Below, piece by piece: positions 1 to 64,000 of a stretch of 64,000 nt of DNA. Within the stretch, counting starts at the first letter, position 1. Every line of letters begins with the position of its first letter. Origin of the DNA: a virus (Duplodnaviria; Heunggongvirae; Uroviricota; Caudoviricetes). The position numbers and the translations under genes are program-made. Below the pieces are notes generated by a model. It did no database searches and had not been told where the DNA came from. It worked only from the letters and a program-made list of their open reading frames with translations. The stretch is from IMG/VR virus record IMGVR_UViG_3300036768_001066; one strand, written 5' to 3'.

Positions 1-19
1 CAGGGGATCTTTGCAAAAA

Positions 20-637
20 ATGCGGGCGATGAAGGTGGCGATAACCGGAGATATGGGCAGCGGCAAGAGCCACTGCGCGGCGTTATTTGCGTCTCTCGGC
101 GTCCCTGTCTTTCTGACTGACGTGGTATCCAAGAAGCTCACGGCGGAGAACCCCGCCGTGAAGCAGGAGCTGAAGGACCAGATTTCACCCGATATTTACA
201 ATGAGGACGGAACCGTAAACAGGGACGCCCTGCAGGTGATGATGTTCGAGAGCGACACACAAGACCACGTCAGGAAGATAATTGGCGATGTATTGTACTC
301 CCACGTGAAGCTGGAGTACGACAAGTTTGTCGAGGAACACGCCGATACTGCCTACACGTTGTGCGAGTCCGCCATATTGTTCGAGTGCGGGTGGTTTGAT
401 TACTTCGACTACATCATATACGTGCATGCCCCAGAGGACGTGCGTATACAGAGAGTCATAGAAAGGTCCAAGCTAACGCCAGAGCAGCAGGAGGCCCGCA
501 TGAAGAACCAGTTGAACCCGAGGCTTAAAATGCGAACTTCGGATGCTGTGATAAATAACTACAGTACGTACGATACGGTCAAGCAGGTCGATTCTATACA
601 TGACGAGCTGTCTCTCATGGCGTTGGCCCACCGGTAG
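20..637 (+). CDS. dephospho-CoA kinase-like P-loop kinase (CoaE-like)
   Basis: N-terminus MKVAITGDMGSGKSHCAALFASLGVPVFLTDVV matches the CoaE pattern (xITGxxGSGKS followed by a hydrophobic D-rich segment). Track ORF 11..637 starts at TTG; ATG at 20 or 29 is in frame. Confidence 0.45.
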   Translation: MRAMKVAITGDMGSGKSHCAALFASLGVPVFLTDVVSKKLTAENPAVKQELKDQISPDIYNEDGTVNRDALQVMMFESDTQDHVRKIIGDVLYSHVKLEYDKFVEEHADTAYTLCESAILFECGWFDYFDYIIYVHAPEDVRIQRVIERSKLTPEQQEARMKNQLNPRLKMRTSDAVINNYSTYDTVKQVDSIHDELSLMALAHR

Positions 638-670
638 CGGAACATAACGAACTATTTACGTAAAATAAAA

Positions 671-1303
671 ATGGAGTTCTCCCAATCATCTAAGTGGCCA
701 CACAGGTTCAAGACCTGGCAGCAGCACTTCTTGAACATGACTAAGCGTCGCCGCTTGATGGGGATGTATTGGTGCCGCAGGGCGGGCAAGACCTACACCG
801 CGAGCCACCTGATACTCGAGAGGATGTTGAGGACACCTTATTTTGGTGCGTGCGCGTACAACGATACGGAGCTCATAGCGATGATGAAGCAGATAATACA
901 GCGCGATGACCTTGTGCACCGGGTGGCGAGCTTCGACGATGACATGATAATAATGGACAACGGCTCGTATGTGCTCATGTCCATAGGCATAGTGAAGGCT
1001 GACCTCGTGTATGTGAATAATTTCAACATGCTCCCGGAAAGGGCGGTGCGCCAGCTCGTGGAGATGAACAAGCTCGGATCTTTGAACGAGCTTCTAATAT
1101 CTACAACGGGCGGCAGCGACAACCTTAAGATGCTGAAACACGAGCTCAACGACCTGTACATAGACTTCGTAGACTGGAGGTTCATAATTGACGACATCAA
1201 GAGGTTCTGGACGAGCGACGAGGAGTGGAAGCACGAGCTGATAAACGAGATAGGCAAGGAGCAGTTTGACAAGGACTACGAGACGAACATAGAGGACAAA
1301 TGA
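671..1303 (+). CDS. hypothetical P-loop NTPase (Walker A CRRAGKT)
   Basis: 210-aa ORF with phage-like codon usage (aag/gag/ctc/gac). Walker A-like RRAGKTYTA; no further family assignment possible. Confidence 0.45.
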   Translation: MEFSQSSKWPHRFKTWQQHFLNMTKRRRLMGMYWCRRAGKTYTASHLILERMLRTPYFGACAYNDTELIAMMKQIIQRDDLVHRVASFDDDMIIMDNGSYVLMSIGIVKADLVYVNNFNMLPERAVRQLVEMNKLGSLNELLISTTGGSDNLKMLKHELNDLYIDFVDWRFIIDDIKRFWTSDEEWKHELINEIGKEQFDKDYETNIEDK

Positions 1304-1956
1304 AGTACAAACTGAGGGACATAATCTGGGTTGACTGCAACGCAATCTTTCTGGCTGAGTTCGACAGCCAGTACGATCTCGCCATGCTGTTCCTTAGGTA
1401 CCAAGAGTACTACGAGTCTGCCAACCCCAAATTCAAGGGGAAGATGTTCACTCTGGTAGATTTTATGGAGTGGTACGCGAGCAAGCACGAAGGGGTGTTC
1501 ACGTATCCGTCGGATTGGGCCGGGTTTAACGTTCCGGATTGGGTCATCAATGATGTGTCGCATAGAATACCCGACTTCAACAAGTACGACCTCGAGATGC
1601 GCAATATTGTGTCGAGCATAAAGACAAAGTTGTCTTCGCGTCGCAAGACCTACGCTTCGAGCAATGCAGGCAAGTTCTATCTCATAGGTGCTGTAAAGGG
1701 ACAGTGGGACATCATAGACCACGAGATAGCGCACGGACTGTACTACCTCAACGAGTCATACCGCAAAGAGATGGATTCGCTCGTTAAGAAGATGCCAGGG
1801 AACGAGAAGGCCGAGATGTTTGATTACCTAAAGAAACTTGGGTATGCCAAGAAAGTGTGGAAGGACGAGACGCAAGCTTATTTGTCGACCGGAGAATACG
1901 ACTGGAAGATAGCAGACAAATTTGCGGAGGTGCTCAAAAAGTACAAACCAAGTTAA
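1300..1956 (+). CDS. hypothetical protein with HExxH motif (IDHEIAHGLYY)
   Basis: 218-aa ORF overlapping the previous stop (ATGA). Contains HEIAH, so a possible zinc metallopeptidase. Confidence 0.45.
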   Translation: MKYKLRDIIWVDCNAIFLAEFDSQYDLAMLFLRYQEYYESANPKFKGKMFTLVDFMEWYASKHEGVFTYPSDWAGFNVPDWVINDVSHRIPDFNKYDLEMRNIVSSIKTKLSSRRKTYASSNAGKFYLIGAVKGQWDIIDHEIAHGLYYLNESYRKEMDSLVKKMPGNEKAEMFDYLKKLGYAKKVWKDETQAYLSTGEYDWKIADKFAEVLKKYKPS

Positions 1957-1969
1957 ACAAAGATTTCCG

Positions 1970-2239
1970 ATGGACACGATTACCAACAGGTGTCACGAGT
2001 GCAAGTACTTTAAGTTCCACAAGAGTCCAAAGCTCGGGTGGAAGGACCGGTACGACTTTGTCAAGACGAAGCATCCGACTCTATCAGAGGATGAGATCAA
2101 GACGCTCGTTGACAACCACAGCTTGTTTGAGCAGGATCAGAGTGATTGGGGCAAATGCGGGAACAAGAATTTGCCGGAGCTTAGAGACGTTGAGTTCAAC
2201 TCCAAGACCTTCGGCTGTGTATATTTTAAAAAGAAATAA
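1970..2239 (+). CDS. small Cys-rich (zinc-ribbon-like) protein
   Basis: ATG at 1970 in frame with track ORF 1922..2239. CHECKYFKFH...CG/C pattern. Confidence 0.35.
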   Translation: MDTITNRCHECKYFKFHKSPKLGWKDRYDFVKTKHPTLSEDEIKTLVDNHSLFEQDQSDWGKCGNKNLPELRDVEFNSKTFGCVYFKKK

Positions 2240-2241
2240 TT

Positions 2242-2505
2242 ATGGATACACCAAAAGTAAAGCTAAGCGACCAGCCATGGCAACAGTGCGATTGTGGCGG
2301 GACTATATTTGTTGAGAAGATGATGTTCAAGCGAGTGTCTGGTCTGCGGACCGGGCAGCGCGAGGACCAGCACGTGCCTGTGCCTGTATTCGTTTGTTGC
2401 GCATGTAACAAAGTCCCGAGCTTCATCTACAAGTCAATACCAGGGATGCCGGAGGAGAACCAGGCGAAATCGAAGTTTAACATCGAAGGAACGGGGACAG
2501 CATGA
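2242..2505 (+). CDS. small zinc-ribbon-like protein
   Basis: 87-aa ORF with CDCGG ... CCAC cysteine pairs, tightly packed after the previous gene. Confidence 0.35.
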   Translation: MDTPKVKLSDQPWQQCDCGGTIFVEKMMFKRVSGLRTGQREDQHVPVPVFVCCACNKVPSFIYKSIPGMPEENQAKSKFNIEGTGTA

Positions 2506-2969
2506 TGTTAGAAAAGATTTACATAGACATGGACGGGGTGATGTGCGACTTCCTCGGCAGAGCTATTGAGGTCCTCGGGCAGGAACTCCCGCCGGAGGAT
2601 ACGCCAGAGCGCAAGAAGATGATTGACGACTGTCAGCTGATCAAGGGGTTCTACTACTCGCTGAAGCCGATAGACGGCGCAATTGAGGCGTACCACGCAC
2701 TGAGGAGCAAGTACCACGTCGAGATACTCACGGCCCCGAGCTGGGACAATCCACACAGTTGGGGCGAGAAGCAACAGTGGTGTGTTAAGTATCTCGGAGA
2801 CTCCGTGTATAAAAAGTTAACGCAGACACACGACAAGGGACAGTTCACCGGCAGGGCGTTGATTGACGACCGTATAAAGTACGGCGTCGACAGGTTCAAT
2901 GGTGAGCATATCCATTTTGGCACAGAGAGGTTTCCGAATTGGGACACCGTTTTAAAATATTTGTTGTAA
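2502..2969 (+). CDS. 5'(3')-deoxyribonucleotidase-like HAD hydrolase (NT5C family)
   Basis: N-terminal MMLEKIYIDMDGVMCDFLG matches the NT5C/HAD motif I (IYIDMDGVxxDF) that begins the 5'(3')-deoxyribonucleotidase family; size of about 155 aa fits. Confidence 0.55.
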   Translation: MMLEKIYIDMDGVMCDFLGRAIEVLGQELPPEDTPERKKMIDDCQLIKGFYYSLKPIDGAIEAYHALRSKYHVEILTAPSWDNPHSWGEKQQWCVKYLGDSVYKKLTQTHDKGQFTGRALIDDRIKYGVDRFNGEHIHFGTERFPNWDTVLKYLL

Positions 2970-2979
2970 ATTTAGTAAC

Positions 2980-3495
2980 ATGAAAGCAGCATACTACTCA
3001 ATTGAAGAATTGAAGAACACGCTCGCAGTGACTATAGGTCCAGGTGAGCTGATGGACACAATTATAGCGGACCTCGAGAGGAAGGACACCATACGCGAGG
3101 GAACCATATCGGTTTACGTGCCGATGGGCGACGTTGTGCACCACTACCACGACCAGACCGGCAAGACCAACGAAGAGGTTCCCGCGGGAGAGCTGCTACG
3201 AATAATAAAGCCGAGCACGGGCGGACTGTGCCATGCTAAGGCGGCCAACGGCTCCGACGTGTATGCAAACCTGCAGCACTTCACCAAGGCTAATCACAAG
3301 CAGGAGAAGGAGTACCTGTACGCCATGATAAGCTCTCTTAGGAGCTTGTGCTCGCCGATAATAAACTACTTCGCGCTGACCGAGTTCTATGAGACCATAA
3401 AAGATGCCGACACCAAACAGCAGATGGCGGACATACTCGATAAGGAAGAGCTTGTGGCTAAGGCTATGGCCAAGAAGATTAAGAAGCTGTTCTGA
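2980..3495 (+). CDS. hypothetical protein
   Basis: 171-aa ORF with consistent codon usage. Confidence 0.5.
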   Translation: MKAAYYSIEELKNTLAVTIGPGELMDTIIADLERKDTIREGTISVYVPMGDVVHHYHDQTGKTNEEVPAGELLRIIKPSTGGLCHAKAANGSDVYANLQHFTKANHKQEKEYLYAMISSLRSLCSPIINYFALTEFYETIKDADTKQQMADILDKEELVAKAMAKKIKKLF

Positions 3496-3574
3496 TGGCC
3501 AAGATACTGTTGTACGAGTACCCGGGATTCAAGAACATGGACGATGTTGGTAAGCATGTCAAGGCCGGTGTCAC

Positions 3575-3612
3575 TAAAACATCATTGAAACGCTAAAACA
3601 TCATTGAAACGC
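3575..3612. repeat. perfect 19-bp tandem direct repeat x2 (taaaacatcattgaaacgc)
   Basis: Copy 1 at 3575-3593 and copy 2 at 3594-3612 are identical. Confidence 0.9.
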
Positions 3613-3646
3613 AGCCCAAACAGTAAGCTGTTAGAAACTTTATTGG

Positions 3647-3681
3647 AAAGGCCTGGTTATCAATAAGATAACCAGGCCTTT
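3647..3681 (+). terminator. perfect 15-bp inverted repeat hairpin (aaaggcctggttatc / aataa / gataaccaggccttt)
   Basis: Perfect 15-bp stem with 5-nt loop downstream of the 2980..3495 gene. Only a weak T tract follows, so it may be a terminator or a protein-binding palindrome. Confidence 0.5.
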
Positions 3682-3794
3682 ATGCGTCCCAAGGGTGCAG
3701 AGCATGTGTGCGTACAATATTGTCCGGAGTGGACTCCCGTTCGCAACGACAGCATGTTCGTTTACGGAACCAAAAAATTTAGAATAAAGAATTT

Positions 3795-4111
3795 ATGAAT
3801 AAAACATACGAGCTGCACGAGCTCGGGTGCTATTTGGCAACTATACATCCGGTACCCGGTCGACGCCCTGCTGCGCGCTCGTCGAGATGCACCACACCAA
3901 GAAGGACGTGGCAGTGTTCGACGGCGTCCCATAAAGCTCGGGTCCGACCGCTACAAGTTCGAGCTGAAGAGGGCAAGTTCTTCGCCAAGGAGCGGGGGCT
4001 TACGAAGAAGGAAAGGATCATATCAAGCCGAGGATACTCAGCGGTCCGGACCACATAGATAACTATCAGCCTATGTGTCAGGTTTGTAACTCAGAAAAAG
4101 GAAGTCAGTAA
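3795..4111 (+). pseudogene. HNH endonuclease remnant (frame-disrupted)
   Basis: The frame ending at TAA 4109-4111 encodes ...EEGKDHIKPRILSGPDHIDNYQPMCQVCNSEKGSQ. This is the classic HNH C-terminal motif (DHIxP...GG/D...N..Q..C..CN..KG), but that frame opens only at 3968 after an in-frame TGA and has no upstream CxxC or start. Upstream coding-like sequence sits in the other two frames (track ORF 3795..4058). Confidence 0.35.
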
Positions 4112-4158
4112 ATATGAAACTTATATGAAACTTGGACTCCGACACACTAAAGATGAGT

Positions 4159-4890
4159 TTATGCTGCGAGGTCTTTCTCCTCGATGAGCGTATACGTGAA
4201 TTTGTTGCCCTTCGTCACCCTGAACTTGTCGCAGATGCCGAGGAACTCCTCCTTGTGAAACCAGTTCTGGAATACCTGGCACCCTGCGCTCCACTTCCCG
4301 ATGTTGTAAGAGATCATCCCCTTGTTGGCCCCGTGGATATTGATGCCGAACAGTCCGGTCTCCGTAGTGGCCGACGCCTCTGCGACGCCGTCCTTGTCCC
4401 CGTCGCGGTAAACCGTGACCTTCCCAACCTGCACGAGAGCCCTGTGCTCCGGCTTGTTCTGGTGGAATCCAATGGCGTGGCTGTTCACGTACTGTCCCGG
4501 CTTGAGCACGGCCGTGCCGAGCTTGCTCATCGGGTTGTTAAGCCAGTATATTCCCGGGTCCGTCGTTATGACGTACGATTTCATTCTCATCTTACCCGCC
4601 ACGAGCAGGTACTGTTCCATCGCATACTGCGACTTCGGTCCGAAGTCCCCGTCCACCTTCAGCGGCTTGAGGTCGCTGCCGACGAACAGGTTAATGTTCA
4701 GCCAGTTCTGTTTTTCCGCAGGAGTCAATCCATCGGGCATGACCTCCTGGCGCCACACGGTGCACATAAGGTCGTTGAACACGTCCGCCACCTGTAGAGT
4801 GGTCCTCACGCCGACGAGGTTGATCTGCGGGTCCCACGTGTATGATTTGGCCTGGAAAACCTTCTGGATTGCTGGTATGTCTATTTTCAT
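4159..4890 (-). CDS. putative peptidoglycan hydrolase / endolysin (PG-binding-like segment plus YkuD-like H...G.SxGC catalytic motif)
   Basis: 243-aa minus-strand ORF. LKVDGDFGPKSQYAMEQY resembles the PG_binding_1 core (DG.FG..T..A). INIHGAN...WSAGCQVF resembles the L,D-transpeptidase-fold His/Cys catalytic motif. The overlapping plus-strand ORF 4132..4797 is Arg-rich junk. Confidence 0.55.
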   Translation of the reverse strand: MKIDIPAIQKVFQAKSYTWDPQINLVGVRTTLQVADVFNDLMCTVWRQEVMPDGLTPAEKQNWLNINLFVGSDLKPLKVDGDFGPKSQYAMEQYLLVAGKMRMKSYVITTDPGIYWLNNPMSKLGTAVLKPGQYVNSHAIGFHQNKPEHRALVQVGKVTVYRDGDKDGVAEASATTETGLFGINIHGANKGMISYNIGKWSAGCQVFQNWFHKEEFLGICDKFRVTKGNKFTYTLIEEKDLAA

Positions 4891-5148
4891 GTAATTTGGT
4901 GTTGTTTTGGTATATATCCCCAGGACCCGCTGGAAAAATTTATGGGGGCCTTCGTCGGACGTATCAGAAAAAGTTCTTTATTTGCAGTACAATTACGAAA
5001 CAAAAAGATATATAGAATATAACAAGCAATGAAAACTAACTCGACATACCTGTTTATGCTTACTGCTGCGGATTGCGCGGAAGAGGATAACATTGGGCTT
5101 GTTGAGCTAACGATGCGATAAGATATTTTATTCACGCGATACTTAACA

Positions 5149-5177
5149 AGCCCTGAAGAAATTCAGGGCTTTTTTAT
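5149..5177 (+). terminator. rho-independent terminator (agccctgaa-gaaa-ttcagggct plus T7)
   Basis: 9-bp perfect stem, GAAA tetraloop, followed by tttttattta, immediately upstream of the tRNA cluster. Confidence 0.7.
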
Positions 5178-5181
5178 TTAT

Positions 5182-5258
5182 GGTCTATGGGGCTGCAGGG
5201 TGTGGCCGCCCGCCTGTCACGCGGGAGATTCAGGTCGGTTCGATCCCGACATAGACCG
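5182..5258 (+). tRNA. tRNA-Asp (anticodon GTC)
   Basis: Hand-folded cloverleaf: acceptor ggtctat/atagacc, anticodon stem cccgc/gcggg with loop cTGTCac, T arm gtcgg-ttcgatc-ccgac, discriminator G. The 8-nt variable region is slightly unusual. Confidence 0.65.
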
Positions 5259-5383
5259 CAACACTCGAGGCCGATGGCCGACGGAGGCAAGGCACTGTAG
5301 GGAATACGGTCCGAGGTGGGAGTCCTCGATACTGGCGCAGTAGGAAATGACTGTTGTCCGAATCCCGCCAGAGAGTGTTAATT

Positions 5384-5452
5384 GGTGGCGCCTGATGGCA
5401 AGGTCCGGGACTGTCTCTCTCGGGATAGCGAGTTCGATCCCCGTCGCTACCG
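5384..5452 (+). tRNA. degenerate tRNA-like element (pseudo-tRNA, Asp-like GTC loop)
   Basis: Acceptor ggtggcg/cgctacc (one G-U), T arm gcgag-ttcgatc-cccgt with an A-C mismatch, anticodon-like hairpin cggga-ctgtctc-tctcg with pyrimidine at position 37, truncated D region; only 69 nt. Confidence 0.3.
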
Positions 5453-5592
5453 CCGAGTTTGTTCTTTGATATTGGTAGTGTAAAAGTGGGGCCTGAGGTA
5501 AGGCGTGCCGAGATTAGACAACTCGCGCATAGGACTATCCTCTTAGTGGAGCCACCGGGTCCTTGCTTTGCTGGATGTGCCGCGACCATTTT

Positions 5593-5666
5593 GGGGCCTT
5601 AGCTTAGATGGCTAAAGCGTTTGCCTGGCAGGCAAGAGATCACGGGTTCGAGTCCCATAGGCTCCA
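5593..5666 (+). tRNA. tRNA-Ala (anticodon GGC)
   Basis: Acceptor ggggcct/aggctcc with a G3:U70 pair (Ala identity element), D stem gctt/aagc, anticodon stem tttgc/gcaag with loop cTGGCag, T loop ttcgagt, discriminator A. Confidence 0.65.
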
Positions 5667-5689
5667 CATATTACAAGAACGACTAAAAT

Positions 5690-5768
5690 GCACCTGTGGC
5701 TGAGAGGCCCAAAGCAACGGTCTGCAAAACCGTACATAAGACCGCCGGTTCGAATCCGGCCAGGTGCT
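5690..5768 (+). tRNA. tRNA-like, best fold gives anticodon GCA (Cys) with an atypical 10-nt variable region
   Basis: Acceptor gcacctg/caggtgc perfect, anticodon stem acggt/accgt with loop cTGCAaa, T arm gccgg-ttcgaat-ccggc perfect. 10 unpaired nt (acataagacc) between the anticodon and T arms is non-canonical. Confidence 0.5.
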
Positions 5769-5779
5769 CAAGAAGGCAT

Positions 5780-5863
5780 GCTCCTGTCGCCTATTTGGTA
5801 GGGCACCAGACTTTCAATCTGGAGGCTACAAGCCGTGAGCGGGTTCGATCCCCGTCGGGAGTA
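5780..5863 (+). tRNA. tRNA with anticodon TTC (Glu) carrying a 16-nt class-II-like variable arm
   Basis: Acceptor gctcctg/cgggagt (two G-U), D stem gcct/gggc, anticodon stem ccaga/tctgg with loop cTTTCaa, variable arm aggctacaagccgtga (ggc-tacaa-gcc mini-hairpin), T arm gcggg-ttcgatc-cccgt, discriminator A. Same acceptor and T arm as the CTC copy downstream. Confidence 0.55.
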
Positions 5864-5911
5864 CTACAAAAACGCTATATTAGCGCGCCGCGGTGAAAGA
5901 CGCAGATAAAT

Positions 5912-5985
<74 letters not shown>

Positions 5986-6116
5986 CTAAACGAGAGCGCG
6001 CGCTGGAAAGTGTTGGACAAAGAGGGATCTGATTGTCCGGGAAACCCGTCTGGCTGCCCATCAGGACCGAGTGTTCGGATGATTCCTTCCACCTCTCCAA
6101 GGCTCTCGTTTTTCAT

Positions 6117-6190
6117 GGGGCGGTGGTCCAACTGGCTGGTCACCTGCCTTTGCAAGCAGGCTTATGAGGGTTCGAGTCCCTTCTGCTCCA
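6117..6190 (+). tRNA. tRNA-Ala-like (TGC-containing) with an 8-nt anticodon loop
   Basis: Acceptor ggggcgg/ctgctcc including G3:U70, anticodon stem cctgc/gcagg (identical to E. coli tRNA-Ala UGC) enclosing CTTTGCAA (8 nt rather than 7), T arm gaggg-ttcgagt-ccctt, discriminator A. Confidence 0.5.
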
Positions 6191-6417
6191 CTTTCTAAAT
6201 TTGGCCGCGTGTTTTCGGATCTGTCCGAGGGACATGAAGCAGGCTTTCATGAAAGCCTTCAAGAAAGTCTTTACCGATGCGAAACTCATCTGGGGTTCGG
6301 TAATCAGGAGAAGATATACAACTACAAGGAGGGATATGTCGAGCACCCGGTTACATGCGAGTCTCGCGGATGGGATTGCGTGGATCCGAAAAGCGCCAAG
6401 ATACTCGAGGCGTGCGG

Positions 6418-6684
6418 ATGAGCCCGCTCAGCTACCTCAATTACAGCTATGATTTCGAGAACGAGTTGATCACCGGCAAATTCGACGCAGCGTTCAAGAA
6501 GTTCAAAGAGACCTGCGTGAAGGAGGGTCTGAACGAGGACCTCCTAAAACTACTACTGGCCGGCTGGAAGAAATCCAAGTACAAAGAGTCTCACAAGGAC
6601 ACCCAGAATTGGGGACTCGGCAGCCAAGCCGTGACCTACATCACTAAAAAAATTCGATTCCTCAGATCTCGACCTCGCGCTTAA
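6418..6684 (+). CDS. small hypothetical protein
   Basis: ATG at 6418 in frame with track ORF 6355..6684. MSPLSYLNYSYDFENELITGKFDAAFKKFKETCVKEGL... looks protein-like. Ambiguous short frames lie upstream (6201-6420). Confidence 0.3.
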   Translation: MSPLSYLNYSYDFENELITGKFDAAFKKFKETCVKEGLNEDLLKLLLAGWKKSKYKESHKDTQNWGLGSQAVTYITKKIRFLRSRPRA

Positions 6685-6814
6685 AATGCCGCGCGAGAAG
6701 GTGGAGGAGACATCAAAAAACACTACATGTTCAAGAAGTATCCATAAAGTTCGATTGGGACGGCAGCGTTATGTACGTCAACGGAGAATTTTGGGAATAC
6801 TGGGATTAACCTCC

Positions 6815-6830
6815 GAATATATAAAGAAAC
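6815..6830 (+). promoter_or_regulatory. recurrent upstream motif gaATATATAAagaaac (putative phage promoter element)
   Basis: One of about 14 instances of GATATATAAG(A)AAA found 15-45 nt upstream of start codons; here 17 nt before ATG 6847. Confidence 0.4.
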
Positions 6831-6846
6831 AAATTATCATCATACA

Positions 6847-7632
6847 ATGAAGAGGAGAACAATGCTATTTGAGCAGTTCAACACGGCGAGCGCATTTGAA
6901 GCCCTGTGTGAATCTGTAACAGGCGACATCAAGGACATTCAGGGCGAAGTCAAGGACGTCATGGACGAGCTCGGCAAGGAAGGCGCTAAGGACGACGAGC
7001 TCAAGGCCGCAATCCTTTTGCAGGCTATTGAGAATGACGGGGACCTCGAGGAGATAGATCCAGAACAGCTTAAGAAGGACGTGAAGGAGGGTATGACCAT
7101 CAGGGACCAACCTATTAACGAGAACGCAGGTGGCATCATACATGTAGTGGAGGTCGCTGGTAACTTGCTCGGCAATTCTGCGTTTCTCGAATTCTTGTTC
7201 AAGAAGCTCGAGAAGCTGACCGGTAAGCCGGTCGACGGCGAGAAGGTCAAGGACACCATGAACAAGATCTTCGGAGCATTGAAGAAAGTAACGGGACTGC
7301 CCGGCAAGGCCATTGGTAAATTTTTCTCATGGGTTGCCAAGAAGCTCGGCGCCAATGAAACCGGACAGAAGACGTCGGCACTTCTCGGAATGGGTGCTCT
7401 CGTAATATTCCTGTTCACACTCGGCATTATACACTTCCCGGTTCTGGGTTCTGGAATACTTTGGTGGGTTCTTTCGTTGACCGGCCTTGTTGGCAAGTCG
7501 GCCGAGCTCGCGCACATCTACAAAGAAGTGAATGAGCTCATCAAGAGCGCGGCCAACAAGAAGGCCGAGGCCGAGAAGGAAGTCGGCATGGATGCGGAGG
7601 AGATGGAGAAGCTCGCGCAAGCAGCGGCCTAA
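6847..7632 (+). CDS. membrane protein (several TM helices), hypothetical
   Basis: 261-aa ORF. Acidic coiled N-terminal half, hydrophobic segments ALLGMGALVIFLFTLGIIHFPVLGSGILWWVLSLTGLV. Confidence 0.6.
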   Translation: MKRRTMLFEQFNTASAFEALCESVTGDIKDIQGEVKDVMDELGKEGAKDDELKAAILLQAIENDGDLEEIDPEQLKKDVKEGMTIRDQPINENAGGIIHVVEVAGNLLGNSAFLEFLFKKLEKLTGKPVDGEKVKDTMNKIFGALKKVTGLPGKAIGKFFSWVAKKLGANETGQKTSALLGMGALVIFLFTLGIIHFPVLGSGILWWVLSLTGLVGKSAELAHIYKEVNELIKSAANKKAEAEKEVGMDAEEMEKLAQAAA

Positions 7633-7653
7633 AGATAAATCTTATATTCGAAA

Positions 7654-7682
7654 GTTCCGGAGAAATCCGGAACTTTTTTTTC
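7654..7682 (+). terminator. rho-independent terminator (gttccgga-gaaa-tccggaac plus T9)
   Basis: 8-bp perfect stem, GAAA loop, nine consecutive T; directly after stop of 6847..7632. Confidence 0.8.
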
Positions 7683-7711
7683 TGCGCGGTATAATAAGTA
7701 AATTTTACAAT

Positions 7712-8443
7712 ATGAATACGCAAGACAAGATGTCGTCGTTCTTTGACTTCGGGGTGTTTAATTACGTGCCCAGTGACAAGAGCAGCATAATGCACCTGAA
7801 ATTCAACGAGGCGCCGGCCAAGTCCGCACCGCCGGATCACGAGTTGCGGGGCGTTACTGAGGTCCACCTATCCACAGCGGTCAAAGACATAGAGACCATA
7901 TCGGAGAACATAAAGATTGCTGGCGATCCAATGGCAGATGTTGCCGAGCACGTCATCGACAAAGCGTTTGACAGGCTATTGGAGATCTCGGCAGAAAACG
8001 GGAAGCTCGTCAACGACAGGTTTCCTACCGGCATAAACCTGAAGCTCGACGGTAACGCGCACCGCAAGATATTCGCCCGCATACTCGCGGTCTCCAATAT
8101 GATCGCGGTAATGGGCAGGAGGGGGCCGGCAAACTTCGCGCTCGTCAGCGAATCCACATACAAACGTCTGTTCTTCCCGGATGGAGAGACCAAGAACAAG
8201 TTCTACCAGCCGGACCCGAACGCAGGCGGCCTTAAGTTTTTCATCAGCCCGGTTGGCAATCGTGTAATCGTGGGTCGCAAGGGGTCAATGGAGGAGAACG
8301 GCATATTCATAAAATGCGATACTCCGGAGGTCGAGGATTACAAGATCGACGAGAGTCATGACATCGAGAGCGTGGATGTAAAGTACTCGATCACGGAGAT
8401 TGGAGACTTTCTTCCGTACATCTCGTTTGACATTGTCGAATAA
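7712..8443 (+). CDS. hypothetical protein (possible virion protein)
   Basis: ATG at 7712 in frame with track ORF 7532..8443, which overlaps the upstream gene and terminator. 243 aa. Confidence 0.55.
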   Translation: MNTQDKMSSFFDFGVFNYVPSDKSSIMHLKFNEAPAKSAPPDHELRGVTEVHLSTAVKDIETISENIKIAGDPMADVAEHVIDKAFDRLLEISAENGKLVNDRFPTGINLKLDGNAHRKIFARILAVSNMIAVMGRRGPANFALVSESTYKRLFFPDGETKNKFYQPDPNAGGLKFFISPVGNRVIVGRKGSMEENGIFIKCDTPEVEDYKIDESHDIESVDVKYSITEIGDFLPYISFDIVE

Positions 8444-8708
8444 AACGGCTATATTTATATTTATAGAAGGCCGGTCGTACGCGGCGGGCTGTTGCACGCT
8501 GAGGAAATTCGCGTCATCTCTGCTTAGGAGGAGTGGGAGGCAGCAATGCCGGTATAGTACCACCGTAAGTGAAAGTCCTTCCGAGATGCAACCCAAACAG
8601 ACTTAGGCGGTGAGCAGGTCGATGATGGTCGGGTTGGGGCATAGTCAAATGTACGGCGCCTCGCAAGAGGAACAGAAACGCGATTATAGGCCTTCTTATT
8701 TTTAAAAC

Positions 8709-8996
8709 ATGCTTAGAAGATTCATATACACAGGGGACATATCCGCGAACGGCGGTCCCAAGATCCTGCACGGCAACGACACCGATGTTTCGCTGCTAAC
8801 AATCGTCCAGGTACATAAGGACACGGATATGCGCCCTGACATAGGATCATATTACGGCAACCTCGTAACGTTGGAGGAGTTCATAGATAACGAGGAATTC
8901 TCCTTCGAGACAAACTACTTACAAGGTAGGCGTGATGCCATTGAGTATCTCGAGAAATTCAAGAATCTTGGTGTTGCTGAGATTCGACGTGAATGA
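8709..8996 (+). CDS. hypothetical protein
   Basis: 95-aa ORF. Overlapped by ORFs 8932..9135 and 9123..9695 in other frames; the three may be separate small genes or a frameshifted unit. Confidence 0.4.
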   Translation: MLRRFIYTGDISANGGPKILHGNDTDVSLLTIVQVHKDTDMRPDIGSYYGNLVTLEEFIDNEEFSFETNYLQGRRDAIEYLEKFKNLGVAEIRRE

Positions 8997-9122
8997 TGGG
9001 GCAGCCGATACAATATTCTTCAGGATAAACAACAGTACGGACCTGGCGAGCCTAATGGTGCACATACACGCGTGGCGCCCGGACGAATTCACAAGGCAAG
9101 ATAACGAAAACTGGTTCAGACT

Positions 9123-9695
9123 ATGGTGGGACTAAGAGAAGACGAGCGACTGCTCCGCATGATAAATGAGTGGCGCCTTAAGCCGGAGGGCATGGGCAAG
9201 AAGTACCTCGGCATAGAGTCTATGTCTTGGCACATGTCGGTGTACCCAATGTGGTTCAATGACGATCTCGAAGTGCGGCTGAGGATAAAGTACAACGCAG
9301 CTAACCCCATGAACGGGCAGAACTTGCTATATGTAATAGACATCGCCAACGACCGTGTCGTATACAATGGCTTGGACATCGACGAACTCGAGACGTTCCC
9401 GGACGACAAGCTCGTTATGGTGGAGTCCATGGTGAATCTCGCAGATCACGTAATATCTGTGATGCGCGGCCGAGAGAACGAGCTGTACGACTTTAAGAAC
9501 ATACAGGCCGAGCTCCACCGGAGGATGGACGAAGAAGCACACAAGAGACTCGCCAAGCGGTACAAACACCACGTCGAGGAGGCACAGCTCCTCGGGTACG
9601 AAATAAAAACATACCACGAATTCATAAACACGCTGAGCGATGAAGACAAAGATTATATTCAGGGGGTCTGGGAGAGATCAATCATACCAGATTGA
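9123..9695 (+). CDS. hypothetical protein
   Basis: 190-aa ORF with protein-like composition. Confidence 0.5.
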   Translation: MVGLREDERLLRMINEWRLKPEGMGKKYLGIESMSWHMSVYPMWFNDDLEVRLRIKYNAANPMNGQNLLYVIDIANDRVVYNGLDIDELETFPDDKLVMVESMVNLADHVISVMRGRENELYDFKNIQAELHRRMDEEAHKRLAKRYKHHVEEAQLLGYEIKTYHEFINTLSDEDKDYIQGVWERSIIPD

Positions 9696-9880
9696 TACGG
9701 AGCTTGGTATGCAGCCGGCCGAAAAAACGGTCATGACGTTTCATGACGTGGACCAGGTGCCGGACTGGGTCCGCAACGAGCGCTGGTACGTTCACGACAC
9801 CCAGATAGATTTCTTCGGCAGTACCAGCTACATGGTACCCATAATGACCGTGTCGTTGAAAACGACTATCTAAAGATCTC

Positions 9881-9890
9881 AATATATAAG
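9881..9890 (+). promoter_or_regulatory. AATATATAAG motif inside palindrome atctcaa-tatata-agttgagat
   Basis: Motif instance only 6 nt before the ATG of the 1264-aa ORF, flanked by a 7-bp inverted repeat. Confidence 0.35.
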
Positions 9891-9895
9891 TTGAG

Positions 9896-12800
9896 ATGAT
9901 ACTTGCATTTTCACATACGCTGGACTTTCCATACGAGACCGCATTGGCGCTCGCCAAGGAGAAATTCCCGGACCTCGACTATTCGAACGTAAACACCTCG
10001 CGCGACCTCGATACGTTGCTGCTCGAGGCAGGCGAAATACTTTACGTAGACATAGACTTCGATAAACAGAGCAGGGAGGCGATAGCACTCGAGAACGAGA
10101 CGGCCAAGATAGTGGAAGCGCAAATAGGGGTGCTCGAATGCCCGGAGGACGGTGTGCCGCTCGTGTACACACAAGAGGAGCTTGACGCCGCCATATCCTG
10201 CGAGGTGCCCAACGAATTCCCGGACCCTAACTCCGACGACCCGGACGCCGCACCATCGGATAAGGATCTTCTCGAGTTGAATGCGGAGATAAGTCAGCTT
10301 GAGAAGGAGCTCGACCAGATACTCGAACTTCAGGACGAGGATAAGAATAAGATGCTCGACTGCGTCGGCAAGATGCAAAGCATAGCGGACGAGCTGAACG
10401 TCCTGATAGACAGGGAGACAAAGGTCAGGGAGACCGAGATAAATCTCGAGGAACTCTACTACAACTTCAGCATATTCGAGCGGTACTACAAAAAACGTGT
10501 ACAGAGGCTCGATGAGATACTCGGCATATTCGACCCGTTAATCATAGAGAAGCGAAGGCTTGAGGCGGAGATAGACAGGTTCCAGCCCATCCGCGACGAC
10601 GACAGAGATAAGTTCATCGAGCTCGACAAGATAATAAACCCCCAGAACTATACGTCCAACGTGTCCGGCATAGCTAACGCCATAGGGAACGCAACAGCAA
10701 ATGCTGTGAGCAGTGTGGCTGGTGCAGTGTCCACGGCCGCCGGAGACGCGGGGTTAAGCGGGATTGCTGGCGCCGCGCAAAACGCGTCGAACGCAACTTA
10801 TACGCCTCAGTACTCGCAGCAACAATACTCAGACTGGCAAGCCGCCAAGAAATTATTTGAGGACGACGAGGCATATCTGAATCAGCTGAAAGCGGATTTG
10901 CAGACCACCAAGGACAACCTCACAATGGAGCAGAACAAGATAGCTCCGTTCCTTAACACCGACGTCACGACAGTCAACACGCAGCAGTACGGCAGCAACG
11001 CAGAGTACGAGAGGTTCAGGTTCCTCGAGCAACGTCTCGCAGGGCTGTTCAGCGGCGCAGGCGATTCAATATACACCAGGATAACGACGTTCACGACCAG
11101 GACGACTGCTGTGCAGCAGCAGAACAGCAACAACTCTAACACAAACGAATCGTTCAGGCTCGAAATAAAATACACCCCCATAGACAGGGCCAATATTCTC
11201 GCCGGACGACCGAAGACTTACATGTTCTCCGACCAGGACACCACCATATTGCCTGTACCGCCTAACGAGACACCGCACGGTATTCTGTATGACAGGCTAT
11301 ACAATATATGGGATGACGACGAGAAATTTTTCACGAGGGAGGAGAGGGGATTAACCGCAAACGCCGCGGACGCCGCGTCAAACCTTAAGGGCTCCGGCGC
11401 CGAAGTATTCAAGGGCAGCTTCATAGGCGACGTGTCCAAGTTCAGGGCGTTCTATGAGAACTTCACACAGGAGTGGGAGAACAAGGTGTCGTTTACCAAA
11501 GAGAACGTGATAAACCCGGCGCATGCCGATCTTATCAGCGCGCTCGAGTTATTTGCTGTTAGTGAGGTCGAGTACCTCCTCGCATACGGAAACGCATACG
11601 AACAGTTGCCAGCCGACGTGCAATGGCTCGGCAACATAATAGAATATGTTAGGCAGTCGTCCGAGCGGTACATGGCAAAGACGCAGGAGCTGAGATCCGA
11701 TTTTCTGTTCGTGCAAGAATCGCACAAGAAGGTTATCGCGGACATCACGACAAAGCGCGGCCAGTACTTGACAGTTCCATGCGCATTAAATACCGCGCCG
11801 CCAGAACAGACGGAGCCGGACGGAGCCGGCAGCGACCCGCTCGGTGCGGAGTCTCTACTGAGTATGGACCCGTCAAAACCCAACCCTACAAAGTGGTGCT
11901 ACTGGGTGCGCTTTGCTGCATACGCAACTGCCGTCAATATACTGCCGCTGCCTGGTAGCGGTGGTTTCAGGTACTGGCCGATAGGGCTTACAATACCTAA
12001 TCCGAGCGGACTGATAAAAATACCCCTCCCGATAATCTGGATACCTATAGCCGTTATACCGCTGCAGGTGGGAATATTCGTAATATTCATTGGGCTGTGT
12101 GGTATATGTCCTTCACCGGTCGTGTTCTACATAGGGCCGAACGGCGAGAAGAAGTTCATAATATCGCTGAGGCCAGGTGATGACTTCGGAGCAAACGCGG
12201 AGGAGTCGATAATAAAGACCATAGACAAGCTCGGCGTCGGCATCAAGGCCCCGATAAAAAACCTGATAAATCAAATACAGGTGCCAGGCTTCCAGCCTCT
12301 GCTGAACCCGGACGGTTCGTCTGGATTGCTCGAGGACATAAAGGACAAGATAATAAAAAACATACAGAAGCTGCCGCAGTTGCCAAGCACGGCGCGGCTC
12401 AACGCACTCGATCCTAACGCGTCGATAGACCAGAAGCGTGCTGAGCTCAAGAACGCAATACTGGCCGAGATAGACAAGATAAAAATACCGGACCTAAAGT
12501 TCCCGAAAGACGGATCAACCGTAAATCCGAAACCACCTCCGATAACGGAGATCATTGACCAGCTGAAGAAGGCGGCTAAGCTTAATCTGCCTCAGTTGAT
12601 GGTGCCGTCCGTCGAGAAGATGAATCTTAAGACGAAGTTGCTCGCGGAGATAGACAAGCTTGGGCTGGAAGACGTAGAGCTGCCTTCGATACCGCGGTTG
12701 CCGGAAGTGCCGAACGAGCTTAACGATTATCTGAAGAAGGTGCGCGAGGCATTGGTGAAGTTCATAGGTAAAGCGAAATCAAAGATAACACCGGAAGGGC

Positions 12801-13690
12801 TCGGCATCCTCGCGGAGATAGGGATCGAGGGCGTTGTGTTCGTAAACCCGTACCAGTGCAAGGGCACGACTAAGGGTTTATCGTTGCCGCCAATACCGGG
12901 GCCGGTATTGATTGGACTCGCCGTGCTCGACCAACTGACGCTCGCCGCAGTCAACGGTATATCGACCGAGAACATGCTGAAGCTGCTTGGCAACAGGCCG
13001 GCGTTGCCGGGTAATTTAAAAGAGCTGGCAAGGAACGTTCTCGGCACCATGCCTAACGTGGAGGTACCAAACCCGTCGAAGGTGTCTATAAAGGACATGC
13101 TCAAGGACTCGGTTAAAATGGTTGTCAAGATGCAACTGCCGAGCCTGCCGGACCCTACTAAGCCGCCGCAGATAAGAATATCCGTGCCGGGCGAGCTGCT
13201 GAGAGGTTCGTTGAAGGTCGGCGTCGAGGGCATCATGAACGCGTTCCCTGCCCAGACGGTTCCATTCCCGACGCTGAGTCCGATAGATCTTAAACAAATT
13301 ATGGTATCCATAGTGGAGGATTCGTTTAAGCCCGTAGAGGATAAGCTCGGACCGTTCCTCGACATAGCGCAGGGATTCCAGAATGCGAAAGATAAGAGCT
13401 TTGCCGAACTGCTCGGCCTAAAGAAACTGAACCTCGACCACTCGCGCATACCCACTGTCACGCCGGAAGCGATGGCGGCTGCGATGGCGGTGGTTAAGAC
13501 CATATCGCTAACCCCGTACCCAGCTGTCGCGATAGCGCCGCAATTATTCAAGCAGCTGCACCCAGTGCTCACGAGCGACGACCTCCCGCCATGGGAAAGG
13601 TTCACCCTCGACAACTTCCTGTTCGTGTGCTTCCTCGACGAGTGGTGCAGGCAGGGCAAGAAAACGTGCGGATTTTTTGAGAATCCTTGA
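9896..13690 (+). CDS. large (1264 aa) coiled-coil / Ala-Gly-rich / TM-segment protein; possible tape-measure or ejection/internal virion protein
   Basis: Long uninterrupted ORF. N-terminal coiled-coil heptads, low-complexity A/G/S stretch (NAIGNATANAVSSVAGAVSTAAGDAGLSGIAGAAQ), strongly hydrophobic block (WCYWVRFAAYATAVNILPLPG...IPLQVGIFVIFIGLCGICP), repetitive proline/lysine-rich C-terminal half. Confidence 0.7.
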   Translation: MILAFSHTLDFPYETALALAKEKFPDLDYSNVNTSRDLDTLLLEAGEILYVDIDFDKQSREAIALENETAKIVEAQIGVLECPEDGVPLVYTQEELDAAISCEVPNEFPDPNSDDPDAAPSDKDLLELNAEISQLEKELDQILELQDEDKNKMLDCVGKMQSIADELNVLIDRETKVRETEINLEELYYNFSIFERYYKKRVQRLDEILGIFDPLIIEKRRLEAEIDRFQPIRDDDRDKFIELDKIINPQNYTSNVSGIANAIGNATANAVSSVAGAVSTAAGDAGLSGIAGAAQNASNATYTPQYSQQQYSDWQAAKKLFEDDEAYLNQLKADLQTTKDNLTMEQNKIAPFLNTDVTTVNTQQYGSNAEYERFRFLEQRLAGLFSGAGDSIYTRITTFTTRTTAVQQQNSNNSNTNESFRLEIKYTPIDRANILAGRPKTYMFSDQDTTILPVPPNETPHGILYDRLYNIWDDDEKFFTREERGLTANAADAASNLKGSGAEVFKGSFIGDVSKFRAFYENFTQEWENKVSFTKENVINPAHADLISALELFAVSEVEYLLAYGNAYEQLPADVQWLGNIIEYVRQSSERYMAKTQELRSDFLFVQESHKKVIADITTKRGQYLTVPCALNTAPPEQTEPDGAGSDPLGAESLLSMDPSKPNPTKWCYWVRFAAYATAVNILPLPGSGGFRYWPIGLTIPNPSGLIKIPLPIIWIPIAVIPLQVGIFVIFIGLCGICPSPVVFYIGPNGEKKFIISLRPGDDFGANAEESIIKTIDKLGVGIKAPIKNLINQIQVPGFQPLLNPDGSSGLLEDIKDKIIKNIQKLPQLPSTARLNALDPNASIDQKRAELKNAILAEIDKIKIPDLKFPKDGSTVNPKPPPITEIIDQLKKAAKLNLPQLMVPSVEKMNLKTKLLAEIDKLGLEDVELPSIPRLPEVPNELNDYLKKVREALVKFIGKAKSKITPEGLGILAEIGIEGVVFVNPYQCKGTTKGLSLPPIPGPVLIGLAVLDQLTLAAVNGISTENMLKLLGNRPALPGNLKELARNVLGTMPNVEVPNPSKVSIKDMLKDSVKMVVKMQLPSLPDPTKPPQIRISVPGELLRGSLKVGVEGIMNAFPAQTVPFPTLSPIDLKQIMVSIVEDSFKPVEDKLGPFLDIAQGFQNAKDKSFAELLGLKKLNLDHSRIPTVTPEAMAAAMAVVKTISLTPYPAVAIAPQLFKQLHPVLTSDDLPPWERFTLDNFLFVCFLDEWCRQGKKTCGFFENP

Positions 13691-13736
13691 TGGAAGATTG
13701 GGGGCAACATTGGGTATCTTTTGCCGTATAACCCGC

Positions 13737-15146
13737 ATGAGCGAAGACACCAAAAAATTACTGATACCGATAGACCTTAACACCGGCCAGCGCGAGGCAT
13801 TTAAGAAGATTGTGCACTTTCTCGAGGCCGGCGGTGATTCTATGTTCTTGCTCGAGGGATACGCGGGCACCGGCAAGACCTACCTCGTATCCAAGATAAT
13901 CAGGCACGTGCTGACCAAATTTCCAGGATGGAAGATAGCCGTGACCGCGCCTACCAACAAAGCGGTGAAGGTCCTGCAGAAATCGAGCAGCATGAAGGAC
14001 CGCAAGCTCGAGTTTCAGACCATACACAAGCTACTCGGCCTGAAGGAGCAAATAACCAATGACGGCAAACAAGTATTCGTAAGGCAGAACGAGGAGGATT
14101 CGACCATAGAGGACTTCCACTTCGTCATAGTCGACGAGGTGTCCATGCTAAGCGACGAGCTGTTCGTAGAGCTGTACAGGCACAGCGGGCACGTTAAGCT
14201 GCTATACATGGGCGACCCGGCACAGATTCCACCGGTAGGAAAGCCGGACTGCATTCCATTTATACCGGAGGAGAGGGAGAAGTACGTCATGGACAGGTGC
14301 ACGCTCACGGAGACCATGCGCCAGGCGGAGGGCAACCCCATACTCGCTGCGGCTTTCGCTATCAGGAATGACCTGAAGTCGGATGTCCACCCGGACGTCC
14401 CGAGGCAGACAACGCTCGGATGCGACGGCAAGGGCGTCGTGATAATAGATGCTAATAAAAAGGAGGAGCGCGACAAACTCACCGAGCTCTTTACTGAGAA
14501 GTTCGATTCGCCTGAGTTCACCGCGAACCCCGACTACGCCAAGATAATCGCGTGGAGGAACGTAACGGTGGACAACCTAAACCGCATTATACGCTCTATA
14601 ATATACAAGCAGACCGACCTGGCTAAGATAATGCCTGGCGAGAAGCTGATAGCGAACAAGCCGGTGGTGTCGGATTACGACACAATCATATTCACCACCA
14701 ACGATGAATTCGAGGTTGTATCGTACGACATACGCACGAGGAACTACGCGAGGAATAACTATGACGAGGCGGTGAAGCTCCAGATATACGAGGTCAAGGT
14801 CAGACATATCGACATCGACGGACGCGAGATCACAAGGGAAGTAGAAATACTGCACGAGGATTCAGAGGGGGACTTCAACAGGCACGCAGCGTACCTAAAG
14901 AGTGAGGCCATCAAACTAAAGGGTAAGGACCGCTCTTGGGTCAAGTACTACGATTTCTTACGGAAGTTCGCGGACGTGAGCTACAACTACGCAATCACGG
15001 CGCACAAGGCGCAGGGTTCTACGTACACCAACACATTCATAATAGAGGACGACATCAACTACAACAGGAACGTGTACGAGAGGAATAGGATTAAATACAC
15101 GGCATACACCAGGCCAACGGACCTACTCTATATTGTGAGGCGATGA
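13737..15146 (+). CDS. Dda/RecD-like superfamily 1 DNA helicase
   Basis: Walker A LEGYAGTGKTYLVS, Walker B FVIVDEVSML, and a C-terminal ...ITAHKAQGSTY...YTAYTRPTDLLYI motif typical of RecD/Dda/Pif1-type helicases. ATG at 13737 in frame with track ORF 13677..15146. Confidence 0.8.
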   Translation: MSEDTKKLLIPIDLNTGQREAFKKIVHFLEAGGDSMFLLEGYAGTGKTYLVSKIIRHVLTKFPGWKIAVTAPTNKAVKVLQKSSSMKDRKLEFQTIHKLLGLKEQITNDGKQVFVRQNEEDSTIEDFHFVIVDEVSMLSDELFVELYRHSGHVKLLYMGDPAQIPPVGKPDCIPFIPEEREKYVMDRCTLTETMRQAEGNPILAAAFAIRNDLKSDVHPDVPRQTTLGCDGKGVVIIDANKKEERDKLTELFTEKFDSPEFTANPDYAKIIAWRNVTVDNLNRIIRSIIYKQTDLAKIMPGEKLIANKPVVSDYDTIIFTTNDEFEVVSYDIRTRNYARNNYDEAVKLQIYEVKVRHIDIDGREITREVEILHEDSEGDFNRHAAYLKSEAIKLKGKDRSWVKYYDFLRKFADVSYNYAITAHKAQGSTYTNTFIIEDDINYNRNVYERNRIKYTAYTRPTDLLYIVRR

Positions 15147-15258
15147 ATACCTAATTTGACCTGTACGAGCACCACGCGTACCTAAATACGGTGCTGTTTG
15201 ACGGGGTGCTCGAGCCGATAGAACTAAGCATCACACTAAAAGCAGGGGCGGTCTGTTC

Positions 15259-15500
15259 GTGTCCAAGACGTCTTCCAGCTTCGTCAACGGCAAGCGAGTA
15301 TTTACCAAGACCCCGATGTACATAGAGCTGTCCGGGTTCTACACAAAAACGGAAGAGGACATGCGTGGCATACTCGCTCACGAAATGTCCATCAGTATCT
15401 TGCACAGTTTGACATACGCGACAACGCAGCGCACGGCACGGAGTTCCACAGGATCCGAGGATGCTCAATGCCAAAGGTATCGTAAGGATCCCACTTACTG
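15259..15500 (+). pseudogene. frameshifted partial duplicate of the downstream SprT-like gene
   Basis: Frame 1 reads ...MRGILAHEMSISILHS and the +1 frame continues ...HQYLAQFDIRDNAAHGTEFHRIRG. Together these parallel VLAHEMIHAYLEQTGVRERDAHGPRFMRMRE of 15522..16073. A 1-nt indel sits inside the HExxH codons. Confidence 0.45.
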
Positions 15501-15521
15501 TGGATTCGAGCGATATAAAGC

Positions 15522-16073
15522 GTGAAATACATCAAGGACATAGGACTGTTTGAGGCCGAACACATTAACTACAAGAAAATCGACCTCCGTGCCGAATTCG
15601 ACCATATCAATACGCGCCAGTTCGACGGCAAAGTTAAACCGGTGCCGCTGAGGTGGATGAACTCGAAGAACACCGTAGGGCTCATGAGCTACGACGGGCA
15701 GAATATCCGAGACATAGGCATATCGTACTACTACAAGATGTCACTCCAGGAGCTCAGGAACGTTCTCGCGCACGAGATGATACACGCATACCTTGAGCAA
15801 ACGGGGGTGAGGGAGCGGGACGCGCACGGCCCGAGATTCATGAGGATGAGGGAGGAACTGAACAAAAAATTCCCAGAATACAACATAGTCAAGTCGGAGA
15901 ACGCCGAGGAGTTCGAGGTTTCGAGCTATGCGAGGATAAAGGAATACGGGGTCGTCATATTTGACGAAATCGAGGCTATCAGTCTCGTAGTCGTGCCGGT
16001 AGACCTGATAACCGATAATAACCTGGCGGACTTTATTGTGTGGCTAAAAAAAATACGGTCTGCATATTTTTAG
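15522..16073 (+). CDS. SprT-like zinc metalloprotease; carries the shared N-terminal leader (GTG start, VKYIKDIGLFEAEH)
   Basis: HEMIHAY ... HGPRFMRMREEL is the SprT-like HExxH plus downstream His motif. N-terminus matches the leader family. DNA at the start (aaatacatcaaggacata) is 17/18 identical to the start of 22489..22923. Confidence 0.65.
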   Translation: MKYIKDIGLFEAEHINYKKIDLRAEFDHINTRQFDGKVKPVPLRWMNSKNTVGLMSYDGQNIRDIGISYYYKMSLQELRNVLAHEMIHAYLEQTGVRERDAHGPRFMRMREELNKKFPEYNIVKSENAEEFEVSSYARIKEYGVVIFDEIEAISLVVVPVDLITDNNLADFIVWLKKIRSAYF

Positions 16074-16333
16074 GAAGCTTACGGTGTCCGTGTACAAATC
16101 GAGCCACCCGGAGATAGCCAAATTCAAGATGAAGAAATCGTTGACACCCAAGAGAATGGAGACGTATGTCATAACGAGGGAGCTCGCGGATAAGATAAAA
16201 AAGGACGGCACTCTCGTTTTGGAGGAGAAGCTCAAATAATTCTTAAAAAAGCCGAAGCTTTTATAGGTTTGAGTATATAATAAAGATACGATACGCAGAT
16301 AACTATTGTTTAACCACCAAAATTAAAATCTCA

Positions 16334-17431
16334 ATGGGCAGACTCATAGAGAACAAGTCAGTAATAACCAAGGACCCAAGCCACAAGGTATACTGCCAGG
16401 AACCATACGCGCAAGAACTTTACGACAAATACCAGGCCTACTTCGAGGGCCGCTCCATAGTCCCCAAAGACATGGTTGTGGGCCAGATATGCAAGGCCAG
16501 AGTAGACAAAGTCGACGGATCGATCGTCGTTGTTACAACGGAATCGTCCGCGAACATATTCCTCGACTACCAGAAGGAAAGCAGATTCCTCGAGAAAACC
16601 GGGCACACGCTCAAGCCGGGGCTGCAAGTGGATGTCCTGCTCGAGACAATCAACAGGGGCAATTACTACGGCTCTATAGAGAAGGCGTACATGATAACCC
16701 TGAAGCGAGACCTATTCGATTCTATGAAAACAGAGTTTACCGCTTACAAGGGCACCATCAAGTCCATAAACGATGGCGGCTTCATGGTCGACATCGCCGG
16801 GCTCGACTGCTTCATGCCAGGATCCCTGGCTGCCGCCAACAAGGTCCTCAACTTCGAGTCAATGCTCGGCAGGGAGGTCATGGTAATGGTGGAAAACTAC
16901 CTCGAATCGTCCGACATGTTCGTAGTGTCGAACAAGAAGTACATACAGAAGATAATCCCTTCGAAGATAAAGGAACTCGACCTCGGAGCGCAATTTACCG
17001 GGATCGCAACTGGGACTGTGGACTACGGCGTGTTCGTGGAGTGGGACGAGATGTTCACAGGGCTCCTGCACGAATCCGAGATTACTGACGGCGACTGGAG
17101 GAACATAAAGCCGGGAGACCAGATGAAGTTCTACATAAAGGAGATACGCGAGAACAACCGTATCATACTAAGTCAGAAGGGTCCATCGCCTGAGATTATG
17201 GCGCTGACCGAGTTCAAGGCCAAGTACGAGGGAGAGATTGTGACGGGAGAGATCAAGGACATCAAGCAGTTCGGGGCCTTTGTTGAGATGAAGAACAAGG
17301 TGACTGGATTGTTACCTACCAAGGAACTAAAGAAACTCGGACGTCTCAAAGTCGGCGACGACGTGGACGTTTACGTGAAATTCGTGGATGTTTCGGCTCG
17401 CAAGATCTACCTGAAGGCCGACGAAGAGTAA
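16334..17431 (+). CDS. ribosomal protein S1-like protein (multiple S1 RNA-binding domains)
   Basis: At least four S1-type repeats (VGQICKARVDKVDGSIVVV...; GTIKSINDGGFMVDIAGLDCFMPGS; TGIATGTVDYGVFVEWDEMFTGLLHESE; GEIVTGEIKDIKQFGAFVEMKNKVTGLLP). Motif gtatataataaag lies about 55 nt upstream. Confidence 0.7.
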   Translation: MGRLIENKSVITKDPSHKVYCQEPYAQELYDKYQAYFEGRSIVPKDMVVGQICKARVDKVDGSIVVVTTESSANIFLDYQKESRFLEKTGHTLKPGLQVDVLLETINRGNYYGSIEKAYMITLKRDLFDSMKTEFTAYKGTIKSINDGGFMVDIAGLDCFMPGSLAAANKVLNFESMLGREVMVMVENYLESSDMFVVSNKKYIQKIIPSKIKELDLGAQFTGIATGTVDYGVFVEWDEMFTGLLHESEITDGDWRNIKPGDQMKFYIKEIRENNRIILSQKGPSPEIMALTEFKAKYEGEIVTGEIKDIKQFGAFVEMKNKVTGLLPTKELKKLGRLKVGDDVDVYVKFVDVSARKIYLKADEE

Positions 17432-17564
17432 TCTAAGGGGAATAAGGGGTCGAAATACCGAGTGTAAACCAGGAACCCTGAGCGAGTCGCGACGTACAGA
17501 CACAGGGGCCAAATCGCGAACGATAGATACGGCCTGCTCACTGTTAGGCACTCAATCTTAGATG

Positions 17565-17600
17565 AGAGGGACCATTAAAACTGGTCCCTCTTTTTATTTT
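17565..17600 (+). terminator. rho-independent terminator (agagggacca-ttaaaac-tggtccctct plus T-rich)
   Basis: 10-bp perfect stem followed by tttttatttt, about 130 nt downstream of the S1-like gene. Confidence 0.8.
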
Positions 17601-17741
17601 ACACGATATATAAAACATGAAGAAGATGGAACAACTGAAGCCAGAACAAGCTAACGAAATAACATGATGAGGAATGTCATTATCACAAACAGCTGCGAGG
17701 ATGGGAACGGGTGCCGACTTATTATTAAAATTGGGTCTTAG

Positions 17742-19109
17742 ATGAACATACAAGAAAGCAAAATACTGAACGGCCTGGTCATTGGGTTCGAGTTCGAGAT
17801 GTACACCAACAAGACGAGGAAGGAGCTCTCCAAGGAGCTCGGCGCCATCGTCAGGAAGAAGATTAAGGTCGGCGAGGTGTACCACTCCGAGACTCCGCTC
17901 GGCGATGGCGAATGGAAGGTCGAACCTGACTTCTCCGGCGGCGTCCGCATGAACGAGATCATCACAGAACCGATGCCGTACTACGAGGCAATATCTTGTT
18001 TGACCAAGGTGCTTGGGTGGATACGGGACAACGGGTGGACCGACGAGAAGTGCGCGCTGCACGTCAACATGTCGTTCGACGAGTTCAAGATAGACCTTAA
18101 GAACAAGCTGCAGTTCATAAACAAGCTCAAGTTCATACTCGGGTTCGACGAGCAGTTCATATACGACAGATTCCCGAAAAGGAAGAACTCGATGTACGCC
18201 AGGAGCATCAACCAGATACTGCCGGTAAACAAGTTCATTTTCAACGAGAACATCACACAGATACACAAAGAGAACTACAAGCTGCCGAGCGACAAGTACT
18301 ACGGCATCAATTTCTCCAAGCTCTCGAAGGGATACTTCGAGGTCAGGTACTGCGGCGGGCGAAGCTACGAGAAGAAAGCACACGACCTGCTCCAGATAAT
18401 AAATTATATCGGCACGTTCACGTATAACGTGCTACAGAACAACAACATCTATACTGATGCGGAACTGTCGAGGCTCAAGAGCGTCATAGTCGAGCACAAG
18501 AAGGTGGTATCCTCGTTCTCGGACATGGAGGCGTTCTTCTACAACTACCCGAACATAAAGCTGTTTGTGGACCTGAAGGGTGAGCCGCAAGTGATTAAGA
18601 CGTACTACCCGGTACTGAGGGAGAAGCTGTTCGATCTCATCGTCAACTGTGGCATGCGTAAGGGCATCCTAAACTACGACGCAGATGCCGGAAGGTATCA
18701 ACTCAAGGACGCCATAATACAGAAGGGATTCGACATAAAGGAACTTGAATTATTTGACTCCAAGCTACAGGGCAACATACTCGGGTGCGACCTGTACAGG
18801 TGCGTGATAACTAACGCGCACGTCGCAGACTCCAACCTGTACTCCGGCAATATCGTGTCGAAGTCAAAGATAATTAACACGCCATTCCACGCGTACAATG
18901 AAGCGCACAGTTGCTACATCGACAACAAGAAGCGAATAATAAACGGTAAGGTCGAGGGTGGTATCATAAGGTCCGGCGAGATAGGCCAGCTGGCAAAAAT
19001 ATCAAAGGAGACCGAGGTCATAGAGCAGGTGCTCAAGGCCGACAACAAAGACGACAAGGGAACGCCAAACACTCACGGCAAGACCGAGCTCGGCATAAAT
19101 AAACTATGA
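17742..19109 (+). CDS. putative amidoligase (Amidoligase_2 / GCS2-like)
   Basis: N-terminal VIGFEFEMYTN ... GEWKVEPDFSGGVRMNEIITEPMPY fits the amidoligase signature (G-x-E-x-E, then w.v.pD.S, then E.vt.P). The minus-strand ORF 17544..18383 opposite is a Leu/Val-rich shadow. Confidence 0.5.
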   Translation: MNIQESKILNGLVIGFEFEMYTNKTRKELSKELGAIVRKKIKVGEVYHSETPLGDGEWKVEPDFSGGVRMNEIITEPMPYYEAISCLTKVLGWIRDNGWTDEKCALHVNMSFDEFKIDLKNKLQFINKLKFILGFDEQFIYDRFPKRKNSMYARSINQILPVNKFIFNENITQIHKENYKLPSDKYYGINFSKLSKGYFEVRYCGGRSYEKKAHDLLQIINYIGTFTYNVLQNNNIYTDAELSRLKSVIVEHKKVVSSFSDMEAFFYNYPNIKLFVDLKGEPQVIKTYYPVLREKLFDLIVNCGMRKGILNYDADAGRYQLKDAIIQKGFDIKELELFDSKLQGNILGCDLYRCVITNAHVADSNLYSGNIVSKSKIINTPFHAYNEAHSCYIDNKKRIINGKVEGGIIRSGEIGQLAKISKETEVIEQVLKADNKDDKGTPNTHGKTELGINKL

Positions 19110-19177
19110 AACGATGGATAAAGGAACTTGACGACCCGAAATATATTGCCAAGCTAAAAAGAAAAGGTTATTAAAAA

Positions 19178-19909
19178 ATGACAGAGGCGCAACTAATTCA
19201 AGAAATAAACAACGAGCTCACCCTATCGTGCGCGCTCCCGTACTCGCTCAACGAGGCGGAAGTCAAGCGTATCATAAAGAGGGCCCGCGAGTATTTCTAC
19301 GATAACTACCAATATGCCGTCGAGGACAGGTTCATCCTGATACCAGAGGGCATATTCCAGCACGAGAGCTTCAAGACCAAGCGCGAGATAATACTTCCAG
19401 ACTGCGTCATGTCGGTGTACGATATGCGCGAAATCACCGGTCTCGGACTCGTGGGCCAGCCGGAAAGAGACTTCTCGGACTCAAAGCTCCTCGGAGCCGA
19501 GATATTCCTTTCACCATTCCAAGGTGACAACCTCGTTTACAGGACGGCGATGTACAGCTACTTCGACCTCGCAAGGGCTTACCTTCTCGAGACCATAGCA
19601 TACAGCTTCAACAAGAACACGAAGAGAATAACTGTTATGGGCCGCAACCCGTTCAGGAGCGCAGTAATACGCACGATGGTGAAGATACCAGAAGAGAATC
19701 TTTATGACGACGAGCTGTTCGTTCGCTACTGCCTGGCGATGGCCAAGATAAACCTCGGACGCACGTTATCCATATTCAACTACAACCTGCCAGGCGGTGT
19801 ACAGATAAACTTCGACGGCATCAAACAGGACGGCAAAGAGGAGCTCGAGAAAATTCTGGCACAGATAGACAGCGAGAACTCTCCTGCATGGTTTTTACTG
19901 TGGAGTTGA
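19178..19909 (+). CDS. hypothetical protein
   Basis: 243-aa ORF. Confidence 0.55.
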   Translation: MTEAQLIQEINNELTLSCALPYSLNEAEVKRIIKRAREYFYDNYQYAVEDRFILIPEGIFQHESFKTKREIILPDCVMSVYDMREITGLGLVGQPERDFSDSKLLGAEIFLSPFQGDNLVYRTAMYSYFDLARAYLLETIAYSFNKNTKRITVMGRNPFRSAVIRTMVKIPEENLYDDELFVRYCLAMAKINLGRTLSIFNYNLPGGVQINFDGIKQDGKEELEKILAQIDSENSPAWFLLWS

Positions 19910-19981
19910 AAAATTAAGAGATATATAGATAAACAAACTTATCAGTGGAGATCCAAGACAGGCAAGGCCTTTGGCTCAATC

Positions 19982-21131
19982 ATGCAGTGTATATCGAAGA
20001 ACCCTGAACATGTGGCGGAGCTGCGAGAACTGACCCGGTTTCTCGACGAGATGTATGCACCAGCAGAAAATATTTCCATACAACAGCGGTTCTACCACGT
20101 GTGGTTTTCCAGCTATGAGATTGAGGTTTGTCCATATTGTTCGGCCCCGCGAGAGTTTTCAAAGATGAGAAAATTCTCCATCGATCGGTATGGCATCAAG
20201 CCAACAAATGCAGTTAACTATTACGCTACATGTACTGCTATAGAATGCAAGAAGAAGTATAACTTAGATAAGACGCAGGAAGCAGTGAAAGCTAAGTATG
20301 GAGTCGACAATTATTTTGAGACCAAAGAATGCAAAGAAAAGGTCATAGCGACAAACCGCGAGCGGTACGGTTGTGATCACCAGACGCAATCTCAGAACTT
20401 CAAGGATAAAGTCAAAGTTAACTTATATCAAAAAGTACGGAGTCGAGCACCACACGCAATCCGACCAGTCAAAGAAGAGGAAGATCGATACGGTCCGTGC
20501 CAAGTACGGTGTAGACCATGTGCTACAAAACAAGTCCGTAATGAAGAAGTTACAAAATACAAACAAGGAGAGGTACGGAGGCGCGTCATCGATGTGTTCG
20601 GATGTGGTGAAAGAAAAGGCTCGCAACACAAACAGGTCAAAGCACGGTGCAGACTGGTACACACAGTCCAAGGATTTCAGGGCCAAGTTCAGGGAGACGA
20701 TGGTGGAGCGGTATGGCGTAGAGCACATCATGCAGCACGCTCCGTCGTTTGATGCTAACAAGTCAGCACAGTTCAAGAAGAAATTATACATGTTCCCGTC
20801 TGGTAGGCTCGAGAAGATCCAAGGGTACGAAGGGTTTGCTATCAACGACCTGCTTAACATGGGGTATGTGGAGGACGACATAGTGGTGTCGAACGCAGAG
20901 ATAGAGAAGCACACGGGGCGCATCTGGTATGTCGATTCTGTAGGAATTAAACGCAAGTACTACCCCGATATTTATATAATATCTGAGAATAGAATAGTGG
21001 AGGTTAAGTGCGACTATACATTAAAAACAAACCTTCCATTGAACTTATTAAAAAAACAAGCAGCAGAAGCACTTGGTATTAAGTTCGAGTTTTGGATATA
21101 TAACGGTAAGGGTGTTAAAACTATAAAGTAG
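19982..21131 (+). CDS. putative nuclease: N-terminal CxxC zinc ribbon, tandem about 30-aa (K/R)YGV(D/E)H..Q repeats, C-terminal PD-(D/E)xK-like motif; interrupted by a +1 frameshift near 20400-20420
   Basis: Frame A (19982..20752) reads CPYCSAP..., KAKYGVDNY..., RERYGCDHQTQSQNFKDKVK, then junk. Frame B (20373..21131) resumes the repeat in phase: LTYIKKYGVEHHTQS...RAKYGVDHV...KERYGG...VERYGVEH... C-terminal ...YYPDIYIISENRIVEVKCD fits a PD...E.K nuclease core. Confidence 0.5.
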
Positions 21132-21186
21132 ATATTTTGTTGATGGACGACTATGAAGCGGGGCATGGTTGGAGTGGCAATCTAAT

Positions 21187-21480
21187 ATGAAACATCTAAA
21201 ACTATACGAAAGTTTCAATGAGAAACCAATCATGGTGTTCGATCGTACTCTGTACAGAGAACCGACTGAAGAGGAGCTTAGCGCGTTTGAGGACCATCCG
21301 AGTATTTCCAAGGAGGATGTCCTGAGCAATTTTCATTACATCTCGGTAGGCAAGGGCATATTCACCAAGGACAAGAAGGACCAGATAGTATCATGGATAG
21401 GCAAGCTCTGCAGACTATACCCCGACAATAATACGTACAAGGAGGCATTGGAACTTGCAAAGACAGAAACTACAAGATAA
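21187..21480 (+). CDS. small protein with the shared N-terminal leader (MKHLKLYESFNEK)
   Basis: ATG at 21187 in frame with track ORF 21169..21480. Confidence 0.55.
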   Translation: MKHLKLYESFNEKPIMVFDRTLYREPTEEELSAFEDHPSISKEDVLSNFHYISVGKGIFTKDKKDQIVSWIGKLCRLYPDNNTYKEALELAKTETTR

Positions 21481-22112
21481 TGGGGGGATATGCGATACAA
21501 GGTGTTAGAAAGATAACTGGTGACGAGGCACGCCAGACACTCTCTCCATTAAAGAGGTTCCTCGATCACTCGAAGGTCGAGACGGTCATGCTAATAGGAT
21601 CAGCGTGGCACCGGGAGGAGGGACTGTCCGGCGACCTGGATCTTGGTGTGAGAGTCGATCCGAAGCAGGACTTTACATGGGTCATGAGCGCCAAGCTTGG
21701 CAAGACCGTCCAGGGCAAGGCGATGCCGGGAATATCAGTGTACAGCTTCGGATTCCCGATATGTGGCAAGGCGATCAACGGGATGGTGCAGGTAGACCTC
21801 ATACCGGTGTACTACCCAGAATGGTCCAAATTCGTGTACGCGAAGGTGACCGGCAAGGCGAAGAGCGCACACAGGAACTGGTTGCTGTGTGCGCTCGCCA
21901 AGAGCAGGGGCGTCAAGTTCGACCTCAACAAGGGCGCAATGAAGGCGGAGAGCGTATGGTCGTCGTCGGTTGAGATAACGTCGGATCCCGACGAGTTCCT
22001 CAAGTGGCTCGGGATAACCAGGGCGGATGCGGACAGCTACGAGACCCTTTCTCAGGTAGTCCCGCAAGAGGTGCTGTATGAAGCCAACGAGAAATTGGCC
22101 GCGGTCAAGTGA
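21480..22112 (+). CDS. nucleotidyltransferase-fold protein (Pol-beta superfamily minimal NTase)
   Basis: IGSAWHREEGLSGDLDLGVRV matches hG[GS]-x9-13-D-h-[DE]-h. Start overlaps the upstream stop (TAATG). Confidence 0.5.
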   Translation: MGGYAIQGVRKITGDEARQTLSPLKRFLDHSKVETVMLIGSAWHREEGLSGDLDLGVRVDPKQDFTWVMSAKLGKTVQGKAMPGISVYSFGFPICGKAINGMVQVDLIPVYYPEWSKFVYAKVTGKAKSAHRNWLLCALAKSRGVKFDLNKGAMKAESVWSSSVEITSDPDEFLKWLGITRADADSYETLSQVVPQEVLYEANEKLAAVK

Positions 22113-22121
22113 TATATAAAG
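22111..22121 (+). promoter_or_regulatory. GATATATAAAG motif instance
   Basis: 18 nt upstream of ATG 22139. Confidence 0.4.
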
Positions 22122-22138
22122 AAACCAACCGAAAATAA

Positions 22139-22489
22139 ATGGAAAAGAAAGAATTCGACAGACTCCGTTTCGTCACACAGATGAACGAGATGATGCACAT
22201 CATCAAGACCAATCCGCTCAAGTCGCAACAGGATGCAGCCAGGATTGCGCTCCAGGCGATACAGGAGCAGTACAAGGAGAGGTTCGGCGAGTACTCGCAG
22301 AACCACATTGTTGCCGAAGGAATTGTGAAGGACGATGCTCCGGAGCTCGATGCCATAGTGGAAGAAATTGGCAAGATCGTGGAGACCGAGATAAACTCGA
22401 GGGTCGGCAAGGTCGGCAAGAGCGAGGTTAAGTACAAGGCGCAGTACGTCCTCGAAGAATTGATAAAGCTACTGCAGGCATCGGTCTAA
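22139..22489 (+). CDS. hypothetical protein
   Basis: 116-aa ORF. Confidence 0.5.
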   Translation: MEKKEFDRLRFVTQMNEMMHIIKTNPLKSQQDAARIALQAIQEQYKERFGEYSQNHIVAEGIVKDDAPELDAIVEEIGKIVETEINSRVGKVGKSEVKYKAQYVLEELIKLLQASV

Positions 22490-22923
22490 TGAAGTACATC
22501 AAGGACATAAACGAATCGATACAGCTCAATGGGAGCGGACCCACCAATATTACCGTGGCCGTTCGCAGACGTTCTCCGCAGAATCCACTCGGGCTGAATA
22601 ATTATTATATGATGTCCGGGCAGTTGGAACCGATACGAGACGACTACTACCAGACAGTGAGGGACGCTTGTTTCAACATTGGTATGGACTTCTTGTCAAT
22701 ATCTGAGAAGAACTTCACCATGCTCGACAGGCTAAAGGAGGTCATCGACAAGGTTGTCAACGAGAGGCAGGACGAGTTCGACCTGATAGTCTTCAACTGC
22801 AAGAACAGGAACTTCAGGACGCAGTATTGCGCCGAGACCGTGTTCCACACTATAGTTCAGGGCAGGTTAAATGCGCTCGCAGAGAGGCCGTTTGCAATGG
22901 GTGGACTCCAGCCACAACAATAA
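22489..22923 (+). CDS. hypothetical protein with the leader-like N-terminus (MKYIKDINESIQ)
   Basis: Start overlaps the previous stop (TAATG). First 8 codons are nearly identical at DNA level to the SprT-like gene start. Confidence 0.55.
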   Translation: MKYIKDINESIQLNGSGPTNITVAVRRRSPQNPLGLNNYYMMSGQLEPIRDDYYQTVRDACFNIGMDFLSISEKNFTMLDRLKEVIDKVVNERQDEFDLIVFNCKNRNFRTQYCAETVFHTIVQGRLNALAERPFAMGGLQPQQ

Positions 22924-23043
22924 ATGAGACACATCAAGATATTGGACCAAGGCTGTTAACCGAATCCGAACATGATGGCATAAAATATCATGTGGATAAG
23001 GGCGACGGTGTGCTAAACGTACGCATTTGGAAATCCAAATAAC

Positions 23044-23496
23044 TTACTGGTTATGCTTATTTAAGCGGTTCATCTCTCTATCCGCCTCGCGGTTCTTTAT
23101 CGTCTCGCGCTTGTCGTGGAGCTTCTTGCCCTTGGCAACGGCTATACCGAGCTTGCAGATTCCCCTCTGGTTGAGGTACATCGACTTCACCACCACGGTA
23201 GTGCCCTTTATGAGCTTGCCGGCAATCCTCTTTATTTCGGTCTTGTTCAGCAGTAACTTCCTAACTCTCAATGGGTCGTGGTTGTCCGCGGCATCCTGGA
23301 GCGGGTCCACCCGCATCCCCTTGATGAACACCTCGCCCCCGTCTATGTAGGCGTACGCCTCGTTTATGCTCGCGTGGCCCTGGCGTATAGACTTGATTTC
23401 CGTGCCCACCAGCATGATGCCGGCCTCGTACTCCTCTATGAATTCGTACTCGAACTTCGCCTTGCGGTTCTCGAATCGTATGTTGTTGTCTGCCAT
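23044..23496 (-). CDS. smpB: SsrA-binding protein SmpB
   Basis: Full-length alignment by eye to bacterial SmpB (FENRKAKFEYEFIEEYEAGIMLVGTEIKSIRQGHASINEAYAYI...). The C-terminal tail KKLHDKRETIKNREADREMNRL is the canonical SmpB tail. It is a lone minus-strand gene in a plus-strand block. Confidence 0.88.
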   Translation of the reverse strand: MADNNIRFENRKAKFEYEFIEEYEAGIMLVGTEIKSIRQGHASINEAYAYIDGGEVFIKGMRVDPLQDAADNHDPLRVRKLLLNKTEIKRIAGKLIKGTTVVVKSMYLNQRGICKLGIAVAKGKKLHDKRETIKNREADREMNRLNKHNQ

Positions 23497-23524
23497 AATT
23501 GGTACGAAGATAATAAAAATCTGT

Positions 23525-23538
23525 GATATATAAAAAAA
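23525..23538 (+). promoter_or_regulatory. GATATATAAAAAAAC motif instance
   Basis: 15 nt upstream of ATG 23553. The palindromic ATATATA core may also serve the divergent smpB. Confidence 0.4.
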
Positions 23539-23552
23539 CTACTTCCGACAGG

Positions 23553-23870
23553 ATGAAAAGACTTAAGACATTCGAGAGCTTCATCGTGGAGAACTTCGCC
23601 GATCCATACCCGGAAAAGACGGGCGGATCAGGCAACACGTACTATCTGTATATGTTCGACAGCAGCACCGAGGGGTTCTCCGGCGAGGTCAGGGACGGCG
23701 ACGGCAAGTGTGTGTTCACGATAACACCCAAGATACTCGAGGACGGCGGAATGTCCACACCCGACGACGTCACCGGACTCAGGAAGTACCTGATAGAGAA
23801 GAAAAAGAAGCTGTCGGAGACGGACGTTATCGAGATAGCGCAATCAGCCCCGGTACAAACAACCGACTAA
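23553..23870 (+). CDS. small protein with the shared N-terminal leader (MKRLKTFESFIVEN)
   Basis: ATG at 23553 in frame with track ORF 23523..23870. Confidence 0.55.
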   Translation: MKRLKTFESFIVENFADPYPEKTGGSGNTYYLYMFDSSTEGFSGEVRDGDGKCVFTITPKILEDGGMSTPDDVTGLRKYLIEKKKKLSETDVIEIAQSAPVQTTD

Positions 23871-23873
23871 ATA

Positions 23874-24296
23874 ATGGACAAGATGAACAAAAAGGTTATG
23901 AGATTCAACGAGTGGCTCGACGAGAACGAACTCGTCGACCAGGGCCTCGCGGGCGCGGGCGGCGAACAAACGCAGACGGCCGAAATCCCGGGTGCCGAAG
24001 CCGTAGCTGCTGCAGCACCGCGGGAGGAAATACCAGGTGGACTCGCATCGGGCAAGACCGCTGCCGACGTGGCGTCAAAGCACAACGTCTCTGTGGAGGA
24101 GGTAAACGTCCAGCTCGAAAGGGGCAAGAAGGTTGAGCTCGAGCACACAGACGACGAGAAGGTCGCGTGCGAGATAGCGCTCGACCACCTGATGGAAGAT
24201 CCTAAGTACTACGACAAGCTCGCGGCCATCGAGGATGAGCCAAAGGAACCAGCTGACGAGATCAAGGGCAAGAAAGCCGAAAATACAGAGGAGTAA
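23874..24296 (+). CDS. acidic hypothetical protein (C-terminal ...EHTDDEKVACEIALDHLMEDPKYY)
   Basis: 140-aa ORF. Possible internal start at MRFNEWLDENE, which has a weak resemblance to the leader. Confidence 0.5.
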   Translation: MDKMNKKVMRFNEWLDENELVDQGLAGAGGEQTQTAEIPGAEAVAAAAPREEIPGGLASGKTAADVASKHNVSVEEVNVQLERGKKVELEHTDDEKVACEIALDHLMEDPKYYDKLAAIEDEPKEPADEIKGKKAENTEE

Positions 24297-24472
24297 CATT
24301 ATTACATGGATTATCTAAAGGCATATAACAATCTTATCGAGACTCGGGAGAACAGAATTCTTATGGATGATGTTTACTATGAGTCTCACCATATTGTTAT
24401 GCGCTCAATGAGTGGCTCAGATGATCAAGATAACTTAGTTGCTCGAAAGTGGAAAAATAATATATCAGTATA

Positions 24473-24835
24473 ATGAGGGATCTTTACATGAGGGATCCTG
24501 CCACGGATCCGAATTACAAAGAAGGCATCCTCGAAATAAGTGACGAAATGGAGGCCTTGATCGCGGAAATTAAAATGATGTTGTATACCAACCGCGGTGA
24601 GGTGCTCGGCGCGCCTGACTTTGGCGCCAACCTCGAGGAGATGCTCTTCACCTTCGGTCTGAACGAGTACTCGCTGAGGCAAATGCTGAGGGACCAGACA
24701 CTCAAGTTCATACCGAGGTCCGTAAACTACAGCGTCGACTTCGACGTAAAGTTCGCAAGGGGCACGGTCAGGGACATGTGCCTGATAGACATATACATAA
24801 ACAACAGGCCGGCGTTCGGCGTGCTGATAAAATAA
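24473..24835 (+). CDS. baseplate wedge protein, gp25 / GPW-like
   Basis: MMLYTNRGEVLGAPDFGANLEEMLFTF matches the gp25/GPW core (i..iL.T..GER...P.FG..l..llF). Size 120 aa is typical. Confidence 0.6.
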   Translation: MRDLYMRDPATDPNYKEGILEISDEMEALIAEIKMMLYTNRGEVLGAPDFGANLEEMLFTFGLNEYSLRQMLRDQTLKFIPRSVNYSVDFDVKFARGTVRDMCLIDIYINNRPAFGVLIK

Positions 24836-24856
24836 TCCAGCGCAACTTACAAATAA

Positions 24857-25792
24857 ATGAAGAAACTGAAGGACATATCAGAATTCGGGGGGCCTGGTGA
24901 GACCGCGCTCGACGCTGCTTTGAAAGCACCGAACGGCAAGAAGTCCTCCCTGCCCGCGAATTTGCACGCGATGGTCCGTACGCCGGAGTTCAAGACCTGG
25001 TTCGGTGACTGGGAGAACGACCCGGAGAACTCGAGCAAGGTTGTGGACAAGAACGGCGAGCCCATGGTCGTGTACCACGGAACTCCGTCATTTGGATTCA
25101 AGGAGTTCATGAATGACTACAAGATGGCAAGGGCGACTGACAACGAGACGAACGACCTCGGCATCTGGTTCACGAACGACCTGCGCGTGGCAAAGGAATT
25201 CATGTTCAATTCGTCTAAGGGTGGCATCTACGAGGTGTTCCTAAACATGAGGAACCCCAAGGTATTCAAGCCGGCTCTGTTCAACCAATCAGAGATAGAC
25301 GCACTGGAGCAGACAATACACGACTTGAACGTGGACAAGGTCTCACTCGGCTGGTCAGTCAACGATATGACGCCAGACAAGCGCGAGAAGTTCTACAAGA
25401 TAGAGAGGCAGATGAAGGACCTGCACGACCAGATCAGGCTGCTGAAGCACACGGATTCATTCGAGCAGTTCATGAACTACAGGGACAAATACACAGAATA
25501 CATAAACGGTCAGAAGGGGAAGCCTGGCGCATGGCTCGAGAGGTACATCAACACTAACAAGAAGGAGGCAAACCTTAAGCTATTGAAGGAGCTGACCGAC
25601 AGCCAGCACGACGGTTTTGCCATAGTAGATACCCGGTACGACGCACCGAGTAAGAACTCCAGGGTGAGCCAGTACTGCGTATTCGACTCGAAGAACATAA
25701 AGAGCGTCGACAACAACGGCAGGTTCGACCCGGGGACGAGTAATATATACGAGGGAATTCACATAAAAAGCATAGACAGCTTCGATATATAA
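24857..25792 (+). CDS. ADP-ribosyltransferase-fold protein, H-Y-E (PARP/Tpt1-KptA-like) type, paralog A; carries the leader (MKKLKDISEFGG)
   Basis: VVYHGTPSFGFKEF (H-G-T motif, compare KptA LYHGT and PARP HGS) followed by DLGIWFTNDLRVAKEF (compare PARP GKGIYFAD) and a GGIYEVF candidate catalytic Glu. Shares this core with 31351..32211 and 35536..36165. Confidence 0.5.
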   Translation: MKKLKDISEFGGPGETALDAALKAPNGKKSSLPANLHAMVRTPEFKTWFGDWENDPENSSKVVDKNGEPMVVYHGTPSFGFKEFMNDYKMARATDNETNDLGIWFTNDLRVAKEFMFNSSKGGIYEVFLNMRNPKVFKPALFNQSEIDALEQTIHDLNVDKVSLGWSVNDMTPDKREKFYKIERQMKDLHDQIRLLKHTDSFEQFMNYRDKYTEYINGQKGKPGAWLERYINTNKKEANLKLLKELTDSQHDGFAIVDTRYDAPSKNSRVSQYCVFDSKNIKSVDNNGRFDPGTSNIYEGIHIKSIDSFDI

Positions 25793-25812
25793 ATCAAACA
25801 AACCCGTTCAAT

Positions 25813-26313
25813 ATGGATAACAACAACGTAAAAAAGAGAAAGACCATGTCCTTCGAGGAGTTCCTCAAGAACAAGGTAAAGATTGAGAAGGGCGACCAGG
25901 TTGTGGACGATCACTACTCAAACACGCTTGACGAGCCTAAGAAGATAAAGATCGTCAAGGAAAGCAAAGGCTGGAAGGAAGTGGCCGGACCTAACGTTGG
26001 CTCATTTTACAAGACCCAGGAAGAGCTCAACCAGTACAAGACCAAGATGATCGGTGAGGGATACGAGATGGACCTCGACGTTGGTGACATCGCGGAGGAG
26101 CACGCTAAGGCAATCATAGCCGAGGCGTTCGAGATGTCAAAGGCCAGCGACAGGGATGGGGGAATAAATGGAACGATATTGCAGGAGGCGTTCGACAAGA
26201 TCTGCACCGACAACGGCATCGATGACATGGAGGACGATCGTCGCGAGATGATAGTTGATGCAATCCAGTCCATCCTCAAAGAACTATCAGGACAAGCAAC
26301 AAGGCTCAAGTAA
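25813..26313 (+). CDS. acidic hypothetical protein
   Basis: 166-aa ORF. Possible internal start MSFEEFLKNK, a weak leader resemblance. Confidence 0.5.
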   Translation: MDNNNVKKRKTMSFEEFLKNKVKIEKGDQVVDDHYSNTLDEPKKIKIVKESKGWKEVAGPNVGSFYKTQEELNQYKTKMIGEGYEMDLDVGDIAEEHAKAIIAEAFEMSKASDRDGGINGTILQEAFDKICTDNGIDDMEDDRREMIVDAIQSILKELSGQATRLK

Positions 26314-26685
26314 ATGCGCAAGATCAAGGACATATCCGATTTCGAACTGAACGAGTCGCTTATATCCAGGTTCATCACTGTCGATCCGCAGGACATCAAG
26401 TTCGTGGAAGATGCTAAGGTGGCAGACTTTGGGGACAAGGATACGCCGGTCAGGAAGGCCATACTCAATGCTGCGTATTCGCTTTACTCGCACTTCGACA
26501 AGGAGCGCGATAAGTCTAAGTTCATCCAGAAGGTGCTCGGCATGGACCAGGAGGGCAAGGGGAAGGTTCTGAACTCTACCAAAGCGTACGTCGCGAGCCT
26601 CAAGAAGATCCAGAAGATCGAGACCGACGAGATAAGCCCGAACCAGGAGGGACTCGACGCGGTCCTCGAACAAAAACCAGAATAA
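26314..26685 (+). CDS. small protein with the shared N-terminal leader (MRKIKDISDFELNE)
   Basis: Start overlaps the previous stop (TAAATG). Confidence 0.55.
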   Translation: MRKIKDISDFELNESLISRFITVDPQDIKFVEDAKVADFGDKDTPVRKAILNAAYSLYSHFDKERDKSKFIQKVLGMDQEGKGKVLNSTKAYVASLKKIQKIETDEISPNQEGLDAVLEQKPE

Positions 26686-26815
26686 CAATGAAACACACCT
26701 GAGGGGCATAGTCGCGGCAGCAAAGGCCGTGGTAGATTACGTGGAAGCCAAGAAGGGCGAGTACACAAAAAACGACACCGCAGATAGCCGCTAAATAAGA
26801 GTAAATTTTGAAGTT

Positions 26816-26850
26816 AAAAAGCCCGCCCATTTAAACGGCGGGCTTTTTTA
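26816..26850 (+). terminator. rho-independent terminator (gcccgcc-catttaaac-ggcgggc plus T6)
   Basis: GC-rich 7-bp stem with flanking A and T runs; may act in both directions. Confidence 0.75.
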
Positions 26851-26855
26851 TTAGT

Positions 26856-26865
26856 GATATATAAG
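26856..26865 (+). promoter_or_regulatory. GATATATAAG motif instance
   Basis: Directly after the terminator, 20 nt upstream of ATG 26886. Confidence 0.45.
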
Positions 26866-26885
26866 AAAATAGAACCGCATTTAGG

Positions 26886-28616
26886 ATGGCAGAGCAACCA
26901 AGCATATTCAAGAAGAACCGACTCGCGATAGAACTGCTCATCGAGGACTCGATAAACTTCACCGTCGACAAGTTCCGCCAGAGCAGGACCAACTTCACGG
27001 TAGCATCCGCTTATGGCCAGATAATCTTTGTCCTGCACAACCTGGCGCAGATGATACTGTACTACATTGAGGACTCCATAACCGAGCTAAACATTAACAC
27101 GGCTACCAGGGCCAACTCGGTCACCGGTCTTGCGCGTCTCGCCGGGCACAACTCTACGAGGGCGATCTCTGCCGTCGGCGAGATCGGTCTCTCGATAAAG
27201 GCCGGGGCGGACATAGACATACCGGGGGGCACCGTCATACTGCCGAACTGGACCAAGATAAAGTGTGTGAACAACGGCCAGACATACATGCTCGACCTAC
27301 CTGGCGACGAGGTGCGCATACCTCTGGACGGGTCGAAGAACGGCACGCCAGTGAACATAATCCAGGGCCTGCTCGAATCGCAGAGCACTACCGGTACGGG
27401 CAAGCCATTACAGTCGTTCTCTCCCAACTTCAACCAGACAGTGCTCGTTGAACACTATCGTGTCAACGTGTACGTCAACGGGGAGAAGTGGAAGCTGTAC
27501 GACTCAATGTACGACATGCCGCGCGAGGCTAAAGGATGCCTTGTCAAGACTGGCATAAATTCCGGTATAGACGTTATATTCGGCAACGGTCACTTCGGCA
27601 AGATGCCTGAGCTCGGCGCCGAGATACTCGTCGAGTACGTGGTGTCATCCGGTCTCAACGGTAACCTCGTGCTCGCCACAGACGAGGAGGCCGTGTACAA
27701 GTGGGACGACGTAGGGTACAATCTGTACGGTGAGGAGCTCGACCTAAACGAACTTCTGACAGTCAGGAGTATCAACGCACCGGACTTTGGGTCCAACCCG
27801 GAGCTGCTCGAGCTCACCAGGCTCATAGCGCCGAAGACTTCCAGGTCGTACACGCTCGCTAACGAGGACCACTGCATCGTGTTCCTCGAGAAGTTCAACC
27901 AGTTCTCCATCATAGACGCGTACACCACGCCGAATGATGCGGACCTGACCGACGACAAGATAATCTACCTGTTCCTCGTGCCAGACGTCAAGAAGAAGCT
28001 GAAGTCTAACGAGAACTACTTCAACATAGACGAGTCGAGGTTCACACTCAACGACTTCCAGAAGGAGAAGGTGCTGACGTTGTTTGAGAGATCCGGGCAG
28101 AAGATAGTGAGCACCGAGCTGCAGATAGTGGACCCCAAGATAAGCAGGTTCGTCATAAACATAGCGCTGATAGTTTTTGACGACATCCCGCAGGATATAA
28201 TAAAGCAGGACGTCATAGAGAAGCTGAGCGACTACTTCTTGAACATCAGGCGAAGGGACCGTATCCCGCGCTCCGACCTCATCTCAATATTGGAGAACAT
28301 ACCGGGGATAGACTCGGTCAACATCTCGATAGTGTCAGAGATAGACGAGCGCCAGTATCAGCTTTCGCTGACGTCGGGAAGGAGCTCGACCGCCAACTTG
28401 GAGCCGCCTCGCATTGACGAGTTCGGCGACATACTCATACAGCCGGGCGAGCTCGCCATAGTGCGCGGAGGATGGACCGACAGGAGAGGCATAACATACG
28501 AGAAGGACGTAGACGACGAGGTACCGAGCTCGGTTAACATCGTCATCAAGAAGGTCATACCGAAGACGTACAACACGGGGGTAAACCAGAACACCAAATC
28601 TAATCTTAGAGGATAA
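26886..28616 (+). CDS. baseplate J-like (gp6/gpJ family) protein
   Basis: 576 aa. N-terminal ...FTVDKFRQSRTNFTVASAYGQ and C-terminal ...RRDRIPRSDLISILENIPGIDSVNISIV resemble conserved ends of the Baseplate_J family. Lies next to the gp25-like gene. Confidence 0.5.
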   Translation: MAEQPSIFKKNRLAIELLIEDSINFTVDKFRQSRTNFTVASAYGQIIFVLHNLAQMILYYIEDSITELNINTATRANSVTGLARLAGHNSTRAISAVGEIGLSIKAGADIDIPGGTVILPNWTKIKCVNNGQTYMLDLPGDEVRIPLDGSKNGTPVNIIQGLLESQSTTGTGKPLQSFSPNFNQTVLVEHYRVNVYVNGEKWKLYDSMYDMPREAKGCLVKTGINSGIDVIFGNGHFGKMPELGAEILVEYVVSSGLNGNLVLATDEEAVYKWDDVGYNLYGEELDLNELLTVRSINAPDFGSNPELLELTRLIAPKTSRSYTLANEDHCIVFLEKFNQFSIIDAYTTPNDADLTDDKIIYLFLVPDVKKKLKSNENYFNIDESRFTLNDFQKEKVLTLFERSGQKIVSTELQIVDPKISRFVINIALIVFDDIPQDIIKQDVIEKLSDYFLNIRRRDRIPRSDLISILENIPGIDSVNISIVSEIDERQYQLSLTSGRSSTANLEPPRIDEFGDILIQPGELAIVRGGWTDRRGITYEKDVDDEVPSSVNIVIKKVIPKTYNTGVNQNTKSNLRG

Positions 28617-29167
28617 TGAGATTTCTAAAGACATACGCCGGGCTCTTTGAGAGCGAGAATAGTGAGAAGAAGCTCGCGTGCGCGCTCGTATCATTCGACG
28701 TGCCACTTCTCAAGACGCTGCACTCTGCCATAGACAAGGAGGACCTCGACGAGAAAGGATTCGAGGATGAGCCGCACGTAACGCTGCTGTTCGGCCTTCA
28801 CCAGGACGAGGTCACGGCGGAACAAGCCTTCGCGTGCATGCGCAATTGCATGGGCGAGGACGGCTGCGGCGACATAACGCTCGGGCCCGTTTCAGTATTC
28901 TCCAACGACAAGTTCGACGTGCTAAAGTTCGATGCCATCGGGGATTGGCTGCATGCCACTAACAGAGAGCTGAAGGAACTGCCACACACAAACGAGTATC
29001 CAGACTACAAACCTCACTGCACGCTCGCATACCTGAAGCCAGGGCTCGGGCAGAAGTACGTTGCGCTTTTTAACGGTCTATTGTACAAAGTGAAGCCGAA
29101 AGAGTTTATATACTCAGACGCCGACAGGAACCAAACAAAAATGCCGATAGTACAAAATGCCGCTTAA
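28616..29167 (+). CDS. 2H phosphoesterase (LigT / 2'-5' RNA ligase / cyclic phosphodiesterase-like); carries the leader (MRFLKTYAGLFESEN)
   Basis: Two H-x-T-x motifs at the expected spacing: PHVTLLFG and PHCTLAYL. Confidence 0.65.
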   Translation: MRFLKTYAGLFESENSEKKLACALVSFDVPLLKTLHSAIDKEDLDEKGFEDEPHVTLLFGLHQDEVTAEQAFACMRNCMGEDGCGDITLGPVSVFSNDKFDVLKFDAIGDWLHATNRELKELPHTNEYPDYKPHCTLAYLKPGLGQKYVALFNGLLYKVKPKEFIYSDADRNQTKMPIVQNAA

Positions 29168-29402
29168 GCAAAGTTTATACGACATAGCGGAGAGCAGGAA
29201 GCGCCGCGTTCTACACAAGGGATTCAACTACAAGGGCAGGCTCTTCGAGAGGACTATGTCCAAATTCCTGTTCGCAGAGGAGAAGCGAACACAGATACTC
29301 ACGTACCTCGAAGACGTGGTATACGAGCTGATCGAGCGCGTGAAGACCATAAAGAACCACGCCAACTACATAGTACCCAAGAACTACCGCGACAAGAACT
29401 AA
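29157..29402 (+). CDS. small hypothetical protein
   Basis: 81-aa ORF overlapping its neighbours by a few nt. Confidence 0.4.
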   Translation: MPLKQSLYDIAESRKRRVLHKGFNYKGRLFERTMSKFLFAEEKRTQILTYLEDVVYELIERVKTIKNHANYIVPKNYRDKN

Positions 29403-30256
29403 TGAGGCACCTCACCGCATACAATCTGTTCGAGATGAACGCCAATCCATACATGTGGAAGTGGACGACCATCCCTGCTACCACCAATAGGGTCGCGACG
29501 TTCAATTCGGATGACGACAGATACTTCGTCGAGTTCATGTCGAGCGGGTACGACAACACGTACAAGGTGACGTTCGAGTCCGATAAGTACGGAGTCAACG
29601 CCACCGGGTTCGGTAATGCCGACAACGCTATGAGAGTGCTCGCAACGGTTCTCGATATTGTTATTGCGTTTCTCGATGAGAATGCGGAGTACGAGGTGGA
29701 GTACGAGGTGGAGTTCATAGGTGTCAAGGACGATGATGACAACGGACCTTCTAAGAGGGACCGCATATACAAGATGATGATAAAGGATTTACCAGACACA
29801 TATAAATGGGAACTGATGGGAGATAAGAAAACAATACACATAAGCAGGCAGCTTGTGTACGAATCGGAGAATAAAAAGTCGGTGGTCACATTCGACTTTG
29901 ATGGTGTGCTCCATACTGGGATCTACCCTGGTACAATACACCCTCTGCCGAGTCCGGAACTGTGGACTCCGAATGACGAGATGATTGACAAGATGCGCGA
30001 GGAGGCAAAGACTCACACGATATACATAGTCACTGCCAGAGATTCTATGCCGAACGGCGGGCCAAACCCATGGGTTAAACAATTCGTAAAAGAGAATAAC
30101 CTCCCAGTGGATGGAATTATATGCACCAATGATAGGCCGAAGAGACCGTTCCTTGAGAAGCTCGGTTCTATAAGACACTATGACGACAACCCATCGATGA
30201 AAGCGGAGATGACGGGATCTGACATAGAGTTCGTGTTCGTAGATACAAATAAATAA
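29402..30256 (+). CDS. HAD-superfamily phosphatase with an N-terminal extra domain; carries the leader (MRHLTAYNLFEMN)
   Basis: C-terminal half has HAD motif I VVTFDFDGVLHTG, later IYIVTARDS and an ICTNDRPKR region. Start overlaps the previous stop (TAATG). Confidence 0.6.
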   Translation: MRHLTAYNLFEMNANPYMWKWTTIPATTNRVATFNSDDDRYFVEFMSSGYDNTYKVTFESDKYGVNATGFGNADNAMRVLATVLDIVIAFLDENAEYEVEYEVEFIGVKDDDDNGPSKRDRIYKMMIKDLPDTYKWELMGDKKTIHISRQLVYESENKKSVVTFDFDGVLHTGIYPGTIHPLPSPELWTPNDEMIDKMREEAKTHTIYIVTARDSMPNGGPNPWVKQFVKENNLPVDGIICTNDRPKRPFLEKLGSIRHYDDNPSMKAEMTGSDIEFVFVDTNK

Positions 30257-30259
30257 ACA

Positions 30260-31354
30260 ATGAGACACCTAATAAACTTCAGACTATTCGAGGCCGAACA
30301 AAAGGACGGCCCAGTTATATTATATCTGCACGGACTTGATTCCAATCCAGGCGATAAGGGGGAATGGCTCGCGTCGCATTTCAGCAATGTGATTATGCCA
30401 CATGTGGATTATAGGAGGGAAGGATCCACCATATTCAACCAAATAATAAATCTTTTAAAAGGTAAGGAAGTATCATTGATAATAGGCAACTCGATGGGCG
30501 GGTTCCTCGCGTTTTGGCTGTGCAGAAAGCTGAACGTTCCAGGCATATTATTCAACCCGGCTTTGCATAAGCAATCGACCGATGTGCAAGTGGACCGAAC
30601 AGCAAGCGCCACCCCGACTATGACTGTTATACTCGGCAAGAAGGATACATGGATAGACCCCAATATTACGAAGAAGTGGCTCGCCGATAATTACAGCGGG
30701 AACACTGAGATAATAATGGACGATCTCGAGCACCGTATTTCTCGCGAAGAATTCCAGAAACACGTGCTGCAGCTCGTTAAGATGGACGAGAAGTCTGGCG
30801 AGATACTCGATCCGAAGAGAAACCAGTGGGTGGAGATAAATCCAAAGGAACACCCGGAACTTTCTAAGGAGTTCTTCGATCTAATATCGACAGCGTACTC
30901 AGAAATAGGTGGTCATGCAAAAATCAAAAAGCCAGAGGACGTCTTTGCCGACAAGGATTGGAACTTCTGGAGCGGAGTCGATATTCATGGAAGCCCCGAC
31001 CTCGATCTAATTGTGTTCGGACAGAAGACAAAATACGGTATAAAATTCTCCGGAGTCGGACACGACGGACAGAAGGACACGAAGAAAGTGTATCTTGAGC
31101 ATAAGGCTAAAGATTTATCTAAGATAGGTTACTACAGTGAGGTGTCCGGCAAGCTCGCGCAGATATTGATAAACAAGTATCACATCAACGTCATCAACGA
31201 CAAGGACGAGATAAAAAAGTTGATGCCAGGTAAAGATATAATGTTCTATGGCAAACATCCTACGGACCCAGATATGCTAGGCGACGGATGGTACGGTCGC
31301 GATATAGGCGGAAAAGAACACATAAAACTAATGGTGGGAAAACCAAAGATATGA
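30260..31354 (+). CDS. alpha/beta-hydrolase (YqiA-like esterase) fused to an unknown C-terminal domain; carries the leader (MRHLINFRLFEAEQ)
   Basis: VILYLHGLDSNPGDKG ... GNSMGGFLAF (GxSxG nucleophile elbow) ... typical of the YqiA/UPF0227 esterase family. Confidence 0.6.
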   Translation: MRHLINFRLFEAEQKDGPVILYLHGLDSNPGDKGEWLASHFSNVIMPHVDYRREGSTIFNQIINLLKGKEVSLIIGNSMGGFLAFWLCRKLNVPGILFNPALHKQSTDVQVDRTASATPTMTVILGKKDTWIDPNITKKWLADNYSGNTEIIMDDLEHRISREEFQKHVLQLVKMDEKSGEILDPKRNQWVEINPKEHPELSKEFFDLISTAYSEIGGHAKIKKPEDVFADKDWNFWSGVDIHGSPDLDLIVFGQKTKYGIKFSGVGHDGQKDTKKVYLEHKAKDLSKIGYYSEVSGKLAQILINKYHINVINDKDEIKKLMPGKDIMFYGKHPTDPDMLGDGWYGRDIGGKEHIKLMVGKPKI

Positions 31355-32211
31355 AGCACATAAAAACTTATAGCTTATTTGAGTCCGAGAATACCGATGG
31401 TTCTGTTTGGTATCATGGTACCGACAGTAAGTTTGACAAGTTTGATATGTCAAAAACTAAGAGCGGCCCATCGGCTTTCGGTATTTGGTTTGCTGATGAT
31501 GCAGAGCTTGCCAAGATGTTCGGAGAGAACATCATGAAATGCAAGCTGACTTACGAGAATCCGAAAGTTATAACTATGGACGAGTGGGACGCAATACGAA
31601 TGGAGCACACCAAGGATACCGAGTTTTTCAAAAATTGGAAGGCCAAGCTAATATCACAGGGATACGACGCGCTGTTCATCAAAGAACGTTTACAGAAGTT
31701 CGACGGTCACACGGTACGCGACGGTAACATGGTTGCAGTGTTCGATCAAGATGATGCAGAGATAATGAACGAGAATGTCAACGAGAATTTTACGAAGGCC
31801 GGACTCGGGAGCATGATACTAATGACCGGGGAGAAACAACCGGATGGGACGACCAGGCTCTACGCGATACCGATACAGAGAGTATTATCATACGGTAGGA
31901 AAAAAGCAGACAATACCGATGCACAGGATGCCAACATGGTTCTGCTTGGCGATGATTATTATAGGCTGACAATACAAGACGGTAAGATCAAGCCACAAAA
32001 GGTCGGGTTCAGTAGCAAGCCGAATATGCTCAAAGCGCTCGGAATGAGTGAGAAGAATCTATCCGGCGAACGGTTGAAAATCGTGCTGAACTCTAAGACG
32101 GGCAAGACACCTTTACACTGGCGTGCGCTCACTTACAGTTCCATGGGCAAGATGCTGTCAGAAATGGGCAAGGAAATAATGGAACTACCGAACATAAAGT
32201 GGTATAATTAA
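31351..32211 (+). CDS. ADP-ribosyltransferase-fold protein (H-Y-E / Tpt1-KptA-like), paralog B; carries the leader (MKHIKTYSLFESEN)
   Basis: SVWYHGTDSKFDKFD ... FGIWFADDAELAKMF ... LTYENPKV parallels paralog A. ATG at 31351 overlaps the upstream stop (ATGA). Confidence 0.5.
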   Translation: MKHIKTYSLFESENTDGSVWYHGTDSKFDKFDMSKTKSGPSAFGIWFADDAELAKMFGENIMKCKLTYENPKVITMDEWDAIRMEHTKDTEFFKNWKAKLISQGYDALFIKERLQKFDGHTVRDGNMVAVFDQDDAEIMNENVNENFTKAGLGSMILMTGEKQPDGTTRLYAIPIQRVLSYGRKKADNTDAQDANMVLLGDDYYRLTIQDGKIKPQKVGFSSKPNMLKALGMSEKNLSGERLKIVLNSKTGKTPLHWRALTYSSMGKMLSEMGKEIMELPNIKWYN

Positions 32212-32227
32212 GCAAGGATTATAATAC

Positions 32228-35200
32228 ATGTCATATAAGCACCTGAAATTTTACGATAAGACCGGCAATAACCTGAACTTCTCCTTCAACGAGGAGACCG
32301 GATACTGGGAGGGCAATATGTACTTCTCCAAGGTGTCAATTGGCCTGTACGAAAACGAACACATATTCATACTCGAGAACGTAATATACGGATCTCCTGG
32401 AGCAGACACGCTCACATTCCCAGTACTGGGTCAACAGACATCCCCGACACAGGAAGTTTGGCGTGCGAGGTGGGAGACCAACGATGCTGAGGCCAACATA
32501 TTCCAGTTTCAGGTCACCGAGGAAGACGGTGTTCCATACATTACGAGGTACGAGACCATAGACTACGGCAACCCAGCAGTAGCGTACACGGAGATAAGTC
32601 CTGATGAGCAGAAGATAGTGGTGAGCATCAACTCCGAGCCACTAAAGATAAACCTCGGATTCACGTCACCAGACGAGGACATATACGACCGTACGCTCAT
32701 CATCGAGGACATGTCGTTCCCTACGCCGAGGATAGTCGCGAAGATAGCCCTACAGGGCGAGACCGTCGGCGAGGACGACCGATTGAGATTGATGCTCGAG
32801 AACTTCGGTCGCAAGCTCACGCACAGCGACGCGATAATGCTTCGCGATTACGACATAAAAGAGGCGCTCCCGGACTACCAGATGCTGAACGAGAAGCGTA
32901 AGGAGATGTTCGTCGCGGGAGAGGACATATTCCCGTACATGGGCGCGTACAAGGGTCTCATCAACATAGTGAGGTTCTTCGGCTACCAGGACATGCGCAT
33001 CAAGGAGTACTGGCTGAATGTGGACGAGAGCTCAGAGAACTACGGTAAAGTATTGCAGATGCAGATAGATCAGCTGTTCAACGAGACGAACAAGCCGCTG
33101 TTAAAGCACCCGCTAATACCGAGCAAGACATACAGGAAGACCGGCAATTTCGGTCTGTTCTATGACATAACGGTGGAGACCGGAGAGGTGGACCAGTTCG
33201 GAATACCGGGGACACAAAACGCATTCATGTTCTCTAACGAGGAGGTGCTCTTGAAGCTTTTCGCTCTCAAAGAGAAACTCAAGCGCGAGTACGTACCGCT
33301 TAACGCGAGGATAGTCGACATAGTCGGCGAGGGTATCTACTTTGAAAGGTACGGCACCAGAAGCTGGACCGACGAGCTCAAGGTCATACCGCAGAAAGTC
33401 GGCGCCGATATAGAATTCGAGGCGGACCCGCAGGTGGGTTACATCCGCGACATCCGCAGGTTCATGACCACGAGGTTCAGTCCAGGACTCGACCTGCCAG
33501 TCGACAATTACGACAACCTCGTGAACCCGTACAGTACGGGCCAGCACTATCCGCCGTACGCCGTGCCAGGGCTGTTAGAATCCATAACCGAATTCTACGA
33601 CGAGCTCAAGAAATTCCCGTGGCCGTACAGAGACGAGAAGGACAAGTACATAGAGGACGAGCCGGGCGTAGTCGCAGGCTGTCCCGTCATTCTAAAGGGC
33701 AAGATCTCCCAATTCACGTGGGATGACCTGGACATCGCATGGGACGATACTGATGTCAATACTTTCACCTGGGATACGATAGACTTCTCCATGTTCTACG
33801 AGATAGAGTGGATAATAGAGAAATTCGGGGACAGGCCTTATTACTTCTCTATAAGGGGTAGGATACAGGACTACTACAACCTCCCACACTTTCTGCCGTA
33901 CACAGGCAAGTACAGGGTCACTATGAACATGTACGACATGTTCAACGCAAAGTCAGTAGAGATAAAGAACGAATACATAGAAGTCCTCGCAAGGGAGCTG
34001 CAGATTGCAGCATTCGCAAGATGGAGAAACTTCCCAGTATACCAGTGGGACAGCACCACAGACACCTGGGACGACCTCGCCGGTTCTACGTGGGAGTTTC
34101 CTATAGAGGGCATCAGCCTTTACAATTCACCCGTGCACGAACAGCTGATAAACTGGAAGCGCTACAGGAACCAAGAGGACGCGCAGATACTAAGTCCGTA
34201 CACCGGCAACTACGCGGACCTCAACGTCGTCATAGCGGAGAGCGAGGAGAAAGACAACCCGGCGAGAAGGTTCGGTACCACATACGCGCTCAGGTGGATG
34301 AACATGGACGTGTCATGGGACGAGCTGTACCACTCGACGTGGGACATGATGGACTACCACGGCGACTTCCTCGGCGGATTCAAGATATACAACCCGCAGA
34401 TCGGAGACCAGATAAGGATAGACGATTATCCTTGGTTCACGTTTGTGGATCAGTCGCCATCGATAGCGCCGCTCGATCTGTTCGAGGCGGTTGCGCAGCT
34501 ACAGGCGTCCACAAATCCAGGATTGATGAAGTTCGACTTCCACGTGTTCGAGGGGCCAGCATCACCTCCGTACATCAAGGCGAGCGCCAAGGCGAGCGGG
34601 GCGGACGGTTGGCACTTCGTCGACTATATGCAGGCGTCGTCACCTGGCGGCATCGTGGGAGACCCATACAGCTGGACGTATCCTACGTGGCTCGTGCAGC
34701 AGAACGACTTGACGAATTTACTCGCGACTTACCCGTCTATAGATCCTAACATGCTGTTCCTCGACACGCCTTTGCAGGACCTGATAAGTAATGCGTCGAG
34801 CAGCTATGCGTACTGGCAGGCAAAGGGATTTGTGAAGACCGAGCCGCTCGGTCCAGAATACCCTACTCCATGGGCACAGCACCGTGGGCACCTACCGTCT
34901 TGGGCTGGATCACAGTCATTCAGCAACAACGACCTCAGAGTATTCAAGGACGATTTCGAGGTCCCACTTGGCGTGCCTGTGTTCTTCATCCACAACCACT
35001 CCGAGATACCTGGAAAAGACAACACCAGGTGGGTCATCATCAACGAGGCCACCGGCGAGACCGTCATAGACGTAAAGCACGAGAACTTGATATTCAACTT
35101 CATCGAAGAGTCGACATATTCTATAGAATGCTGGGTAGACGATACGCATGGCAACCCCGCGCACGTGCTGCGCAAGGGATACGTGAAAGCGTCCGGATAC

Positions 35201-35236
35201 AAAACATTCGGCAAAACTCCATTAGACCTCAAATAA
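32228..35236 (+). CDS. large (1002 aa) probable virion structural protein (baseplate or fibre)
   Basis: Uninterrupted 3-kb ORF rich in W/Y/D with phage codon usage, between baseplate genes and further structural ORFs. Confidence 0.65.
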   Translation: MSYKHLKFYDKTGNNLNFSFNEETGYWEGNMYFSKVSIGLYENEHIFILENVIYGSPGADTLTFPVLGQQTSPTQEVWRARWETNDAEANIFQFQVTEEDGVPYITRYETIDYGNPAVAYTEISPDEQKIVVSINSEPLKINLGFTSPDEDIYDRTLIIEDMSFPTPRIVAKIALQGETVGEDDRLRLMLENFGRKLTHSDAIMLRDYDIKEALPDYQMLNEKRKEMFVAGEDIFPYMGAYKGLINIVRFFGYQDMRIKEYWLNVDESSENYGKVLQMQIDQLFNETNKPLLKHPLIPSKTYRKTGNFGLFYDITVETGEVDQFGIPGTQNAFMFSNEEVLLKLFALKEKLKREYVPLNARIVDIVGEGIYFERYGTRSWTDELKVIPQKVGADIEFEADPQVGYIRDIRRFMTTRFSPGLDLPVDNYDNLVNPYSTGQHYPPYAVPGLLESITEFYDELKKFPWPYRDEKDKYIEDEPGVVAGCPVILKGKISQFTWDDLDIAWDDTDVNTFTWDTIDFSMFYEIEWIIEKFGDRPYYFSIRGRIQDYYNLPHFLPYTGKYRVTMNMYDMFNAKSVEIKNEYIEVLARELQIAAFARWRNFPVYQWDSTTDTWDDLAGSTWEFPIEGISLYNSPVHEQLINWKRYRNQEDAQILSPYTGNYADLNVVIAESEEKDNPARRFGTTYALRWMNMDVSWDELYHSTWDMMDYHGDFLGGFKIYNPQIGDQIRIDDYPWFTFVDQSPSIAPLDLFEAVAQLQASTNPGLMKFDFHVFEGPASPPYIKASAKASGADGWHFVDYMQASSPGGIVGDPYSWTYPTWLVQQNDLTNLLATYPSIDPNMLFLDTPLQDLISNASSSYAYWQAKGFVKTEPLGPEYPTPWAQHRGHLPSWAGSQSFSNNDLRVFKDDFEVPLGVPVFFIHNHSEIPGKDNTRWVIINEATGETVIDVKHENLIFNFIEESTYSIECWVDDTHGNPAHVLRKGYVKASGYKTFGKTPLDLK

Positions 35237-35249
35237 AAACTAAACAGTT

Positions 35250-35535
35250 ATGAAGAAGCTGTTATCACTATTCGCTGCGATTATGATGTCACTGTCGCTT
35301 TTCGCGCAAGATCCATGCGGTTCAAAAATAACGGCGGTTCAGAAAAACAAGGTCAACAAGGAGGTCGATAGGTTCCTCGAGAACGAGGCTTCGGGCGCAT
35401 CTATAAACGGTCCGTTCAGGAAGAAGGTCGTAAGAATACCAGTCGTGTATCACGTGCTCTACACGGATTATCTCGACTGCAACGACTCCTTACTTAAGAA
35501 GCAAATATGGATTACACGGATTACACGGACAATAA
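35250..35535 (+). pseudogene. truncated 5' fragment of a secreted zinc metalloprotease-like gene (signal peptide plus VVRIPVVYHVLYTD)
   Basis: Signal peptide MKKLLSLFAAIMMSLSLFAQDPCG, then a reprolysin/M43-like N-terminal motif. The frame degrades after about 90 aa, where a tandem 9-mer gattacacg x2 sits at 35509-35527, and runs into the next gene. Confidence 0.35.
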
Positions 35536-36165
35536 GTGCATGTAAAAAAGATTTCTCGACAACAAATGATAAGCAAGAAACTCATAGACGGATTGTGGTA
35601 TCACGGGGACAGGCAGAAGCTTGACACCTTCGTCGGCCGTTACCTCGACGCCGAAGACTATTCCCGCGACAGGAACGCGATGGGACCCGGCATATACTGG
35701 AGCAGGCTCAAGTGGCAGGCGTCTGGTTATGCAGAGGGAAGCTACGGATCGGACCCAGGCTGGATATACACCGCAACCATGGAGCTCGATCCGGAACGCG
35801 TGCTCGACAAGAAGACTAAACCGGACGAGGCTAAGCTCAGGAAGTTCATAGACCTGTATCCGGACAAAGAGGAGCTCGAGATGAACCTGCAGAATTACGC
35901 GCAGGACATCGATATGGCGAAGGAGATGGCAGTAGAGGCCGCCATGGACAACGACAACATGCTCGACGCGGCGCTCGGGCTGTACAACGACCTGTATGGC
36001 AGAGACTCGAAGGAATTCGGAAAATCGATGACGGCCATAGGATACGACGCATATCTGCATAAGCTGCCGCAGGTGTACCACCTTGTGGTGTACAACCCTG
36101 AGATAATAAAGATAAAAAAGGTAGAGAAGAAGCTGAAGCATCTCAAGGGACGCGACGATATATAA
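35536..36165 (+). CDS. ADP-ribosyltransferase-fold protein, paralog C (no leader)
   Basis: GLWYHGDRQKLDTF ... MGPGIYWSRLKW parallels paralogs A and B. GTG 35536 or ATG 35566 as start. Confidence 0.45.
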   Translation: MHVKKISRQQMISKKLIDGLWYHGDRQKLDTFVGRYLDAEDYSRDRNAMGPGIYWSRLKWQASGYAEGSYGSDPGWIYTATMELDPERVLDKKTKPDEAKLRKFIDLYPDKEELEMNLQNYAQDIDMAKEMAVEAAMDNDNMLDAALGLYNDLYGRDSKEFGKSMTAIGYDAYLHKLPQVYHLVVYNPEIIKIKKVEKKLKHLKGRDDI

Positions 36166-36167
36166 AG
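36157..36167 (+). promoter_or_regulatory. GATATATAAAG motif instance
   Basis: Overlaps the stop of 35536..36165, 20 nt upstream of the phoH-like ATG 36187. Confidence 0.4.
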
Positions 36168-36186
36168 CATAACCAACTTAAACATA

Positions 36187-36969
36187 ATGGGTTTATCCAA
36201 AGAGAGCAAAGACCGCATCAAGAAGAACGGCAAGAAGAAGCTGTCCAACTACGAAATGCAGGAAGCATACGACGACGCGAAGGTGGTACAAGAGTTCACT
36301 CACTTCAAAAAGGTGGTTCTTTCGCCGAAGCAGCAGGACTTGTACAAGGGTATATCGAAAAGCGTAATCACAACCATCACCGGTCCCCCGGGAACGTCGA
36401 AGACATTCACTGCATGTTATGCAGCGGTCGAGGCTCTGCGCAAGGGTGAGATAAAGAAGATCTACCTGGTGAAGCCGCTCGAAACTTCCGGAGAGGAAAC
36501 TGGATTCCTACCTGGCGACCTCGACGAAAAGGTAGCACCGTTTGTAGCATCGTTCCTCGACAACCTCAACGAGATGATGGAGCCCAAGGACCTTAAGTCC
36601 GCTATGTTCTCCAAGGTAATAGAATTCGTTCCTATCGCGTTCATGCGCGGCCGTACGCTTAAGGACTGCTACATCATTGCCGATGAGCTCCAGAACTGCG
36701 ACGTGAAGCAGCTGCTCACACTCGTAACGAGGATGGGCAAGAACACCAAGATGATGCTCATAGGAGACCAGCACCAGAACGACATCAACAAGAGGTACGT
36801 TGCGTTCGACTTCTTCATAGAGAAGATCCTCGGCGAGGACGAACTCGTATTCAACTTCAAGTTCACAAGGGAAGACATCGTGCGTCACCCGCTGCTCATA
36901 AAGATAGTGGACAACTACGAGAAGGCGCAGGCGGAAGGATCCCTGCCCGACACAAAGAACAAGAATTAA
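36187..36969 (+). CDS. phoH: PhoH-like ATPase
   Basis: ITGPPGTSKTF Walker A, IIADELQN Walker B-like, MLIGDQHQNDI, and overall PhoH family length and order. Confidence 0.85.
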   Translation: MGLSKESKDRIKKNGKKKLSNYEMQEAYDDAKVVQEFTHFKKVVLSPKQQDLYKGISKSVITTITGPPGTSKTFTACYAAVEALRKGEIKKIYLVKPLETSGEETGFLPGDLDEKVAPFVASFLDNLNEMMEPKDLKSAMFSKVIEFVPIAFMRGRTLKDCYIIADELQNCDVKQLLTLVTRMGKNTKMMLIGDQHQNDINKRYVAFDFFIEKILGEDELVFNFKFTREDIVRHPLLIKIVDNYEKAQAEGSLPDTKNKN

Positions 36970-37248
36970 ATGAGAAACATAAAGCCATACTACGACCTGC
37001 CCAACATGCCAGAGGGGACGCACAAGGGAAGCATAAAAGGATACGAGGTGTACATGGACGGGATAGACTCCGGGTTCAAAGCCACCACCGGGTACAGGAA
37101 CATGTACCCGATACCGTGCGTCGTGGTGGTCAAAGGCGGACAGGCCCTGGCGTACTCAAGGCACGGGATTCTCTTCTCGTCAGAGGCGGCGCAAACGGCC
37201 TGGAAGAGCAAGTTCGATGACACCTTCACGAACACCCTGGTTGGATAA
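36970..37248 (+). CDS. small hypothetical protein
   Basis: 92-aa ORF directly abutting phoH. Confidence 0.45.
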   Translation: MRNIKPYYDLPNMPEGTHKGSIKGYEVYMDGIDSGFKATTGYRNMYPIPCVVVVKGGQALAYSRHGILFSSEAAQTAWKSKFDDTFTNTLVG

Positions 37249-37299
37249 AAGAAAAAGCCCCAGCTTTCGCCAGGGTCTCTTCCATCAATCAAACCAAAC

Positions 37300-39402
37300 T
37301 CACAAACCAACTTTCCTTACAAAATTTCTTCCCCTGATCACGTACACTCCAGGTGTAACAGCGATCGAGTGGTATTGTTGTGTTGACGAATATACGAGGT
37401 TGCCAAGCAAGTCGTACACCTCAACCCTATCATTTTTTTCTAACGTCACACGGATCGTTCCATCGACCTTAGTGATGGTGTATCCGGTTCCGTTCGTAAA
37501 TTCACTCATGCCCGTGCTCATCCAAATAAACACGGCCGACGTATCCGAACAGCCGCTCGCATTGAATACTACGACCTGGTAGTTACCGTTTGACACTGGT
37601 GTCCACGTCTGAGTGTTTGCTGTAGGTATGATGCTACCGTTTAACAACCACTGATATGTGGAGTAAGTACCGGTTGTCAAATCCGCGCCAACCTGCGTGA
37701 TCGTAGGCGTTGGCAACGGGTTAACGGTCACAGACTGAGTGGCAGTGCCAATACATCCGTTTGAATCTGTCACGGTCAACATATAAGCTCCTGTGGAGTT
37801 GACGTTGATAGTAGAGCTCGTGCTGCCGGTTGGCGACCACGAATAGTTTGGGGCGCCAGAACCTGTCAACGTCACGCTGTCACCAGCACAGAAGGTCGTA
37901 GGACCGGACGCGGTGATGGACGCGGTAGGGTTGGCATAAACAGTTACAGTGATAGAATTAGTGGATGGAGTCGCACACCCGTTCGCAGCCACGGCATTAC
38001 AATAGTATGTGCCGGAAGTAGTCGCAGAAATTGACGACGTAGTCTGGCCTGAACTCCAAGAGTAGTTAGGAGAAGCAGAGCACAGAAGAGTTGTGCTACC
38101 ACCGTTACAAAAAGTCGTAGAGCCGAGCGCACTAATCGTTGGAGGTATAGGATTAGCCAGTGTGTTTATTACTTGAGTAACTGAATCGCGAATAAGACCA
38201 TTGATAGCGGTAAGGCAAACAGTGAACGTGCCAGCCACGAACGGAGTAGGACTGGTGTATGTCCATGCGTTAACGGTTGTGTTGGTTGATGTCGCGTAAG
38301 GTGTTCCGTTCACATACCATTGATATGATGTTGCACCTGTTGAAGTGTTTGTTGTTGTCATTGTACCAAGACCACATAGTGAACCTGGAGATGTGCTGAA
38401 AGAGGCCGCCGGGAATGGCACGCTATAACGTATGATGTTATTGGCAGCGACTACTCCGGATGAAACGGTGTTCACGCTCGTGAACGAACCTCCAATATAG
38501 AGCGAGTTGTTGTAGACTTGCATGTCTGTAACACCACCGGCAGAAATAGTCGCGATGGTGCTCGGGTTAGTGCCACTGATTATCTGAGTTGGGTCGTAAC
38601 AGTAGATTGTGCACGGAGAAGTTCCGGCAGTAAAGTACAGCTTGCCTCCGTATGTCTCGCAACGACTAATCGAGTTGTATCCGGTCAAGATAGGATCCCA
38701 TGTGGAACCGTTCTGTCTGAAAAAACCGCCAAGCGGTCCGGCACCACTCATACAAACATAAAGGTTTGTTCCACTGAATACGAAATCGGTCACGGTCTGG
38801 CCCGAGGTGATTGTAGGTCCGTACGCGGCCTGCACATTAGATGTGTTGATTGTGGTTAAACCATAGTAGGTAGCGCCCAAGTTCCATCGCCCGCCGAGGT
38901 ATAGCAACGAGCCCTGGTCCTTGATTTCAGGCGTTCCAACGGTCGAAGCATAGGTCAATGGCACGTTGGTCCACGTGGTTCCAACAAGGCGCTGCACCGA
39001 GGCGCCGGACATGTTTGAGCGGTATAGCTGGCCATTGAACCAGCATAATTGCATTTGACCTCCGAGGAATGTGCCAATCTGTGTCCACGTTCCGGAATTG
39101 CCAGTGGCAGAGTTGTAGAGGCCTTGACCCATACTTAAACCAGTGGTGTAAATTGTAGAACCAGAAGTGGCGAGGTCGCCGTACTGGTAAATTGAGTTGT
39201 ACACGTTGGTCATTGTTGTGCCGTTCCAACGGTCGATGTCGCCCGGATTGGGGTTCGTGTAATTCGTTATGTACAGATTACCGGAATAAACCTCCATGCA
39301 ATTAACCAGATAACTAACACCGGCGCCGCAAGGCAACCACGTCTGAGCGTTAATGGTACCGGCCATCAGGCCGATAGCCAACATTAGAATTGACTTTTTC
39401 AT
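37300..39402 (-). CDS. secreted repeat-rich (Ig/PKD-like NYSWS repeats) protein with T9SS C-terminal sorting domain (type A-like)
   Basis: Signal peptide MKKSILMLAIGLMAGTINAQ. T/S/G-rich beta-repeat body with recurring ...PNYSWS...GC.. units. C-terminal about 80 aa ...VEVYDLLGNLVYSSTQQYHSIAVTPGVYVIRGRNFVRKVGL has the T9SS CTD pattern. Minus strand within a plus-strand block, with atypical amino-acid composition. Confidence 0.75.
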   Translation of the reverse strand: MKKSILMLAIGLMAGTINAQTWLPCGAGVSYLVNCMEVYSGNLYITNYTNPNPGDIDRWNGTTMTNVYNSIYQYGDLATSGSTIYTTGLSMGQGLYNSATGNSGTWTQIGTFLGGQMQLCWFNGQLYRSNMSGASVQRLVGTTWTNVPLTYASTVGTPEIKDQGSLLYLGGRWNLGATYYGLTTINTSNVQAAYGPTITSGQTVTDFVFSGTNLYVCMSGAGPLGGFFRQNGSTWDPILTGYNSISRCETYGGKLYFTAGTSPCTIYCYDPTQIISGTNPSTIATISAGGVTDMQVYNNSLYIGGSFTSVNTVSSGVVAANNIIRYSVPFPAASFSTSPGSLCGLGTMTTTNTSTGATSYQWYVNGTPYATSTNTTVNAWTYTSPTPFVAGTFTVCLTAINGLIRDSVTQVINTLANPIPPTISALGSTTFCNGGSTTLLCSASPNYSWSSGQTTSSISATTSGTYYCNAVAANGCATPSTNSITVTVYANPTASITASGPTTFCAGDSVTLTGSGAPNYSWSPTGSTSSTINVNSTGAYMLTVTDSNGCIGTATQSVTVNPLPTPTITQVGADLTTGTYSTYQWLLNGSIIPTANTQTWTPVSNGNYQVVVFNASGCSDTSAVFIWMSTGMSEFTNGTGYTITKVDGTIRVTLEKNDRVEVYDLLGNLVYSSTQQYHSIAVTPGVYVIRGRNFVRKVGL

Positions 39403-39422
39403 TTTATTTTTGAGTTGATTAG

Positions 39423-39644
39423 TTACGCTTTAAGTTTTAATGCCTCCAAATTGGTGTTCCAAAAAACCTCACCCGGCTTGAAATTCACCTTGTATTTGTC
39501 GATGGCCGCCTGCAGCTTGTCTGTTGGATATTTAGAAAGGGACGCTGGGAACTTCACCTGAGTGTACGCTACCGCGCCCGGTATCCCCCATATAAGATGG
39601 TTGTCAAATTTTCTCTCGAGCTTCTTCATCTCCTTCGGTCCCAC
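39423..39644 (-). CDS. small hypothetical protein co-oriented with the T9SS cargo gene
   Basis: 73-aa ORF immediately upstream on the minus strand. Confidence 0.4.
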   Translation of the reverse strand: MGPKEMKKLERKFDNHLIWGIPGAVAYTQVKFPASLSKYPTDKLQAAIDKYKVNFKPGEVFWNTNLEALKLKA

Positions 39645-39786
39645 GGAAGGTCTTCACATTTTTAAGGGTTACAATACATTTTTCCATTTGTTTGCTTGAT
39701 TTGATATAGTAAAGATACGAACTTTATTTGAAATAAAAAACAATTTAACAAAATAATTGTAACCACTTGGCAATCAATAATATAAA

Positions 39787-39815
39787 ATGCGGAAACCTTG
39801 ACCAAATTTCCGCAT
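39787..39815. terminator. 9-bp hairpin atgcggaaa-(11 nt)-tttccgcat in AT-rich intergenic region
   Basis: Perfect 9-bp stem. T-rich on the minus-strand side, so a possible minus-strand terminator or insulator between the convergent and divergent blocks. Confidence 0.35.
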
Positions 39816-40063
39816 AAAATTGAGAATGATAAGGATAGAGACCAAGGTGGATTCGGCGCATAGTGTGTGTTCGTGTGCAACATGGCGACAAGATAAACCA
39901 CCCTGGAGGGAAACGCAGCGTATGGAAGCTGCTTCTGTGGATCCATCAAGCTGGATCGAGAGGTGTACATGCCGAAGGAAAATACGCTGTACAAATTGCT
40001 TTAATGAGACGGGGCATTTTTTCGGTCCGGATATATACTACAAAAGATAAAAACTAAACTACC

Positions 40064-40786
40064 ATGGCCGTAATTATCACAGAGATACTTGGCACGGACT
40101 CGTTCTCAGGTTCGAGGCTCACCATTAACGCCAACTTCAACTCGCTCAAGAGTGAGATAGACACCCTCGAGGCGGTGTTCAACATCTCGCTGACATCTGG
40201 TAACCTTGACGTATCTGCCGCCACAGGTGGACAGATTAAGGGAAAGGTAGGAGCATTTAACTCCATCCAGTTGCCGGCAAACGGATCTCCGACCATAACA
40301 CTGACCGGATCGAGCGGACTGATGACCGCCACATCCCTGACACTCGGATCAACACTGACGGCTACAACCGTTAATGTATCACTCGGCGGAAGCGTAACGA
40401 ACCAGGGCTCCCTGTTGCAGCAAGGGCAGGCAGACTTCCTCGACGTGGTAGCGTTACAGGGCGGTCTCGTAAACGGGTACCTCGACATCGGCGTGACAAA
40501 CACGCACACAGTGCTCAACTCCGACAGGATTATCATATTTGACGGAACCGCATCCCCGGCACTTCTGACACTATCACCAGACGGATCTCTCCTCGACGGA
40601 CACACGATAACATTGATAAAGAAGGGGACTGGCGCATGCGGACTCGACGTGGCGAACATCGTAGGCTACAACACAGGCAGCATCGACTTCGACGTCAATC
40701 CATTCAAGTCGAGCATCACGCTCATGTACAGCGTATCTAATGCTGGCTGGATTGTTATCGGTCAGAACATGATGACTCTTATCTAA
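40064..40786 (+). CDS. hypothetical virion-type protein (Thr/Ser/Gly-rich beta-repeat)
   Basis: 240-aa ORF. Motif variant gatatatactacaaaag at about 40029-40046. Confidence 0.55.
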   Translation: MAVIITEILGTDSFSGSRLTINANFNSLKSEIDTLEAVFNISLTSGNLDVSAATGGQIKGKVGAFNSIQLPANGSPTITLTGSSGLMTATSLTLGSTLTATTVNVSLGGSVTNQGSLLQQGQADFLDVVALQGGLVNGYLDIGVTNTHTVLNSDRIIIFDGTASPALLTLSPDGSLLDGHTITLIKKGTGACGLDVANIVGYNTGSIDFDVNPFKSSITLMYSVSNAGWIVIGQNMMTLI

Positions 40787-40809
40787 TAATCAAAGAAAGG
40801 AAAGTATAG

Positions 40810-42888
40810 ATGGTCACCCCATTCATAAAACCATTACAAGTACAGGGCGGAACGTTCTACACTTTCTCGTCCTCTGCAGAAGACATCGCGATGACGTTCA
40901 ACAGCAACGTCAACAAGTTCAAGTTCACGAAGTTCGCGCTCTTGAACATACCGAACATCGCCACGCCTGCGTTCTCGGACAACAAGATCCAGTTCATGGC
41001 CATCGACGGTCACATGATCAACGGTCTCGACCCGGATCAGGACGTGAACCTCGCAGAATCGTTCCAGAACTACTGTCTTAACCTCGAGGCAACCCTCGTA
41101 TCACAGGACACGTACAACCGGAACGTGAAGCAGAACATATCAGAGCGCGTATTCTTCAAGTGGCTAAAGGAACTCGGCGCAATAAGGTTCGTTGCGGCTA
41201 ACGCTATGCAGAGCACGCTAAATCAGCTCACCAACCCGAGATATACGGAGGAACCTGAGGTTCTTACGGGCCCCAACAGATACTACCGCGTGGTTCAGTA
41301 CCTCGGCGACATCGAGATAGTGAACTCCGTGCAGAACAGCACAAACGCCTACTCGGAGCTATACATACACATACCTACGTCAGACGGCAACACGCCGCTC
41401 GTCATGTTCAAGACGCTGGCGGACGCAAACTATCCGGAGGACGGGCTGTTCATAAACGAACCGGTAGACCCGCTCGACAACGAGATACTACAGGGCAGGC
41501 ACTACTACGACGTTCACCCGGCCGGACTATCAATAAATGCGTTCTTCGACCAGGACACACTGACTCAGCCACAAAGCTTCTTCTATAACACATTCACAAG
41601 CGCATACGATATACCGCAAAACTGGTATGATCCCAAGTCTGGTCCTAACGCTTACTTTACCGACCCGGTATTCACAGACGTACTTAATGACAAGATAAGG
41701 AAGATATACGGACCTACCCAAGTAGATTACATCCGCAGCAGGTTGGACGGTATCATGCTCGACTTCGACCCGAACAGCTACAAGCCGATCGTGGACAATC
41801 CGAGAATATCTACTCTGATGGAGTACAACTCCACTGTTGATGCACAGCCTTTCGAGTTCAACGCCGTACTCGTGTACTACGACGTGTACGATCCGAACAA
41901 CCCGGAGGACTTCGCAACCAACCTATACGGTGTGCTGTTCCTTGAGAACGTAGAGCAGATCTCTACGGAGTACGGGATACCACGCTTCGCGAAGTTCAAG
42001 CCAAACGTAGTAACCAAACTTAATGGTAACGCGTACGGTTTCAAACTCAATATCAAGTTTGATACCTCGGTAGATAACGTAGGTGTAGAGAAAGCAATAA
42101 ACGATTACAACACGTTTTCTATGGAGCTGTTCGTCGACACGATGAATATCCTACAGAACGCGTCAACCATACTAACAGACCAAGTTGCGGAGATTGCCGC
42201 GCTCAAGGACAAGATTCTTGAGCTCGAGTCTCTCATCATCAACCAGGAACAGTACGAAGAGCTCGATCTCAGAATAACCGAGCTGGAAGAGACACTCATC
42301 GCCAACCAAGCGATGCTGGACAACTCCGGGTCAATAATGGCCTTGATCAACAAGTACATCGACGAGCTGAACAACCTCGTGCAAGGCAGGACGAGCCTCG
42401 ACGTATCGTACAACCTTGACGTTATCAAGCAGGGACTTGGACTACTCGTTGACAGGAGCACTCCGAACCAGGTTACGCTATCTAACACCAACCAAGCATT
42501 CAACATCCAGTCTACAGTGCCTTACCAGGGTGACGTATCGACCGGACTCACCGTGGTTCTGCAGCCATTCACAAACTACTTCAGGCACTTCACAAATGGC
42601 CTGACTATAACGGCGACGGGCGACATCTACCTAAGGATAGAAGACAAGAGCACGAGATGGCAGCGCGGACAAACATTTAGGCTGGTGTTCGAGGACATAC
42701 TCGACATGAGCACGTACAGCATTCTCCTCGTCACAGACTCGGAGAACAGACTCGGTGCTGGATCTTACGGGGTCATAATAGGAGCGCTCACCGGAGCGCA
42801 GTTCGACGACGCCGGAGACAAACCAATATTCGACATCACCTGTGTGGACCCGGACAACTACGTTTTCATAATAGACCAGATACGATAA
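40810..42888 (+). CDS. probable virion structural protein (692 aa; C-terminal coiled coil)
   Basis: Long ORF. Coiled-coil segment ...VAEIAALKDKILELESLIINQEQYEELDLRITELEETLIANQAML.... Confidence 0.65.
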   Translation: MVTPFIKPLQVQGGTFYTFSSSAEDIAMTFNSNVNKFKFTKFALLNIPNIATPAFSDNKIQFMAIDGHMINGLDPDQDVNLAESFQNYCLNLEATLVSQDTYNRNVKQNISERVFFKWLKELGAIRFVAANAMQSTLNQLTNPRYTEEPEVLTGPNRYYRVVQYLGDIEIVNSVQNSTNAYSELYIHIPTSDGNTPLVMFKTLADANYPEDGLFINEPVDPLDNEILQGRHYYDVHPAGLSINAFFDQDTLTQPQSFFYNTFTSAYDIPQNWYDPKSGPNAYFTDPVFTDVLNDKIRKIYGPTQVDYIRSRLDGIMLDFDPNSYKPIVDNPRISTLMEYNSTVDAQPFEFNAVLVYYDVYDPNNPEDFATNLYGVLFLENVEQISTEYGIPRFAKFKPNVVTKLNGNAYGFKLNIKFDTSVDNVGVEKAINDYNTFSMELFVDTMNILQNASTILTDQVAEIAALKDKILELESLIINQEQYEELDLRITELEETLIANQAMLDNSGSIMALINKYIDELNNLVQGRTSLDVSYNLDVIKQGLGLLVDRSTPNQVTLSNTNQAFNIQSTVPYQGDVSTGLTVVLQPFTNYFRHFTNGLTITATGDIYLRIEDKSTRWQRGQTFRLVFEDILDMSTYSILLVTDSENRLGAGSYGVIIGALTGAQFDDAGDKPIFDITCVDPDNYVFIIDQIR

Positions 42889-42890
42889 TA

Positions 42891-42925
42891 AAAAGCCGCT
42901 TCGAGAGCGGCTTTTTATTTTTGGT
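42891..42925. terminator. bidirectional rho-independent terminator (aaaaagccgct-tcgag-agcggcttttt)
   Basis: A run, stem, T run between convergent genes 40810..42888 (+) and 42938..43381 (-). Confidence 0.75.
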
Positions 42926-42937
42926 TTAAGTCCGGTA

Positions 42938-43381
42938 TTATTTGATGCGGTCCATCAACTGGTTGGCGAAAGCAATCTCTCCATGACCCGCGAATTTTTT
43001 AGCAAGCTCGATGGTCTGCTGCTTGTGACCGTGGCCGGTTACATTAACGCGTGGCGTCTTCGCTTTTTTCGGCTGAGGTTTGATCACCTGCCTGCTTCCG
43101 TATTTGTATTGGGTGCTGTATTTAACCGCGTCCTCGACTACAGATGGGATCGATGGATTCTTGCGTCCGATCCAACGGTAGCGACCGTCTTCCATTCTCT
43201 CGAGGTACCCGGCTGAAATGAGCGATCTTCCGATGATGCGGCAAATTTTGTGCTTCTTGCAGATGCGTTCGAGGTTCAATTTGCGAGGATTTTTGATGGA
43301 TGTCCGTTTATAGATTTCGGACACGGCGGCCTCGTGGCCTTCTTGGTTTCTTTTCATTTTCTTGTTTTTTGAGTTATACAA
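42938..43381 (-). CDS. basic hypothetical protein (possible DNA-binding)
   Basis: 147-aa ORF, K/R-rich. Confidence 0.5.
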   Translation of the reverse strand: MYNSKNKKMKRNQEGHEAAVSEIYKRTSIKNPRKLNLERICKKHKICRIIGRSLISAGYLERMEDGRYRWIGRKNPSIPSVVEDAVKYSTQYKYGSRQVIKPQPKKAKTPRVNVTGHGHKQQTIELAKKFAGHGEIAFANQLMDRIK

Positions 43382-43414
43382 ACAAAGATAAAGACTTTAT
43401 TGACAAAATAAAAG

Positions 43415-44380
43415 TTATATGGAAATAGGTTCTGGCATCGGGTTGTCCCACTCGAAGTCGATCTTCCTGGCGGTGCCTTGGCAGTATTTGGTTGCGAGGG
43501 ATTCGAGCTTGGTCCGCATGTCTTGACCGAGACGCCTCTTATACCAGTCTTCAAAGATGGCCTTGTATAGCAGTAGGAACGTGGGGCCGACCGGGGCCGG
43601 CAGCATGTTGTGCTCTATGTACCAAGCCTTACCATCGACATCTACGGCTATATCGAACCCGGAGAAATTCAGGCCGGGATTGTCGGCGAATATGTACTTT
43701 ATTATCTTCGCGGATGCGTCTATGATTGCCTTCTCCTTGGCCGGGTCGAGCAGGGTCCACTTGAATTTTGTATTGGGGCGGTTCTTGAGATCCTCCTTGG
43801 ACAATGCTTCGTCCACGCGGAGGTCCTTGGCCTTTTCGTTCTTGGGCGATTTCTCGAGTATCTGTAGGACCTGAATCGTATCGTTGGACTTGCCCCTGAA
43901 GGCAACTATCCTGAATTCCCTGTCTATCGGGATGATCTCCTGCACTATGTCGATGTAGTCCGGCACATCCCTCTTCTTGTCTATCTTCTCAACGCCCTTG
44001 GAATCGTACGAATTGGCGGCCTTGCATATAGCAGGGAACTTCACCCCACCCCACCCGTCATCGGCGGTAAACGCCGTCTTTGGCAGCCAAGACACGCCGT
44101 CAGCAACGAGCTTTCTGAGCGTATTCAGCTTGCCGAGCTTAATTTCTGTGTAGTTGTTATAGAGGTTTCTGGTGAACGCTTTCTGCAAATTCAGGAACTG
44201 TTTCGAGTCTGCAGCCCAATCGTAAACGAGCACCGGCGTGCCCAGGTCGCACTTTTGCACTATCAAAAAGGTGCCGAAATGGTCGGATTCTGGCTGGCCG
44301 TAGAATGCTTTGACGTCACCAGTGTTGAATATCTGGACCATCTCTGAATCGCCGGAAAACTTATCGAAATCATTGACCAT
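43415..44380 (-). CDS. ATP-grasp fold enzyme
   Basis: C-terminal ...GFDIAVDVDGKAWYIEHNMLPAPVG matches the ATP-grasp Mg/ATP-binding motif (D...G..y.lE.N..P). Confidence 0.5.
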   Translation of the reverse strand: MVNDFDKFSGDSEMVQIFNTGDVKAFYGQPESDHFGTFLIVQKCDLGTPVLVYDWAADSKQFLNLQKAFTRNLYNNYTEIKLGKLNTLRKLVADGVSWLPKTAFTADDGWGGVKFPAICKAANSYDSKGVEKIDKKRDVPDYIDIVQEIIPIDREFRIVAFRGKSNDTIQVLQILEKSPKNEKAKDLRVDEALSKEDLKNRPNTKFKWTLLDPAKEKAIIDASAKIIKYIFADNPGLNFSGFDIAVDVDGKAWYIEHNMLPAPVGPTFLLLYKAIFEDWYKRRLGQDMRTKLESLATKYCQGTARKIDFEWDNPMPEPISI

Positions 44381-44405
44381 TAAAATGGGGCTTGTTTTTA
44401 CTTGT

Positions 44406-44422
44406 AATATATATAAGTGAAG
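44406..44422. promoter_or_regulatory. aATATATATAAGtgaag motif between divergent genes
   Basis: Palindromic ATATATATA core about 35 nt upstream of the 44460 ATG and about 25 nt upstream (opposite strand) of the 44380 start. Confidence 0.4.
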
Positions 44423-44459
44423 CCCAGATTGGGCAGAAAATTTTCAAATAGGAAAAATA

Positions 44460-47400
44460 ATGGGAACCAAAAACTCGATAACCTCGCTGCTTGAGCAGTT
44501 CATGATACTCCAGAGGAACTCCTTGGAGATCATATCAAAAATATCGGAGGCCACTACCAGCAACCAAGAATCCGTGCCTATCTCCGTGATACAGGACGAC
44601 GGGACGGAGACGCAGTACGTGATACCTTCGTTCGGTTTCATCAAGCAAGAGATAAGCCGCATCGACAACAATATCCTACAGTTGTCCGGTCTCGGCGACA
44701 CGTCGACGCTCGTGAAGTTACCGGACGGCACGACCAAGAAGATATTCGAGGCGTCAATCCTAAAGGATCCCGCTGCCATCAGCACGCTGCAAGTACCAGC
44801 CGAGTTCCGTATCAAGAACAACTGGTTCTTCGAGAGTTTCCTTAACCCGTTGCTTTACGTATCGTTTGACGTGACCGGGCTCGTCCCAGAAGACATGCGC
44901 AGGGCGGTCGTGAAACGTATCATAGTCGCGGCCAATACCGACGAGCAGAAAAAGTTCTTCGACGACAATTACAAGGGCAAGAACGACATCCAGTTCCAAC
45001 AGTTTCTAATAGACCTTGACAGGCAGAACATCGCGTTCTTCGTGGACGAGGATACGGTGGATTTGCCGCTGTCCGTTGTGAGGTACAAGGGCACGTTCGA
45101 CGTGCTCAAGATTTCCGACGAGGAGGTAGACGTCACATCCAACAGCAAGACCATCACTGTAAAGAAGCGGAAGTACAAGCTCAACAGGCTCTCGTACACC
45201 GACATACTAAGCGGCCTCGAGAACACCAAGACCCTCAAGATAGGGGATGCTGTGATAACCCAAGATGGTTCCAAGTACGAGATAGAATCGCTCGACGCTG
45301 CGGAGAACTCTGTGGTATTCAAGCGTCTCACCGGATCGCAGTCCATAACACTGGGCGCGGACATACTAACGATATACTCACCACCATTCAGGAGCAAAGA
45401 GGTGCAAGTCAACGTCGGATTCGACGAGCGTCAGGTGATATTCTTGAAGCCGATCGATGCTAACTTTGATGTGGCAGCGAGCAGCTACTCGCCTGGCGTT
45501 GGAGTATGGACCAATGAGCTCATAATACCTACAACGTCGGGTAACCTGTCACTCGAGACGTTCTATAAGACACAGGTGGTCGATTTCGGCATGCAGTTCA
45601 TAAATGCTGCCAAGGAAAAGATCATACCGAGCGTACTTGGAGAGATACCAAACGCGCCGACGCTCGACGTGACGAACTTCCAGGTAGTTGCTATAAACGA
45701 ACACAAGAAGGATACTAAAGAGGCCGAAGAGATCAAGCAGAAGCTGACATCTAAGGTTAAACTCGAAAACGAGATACGCGCTATCGACGAATCTATCAAC
45801 AACAAGAAGAACGATCTCAACAATAACTCGAGCACCAAGTCCGACGCAGAGAAGCGTAAGATAAAGGCCGACCTTGAGACGCTTGCTCGCGAGAAAATAT
45901 CCAAGGTGAACTTGTATAGTTCGGTCGTGAAAGAGCTCGCGACTAAGACGAAGGAGAACCCTACCGTTCTGTCATCAACCAAGTACGCTATACGCGGGTT
46001 CTTCCCGATACCAGCACCAAAGCCGAGCACGAAGACCGGCGATCAGGAGGTTATACAGTTCAAGATAGCGTACCGCTACATAAAGAAGGACGGCAACGCG
46101 CCACAGAACCGCGAGATGGCGTTCCTCGACAACGACGGGACGAGAAAATCGGGTTCATTTTCAAACTGGACCGAGATAAAATCAGATGTTCGCAAGCGCA
46201 TCTACAACGAGACCACAGGTTTCTATGAGTGGGACGTAGAGGACGTGCAGGACAACGAGGCGGTCAACATCAACCAGGTGGACATACCGATCTCCAAGGG
46301 AGAGCAGGTACAGATACGCATCAAGTCAATATCGGAGGCCGGATGGCCCCTTAACCCGCTCGAGTCGGACTGGAGCGCGATAATAACCGTGCCGTTCCCG
46401 GAGGATCTCCAGATAGCGGACGACAACGCGGCATCCTTGACGGAGGCTGCTAATGAGGAGACCCGTGTAAAGTTCCAAGAGGAACTGAACGCCAGAGGTC
46501 TCGACTTACACTTGCTGTCATCATTCACGAGCGGAGACAGGTACTATGCACACGCATCGTCCGACATACAATCAGGATTCTTTACTGCAGAGGGTAAGGT
46601 CATCGACCTGTTTGAGAAGCTGAAGAGCATCGACACCGAACTGACAACATTGAGACAACTCATCGAAAAGGCAAAGGGCACACTCGTTCTTTACCTCATC
46701 GACTCAGATGGAAACGTCATCAAGGTCACGCCGAACTCTTCGACATCATTGTTCGCGGGATACTACAAGGACCTCATCAAGACAGGTTCTGGCACATCCG
46801 TAACATTCGAACACGGCAAGGTCATAACAAAGACATACATCCTGCGCGTGGAGAACAGCGCGGCCACTGCACTCGAGCTCGCCAGCTACATGTTCGGCGG
46901 CCAGGGAACAATAGTGGACGCTTCGTTCGGTAACAGCAACACAGACTACGCGAACAACAGGAGGTACGACCACGCTCCGCTCACCCTCACCGGTATAGTG
47001 CAGCCGAACGTCAACTCCATATTCCACCAGTCACCGTTCCAGTCGGCACAGGTGAAAGGACTATGGGCTTACATGAGGTACAAGAACGTGGGTCTCGACG
47101 AGATACTATACGGCAAGACCGTCAACGTCAGTGGCATGGCGACAACGGCAAATCAGGGCGTACCTGGCGTGCTCAACCCGTCTTCGCCGATAAACGGATG
47201 CTACCTGTTCCCTACCGATCCCGGTACGGCTACGGGTCCGGTCGACCCTAACATCTGGAACGGGTCTGGTATCGGCACTGGCGGCGGATTTCTGTCGGAA
47301 TTCTGTTTGCACAAAGACCACCCGGATATTACGGGTGCGTTCGGACCTTCTACGTTCCTTCCACAATTCGTGTCATCAACATCACCTATGCTGTACCCTA

Positions 47401-47948
47401 AGTACATGCACTCGGACTTCTTCTGGAAGGACGTGACTCAGACAGATCCTAAGCAGCAGCTCGCCTACGTGCAGCCGGCGGTTTACACGTCAGGCGCGAC
47501 CGACCCTACACATTATCCGGCCAAGCTCGGCTTCTACAAGAACGACGAGTTCCTTGTGGGAAGGTACACGTGCGGCGCATACCTGTTCCTCGCGCCTCTC
47601 GACTACACAGCAATAGCGGTGGACGGAACGACGGAGCTCGCAAAGAGGCTACTCGAGTTCGGCGAGGAGAAAGCAGTCAACATACCGCTGGTGTTCCAAT
47701 TCAGGTGTTCGGACAAGCTGGCTTACGTCGGCGGGTATCGCTCTACTGGAAACATATCGAACATTACTTATACAAAGAAAATAGGCATCGACATACAGAT
47801 AAGGAACGAGTCGCTCGTGTCCTTCGACGTGGAGGTGTCATGTAAGTACGAACAAGATACGTTAGTCCAGCCAGTATTCGTGCCTAACGTAGCACTCGAC
47901 AGGCTAAGCGCTATCAGGTCTCAGACTACTAACAACAACGCTCAATAA
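44460..47948 (+). CDS. giant (1162 aa) virion-type protein with a central coiled coil
   Basis: Uninterrupted 3.5-kb ORF. Coiled-coil/K-E-rich middle (…KEAEEIKQKLTSKVKLENEIRAIDESINNKKNDL…). Confidence 0.7.
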   Translation: MGTKNSITSLLEQFMILQRNSLEIISKISEATTSNQESVPISVIQDDGTETQYVIPSFGFIKQEISRIDNNILQLSGLGDTSTLVKLPDGTTKKIFEASILKDPAAISTLQVPAEFRIKNNWFFESFLNPLLYVSFDVTGLVPEDMRRAVVKRIIVAANTDEQKKFFDDNYKGKNDIQFQQFLIDLDRQNIAFFVDEDTVDLPLSVVRYKGTFDVLKISDEEVDVTSNSKTITVKKRKYKLNRLSYTDILSGLENTKTLKIGDAVITQDGSKYEIESLDAAENSVVFKRLTGSQSITLGADILTIYSPPFRSKEVQVNVGFDERQVIFLKPIDANFDVAASSYSPGVGVWTNELIIPTTSGNLSLETFYKTQVVDFGMQFINAAKEKIIPSVLGEIPNAPTLDVTNFQVVAINEHKKDTKEAEEIKQKLTSKVKLENEIRAIDESINNKKNDLNNNSSTKSDAEKRKIKADLETLAREKISKVNLYSSVVKELATKTKENPTVLSSTKYAIRGFFPIPAPKPSTKTGDQEVIQFKIAYRYIKKDGNAPQNREMAFLDNDGTRKSGSFSNWTEIKSDVRKRIYNETTGFYEWDVEDVQDNEAVNINQVDIPISKGEQVQIRIKSISEAGWPLNPLESDWSAIITVPFPEDLQIADDNAASLTEAANEETRVKFQEELNARGLDLHLLSSFTSGDRYYAHASSDIQSGFFTAEGKVIDLFEKLKSIDTELTTLRQLIEKAKGTLVLYLIDSDGNVIKVTPNSSTSLFAGYYKDLIKTGSGTSVTFEHGKVITKTYILRVENSAATALELASYMFGGQGTIVDASFGNSNTDYANNRRYDHAPLTLTGIVQPNVNSIFHQSPFQSAQVKGLWAYMRYKNVGLDEILYGKTVNVSGMATTANQGVPGVLNPSSPINGCYLFPTDPGTATGPVDPNIWNGSGIGTGGGFLSEFCLHKDHPDITGAFGPSTFLPQFVSSTSPMLYPKYMHSDFFWKDVTQTDPKQQLAYVQPAVYTSGATDPTHYPAKLGFYKNDEFLVGRYTCGAYLFLAPLDYTAIAVDGTTELAKRLLEFGEEKAVNIPLVFQFRCSDKLAYVGGYRSTGNISNITYTKKIGIDIQIRNESLVSFDVEVSCKYEQDTLVQPVFVPNVALDRLSAIRSQTTNNNAQ

Positions 47949-47955
47949 CGAATAG

Positions 47956-50900
47956 ATGAACTTAAGCGATAAGACCTCGTCCTTCGGATTGGTGAGAACC
48001 AATCCGAAGTTGTCGGGAAACATAAAACTAACGGTTGACTCCAAGGGCGACATCTGGCTAAACACCATAGACGCCAACAAGGTCCTGTCCGGTTCGGAGT
48101 TCAAGAAGTTCCGGCTCTCTCAAACTTCCAGCTTCGACGTGGACGTGCGCGATTTCATCGGGTCCGTCCCACCGGAAGTATTGTTCGAGGTGCGTCAGGA
48201 CTCCAATCCGGAGTCCACCGGCACGAAGTTCGCATCACAGCTTGAGCTGTTCTATTCAATGGGTGCCGAACCACTAATCAGCAAACTTTACGACGAGGCG
48301 TATTCGTACCTCGCGCCGTTGTGGCTGAGGGAGGACATACCGAACTACTTCATAATCCTGAGGGTAGACGAACCCACAGACTTCCCGTACAACGACGACG
48401 TCCCGAGCGGGTCTATAGTTATTGATACACCTACAGAATACAAGGTTGTCGGGGATGGATACCAGGTGGTCTATGAGAACAACCTCTACGTGGACGGCGA
48501 CACCTTCACCAGCAACGTCTCTACAACCTATACAGTTTACCAGGGTAGCGGCAAGGTCGTGAGCTTGAATGAAAACAAGGACCTCCCAATTGACGACGTT
48601 GCGCAGTTCAACAGCATAATGAAGAGAGCGCAGATAATAAAGACGTTCGACCTCACATCTTCGAGCAAGATAGGGCAGTACATACGTAATTTCAGGAACA
48701 ACCCGAGATTTCCTGCCGCGCCTATAACGACTAAGTTCGAGGACGGGCTGATGACTACCTGGAACGGAATAGCGTACCAGGACGGTATTCTATCGAGCAA
48801 GGGCGAGTTTATGCGCAAATACTGGCAGTCCGCGCAGACGCAGATGGAGTTCGAGGAGTACGTGACTAACGGGTTCCAGAGGCACGGCATTATTTGTCCG
48901 CACCTGCTCAACATGGAGTTCCTGTTCAACGACGAGTCGGCAAGCCTCTATAGCATACCAAGGTACTTCGGGTTTTACGTTAACGAGATACCTACGGGAA
49001 GCTTCGAGCTCGACGGCGACAAACTGTTCGCAAACAGAGGTGTTTCGGGCAACACTCCGGCACCTAAGCGTCCTAACCGCGGTTACAGGGACCAGGGCGA
49101 GGCGTTCTACCAGAACAACGAGGACGGCGTGCGACTGTATTACATGAACCCCGACGGATTCATCCCGAGTTCGAACGATTTCACCGGTGCCAATTTCGAG
49201 CCGCGCCTCTACTGGGTGCAGGACAAGAAAGGATTGTTCTACTCGTTCAACCAAAACCCAGAGGTCATCGGCACGTACAACACAACTGACACCGATATTC
49301 AGATCCGCAACAAATCGGTGAACCTCGGTGACTTCGCAGGAGAAGGCAGGAGACTGATTGAGGGGTTCGGTTCGCTGCTGACCGACAAGGGAAGATCGTA
49401 CATGGTGCTGAACGTGAAGGACCAACTGTACCCCGGCGATAAAATAAAGATACACTGGAACATCGGATCACAGACGGACGTCGACGGGCCGTTCGACGAG
49501 ATAACGGCTAACGACCTCCGCAGGGTGTTCACGATTCCGGCCAACGGCACGCTTGTGTCGATATACGGAAACTACGTCCCCTACTACAACGTAGGCGACG
49601 AGATAGAGATCCAATACGGACAGAACGTCCGCATCAAGAGAACCATAGTTTCGGCCGCAGTGTTCTCGCTGGGATATACTACGTTCAACATAAACTTGCC
49701 AATTGACCTCACCACCACAAATGGGCACATATCCATTGTAGAGGGATGGGGTCCTGGCCAGTCGCTCGCGGCTAACAACTACAACCCTATCTACTTCCAC
49801 CCATACGGGACATTGTCCGAGATTGCACAGTCAATAGCATCGGCATTCAACAGGATAGAGCAACGCACTTGGGACGCCATAGCAATAGACAGCGAAGTGG
49901 TGATAAGGATGCGTTCAGGATCAAGCGCGCCGAATGCGTTCTTCTGCAACATTGATGTAACGGACTTCACCAGGATGGAACTACAGCGCCAGCTCGTAAC
50001 GAGCTCGGCACAGAAGGTGTACTTCGAGGGAGGCACCGACAACAACAAGATAAGATTCAGGTACGACCTCGAGAACTTTGAGAGGCTCACTAATAACGGG
50101 GAGGTATTCGTTAAGTCCAAGCTCGGACTCGCAAAGATAGTTCACGTCGGAAGATATGTAGACGATCCCATACTCGAAACCGGTGGTAGCGACATAGCGG
50201 GTCTCGATGGCTGGAACGATTTTGGCGTCGCGTATATCGATGACCTGCTCGATGAACCGCTCGTTGGCACAACCACGAAGACGTTCACCGCGTACAACCT
50301 GTTCAGGCCTAAAGTCGGTCTGTTCTCGTTCTTCAACCTGAAGGACATAGACGGCGACTTCTTCAGCTCATCGTATTCGAGGACTCCAATAAGAGAGTAC
50401 CACAGATACTTCGACATACCGGCAGACGAGCCTAACATGATAGTAGCCGGACGCAGGTACCTCGTACTCGGCGAACCTTCCGACGAAATAGATTACAACG
50501 GTTCTTCCGTGTTCGGCGGTGCCGCATTCTACGGGGTATCCGGCGTTGACTCCTTCACGGTCGTTAACGGAACACCAGTGGTCGTGGCGCTTGTATTCTA
50601 TCAACGCGCGGTGATGCCGTATGAAACACTGATAGCCGGTCACACGTATGTTGTACTCGGTGATACTACAGAATCCATAAACTACGTAGATCCTTTTAAC
50701 AACAACGCACCTACCGTTTACAATACTGGATCTACTTTTGTAGCTCAGCCACTGTTTCCTACATACACGTATTCTATAGGCACGCCTGTCGTAATTGATC
50801 TTGATGCTCGCACACTTGATGGCGACATCCGTTCTTTCCCGGGATTCTTTACGTTCAGGGATTTCTTGACTGTCGAGGAAGAGGCTGTGGACAAGAGCAC

Positions 50901-53388
50901 GCTGTTATTCACGCAGAGGGACAAGTTCTTCTTCAATACGGTACCGTCAGAATATGATTACCTAAAGGAGAACTTCCTTAAAGAGTTTGCCATAAAGTCG
51001 AGGATGATGCCGTCCACGAGCAAGTGGGTCTATTCAGGTGGGACAGACATTCGCGATAACGGATACAGGCTCAACACGCACCCAGTTTTTGGATCGTTCA
51101 ACTTCTCGCCTTCTTTCACACAGAAGACACAGAATCCGGAAGCGTTCACGCACGAGTGGTACTATCTCGAGGGGCAGCCGCACAACTATCCAGAATCGTC
51201 ATTGAACGACAACTACTACTTCTTTCCGGACAAGCTGGACATATCAGATCTCAATAATGCGGATCCGAGCGCACAAGATTACTTCTTGGAGTATTTCACA
51301 TTCCAACCGTCAGCAAACACTCCGGACCAAGACAGGTACACCATATTCGACTTCAACTCGGAGACCGGTGTGTGCGAAACTTTCTTCCGTGGCGTGAAGG
51401 TCCAGATAAAGGAAGTAATCAGAGACACTGCTGCGCCTCAGTTGCGCGCTATCAAACCACCGTTCAAGCAGGGATCGACTAAGTTTGATGGTTACAAATT
51501 TTCATGTATACTGAGAGTGCACAAGGAGACGCCAGAAGTCGTAGAATCTCCGGTCACTATAAACGTCTACAACAACGAGACGTTCAAGACCGTGACCATA
51601 GTGATAGACCTAATACTGGAGGACTACAGGACGCTGTCGCTCATCGATCCAAATAACATGGGCAGCATATACTCGCCGGAAGTTAGGTATCAGGATCTGG
51701 TGGACATATCCACAGATTACATTACTCTGTACTCACTGAAGAGCAAGAAGGTGGAGCACATATACAACAACTCCGGAACTCTACTGCTAACCGGAACCGA
51801 CGTGCACCAGATTGGAGACATCAAGCTGAGCACATCGCTCACCATGGCTTCACCATCGGGGCCGATAGGCCCCTTCACATACGCTTACGTGTACAACAAT
51901 CCGGACTACGATTGGGACCTCAGGGACGAGATTCAGAACTTCAGGAAGGAGAACACCTTCTACGGCAAGTTCGTGTTCGGCGACACCAAGTTCCCATACC
52001 CGCACAGCACCACACAGACGCAAATCCTGTTCGGTATACCAGGGACACCCGGATACCCACAGGATCCGTCGTCCCCGTATGACAACTTTTACGCACCGTT
52101 CAGCGTCGATCAGTTCGACCTACCTGTTGCGTCAAACGCAATATCGATACCGTTCGGATCGTCCTTCGAGTGGCAGGGATTCGCAACGTACCAAAAAGAA
52201 GGTGGAACCAACTTTTACACTCCTATAATGCAGAGGGTGGCATTCGCAACGATCGCACAGAAGATAAACGAGTACAGCCAGTACGTCAAGTATAAGACGT
52301 ACAGGTGGAACGGTTTTACCAACGTAGAGACGAGCGACGAATTCTATCTCGAACTCCTCGAACCAGCAACTATAAACAAGCTCGAATCGCTAATACCGCT
52401 GATTGATGAGGACAAGCCAGAAGAATTCAACAACGTGCCTATCATAGGGGTGAACCTGACCAAGGTCAACTCTGCATCAATTCAGTACCGATACGACGGA
52501 CCTTACGAACCAAAATTCAGGAACGTTTTGTTCTTCAAGGGACAAAAGCAAGACGAGATTGCAGGACCTTCATTTGACCTGTCGTTCAAGCAAGCCACTT
52601 TCAATCCCAACGTGAAGGACTTTGGTCTGATAAAGAACATGAACTACCTCAAGGTGTCCAACAGCAAGGTGCTCGATCTTGCGAACAACGACAAATACAA
52701 GTCACTGTACCCGCTCGTGGGCGAGATTGCTATAGACCAGAAGGATCACTTCGTGTTCCGCTCGAGTTGGGACCCTGGGTTCTGGAGGATGTTCAGCAGC
52801 AAGACCAACTTCGTAAACCAGGCGGGAACTCGCGAGATGAAGGAGATCAAGAACTTCATGGGCACTAAGATAATGAAGACGCAGGACAGCATAAGGTTGC
52901 AGGACTTCACCGTGGAGGAGGTAGCTACGCTTGCCCTAATAAACATGGACAACGTGGATTCCGAGATTGCGTGGACGCAGAATGCTACCACCGTCAGCGG
53001 GCTCGTCAACATAAAGAAGAGGTTGCTCAGGTTCTTCGTGGAGACAGGGGCCAATGCGGAGTTCGTAAAACTCCTGATGCCAGAGTTCGGCGTCGGCGAT
53101 CCGGACTCCATCGACGACGACGTCGTAGAATACTTGACGCTGAACGTGCTGCCGGTTTACGAGGTGAAGCAGGCAGACCCTTATACGAAGAAGTACAAGG
53201 ACAACACCCTTGCATTGCCAATAGTTAGGGGAGACCTTTCGGACGCCAACAAGCTGATAAATGGCTACTCGCACGACAAGAACTTCACAGTGACGAGGAT
53301 TTCGGATTTCTTGTACAGTTTCGAGTACAAGATTGACACCGCATCCGAGGTGTCCATAGCTATATCGTTCGACATCGGGCGAATATAA
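47956..53388 (+). CDS. giant (1810 aa) virion-type protein
   Basis: Uninterrupted 5.4-kb ORF starting 8 nt after the previous stop. No catalytic motif recognised; a search for the RNAP D-x-D-G-D motif found only ELDGD and TLDGD. Confidence 0.7.
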   Translation: MNLSDKTSSFGLVRTNPKLSGNIKLTVDSKGDIWLNTIDANKVLSGSEFKKFRLSQTSSFDVDVRDFIGSVPPEVLFEVRQDSNPESTGTKFASQLELFYSMGAEPLISKLYDEAYSYLAPLWLREDIPNYFIILRVDEPTDFPYNDDVPSGSIVIDTPTEYKVVGDGYQVVYENNLYVDGDTFTSNVSTTYTVYQGSGKVVSLNENKDLPIDDVAQFNSIMKRAQIIKTFDLTSSSKIGQYIRNFRNNPRFPAAPITTKFEDGLMTTWNGIAYQDGILSSKGEFMRKYWQSAQTQMEFEEYVTNGFQRHGIICPHLLNMEFLFNDESASLYSIPRYFGFYVNEIPTGSFELDGDKLFANRGVSGNTPAPKRPNRGYRDQGEAFYQNNEDGVRLYYMNPDGFIPSSNDFTGANFEPRLYWVQDKKGLFYSFNQNPEVIGTYNTTDTDIQIRNKSVNLGDFAGEGRRLIEGFGSLLTDKGRSYMVLNVKDQLYPGDKIKIHWNIGSQTDVDGPFDEITANDLRRVFTIPANGTLVSIYGNYVPYYNVGDEIEIQYGQNVRIKRTIVSAAVFSLGYTTFNINLPIDLTTTNGHISIVEGWGPGQSLAANNYNPIYFHPYGTLSEIAQSIASAFNRIEQRTWDAIAIDSEVVIRMRSGSSAPNAFFCNIDVTDFTRMELQRQLVTSSAQKVYFEGGTDNNKIRFRYDLENFERLTNNGEVFVKSKLGLAKIVHVGRYVDDPILETGGSDIAGLDGWNDFGVAYIDDLLDEPLVGTTTKTFTAYNLFRPKVGLFSFFNLKDIDGDFFSSSYSRTPIREYHRYFDIPADEPNMIVAGRRYLVLGEPSDEIDYNGSSVFGGAAFYGVSGVDSFTVVNGTPVVVALVFYQRAVMPYETLIAGHTYVVLGDTTESINYVDPFNNNAPTVYNTGSTFVAQPLFPTYTYSIGTPVVIDLDARTLDGDIRSFPGFFTFRDFLTVEEEAVDKSTLLFTQRDKFFFNTVPSEYDYLKENFLKEFAIKSRMMPSTSKWVYSGGTDIRDNGYRLNTHPVFGSFNFSPSFTQKTQNPEAFTHEWYYLEGQPHNYPESSLNDNYYFFPDKLDISDLNNADPSAQDYFLEYFTFQPSANTPDQDRYTIFDFNSETGVCETFFRGVKVQIKEVIRDTAAPQLRAIKPPFKQGSTKFDGYKFSCILRVHKETPEVVESPVTINVYNNETFKTVTIVIDLILEDYRTLSLIDPNNMGSIYSPEVRYQDLVDISTDYITLYSLKSKKVEHIYNNSGTLLLTGTDVHQIGDIKLSTSLTMASPSGPIGPFTYAYVYNNPDYDWDLRDEIQNFRKENTFYGKFVFGDTKFPYPHSTTQTQILFGIPGTPGYPQDPSSPYDNFYAPFSVDQFDLPVASNAISIPFGSSFEWQGFATYQKEGGTNFYTPIMQRVAFATIAQKINEYSQYVKYKTYRWNGFTNVETSDEFYLELLEPATINKLESLIPLIDEDKPEEFNNVPIIGVNLTKVNSASIQYRYDGPYEPKFRNVLFFKGQKQDEIAGPSFDLSFKQATFNPNVKDFGLIKNMNYLKVSNSKVLDLANNDKYKSLYPLVGEIAIDQKDHFVFRSSWDPGFWRMFSSKTNFVNQAGTREMKEIKNFMGTKIMKTQDSIRLQDFTVEEVATLALINMDNVDSEIAWTQNATTVSGLVNIKKRLLRFFVETGANAEFVKLLMPEFGVGDPDSIDDDVVEYLTLNVLPVYEVKQADPYTKKYKDNTLALPIVRGDLSDANKLINGYSHDKNFTVTRISDFLYSFEYKIDTASEVSIAISFDIGRI

Positions 53389-53394
53389 GTCAGG

Positions 53395-53405
53395 GATATA
53401 TAAGG
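53395..53405 (+). promoter_or_regulatory. GATATATAAGG motif instance
   Basis: 25 nt upstream of ATG 53430. Confidence 0.4.
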
Positions 53406-53429
53406 AAGATAAATGAGAATAAAACATAG

Positions 53430-56400
53430 ATGGCAACCGTACTAAATCTATTCAGGCTTATACCGAGCGACGACCAGCAGTTGTTCACGGACAAGTGCAA
53501 CTTTAACTTCGACCAGATTTTGAATATGGGCGGGGGTCCTCCAGGTATTCAGGGCATCCAGGGCATCCAGGGTGTACCTGGAAGTCAGGGCATCCAGGGA
53601 TTCCAGGGTGACCCGGGCGTGCCTGGCACCAAGTGGTACGTGGAGAACACGGACCCCATCTCGTTTGGTCCGATAACGCCGGCTCCAGCCGAAGGCGATT
53701 ACTGGTTCGACACTAATACGCTCAACATCTACCAGTACGCGGGTTCGCCCCCATCGTGGACGCTCATCGGCAACCTCACGGTTTCCGGCGTGTTCAAGGA
53801 CGCCATCGGTGACTCTGACCGTGTTATATTCAGCAGCCCTACGCCGCTCAAGTCCCTCGTTCTATCCCCGATAAACTACGGCGTTGGAGCGCCACAGACG
53901 GGGCCGTACAAGCTAAAACTTATCGGATCTCCGGGCTCGCCACAGCAGATGTTCGGTGTGCTCGAGTCTGGCGCAGAGAACCTTGCGGCAAAGCAATCGT
54001 ACATCTCCGTAAATACCATAATCGCAAATACCGAATACTCGTGGGAGCTCGTAAACCCAACCGGCAACATCGAGTTCTCTGCATTTGGAACATCTCTCGA
54101 CTTAATAAAGCAGACGGGCACGGGCAGCATAAGCAGGTACGAGTTCAACAGCAACGCGTTCAAAATACAGCTCAACCCTACCGAGAGGTTGATGTCGTTC
54201 TACAACACACCATCCGGATTAAACTGGCACGTGGGCGGACACAACGCATTGACGAGTTCGACCGAGAGGTTGTTCTCCATAAATGACAGCGGGTCCATAG
54301 GCGTAGCCAACGCTTTCAGCAACGCCGTCGCCGGTGATGCTACGCCTTACGATTTCAGGTACGACCAGCTCAACGTGCAGCTTCCGGTAACGGCCGGCGC
54401 CACAAACATGTGGGCACGCTGGAGGGCAAAAGTATCGGGGTTCAACACAGACCAGCTCAACTTCAGGAACGTGAGAAGCTTCTTCGAATCTTCCGGCATG
54501 CCGTGGAGATCTTCGGAGATGCGCATAGAGCACAAGACCGACGCCACGTATAACCACTTCATAGCACTCGGAGGCGGCGCAACATCTGCCAACACGACCG
54601 TAGGAGTCTTCACATTCGTCAACCCACCAAGGCCGGCATTAAGATTCGGTACAGGCGGTACGGCCAATGACGGATACTACTTCGCGGCGGACTCTGGTCC
54701 ATCTGGCGGAGGCGGACTCCCGCGCATGTGGATGGGCGACCCGGACTACATCAAGACCGCGACAGGAACCCTGCTTGGCGGACTTGTAGGTGCAAAGCTT
54801 AACGTGCAGAGCTACAACGCGGCCGCAGGATTCGGTACATCAGGACACTCGAACATACACCTCGCGCCCGGAACTGGCGCTGGCGATTATTCCATACACG
54901 GCATCACGGCCGGGCACCCCGCTTCCGGCAGTGCATCGGACGGTGGTCTCATATTCCAGGGATGGGACAGCGCGAATACAAGGCTGATGTCGACGAGCCT
55001 CGCGGCAGGCGATACTCTTACTGCCGGCATGAGAAACCAGGTATCGGCTTGGTCAAATGGCGAGACATACTTCTGGTCGAGGTCCGACGGTAATGGATTC
55101 TTCCGAATCAGGTCAGGCGCAGTCTACGCAGGCACGCAGTCCAACCCTACAGTCACACAGATGTGGGCGAACGACATCACCACCCTTAGTGGGTACAACT
55201 GGTCAACTGGTCAGAAGTCGATTGTAATAAACGACAGCACCAACTATTCGGGATTCGGAGACGGATTCGTGGGTATAGGCGACAGGTTCAGCGAGTACAT
55301 CACCGCTGGTCCTGCGGTTCTCACAACCGGCAAGTGGTATAAGGGCCCGTGGAGTGGAGCGCCGGTTCACAACGGCATAGACTATCTTGATTTCGTTCCA
55401 TTCCAAGCGGCAAACGCGACATTAACGGCCGGAACAGTCGTCGAGGCCAAGCCTCAGACGAAGTTCCAAGTTTACGGCGCCGTGACCATAGGATCGAGGT
55501 CAAACATTCTCAATTACGCTTCCGACGTAGGCGACGTATCGTTCACGGTAGGTACCAATAACAAGGCGGCAGGGCTAAGGTCCGTTGTCCTCGGTGGCAA
55601 CGGTAACCAGTCGAACGCTAACGACGCGATAATGATAGGCTGGAGCGGATCTCCGGTCGTGAACACAACATTCGCCAACACTATATCGCTCGTGACTGCC
55701 ACGCACGCAAGCACGGCAGGCCCCGCTTCGTACTTGGCCACCACACTGTTCGCGCCTGGTGATATAAGTTTTGGAACTCCACGCTACAGGATCAGTTCCT
55801 CCCCGATAATATTCGCATCCACCGCTGTGCCGGTGCCGCAGTTCGGCGTAGTATCGGAGGTAGGCGACATGGCGCGTGTACTCCTGCTCGAGGGCAGGAA
55901 CACGGGAACTACTTTTGGCGGAGGTCCAAGCCCTTATCTCACAGGCATTCCAGTTATGCTGGAATACGCGGTCAAGAATGGCTCAGGTGCGCAGAGGTCC
56001 ATTGGTGCAGTCATGGGAGAGTACTACGAGGTATCGGGAACGAACCCGACCAACCAACGCGGTAGAATATCCATCGCCGTAAACAGCGGCGCGAGTTTGT
56101 ATCCAGTCGCCAACTTCAGCGCGTCTGGTCTGCAATTCATAGGACAATTCTTCAAGCCGAAGATCAGCGTCGCGCAGAACGGCGTTGTTGGAGGTAGCGG
56201 CATAGCCCTCAGCATATCAGGCGGTGCGGCGAACACCGGAGGCGGCCCAGCAACGGGCGGTCACGTGCTGATAGATGCAGGTCCTGGAGCGAACACTGGA
56301 CTGAACGGTATCGTGGCTGTCGGAGCGGCCGGTTCTACATACGCGGTAAACATAACGCCGTCGACACAGGTAACGATCGGGTCCATATCATCAGGAGCCA

Positions 56401-56921
56401 CCGTGCAGCTCGGTAACGCCAACTCATCCGACGTTGTACAATCATACGGTTCTGTGCAGGCAGTTAAGAGCACGTTCGTTAATCCTGGTCCTACTGCATC
56501 ATCCTTTGTTGGAATATCAACCGGTGGATCTGCCCCAATAGTTGCCACCCAATCCACCGTAGGCGATGCTTTAATCGTAACGTTTACAAAAACTGGTGTC
56601 GGTACGACAACGGTGTCGAGTGGTGTACAATTATTTCATCTTGAGATTGCCGCTGTCGCATACGATAGAACCATTGTGGCGGTCGGTAGTGGTAACAGTA
56701 GCGGTCTTGTTATATGGGAATTAAGATTAAACGGTACCGGTGGAACAATGTATCGTCGCCAACTCAGCGATGTCCATGGTGGCATAGAATTTCTTGTACC
56801 GGCCGGTAATAAAGTCGCGGTCAGGTTGGAATCGACATATCCCGGATATGGTAGTGCATTCACAATGTCTGGTTCAGCTACATTTTCATACTTTTTCAGA
56901 GCATTCAAACACGGATTGTAA
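53430..56921 (+). CDS. tail fibre-like protein with N-terminal collagen-like triple-helix repeats
   Basis: GGPPGIQGIQGIQGVPGSQGIQGFQGDPGVPG (10 consecutive G-X-Y triplets) near the N-terminus, followed by an 1100-aa Gly/Ser/Thr-rich beta-type body. Confidence 0.7.
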   Translation: MATVLNLFRLIPSDDQQLFTDKCNFNFDQILNMGGGPPGIQGIQGIQGVPGSQGIQGFQGDPGVPGTKWYVENTDPISFGPITPAPAEGDYWFDTNTLNIYQYAGSPPSWTLIGNLTVSGVFKDAIGDSDRVIFSSPTPLKSLVLSPINYGVGAPQTGPYKLKLIGSPGSPQQMFGVLESGAENLAAKQSYISVNTIIANTEYSWELVNPTGNIEFSAFGTSLDLIKQTGTGSISRYEFNSNAFKIQLNPTERLMSFYNTPSGLNWHVGGHNALTSSTERLFSINDSGSIGVANAFSNAVAGDATPYDFRYDQLNVQLPVTAGATNMWARWRAKVSGFNTDQLNFRNVRSFFESSGMPWRSSEMRIEHKTDATYNHFIALGGGATSANTTVGVFTFVNPPRPALRFGTGGTANDGYYFAADSGPSGGGGLPRMWMGDPDYIKTATGTLLGGLVGAKLNVQSYNAAAGFGTSGHSNIHLAPGTGAGDYSIHGITAGHPASGSASDGGLIFQGWDSANTRLMSTSLAAGDTLTAGMRNQVSAWSNGETYFWSRSDGNGFFRIRSGAVYAGTQSNPTVTQMWANDITTLSGYNWSTGQKSIVINDSTNYSGFGDGFVGIGDRFSEYITAGPAVLTTGKWYKGPWSGAPVHNGIDYLDFVPFQAANATLTAGTVVEAKPQTKFQVYGAVTIGSRSNILNYASDVGDVSFTVGTNNKAAGLRSVVLGGNGNQSNANDAIMIGWSGSPVVNTTFANTISLVTATHASTAGPASYLATTLFAPGDISFGTPRYRISSSPIIFASTAVPVPQFGVVSEVGDMARVLLLEGRNTGTTFGGGPSPYLTGIPVMLEYAVKNGSGAQRSIGAVMGEYYEVSGTNPTNQRGRISIAVNSGASLYPVANFSASGLQFIGQFFKPKISVAQNGVVGGSGIALSISGGAANTGGGPATGGHVLIDAGPGANTGLNGIVAVGAAGSTYAVNITPSTQVTIGSISSGATVQLGNANSSDVVQSYGSVQAVKSTFVNPGPTASSFVGISTGGSAPIVATQSTVGDALIVTFTKTGVGTTTVSSGVQLFHLEIAAVAYDRTIVAVGSGNSSGLVIWELRLNGTGGTMYRRQLSDVHGGIEFLVPAGNKVAVRLESTYPGYGSAFTMSGSATFSYFFRAFKHGL

Positions 56922-56923
56922 TC

Positions 56924-57229
56924 ATGAACACAATGGAGATAATAGATGCCACGCTGGCATCACACCCGGAGGGTCGCTCGATACTGACGAAGATAAAAGT
57001 CAAGACCGCAGACACGACTTATCACGACTGCGAGTACTTGCGTCGCATAGTATCCGTAAAGTTCGACATAAACAAGTTGGATTCCGAAGGATACACGCTG
57101 CAGGAGGTGCTCGACCAAGCGCAGGGCATCATCTACGAGGAGGCGCACAAGTTCGTCCTCGCAAAGATACAAGCGTACATACGCGAGCAGAACCCGGCGA
57201 CTCCACCGGAGCCCCAACAAAATAACTAA
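56924..57229 (+). CDS. hypothetical protein
   Basis: 101-aa ORF. Confidence 0.45.
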   Translation: MNTMEIIDATLASHPEGRSILTKIKVKTADTTYHDCEYLRRIVSVKFDINKLDSEGYTLQEVLDQAQGIIYEEAHKFVLAKIQAYIREQNPATPPEPQQNN

Positions 57230-57237
57230 TTAAAACG

Positions 57238-57567
57238 ATGAGAGCGGACATAAACAAATTCTCCTGGGCGCAGATGACGTCCAACTCGGACGGCAAAACG
57301 TCCGGATCAGGAACTATGGGCGTATTCACCATGGGCGTGGGCCTTATAGGGTTCCTCGTAGGAGTCACCGACTATTTCATAGACTCCAAGAACGACATCA
57401 TGACGCAGAGCATCGTGGTCATAACCATCGGCGCCGGCTTGCTCGGCTACCGCAAGAGCAAGGACTCTGGAACACCCGCCGATTCAGCTAAGGAGCTGCC
57501 GCAAGGAGATGTCGCCAATCCGGACCAACCGGCGTTGCCAGACGAAACACAACAACTAAACTCGTAA
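57238..57567 (+). CDS. small membrane protein with two TM helices (holin-like candidate)
   Basis: GVFTMGVGLIGFLVGVTDYFI and IVVITIGAGLLGY hydrophobic segments with a charged C-terminal tail, downstream of the fibre genes. Confidence 0.35.
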   Translation: MRADINKFSWAQMTSNSDGKTSGSGTMGVFTMGVGLIGFLVGVTDYFIDSKNDIMTQSIVVITIGAGLLGYRKSKDSGTPADSAKELPQGDVANPDQPALPDETQQLNS

Positions 57568-57569
57568 GC

Positions 57570-57863
57570 ATGAAGTACATTTTATCATTTCTAACTGTTA
57601 TGGTCACGCTTGGGTTCACTCTGCCGACGCCGCAGAAACCTAAGTACGAATACACCATTGGGCTTGCTGGTGTTGACAACATAGGCAGTGCTAAGGAAGC
57701 TACTGAATACATTAGGTACAGGTTCGAGACGTTCCCAATATTCAATGACACTACTGACCTGTTCAAATTTGAGTCGTACGTTCTTGTGGGTGATAGCTCA
57801 TTCAGCGCAGAATCAGCGCAGCATGGTTACACAGTGGATAAGTTCGAAAGGGCAATCAAATGA
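57570..57863 (+). CDS. small secreted protein (signal peptide)
   Basis: MKYILSFLTVMVTLGFTLPTPQ N-terminus. Confidence 0.45.
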   Translation: MKYILSFLTVMVTLGFTLPTPQKPKYEYTIGLAGVDNIGSAKEATEYIRYRFETFPIFNDTTDLFKFESYVLVGDSSFSAESAQHGYTVDKFERAIK

Positions 57864-58810
57864 AGTTTAAGAGAATAATAACGATAATAGGATTCCTGCT
57901 TGCGGTATTAGTATCGTACGGACAGTCGAGCGATTGTCCAGCGTACTGCTTGTTTAACACGAGCACCTTCACTTTCACGCCAAGTAATGCTGGCGTACAA
58001 GAGCTGAACGCTACGAACCGCGGGTGCCTCGGCATAGAGCACCGTTCGGTGTGGCTGCAGGTTAACATACTCACTGGCGGCACAATGGTGTTTCGTATAA
58101 ACCCAAATGTGAACTCGGACGATTTCGATTTCGCTGTGTGGGGTACATCACCAGCTTGCCCTCCGACAACAGCGCCATTGAGGTGTTCTTATGCAGCAGG
58201 AGGCGGTAACACCGGAGTTGGCAATGGCGCGCTCGATTTATCGGAAGACGTGTTCGGCGACAGATGGGTGATGGCCATGACGGTCAATTCCGGGGAGTCG
58301 TACATAATACTTGTGGACAACTTTTCTGCCAACAGTGGATTTAACTTGAACTGGAACTGGGGCGCGTACAACACGACTGCCACGTTCTCGTGCTCGATAC
58401 TGCCGATAGAACTACTATCATTTGAGGGCGTAGCTACCGACACGGGCAATCTACTAAAATGGTCTTGTGCCACCGAGATAAACAACGACAGGTTCGAGAT
58501 CGAGCGCAGCACAGACGGAATAAACTGGACGGTCATAGGAACGGTGAACGGCGCCGGCAACAGTCATACAACTACCAACTACTCCTTCGTGGACAACAAG
58601 TACCAGAGGGGATTCAACTACTACAGGTTCAGGCAAGTCGACTTTAACGGCGTTTTTGACTACTCCGGGATTATTGTGGTCAATAACCCAGCGGCCCCAG
58701 TAAAGGAGATCTTGAAAATAACGGACGTGCTCGGAAGGGAAGTCCAGTTGACAGAGCCCGGCCTGAAGATAATAATATACAAGGACGGCACCACGTCCAA
58801 GCAGTACTAA
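57860..58810 (+). CDS. secreted protein with T9SS type-B (SprB/gliding-motility-associated) C-terminal domain
   Basis: Signal peptide MKFKRIITIIGFLLAVLVSYGQ. C-terminal ...LLSFEGVATDTGNLLKWSCATEINNDRFEIERSTDGINWTVIGTVNGAGNSHTTTNYSFVDNKYQRGFNYYRFRQVDFNGVFDYSGII matches the gliding-motility CTD pattern. Confidence 0.7.
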   Translation: MKFKRIITIIGFLLAVLVSYGQSSDCPAYCLFNTSTFTFTPSNAGVQELNATNRGCLGIEHRSVWLQVNILTGGTMVFRINPNVNSDDFDFAVWGTSPACPPTTAPLRCSYAAGGGNTGVGNGALDLSEDVFGDRWVMAMTVNSGESYIILVDNFSANSGFNLNWNWGAYNTTATFSCSILPIELLSFEGVATDTGNLLKWSCATEINNDRFEIERSTDGINWTVIGTVNGAGNSHTTTNYSFVDNKYQRGFNYYRFRQVDFNGVFDYSGIIVVNNPAAPVKEILKITDVLGREVQLTEPGLKIIIYKDGTTSKQY

Positions 58811-59196
58811 ACTTCGTCTTTTTTGTCGCCTCGTTCATCTGGCGTTTCGTACACCATCTTGAGAGTCCTGCGAGGCAACACGTATTCGAATCCTCCATCG
58901 AATTCTATACCGTTATTACTGTCGTAGTACCCGGTGAAACGAATGTGAACGTCGCCGAATCTGATCACGCGCTCGACGTGCTCTCCTCCACCCTCGTGAC
59001 CGCCGTCGGACGATACAAACTCCATCTTACCGAACATCTTCTCGATCTTCTGTATTATGATGTTGTCCTCATCTTCCGGGTCCTCGTCGATCTCATCGTC
59101 TATCCAGTTCTCGATTACCCACCGGATGTCCTTCTCGCGCTCGTCCGCGAGCGCGTATAGGAAGTCGACTATCTGCTGTCCCAATTCTGTATTCAT
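58807..59196 (-). CDS. acidic hypothetical protein
   Basis: 129-aa minus-strand ORF. Confidence 0.5.
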   Translation of the reverse strand: MNTELGQQIVDFLYALADEREKDIRWVIENWIDDEIDEDPEDEDNIIIQKIEKMFGKMEFVSSDGGHEGGGEHVERVIRFGDVHIRFTGYYDSNNGIEFDGGFEYVLPRRTLKMVYETPDERGDKKDEV

Positions 59197-59198
59197 GC

Positions 59199-59410
59199 TT
59201 CGTCTGTTTTATCACCTCGTTCGGCGGCGGATTAGTTGTGATTATTTTGCGCGGGAACACCTGCTCAAAATCCGAGTCCCACTCTGTGCCCTCCTGGCTG
59301 CAGTAAAATCCAGTGTATCGGATGTACAGGTCGTGCCGGAAAATGTACGTGTACTACGCGCTCGACGTGCTCGCGATCTCCCTCGCCACCACCGGTGGTG
59401 CGTACGTTTG
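59199..59410 (-). pseudogene. degraded tandem duplicate of the C-terminal half of 58807..59196
   Basis: Shares the exact 16-mer cgcgctcgacgtgctc. Shifted frames encode GGGEGDREHVERVVHVH and IRYTGFYCSQEGTEWDSDFEQVFPRKII, parallel to GGGEHVERVIRFGDVHIRFTGYYDSNNGIEFDGGFEYVLPRR of the intact gene. Confidence 0.4.
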
Positions 59411-59453
59411 AAATCAGGGAAGTGTTCCTTTATGGCACGGCTGCCTATAAGTA

Positions 59454-59705
59454 TCATGCTTCAATCTTCTTCTTAATCGTCCTCTCGCATTGGTTCATCG
59501 CATTGTTGATCTTCCACAGCAGGTCGGGTGTGGACATCCCATTGCCGTCGACGAAATTATCCACGGCCGTATTGATGTCGATGTCCAGGTTTTTGTGAGA
59601 GTACATTTGCTTGAAGCGGTGTTGTTCGCCAGGCGTGCACTTGGACAGCATGTCCTTGAGGTCCGACTTCATGAAGTCCCTCAGCCTTTGGTTGATCTGA
59701 TTCAT
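59454..59705 (-). CDS. hypothetical protein
   Basis: 83-aa ORF overlapping the next gene by 4 nt. Confidence 0.45.
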   Translation of the reverse strand: MNQINQRLRDFMKSDLKDMLSKCTPGEQHRFKQMYSHKNLDIDINTAVDNFVDGNGMSTPDLLWKINNAMNQCERTIKKKIEA

Positions 59706-60715
59706 TTTATCCCGTCGTAAAAGTTTATCACGCTCATATTTATGTCGTCCTGCTCCATGGATAGGATGAGGTCCTCGAACGCGTCATTGTGGTCTTTCGT
59801 CAGTTCGCCTTCGATACCGAGCATCTTCTTCTTGTACATGCCGACAAACTGGCCAAGATGTAGGCCCTTCAGTGGCGTCAGCATCATCAGCAAATCGCCG
59901 TTGAACTTCTCTTTGAACCTGGACTCCTTGGCGAGCTCGGCTTCGAGCTCCTTGCGCTGATCCTCTATGGATACCCCGAAATACGCCTCTATCGACGGTA
60001 TGTACTCGTCCCGGGCGTCCCTTGACTTGAATGCGTACCTGTTGTCCGGTTGTGCTATCTCGAGCCAGTTCAAGAAGTAGCTGAACGTCTTGCGCTTCTT
60101 GTCTCGCTTCTTGTTTATGGCGGACAGCTCGCCCTCGTATATGGACCTGTCGAAGTACTGGCTGGACGCCACGAACCGGAACATCTGCTCCATTGTGCTG
60201 AATCCCTCGGACCACGTCTTGTAGCTGCACCCTATGAACCCGAGTATTTTTATCATCTCGGTGGACACGACTATGTTCTTGCGCACAGAGCCCCGTTCGT
60301 CGCGCAACGGATACAGCAGGCCCTCGTGGCCGAACTTCAGCCCGAGCTTGCGGTATATCCTGCCGAGCAGGTTGCCTATGTCGTTGTAGCTGAAGTATGC
60401 GACGGAGGTATCGAAATTTTTAGAGGTGCATATAAGGTCCACCTGGAACCCCTCGAACGTGAATGATATTATGCCGTCGTTCACGAGCATGGACTCCGGG
60501 TTGAACTCCTGTTCGACGAGCGGGATTATGTCCCCGGCATCGGCCTTCACCACGTAGTCGACGTCGCCGAAATCCTTCTTCTTTCGATAATACGGGACCA
60601 TCATCCACATGACTCCGGCCGGTATGAGTATTTTACACAGACGCTGTCCAAGCCTCATAGTCAGCTGTTCGAATTCTTGGGCCTCGAGCCTCTTGTTTGA
60701 TAGTGATCCTCCCAT
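59702..60715 (-). CDS. hypothetical protein with a possible nucleotidyltransferase-fold motif (KKKDFGDVDYVV)
   Basis: 337-aa ORF. The G-x(n)-D-x-D motif is weak and the assignment is tentative. Confidence 0.45.
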   Translation of the reverse strand: MGGSLSNKRLEAQEFEQLTMRLGQRLCKILIPAGVMWMMVPYYRKKKDFGDVDYVVKADAGDIIPLVEQEFNPESMLVNDGIISFTFEGFQVDLICTSKNFDTSVAYFSYNDIGNLLGRIYRKLGLKFGHEGLLYPLRDERGSVRKNIVVSTEMIKILGFIGCSYKTWSEGFSTMEQMFRFVASSQYFDRSIYEGELSAINKKRDKKRKTFSYFLNWLEIAQPDNRYAFKSRDARDEYIPSIEAYFGVSIEDQRKELEAELAKESRFKEKFNGDLLMMLTPLKGLHLGQFVGMYKKKMLGIEGELTKDHNDAFEDLILSMEQDDINMSVINFYDGIK

Positions 60716-60785
60716 TGTTATATCAGTGGCGTGGGCGAAATCATCGCCTCAATTATGTTCTTTAATTGTTTCAAATATATTCATA

Positions 60786-61766
60786 TCAATTCTCTCTTAC
60801 GAGCACAGTGTGTTCCTCGAGTTTCGATAATACGGACGAGTAGAAAGATACCGGGAGCTGATCTGGAGACAATCCGGACACTCCTCCGTCTCCGGTCTCT
60901 ATTATCACGAGCTCGCCATCGTTAAGCATCCCGATGTCTATTGTGTAGAAGTCGCTCGGTATCCTCTTGGCAATATCGAGCAGCCACTGCGGCGGCGCTA
61001 TGTCCAAGCTTCCAACCCCGTGCGTGGGCGAGAAGCTCACGAGCCTGTCGTAAACGAAGAATGCCCGCCACTCCTCTGGCTTGCCGTCGGGGCGCTTGCG
61101 GAAGTCCACGTACTTCTTGAACACGTAGCCCTCGTTGAAGCTATTCCCGCGCTCGGCGCGCATGTTCGAAACAGTCTGCCTCGCTGCCGCTTCGTCCTCC
61201 CAGTCCTGTATGACGGACGCGTTCTCTGTTTCCTTGGCGGATTTAACCCAGTCCTTGACGAACACTTTGCGGTCGAGCGTCAGCCCGCCGTACTTGTTCT
61301 CGAAGTAACTGCGCATCTTCTCGTAGTCGAACTGGTCGCCTGTCTCCTCCTGGATGTACGTGTCGATGGCGTACTCCTTTATGTAGTTGTGTACGAGCGG
61401 GTACATGTGGCACGCCACGTACTGCGTTGGCGAGTTCAGCAACTTCATTCCAAGGTCGTTGCATGCGTCGTAGAAGTACTCGTACTCGGTTGGCGTCATC
61501 ATCCAGCCACGGTATACCCAGTCGACCGACTCTTTACCGGGGTTGCCGTCCTGGAACGACATTGTCATTTCGGCGAGCGCCTCCTTGAACTCTGGTGAAC
61601 CACCGTCGGCTTCCTCGGCCGTGCGAACGGCCTTCTTGAAGACGTCAAAATCGAACAGACGAACCTCGCCCCCGAGTAACTTGACCGCGGCGAATTCGCT
61701 TTGGTAATCCGGGTCGACCTGCTTGTTCTCAAGCGGGTTGCACGGGAATAGGACTTTTAATTTCAT
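60786..61766 (-). CDS. ATP-grasp fold enzyme (second copy)
   Basis: C-terminal ...FYTIDIGMLNDGELVIIETGDGGVSG fits the ATP-grasp core. Confidence 0.5.
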   Translation of the reverse strand: MKLKVLFPCNPLENKQVDPDYQSEFAAVKLLGGEVRLFDFDVFKKAVRTAEEADGGSPEFKEALAEMTMSFQDGNPGKESVDWVYRGWMMTPTEYEYFYDACNDLGMKLLNSPTQYVACHMYPLVHNYIKEYAIDTYIQEETGDQFDYEKMRSYFENKYGGLTLDRKVFVKDWVKSAKETENASVIQDWEDEAAARQTVSNMRAERGNSFNEGYVFKKYVDFRKRPDGKPEEWRAFFVYDRLVSFSPTHGVGSLDIAPPQWLLDIAKRIPSDFYTIDIGMLNDGELVIIETGDGGVSGLSPDQLPVSFYSSVLSKLEEHTVLVREN

Positions 61767-61799
61767 TTTTCTGTTTTTATGTTAGGATGCAACGCGACA

Positions 61800-62153
61800 T
61801 CAGATTCCTTTGGCAAAAAGTGAATTGTCAAATTCGTCAATTGACCGTCGCTCTGTCTTTGCCGCGGAGTTGAAATCCGAGTTGTCGATCTCCTCCATGA
61901 GCTCCTCGTGATCCTCCTTGGTTAGTTCCCCGTTCTTAAGGCTCTCGTCGAGCGTGTTCTTGAAGTTCTGTCTCGTGGCCTCCGAATCGAACCATGTCCT
62001 GGCACCGCCGAACTTGCCCATCAGGTACGACGTGTCGCAGCCGATAAGGAATTCTCTGATGCCCTTGTCCATCGCGCCCCAGTAGTACGTCCAGGTGCCG
62101 TAGTCTGAGTTTATCATTATCTGGCCCTTGCCTTCTCCGAGGTCCTCGAGCAC
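61800..62153 (-). CDS. hypothetical protein (GTG start)
   Basis: 117-aa ORF. An apparent upstream ATG is out of frame. Confidence 0.5.
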   Translation of the reverse strand: MLEDLGEGKGQIMINSDYGTWTYYWGAMDKGIREFLIGCDTSYLMGKFGGARTWFDSEATRQNFKNTLDESLKNGELTKEDHEELMEEIDNSDFNSAAKTERRSIDEFDNSLFAKGI

Positions 62154-62230
62154 GAAATCGCCCCATGTGTGGTTGTCTCTGAGCTTGCAACTTTCGACCT
62201 TGTAAAGTCCATGGGTGCCTATTTTGATAC

Positions 62231-62246
62231 GAATATATAAGAAAAT
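62231..62246 (+). promoter_or_regulatory. gaATATATAAGAAAAt motif instance
   Basis: 10 nt upstream of ATG 62256, in the divergent intergenic region. Confidence 0.4.
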
Positions 62247-62255
62247 AGGCAGAAC

Positions 62256-62552
62256 ATGGATCAGATTAGGAAAAAGTTATCCGCGGACGACCTCGCCGCC
62301 ATAATAGAAAAGTTGACGAACTACAAGGACCTGCACGGCAAGATAATGGACCTGGAGTCGCAGCTGAAGGAGATGCAGGAGAGGAAGGAGATGCTCGTCA
62401 CTGAGCTCGATCTCGCGAGGGCAGACGAGGAAATGATGATGGTCAACATGGCCTTCAAATACGGACCCGGCAAGCTGGACCCGCGCACTTTGGAATGGGT
62501 AGAAGAAACACAAAATAAAGCACAAGACAATGAATACATCGAGCGTATTTAA
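62256..62552 (+). CDS. small coiled-coil protein
   Basis: 98-aa ORF with heptad-like LESQLKEMQERKEMLVTELDLAR. Confidence 0.5.
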   Translation: MDQIRKKLSADDLAAIIEKLTNYKDLHGKIMDLESQLKEMQERKEMLVTELDLARADEEMMMVNMAFKYGPGKLDPRTLEWVEETQNKAQDNEYIERI

Positions 62553-63339
62553 TTGGTTGATGGATTGGGTCCGCAACCCCAACAAAAGACAGTTTTTGAT
62601 GATAGCGGCAATTGTACTGCTCGTCATGTTCTATTTCAGAGGATGTCAGAAACAGGCGCAACTGAAGGACGAGATGAAGAGACAGGAGCTCGTCAACGCG
62701 CAGAACATCAGGGCGCTCAACGACTCCGTTCGCTACATGAAGAACCGCGCCGGTGAACTCGAGGCAGTCAAGAGCTCGTTCGTCACCAAGGTGGAAGACC
62801 TCGAGAAGCTGAACAACGACTTGTACTCCGAGCTCAAGAAGGAGATAGGCACGGTCAAGAGCCTCGTCAAGGCCGGCGTCGGCGTGGACCGCGGAGAGAT
62901 CACAATATCGAATGACCTTGTGAGGTACCCGGACGGCAAGACATACGGACTGACGTTCAAGGACACTTACGCGGACAGCGCGCTCGTGTGGAACCTCAGG
63001 GGCGAGAGCAAGTTTAAGCTCGACAACAACACGATATTCTCGAGCACGACTACCATATTTGAGAACAACATGAAGGTAAAGCTGGTCATGGGATTCAAGG
63101 AGAACAAGGACAACTACGAGGTGTGGGCAAGATCCGGATCACCGCTTGTTAAGTTCAACGACCTCGACGGCGTGATATTGATACCGAAGAAGCCGGACCT
63201 AACGACACCGGTCGCGAAGAAGAAGCGTTTCGGCATCGGACCACAGATTGGGTTCGGCATCGGCAGCGACCTCCGCGGCAACATGAAGATAGGACCATTT
63301 ATTGGGATAGGATTATCTTATGACCCTATACAATTTTAA
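62530..63339 (+). CDS. N-terminally membrane-anchored coiled-coil protein (spanin-like architecture; speculative)
   Basis: TM helix FLMIAAIVLLVMFYF, then a coiled coil, then a Gly-rich C-terminus FGIGPQIGFGIGSD...GPFIGIGLSYD. Confidence 0.45.
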   Translation: MNTSSVFNWLMDWVRNPNKRQFLMIAAIVLLVMFYFRGCQKQAQLKDEMKRQELVNAQNIRALNDSVRYMKNRAGELEAVKSSFVTKVEDLEKLNNDLYSELKKEIGTVKSLVKAGVGVDRGEITISNDLVRYPDGKTYGLTFKDTYADSALVWNLRGESKFKLDNNTIFSSTTTIFENNMKVKLVMGFKENKDNYEVWARSGSPLVKFNDLDGVILIPKKPDLTTPVAKKKRFGIGPQIGFGIGSDLRGNMKIGPFIGIGLSYDPIQF

Positions 63340-63443
63340 AAATAGAAATAGAGGCGGAAAAAATTATTAGGACAGATTCGACATGTTCTGGCAAAATCAA
63401 GCAAGCAGGTGGATTCCTGTGGGAACATAAAATATTATAAAAG

Positions 63444-64000
63444 ATGGCAAACTACACAAGCAAGTTCATTCAGCTGACCGACTTCATCCTCATGGAGTTC
63501 AGGTACACGGACCCCGTGCTACCAGAGAACCTCAGCTATACATTGACGAAGGTAATCAACGGGCACACCGGCGAGAACCAGATCCTGAACCAGGACTCGG
63601 CAACGACCGTCACCAACAACGTGCGCGAGCGCAGCGCGATCAAAATATCGCCCGCAAAGCACGCCGACCTCGACAAGGACCAGGTTCCGGACTGGCTCAG
63701 CTACGACACGCAGCTCGCCGTATCCACGGTGACGGCGGCTAATGTCCCGTACGACACGGTGATATTCCACCTGCTTGCTGGGTACAACTTTGAAGGGCTC
63801 GACGGCGTCATACTCGACGTGAAAGCGAGCGAGCGATCCGGCAAGAAGCTGACAATGATGGAGGTCGTGTTCCTGAAGGACGGCGACTGGTTCGAGTACA
63901 ATCCGAAACCGATATTCCTCGGAGATAGGTTGTACGACAAGTACCTCGTGGTGAAGATACCGAGCGTCAAGCTCAACAACGACATATACTACTCACTTGA
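63444..64000 (+). CDS. hypothetical protein, 3'-truncated by the window end
   Basis: ATG at 63444 with good codon usage and open to the window edge (MANYTSKFIQLTDFILMEFRYTDPVLPENL...). Motif variant aaatattataaaag lies 2-15 nt upstream. Minus-strand track ORFs here are shadows. Confidence 0.5.
   Translation, partial: MANYTSKFIQLTDFILMEFRYTDPVLPENLSYTLTKVINGHTGENQILNQDSATTVTNNVRERSAIKISPAKHADLDKDQVPDWLSYDTQLAVSTVTAANVPYDTVIFHLLAGYNFEGLDGVILDVKASERSGKKLTMMEVVFLKDGDWFEYNPKPIFLGDRLYDKYLVVKIPSVKLNNDIYYSL

Follow-up and report, generated by a model that had tools for sequence, protein, structure and literature searches.

Predicted exported proteins with type-A-related T9SS C-terminal sequences in a very large phage of Bacteroidota

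Two genes for predicted exported proteins were found in a 64-kb stretch of DNA (the window), one encoding a 700-aa protein on the minus strand and the other a 316-aa protein on the plus strand. Both ORFs exist as claimed in an earlier note on this DNA, and both open with the N-terminal signal peptides ascribed to them there, which are of the classic Sec type. The features in and around the 700-aa gene are as follows.

35250..35624, plus strand: what is left of a secreted Peptidase_M43 gene; homology is confined to 35250..35507, with the catalytic HExxH part deleted
37258..37275, minus strand: terminator-like hairpin and T-run directly past the stop codon of the 700-aa gene; a pattern match only
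37300..39402, minus strand: gene for the predicted exported protein of 700 aa, with a signal peptide, a beta-propeller, four Ig/PKD-like domains and a divergent type-A-like C-terminal domain (CTD)
37303..37521, minus strand: CTD, aa 628-700; putative divergent type-A CTD for a type IX secretion system (T9SS), with no PNP motif
37522..38400, minus strand: four tandem Ig/PKD-like domains, aa 335-627, with two PNYSWS...NGC units
38413..39315, minus strand: beta-propeller, ~aa 30-330; ~27 strands in four-strand groups in the AF2 model
39346..39402, minus strand: signal peptide, aa 1-19, with cleavage predicted to expose Gln20
39423..39644, minus strand: 73-aa ORF upstream of the 700-aa gene, a remnant of a longer gene with a ~265-bp internal deletion relative to locus L003
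39787..39815, minus strand: hairpin with a 12-bp stem, located upstream of the minus-strand unit in a spacer rich in AT

The window is part of a very large phage of a Bacteroidota host. It contains baseplate, adaptor, Dda helicase and PhoH genes, and phage genes lie on either side of both ORFs. An identical 316-aa protein was found on two contigs of 0.2-1 Mb (for its protein cluster the longest recorded contig has 373,759 bp), and the 316-aa gene was syntenic in locus L168 and in a 482-kb IMG/VR phage (locus L042). No host housekeeping genes other than the phage-borne SmpB and tRNAs were recognised in the window. The flanking phage genes, the large contigs and the 482-kb synteny bear out the view that this is phage DNA and not host flank. 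The relatives of both proteins were all from Bacteroidota, which allows the host to be inferred at the level of phylum only.

Signal peptides were found in only four ORFs across the window, those of the 700-aa protein, the 316-aa protein, a 97-aa protein (57570..57863) and the protease remnant, as called by sequence inspection and a hydrophobicity scan and not by a trained predictor. The Sec signal peptide of the 700-aa protein is MKKSILMLAIGLMAGTINA, with predicted cleavage before QTW, and the pattern MKK...(A/S)QTW is conserved in homologues P0002, P0006 and P0010 of the seven-member family alignment (A1). In the 316-aa protein the signal peptide is MKFKRIITIIGFLLAVLVSYG, with predicted cleavage before QSS. 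Both obey the Q-rule, by which a Gln is exposed after signal-peptide cleavage in Bacteroidota (PMC5837995), and both are kept in homologues.

The AF2 model of the 700-aa protein had a mean pLDDT of 77. Its exact propeller family occurred in phage-like contigs only, and among the homology matches of the protein, which include Bacteroidota Ig_7/PKD proteins, the propeller domain was common only to the phage family. The distant propeller relatives were DUF5122/Rax2-type propellers. The repeats of these bacterial proteins matched the 700-aa propeller with E down to 1e-12, and five of the ten scanned passed the Por_Secre_tail cutoff, so that the protein resembles proteins combining a DUF5122/Rax2-type propeller with a Por_Secre_tail. 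Searches of GenBank phages found no relative of the 700-aa gene, either near-identical or at the protein level, and an IMG/VR scan with the 700-aa family gave only two weak matches, both to the Ig region.

The Ig region matched PF06832 at 36.4 bits, above cutoff, and gave weak matches to Ig_7, PKD_3 and Ig_2. It was 35-48% identical to Bacteroidota Ig_7/PKD T9SS proteins, and the top Foldseek matches in the PDB were GhpA Ig arrays. The array is thus like those of the Ig_7/PKD T9SS adhesins (GhpA, Aureispira) and is structurally closest to GhpA fragments; unlike GhpA or SprB, the 700-aa protein is far smaller and has neither SprB repeats nor a type-B CTD. Because the Foldseek matches in the PDB and BFVD were mostly generic Ig arrays with low TM-scores, a secreted adhesin and a virion fibre are inseparable by Foldseek. 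The repeats and the distinct composition reported earlier were both found, with PNYSWS at aa 445 and 518, NGC at aa 474 and 548, and elevated T (16.3% vs 6.0%), G (11.1% vs 6.9%), S (11.0% vs 6.6%) and N (7.6% vs 5.8%).

The CTD of the 700-aa protein had been described as a recognisable type-A CTD, which stands for profile-profile homology but not for the curated models. It scored 15.0 bits against TIGR04183 (cutoff 23) and 17.9 against PF18962 (cutoff 27), and a PF18962 match, even a weak one, was found in only two of the seven family members. When the family CTD was aligned by hhalign with 44 bona fide CTDs, the probability was 96% (E 3.3e-9, 71 columns). The best PDB sequence match was 7pq4_A, a 90-aa Arg-gingipain chain that we take to be the RgpB CTD, with an E of 0.037 over the full chain; the PNP motif is absent in both. 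The matches of the phage-CTD HMM in bacterial proteins were at extreme C-termini only. AF2 predicted an all-beta domain at aa 641-699 with a pLDDT of 75-90 (sheets not counted), and the dN/dS of the CTD was 0.21-0.25. The VYDLLGNLV motif (beta3-beta4 loop) is present, and Lys697 is invariant in alignment A1; such a Lys near the C-terminus is nearly invariant and contacts PorV (Lauber 2024; PMC10994853). These results support homology of the 700-aa CTD to type-A CTDs, by profile methods only. The missing PNP motif counts against T9SS export, as does the failure of a CTD HMM built in this analysis to detect the 700-aa CTD at E<1e-3.

The 700-aa gene and the small upstream remnant ORF constitute the only credible minus-strand gene between ~23.5 and 42.9 kb. 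The kilobase upstream of the gene is AT-rich (GC 0.443 vs ~0.51), and the hairpin at 39787..39815 exists, as had been reported. Sigma-70 and terminator scans around the gene gave site counts not above shuffles, and the hairpins are therefore descriptive only. The Bacteroidota promoter consensus TTTG...TAnnTTTG was uninformative, with two matches against 0.65 expected and neither upstream of the two genes. Codon usage of the 700-aa gene deviated (GC3 0.53 vs ~0.70), its codon distance of 0.22 being the second highest among 34 genes; that of the 316-aa gene, which lies on the same strand as its neighbours, was ordinary (D 0.138).

Phage morons and superinfection-exclusion envelope proteins, such as Llp of T5, are exported, non-virion proteins that alter the infected-cell surface. 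The earlier note had read the 700-aa gene as a horizontally acquired moron. Its own strand, the terminator-like hairpin and the deviating codons agree with that reading, but the gene occupies the equivalent slot in relatives down to 33% identity (L170, 80%; L003, 86%; L005, 33%). One homologue, in L004, sits in a different context. Since the slot is conserved and the dN/dS against three relatives is low (0.05-0.21), the gene is an old, maintained resident and not a recent insertion. Unlike T5 Llp-type proteins, with which it has no sequence relationship, the 700-aa protein is encoded in a slot conserved across distant relatives, and an exclusion role is hypothetical. The adhesion and gliding roles suggested in the earlier note are likewise speculative.

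The truncated secreted metalloprotease suspected at 35250 proved, by alignment with L003, to be a deletion remnant of an M43 gene. L003, a related phage, has an intact 309-aa PF05572 gene in the equivalent slot. The first 86 aa of the remnant are 96.5% identical to it, and ~600 bp including HExxH are deleted; with only aa 1-86 retained and the catalytic HExxHxxGxxH domain missing, the 35250 ORF had no Pfam match.

The features of the second region are as follows.

57570..57863, plus strand: gene for a signal-peptide protein of 97 aa, a partner whose ORF overlaps the 316-aa gene translationally
57860..58810, plus strand: gene for the predicted exported protein of 316 aa, with a signal peptide, a Cys-rich PPC/collagen-binding-like domain, an FN3-like domain and a 40-aa half-CTD
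57923..58390, plus strand: N-terminal beta-sandwich of the binding type, aa 22-177; carries conserved Cys and a DFDFAVWG motif
58391..58687, plus strand: FN3-like 'pre-CTD' domain, aa 178-276; LPIELLSF...NYYRLKQVD
58688..58807, plus strand: 40-aa tail ('half-CTD'); three strands, the homologues of beta3+Lbeta3beta4, beta6 and beta7 in a type-A CTD

The 316-aa gene is tightly clustered on one strand with two genes of fibre type that precede it, an 1810-aa gene and a collagen-like 1163-aa gene. Its N-domain has six conserved cysteines. In the bacterial locus L100 and in L008, L088 and L089, N-domain relatives have a homologue of the 97-aa gene immediately upstream of them, and a homologue search with the 97-aa partner returned only two close relatives. 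The assignment of a SprB/type-B CTD to the 316-aa protein was abandoned, as no TIGR04131 or PF13585 match was found in it at E<=1; the type-B CTD was also not matched in 17 module sequences (NCBIfam, Pfam). The protein had no TIGR04183 or PF18962 match either, and in its longer relatives the domain present is PF18962 (type A) and not PF13585.

The tail of the 316-aa protein aligned with full-CTD relatives, with beta1, beta2, beta4 and beta5 missing. Three strands only are present in place of the complete seven-strand sandwich, and hhalign of the short tails against full CTDs gave a probability of 90% (E 1.8e-6), the homology being partial (distal strands). Judged by these alignments, the tail is a 40-aa remnant of a type-A CTD. 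Its conserved residues are Gly292, Gly301, Asp309, Gly310 and Lys314, and its motif is N/D-x-L-G-Q/R-E-V. Across the tails the conservation was 96-100% for Gly, 93% for Tyr, 84% for Asp and 83% for Lys; Lys314 was invariant in the closer set (A4) and ~83-90% conserved across wider sets. The dN/dS of the tail was 0.15. Every domain of both genes gave a dN/dS of 0.05-0.25, and both genes are under purifying selection.

In P. gingivalis, the Lbeta3beta4 and C-terminal motifs matter for T9SS function (Mizgalska 2024; PMC11285876), and the segments kept in the half-CTD correspond to these Lbeta3beta4 and C-terminal (Lys) motifs. According to published work, the pocket of the translocon accommodates a seven-strand sandwich, and integrity of the fold is essential (PMC10994853; PMC11285876). 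CTDs can be incompatible between species (PMC11285876), which counts against T9SS export.

On IMG/VR contigs, among the best 80 loci per scan, we found at least 83 signal-peptide proteins that terminate in a module of the FN3 domain and the half-CTD. The module always lay at the extreme C-terminus, and the proteins bearing it had Bacteroidota-type signal peptides and lengths of 228-1149 aa. In bacterial ORFs, among the best 80 loci of the scan, the same FN3 was followed by a full type-A CTD in 97 of 108, and the version of the gene pair in the bacterial locus L100 also has a full CTD. This contrast between viral and genome sequences holds for the best 80 loci of each scan and may be due in part to which host lineages were sampled. 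Fluviicola chromosomal loci with housekeeping genes as neighbours carry the short form as well, and this ruled out a phage-exclusive half-CTD. No canonical CTDs were found in ~1.3 Mb of viral loci. A PDB sequence search with the module gave weak matches only; the C-terminal end of 8bbl_A, for which no paper was found, resembles the tail.

Both proteins share with T9SS type-A cargo (TIGR04183/PF18962, e.g., RgpB of Porphyromonas gingivalis) a Sec signal peptide, functional domains, a C-terminal beta-sandwich and a conserved Lys near the C-terminus, the sandwich being predicted for the 700-aa protein and partial in the 316-aa protein. Unlike such cargo they are phage-encoded and fall below both curated cutoffs, and the 316-aa protein keeps only about half of the CTD (beta3, beta6, beta7). 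Phage-encoded proteins with T9SS CTDs were described in 'Cryophage', with type-A sorting-domain genes for which hijacking of host secretion and surface or superinfection effects were proposed (Bellas et al. 2020; PMC7468147). The Cryophage cargo consists of enzymes or PA14 proteins with annotated type-A domains, encoded in hypervariable islands, whereas the cargo here is of a non-enzymatic binding type with non-canonical CTDs, and the slot of the 700-aa gene is conserved in a huge-phage lineage. That paper does not describe the half-CTD module.

We consider it somewhat better than an even chance (about 0.55), judging from sequence, that both gene products are Sec-exported accessory proteins of the phage, not part of the virion, that came from host T9SS cargo families and that may reach the cell surface through the T9SS. 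The 700-aa protein would be exported via its N-terminal signal peptide, with cleavage exposing the Gln, and would be present in the periplasm with a propeller as its head, four Ig/PKD domains as its stalk and then a complete CTD of the seven-strand type. The CTD, a putative divergent type-A domain of the gingipain sort (RgpB-like, PNP-less), would carry it via the host SprA/PorV translocon to the infected-cell surface, where the propeller may serve as a binding module in a binding or masking role. The 316-aa protein would be made alongside its 97-aa exported partner and would present a disulfide-rich, PPC/collagen-binding-like binding domain. Its FN3 and half-CTD may be a shortened sorting/anchoring signal of Crocinitomicaceae-like hosts, adopted by their phages. 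The missed curated cutoffs, the three-strand tail and the position of the 316-aa gene, which is that expected of a structural gene, were counted against T9SS export.

A broader proposal is tentative and, in our estimate, doubtful. The FN3 and half-CTD may represent an undescribed class of T9SS sorting/anchoring signal, native to Crocinitomicaceae-like Bacteroidota and widely adopted by phages, including those of 0.3-0.6 Mb, that would place varied binding proteins on infected cells. The half-CTD would then supply a single sheet (beta3-beta6-beta7) of the CTD sandwich, which the FN3 before it might complete.

It is unlikely, in our view, that the two proteins are Sec-exported with no use of the T9SS, staying periplasmic or attached to the envelope with CTD ends that are leftover domains or PorV/SprA-binding decoys, especially in the 316-aa protein. 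The curated CTD models failed for both proteins, the 316-aa tail has no beta1, beta2, beta4 or beta5, the literature stresses an intact seven-strand fold (PMC10994853; PMC11285876), and the viral loci (~1.3 Mb) held no canonical CTD, all of which favors this explanation. However, the tail is strongly conserved (dN/dS 0.15), retains exactly the two T9SS-linked motif regions and stands where bacterial homologues have the full CTD. Moreover, the half-CTD on Fluviicola chromosomal proteins argues for a working host signal, and the 700-aa CTD is apparently a complete domain.

That the proteins are virion fibre or decoration components whose Ig, FN3 and propeller folds were taken over from host adhesins is improbable. 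The position of the 316-aa gene tightly behind the 1810-aa and 1163-aa fibre-type genes on the same strand is consistent with it, as are the large structural-looking genes adjoining the 700-aa gene, a match of PHROG 3995 ('tail protein') to the 700-aa Ig region (E 7e-7) and BFVD matches that include tail fibres and Hoc-like proteins. These virion-protein matches, however, are to generic Ig arrays only, with TM-scores <=0.30. Tailed-phage virions assemble inside the cytoplasm, whereas cleavable Q-rule signal peptides and conserved cysteines indicate folding outside it. The bacterial homologues are T9SS cargo, and the 700-aa gene runs on the opposite strand, its stop codon being followed at once by a terminator-like hairpin.

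There is only a very slight chance that the genes are decaying passengers or host DNA at a prophage edge, as the neighboring deletion remnants (M43 at 35250; the 73-aa ORF) and an L003 copy of the 700-aa gene without an in-frame signal peptide might suggest, against a dN/dS well under 1 in all domains, full-length conservation in the same slot to 33% identity, phage genes on both sides, synteny with the 482-kb phage and a window in which no host housekeeping genes were identified beyond phage-borne SmpB and tRNAs.

Phage T9SS cargo has been known since 2020 (PMC7468147), and the divergent CTD and the half-CTD would be variants of it. If export fails, the module still marks a large unannotated family of phage accessory proteins. 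If the reading of both proteins as exported T9SS cargo is true, the half-CTD would be the minimal part of the type-A signal needed by the translocon, a point that the two structural papers touch indirectly, and the short module would be a potential compact secretion tag. Hundreds of unannotated phage ORFs might be labelled as exported host-surface effectors. Phage sensitivity in flavobacteria is tied to gliding and to T9SS surface proteins. Bacteroidota phages would routinely re-dress infected cells via the type IX system if export is driven by the divergent CTD and the half-CTD.

We analyzed two exported proteins of the window, a 700-aa protein and a 316-aa protein, which carry binding-type domains and, judged by sequence, end in a complete divergent C-terminal sorting domain (CTD) of the type IX (T9SS) secretion system and in half of such a domain, respectively. 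Both proteins are kept under purifying selection in a lineage of huge phages, and the proteins that correspond to them in bacteria are cargo of the T9SS.

The window belongs to a very large phage. Its PHROG matches include those listed below.

Phage genes of the window with PHROG matches
26886..28616, baseplate wedge subunit (E 7e-23)
36187..36969, PhoH (E 2e-65)
Dda-like helicase (E 5e-92)
Head-tail adaptor and DNA-polymerase-like protein

An identical 316-aa protein is encoded on three contigs, of which two are 0.2-1 Mb in size; the longest recorded contig of its cluster measures 373,759 bp. L042, a 482-kb IMG/VR contig, has ten ORFs in common with positions 48-64 kb of the window, in the same order. 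The PHROG matches, the large contigs and the L042 synteny indicate that the DNA is phage and not host chromosome beside a prophage end, an alternative raised in the earlier note. A search of GenBank phages found no close relative. A tRNA cluster (5182..6191) contains six tRNA calls (Asp, Ala, Cys and two Glu), and the call at 6117..6191 has a four-base anticodon (ttgc). An SmpB homologue is encoded at 23044..23496, minus strand (PF01668, 166 bits; phrog_6791), and ARAGORN found no tmRNA gene within the window. The strongest codon-usage outlier (GC3 0.44, distance 0.35) is a homing-endonuclease-like ORF (19982..20752, plus strand; phrog_12131/3339), which is probably a mobile insert. Between the baseplate and 1002-aa genes are three accessory ORFs (28616..29167, 30260..31354 and 31288..32211); one resembles Acb1/2'-5' RNA ligase (near threshold), another a UPF0227 esterase (GC3 0.545) and another an ART-PolyVal ADP-ribosyltransferase.

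Both genes under study were present as first described, and a third ORF precedes the shorter one.

Genes of the exported proteins
37300..39402, minus strand, 700-aa protein
57570..57863, plus strand, 97-aa signal-peptide protein, sharing 4 bases with the beginning of the 316-aa gene
57860..58810, plus strand, 316-aa protein

The 700-aa and 316-aa proteins start with a basic n-region and a hydrophobic core, and small residues at the cleavage site precede Gln; the predicted cleavages are ...GTINA|QTW and ...VSYG|QSS, respectively. Exposure of Gln on cleavage is the Bacteroidota "Q-rule", as outlined in PMC5837995, and was noted earlier in phage proteins of Porphyromonas (PMC10367356). Signal peptides were called by inspection and a simple hydrophobicity scan, which flagged only these three ORFs among 72 non-overlapping ORFs; the one further signal-peptide ORF is a protease remnant at 35250. 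The distinct composition reported for the 700-aa protein was borne out, with T/G/S/N at 16.3/11.1/11.0/7.6% versus 6.0/6.9/6.6/5.8% in other genes, as were its repeats (PNYSWS and NGC, twice each, copies 73-74 residues apart), the hairpin at 39787..39815 and a lower GC (0.443) in the kilobase upstream of the gene.

The 700-aa family comprises seven aligned members (33-100% identity), all from phage-like contigs. In the AF2 model (mean pLDDT 77), a signal helix is followed by a beta-propeller of about 27 strands, grouped in fours and reaching aa 306, then by four Ig-type domains at aa 335-627 and finally by an all-beta domain (aa 641-699). Among the matches of the homologue search, the propeller was common to the phage family alone. 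A HMMER scan of 1.84 billion representatives with the propeller gave many matches to single repeats and a few relatives over the full length; of ten remote relatives scanned, seven had DUF5122 or Rax2-type propeller matches and five passed the Por_Secre_tail cutoff. The Ig array is 35-48% identical to Bacteroidota Ig_7/PKD proteins ending in PF18962 or PF13585, and its nearest structures are fragments of GhpA, the Aureispira grappling-hook protein.

The type-A CTD proposed for this protein missed the curated cutoffs (TIGR04183, 15.0 versus 23; PF18962, 17.9 versus 27), but homology was recovered by profile comparison: the seven phage C-termini matched 44 bona fide PF18962 domains with 96% probability (E 3.3e-9, 71 columns). 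Matches of the phage profile in other proteins were confined to extreme C-termini, and its best match among all PDB sequences was 7pq4_A, a 90-aa Arg-gingipain chain matched over its whole length (E 0.037), which is presumably the RgpB CTD in isolation. Like the 700-aa CTD, this chain lacks PNP and has YTVAVSGKTITV at the position of the PNP motif of most CTDs. Lys697 is invariant in the family, and a Lys near the C-terminus is the only nearly invariant residue in contact with PorV (Lauber et al. 2024, PMC10994853). Because of the profile homology, the gingipain match and the invariant Lys697, we accept, on sequence grounds, that the protein carries a complete but divergent type-A CTD.

The proposal that the 700-aa gene is a horizontally acquired moron fits its codon usage, but not its conservation. 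Its GC3 is 0.53 versus ~0.70 elsewhere, and its codon distance (0.22) ranks second among 34 genes, roughly double the value of any other gene above 550 aa; the most deviant stretch is the Ig part (GC3 0.47). Against this, the slot between PhoH and the 240/692-aa genes is shared by related loci on other contigs down to 33% identity (L170, 80%; L003, 86%; L005, 33%), and dN/dS against three relatives was 0.05-0.21 for the whole gene, with 0.21-0.25 for the CTD. In L004 (75%), the neighbors are recombinase, methylase and GmrSD genes. We read the gene as an old, maintained resident rather than a fresh moron, and its repeats may still be exchanging with host genes. In L003 (9265..11917) the homologue was called without a signal peptide (638 aa), and a 233-aa ORF upstream enters out of frame, owing to a frameshift or else to faulty assembly.

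The nearby genes include eroded ones, among them the truncated secreted metalloprotease that had been recognized at 35250.

Eroded protease gene
35250..35624, Peptidase_M43 remnant, only the first 86 codons left, ~600 bp including HEIGHWLGLLH deleted

The 86 residues are 96.5% identical to those of an intact 309-aa signal-peptide Peptidase_M43 in L003 (13372..14301), which has HEIGHWLGLLH and no CTD. A 73-aa ORF upstream of the 700-aa gene has a ~265-bp deletion.

The 316-aa protein lacks the SprB/type-B CTD claimed for it, as neither the protein nor 17 sequences of its C-terminal module matched TIGR04131 or PF13585. The confident AF2 model (pLDDT 90.6) has three short terminal strands (284-288, 303-307 and 312-315), and six cysteines and a DFDFAVWG motif are kept across 117 relatives. 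In some longer relatives the FN3-like domain is followed by a full-size PF18962 domain. Short tails align to full CTDs at beta3 and its loop (KITDVLGREV) and at the last two strands (GLKIIIY, TTSKQY), the intervening segments being missing; a profile of 70 distinct short tails matched 99 full CTDs with the same gap pattern (90% probability, E 1.8e-6). In the published topology, beta3, beta6 and beta7 belong to the four-strand sheet beta4-beta3-beta6-beta7, and two motifs, the beta3-beta4 loop and the C-terminus, were found to matter for secretion (Mizgalska et al. 2024, PMC11285876). Since the tail aligns to these three strands, it is, judged by alignment and profile, half of a type-A CTD that retains both motif regions and the conserved Lys314. 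The C-terminus of PDB 8bbl_A, a solved 901-aa beta-N-acetylhexosaminidase, ...VYNAQGMRLNGMQQGLNVVLFADGTAQKVF, resembles this tail (E 0.42), and a structure of such a tail may thus already exist.

The 97-aa protein lies directly upstream of proteins with the PPC-like N-domain in every case (the window, L008, L088, L089 and L100). It has only two close relatives in a set of 5.8 billion proteins and no family annotation. L100 holds a bacterial counterpart of the pair, with a full CTD at the end of the larger protein. Farther upstream are a 1163-aa fiber-like protein (53430..56921) with an N-terminal collagen-like Gly-X-Y run and a 109-aa ORF (57238..57567) with two hydrophobic segments, which may encode a membrane protein.

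An IMG/VR scan with the 316-aa family found 333 stretches encoding a relative, and in the best 80 loci the match was mostly limited to aa 178-316, the FN3-like domain plus half-CTD. This module ends the ORF in every viral case, behind unrelated N-terminal parts (ORFs of 228 to 1149 aa), and nearly all of these ORFs that are complete start with MKK...hydrophobic...SQ/GQ/AQ. Most of the N-terminal parts lack annotation, the matches being to GEVED, FN3 and, weakly, GBD_T9SS_assoc; ten scanned proteins contained no recognizable enzyme domain. At least 596 relatives occur in bacterial genomes (one genome per GTDB species), the best 80 loci all being Bacteroidota.

Ends after the FN3-like domain in the best 80 loci of each scan, the seed patterns of which differed
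Bacterial genome loci: 108 ORFs; full type-A CTD 97, short tail 9, other 2
Viral loci: 84 ORFs (~60 distinct sequences); full type-A CTD 0, short tail 83, other 1

No canonical CTD was found in the viral loci or the window. Host lineage may be a partial cause of the viral-bacterial contrast. Two of the nine bacterial short-tail cases (L088 and L089) have phage genes in common with the window. A phage-exclusive short form was ruled out by L131, on a complete Fluviicola chromosome, and by L109, from a Fluviicola MAG, both with housekeeping neighbors. Several Crocinitomicaceae MAG proteins also lack PF18962. Tandem FN3 plus short-tail genes occur three in a row in L109 (3..7239) and as pairs on several IMG/VR contigs (L026, L069 and L070). 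Only four GenBank phage records matched the module, all metagenomic genomes of 462-642 kb; the largest huge-phage genomes (634, 636 and 642 kb) were assigned to Bacteroidetes hosts (Al-Shayeb et al. 2020, PMC7162821). Of the four GenBank records, the two examined carry signal-peptide ORFs in which the FN3-like domain is followed by a short tail (LR745206) or a PNP-less CTD-like end (LR756504).

Phage-borne T9SS cargo is not a new idea, because type-A sorting domains were described in "Cryophage" as a unique occurrence (PMC7468147), cell-surface proteins were broadly mentioned among the gene products of huge phages (PMC7162821), and a few viral proteins in UniProt are already named for GEVED, SprB-repeat or Por-secretion domains. 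The Cryophage report was the only earlier one of phage type-A sorting domains in the searched literature. Three points appear to be new: a propeller-Ig protein that is fixed in a lineage of huge phages and bears a gingipain-like CTD lacking PNP; the FN3 plus half-CTD module, for which Pfam, NCBIfam and PHROG contain no model; and the heavy use of this module on viral contigs.

In the mechanism we consider most likely, the 700-aa protein would be exported by Sec, cleaved before Gln, docked through its CTD to SprA/PorV and transferred to the cell surface, where the propeller would project on its Ig stalk. The 316-aa protein and its 97-aa partner would be produced with the late fiber genes and then exported, and the FN3 plus half-CTD end would either engage the same pathway or anchor the protein in the envelope. 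The serious rival, less probable and concerning chiefly the 316-aa protein, is export without the T9SS or a decoy that blocks it; it draws on the three-strand tail, as against the seven-strand body seen in the translocon pocket (PMC10994853), and on the importance of fold integrity in P. gingivalis (PMC11285876). A role in the virion is improbable: gene position and generic Ig similarity to tail proteins favor it, but it is at odds with the signal peptides, the conserved cysteines and the descent from cargo proteins. Decaying genes or host DNA are very improbable, being contradicted by the family alignment, the shared slot in relatives, the L042 synteny and dN/dS. For the surface-exported proteins proposed here, a plausible purpose would be to mask or bind structures on the infected cell, which may exclude other phages or protect progeny from debris.
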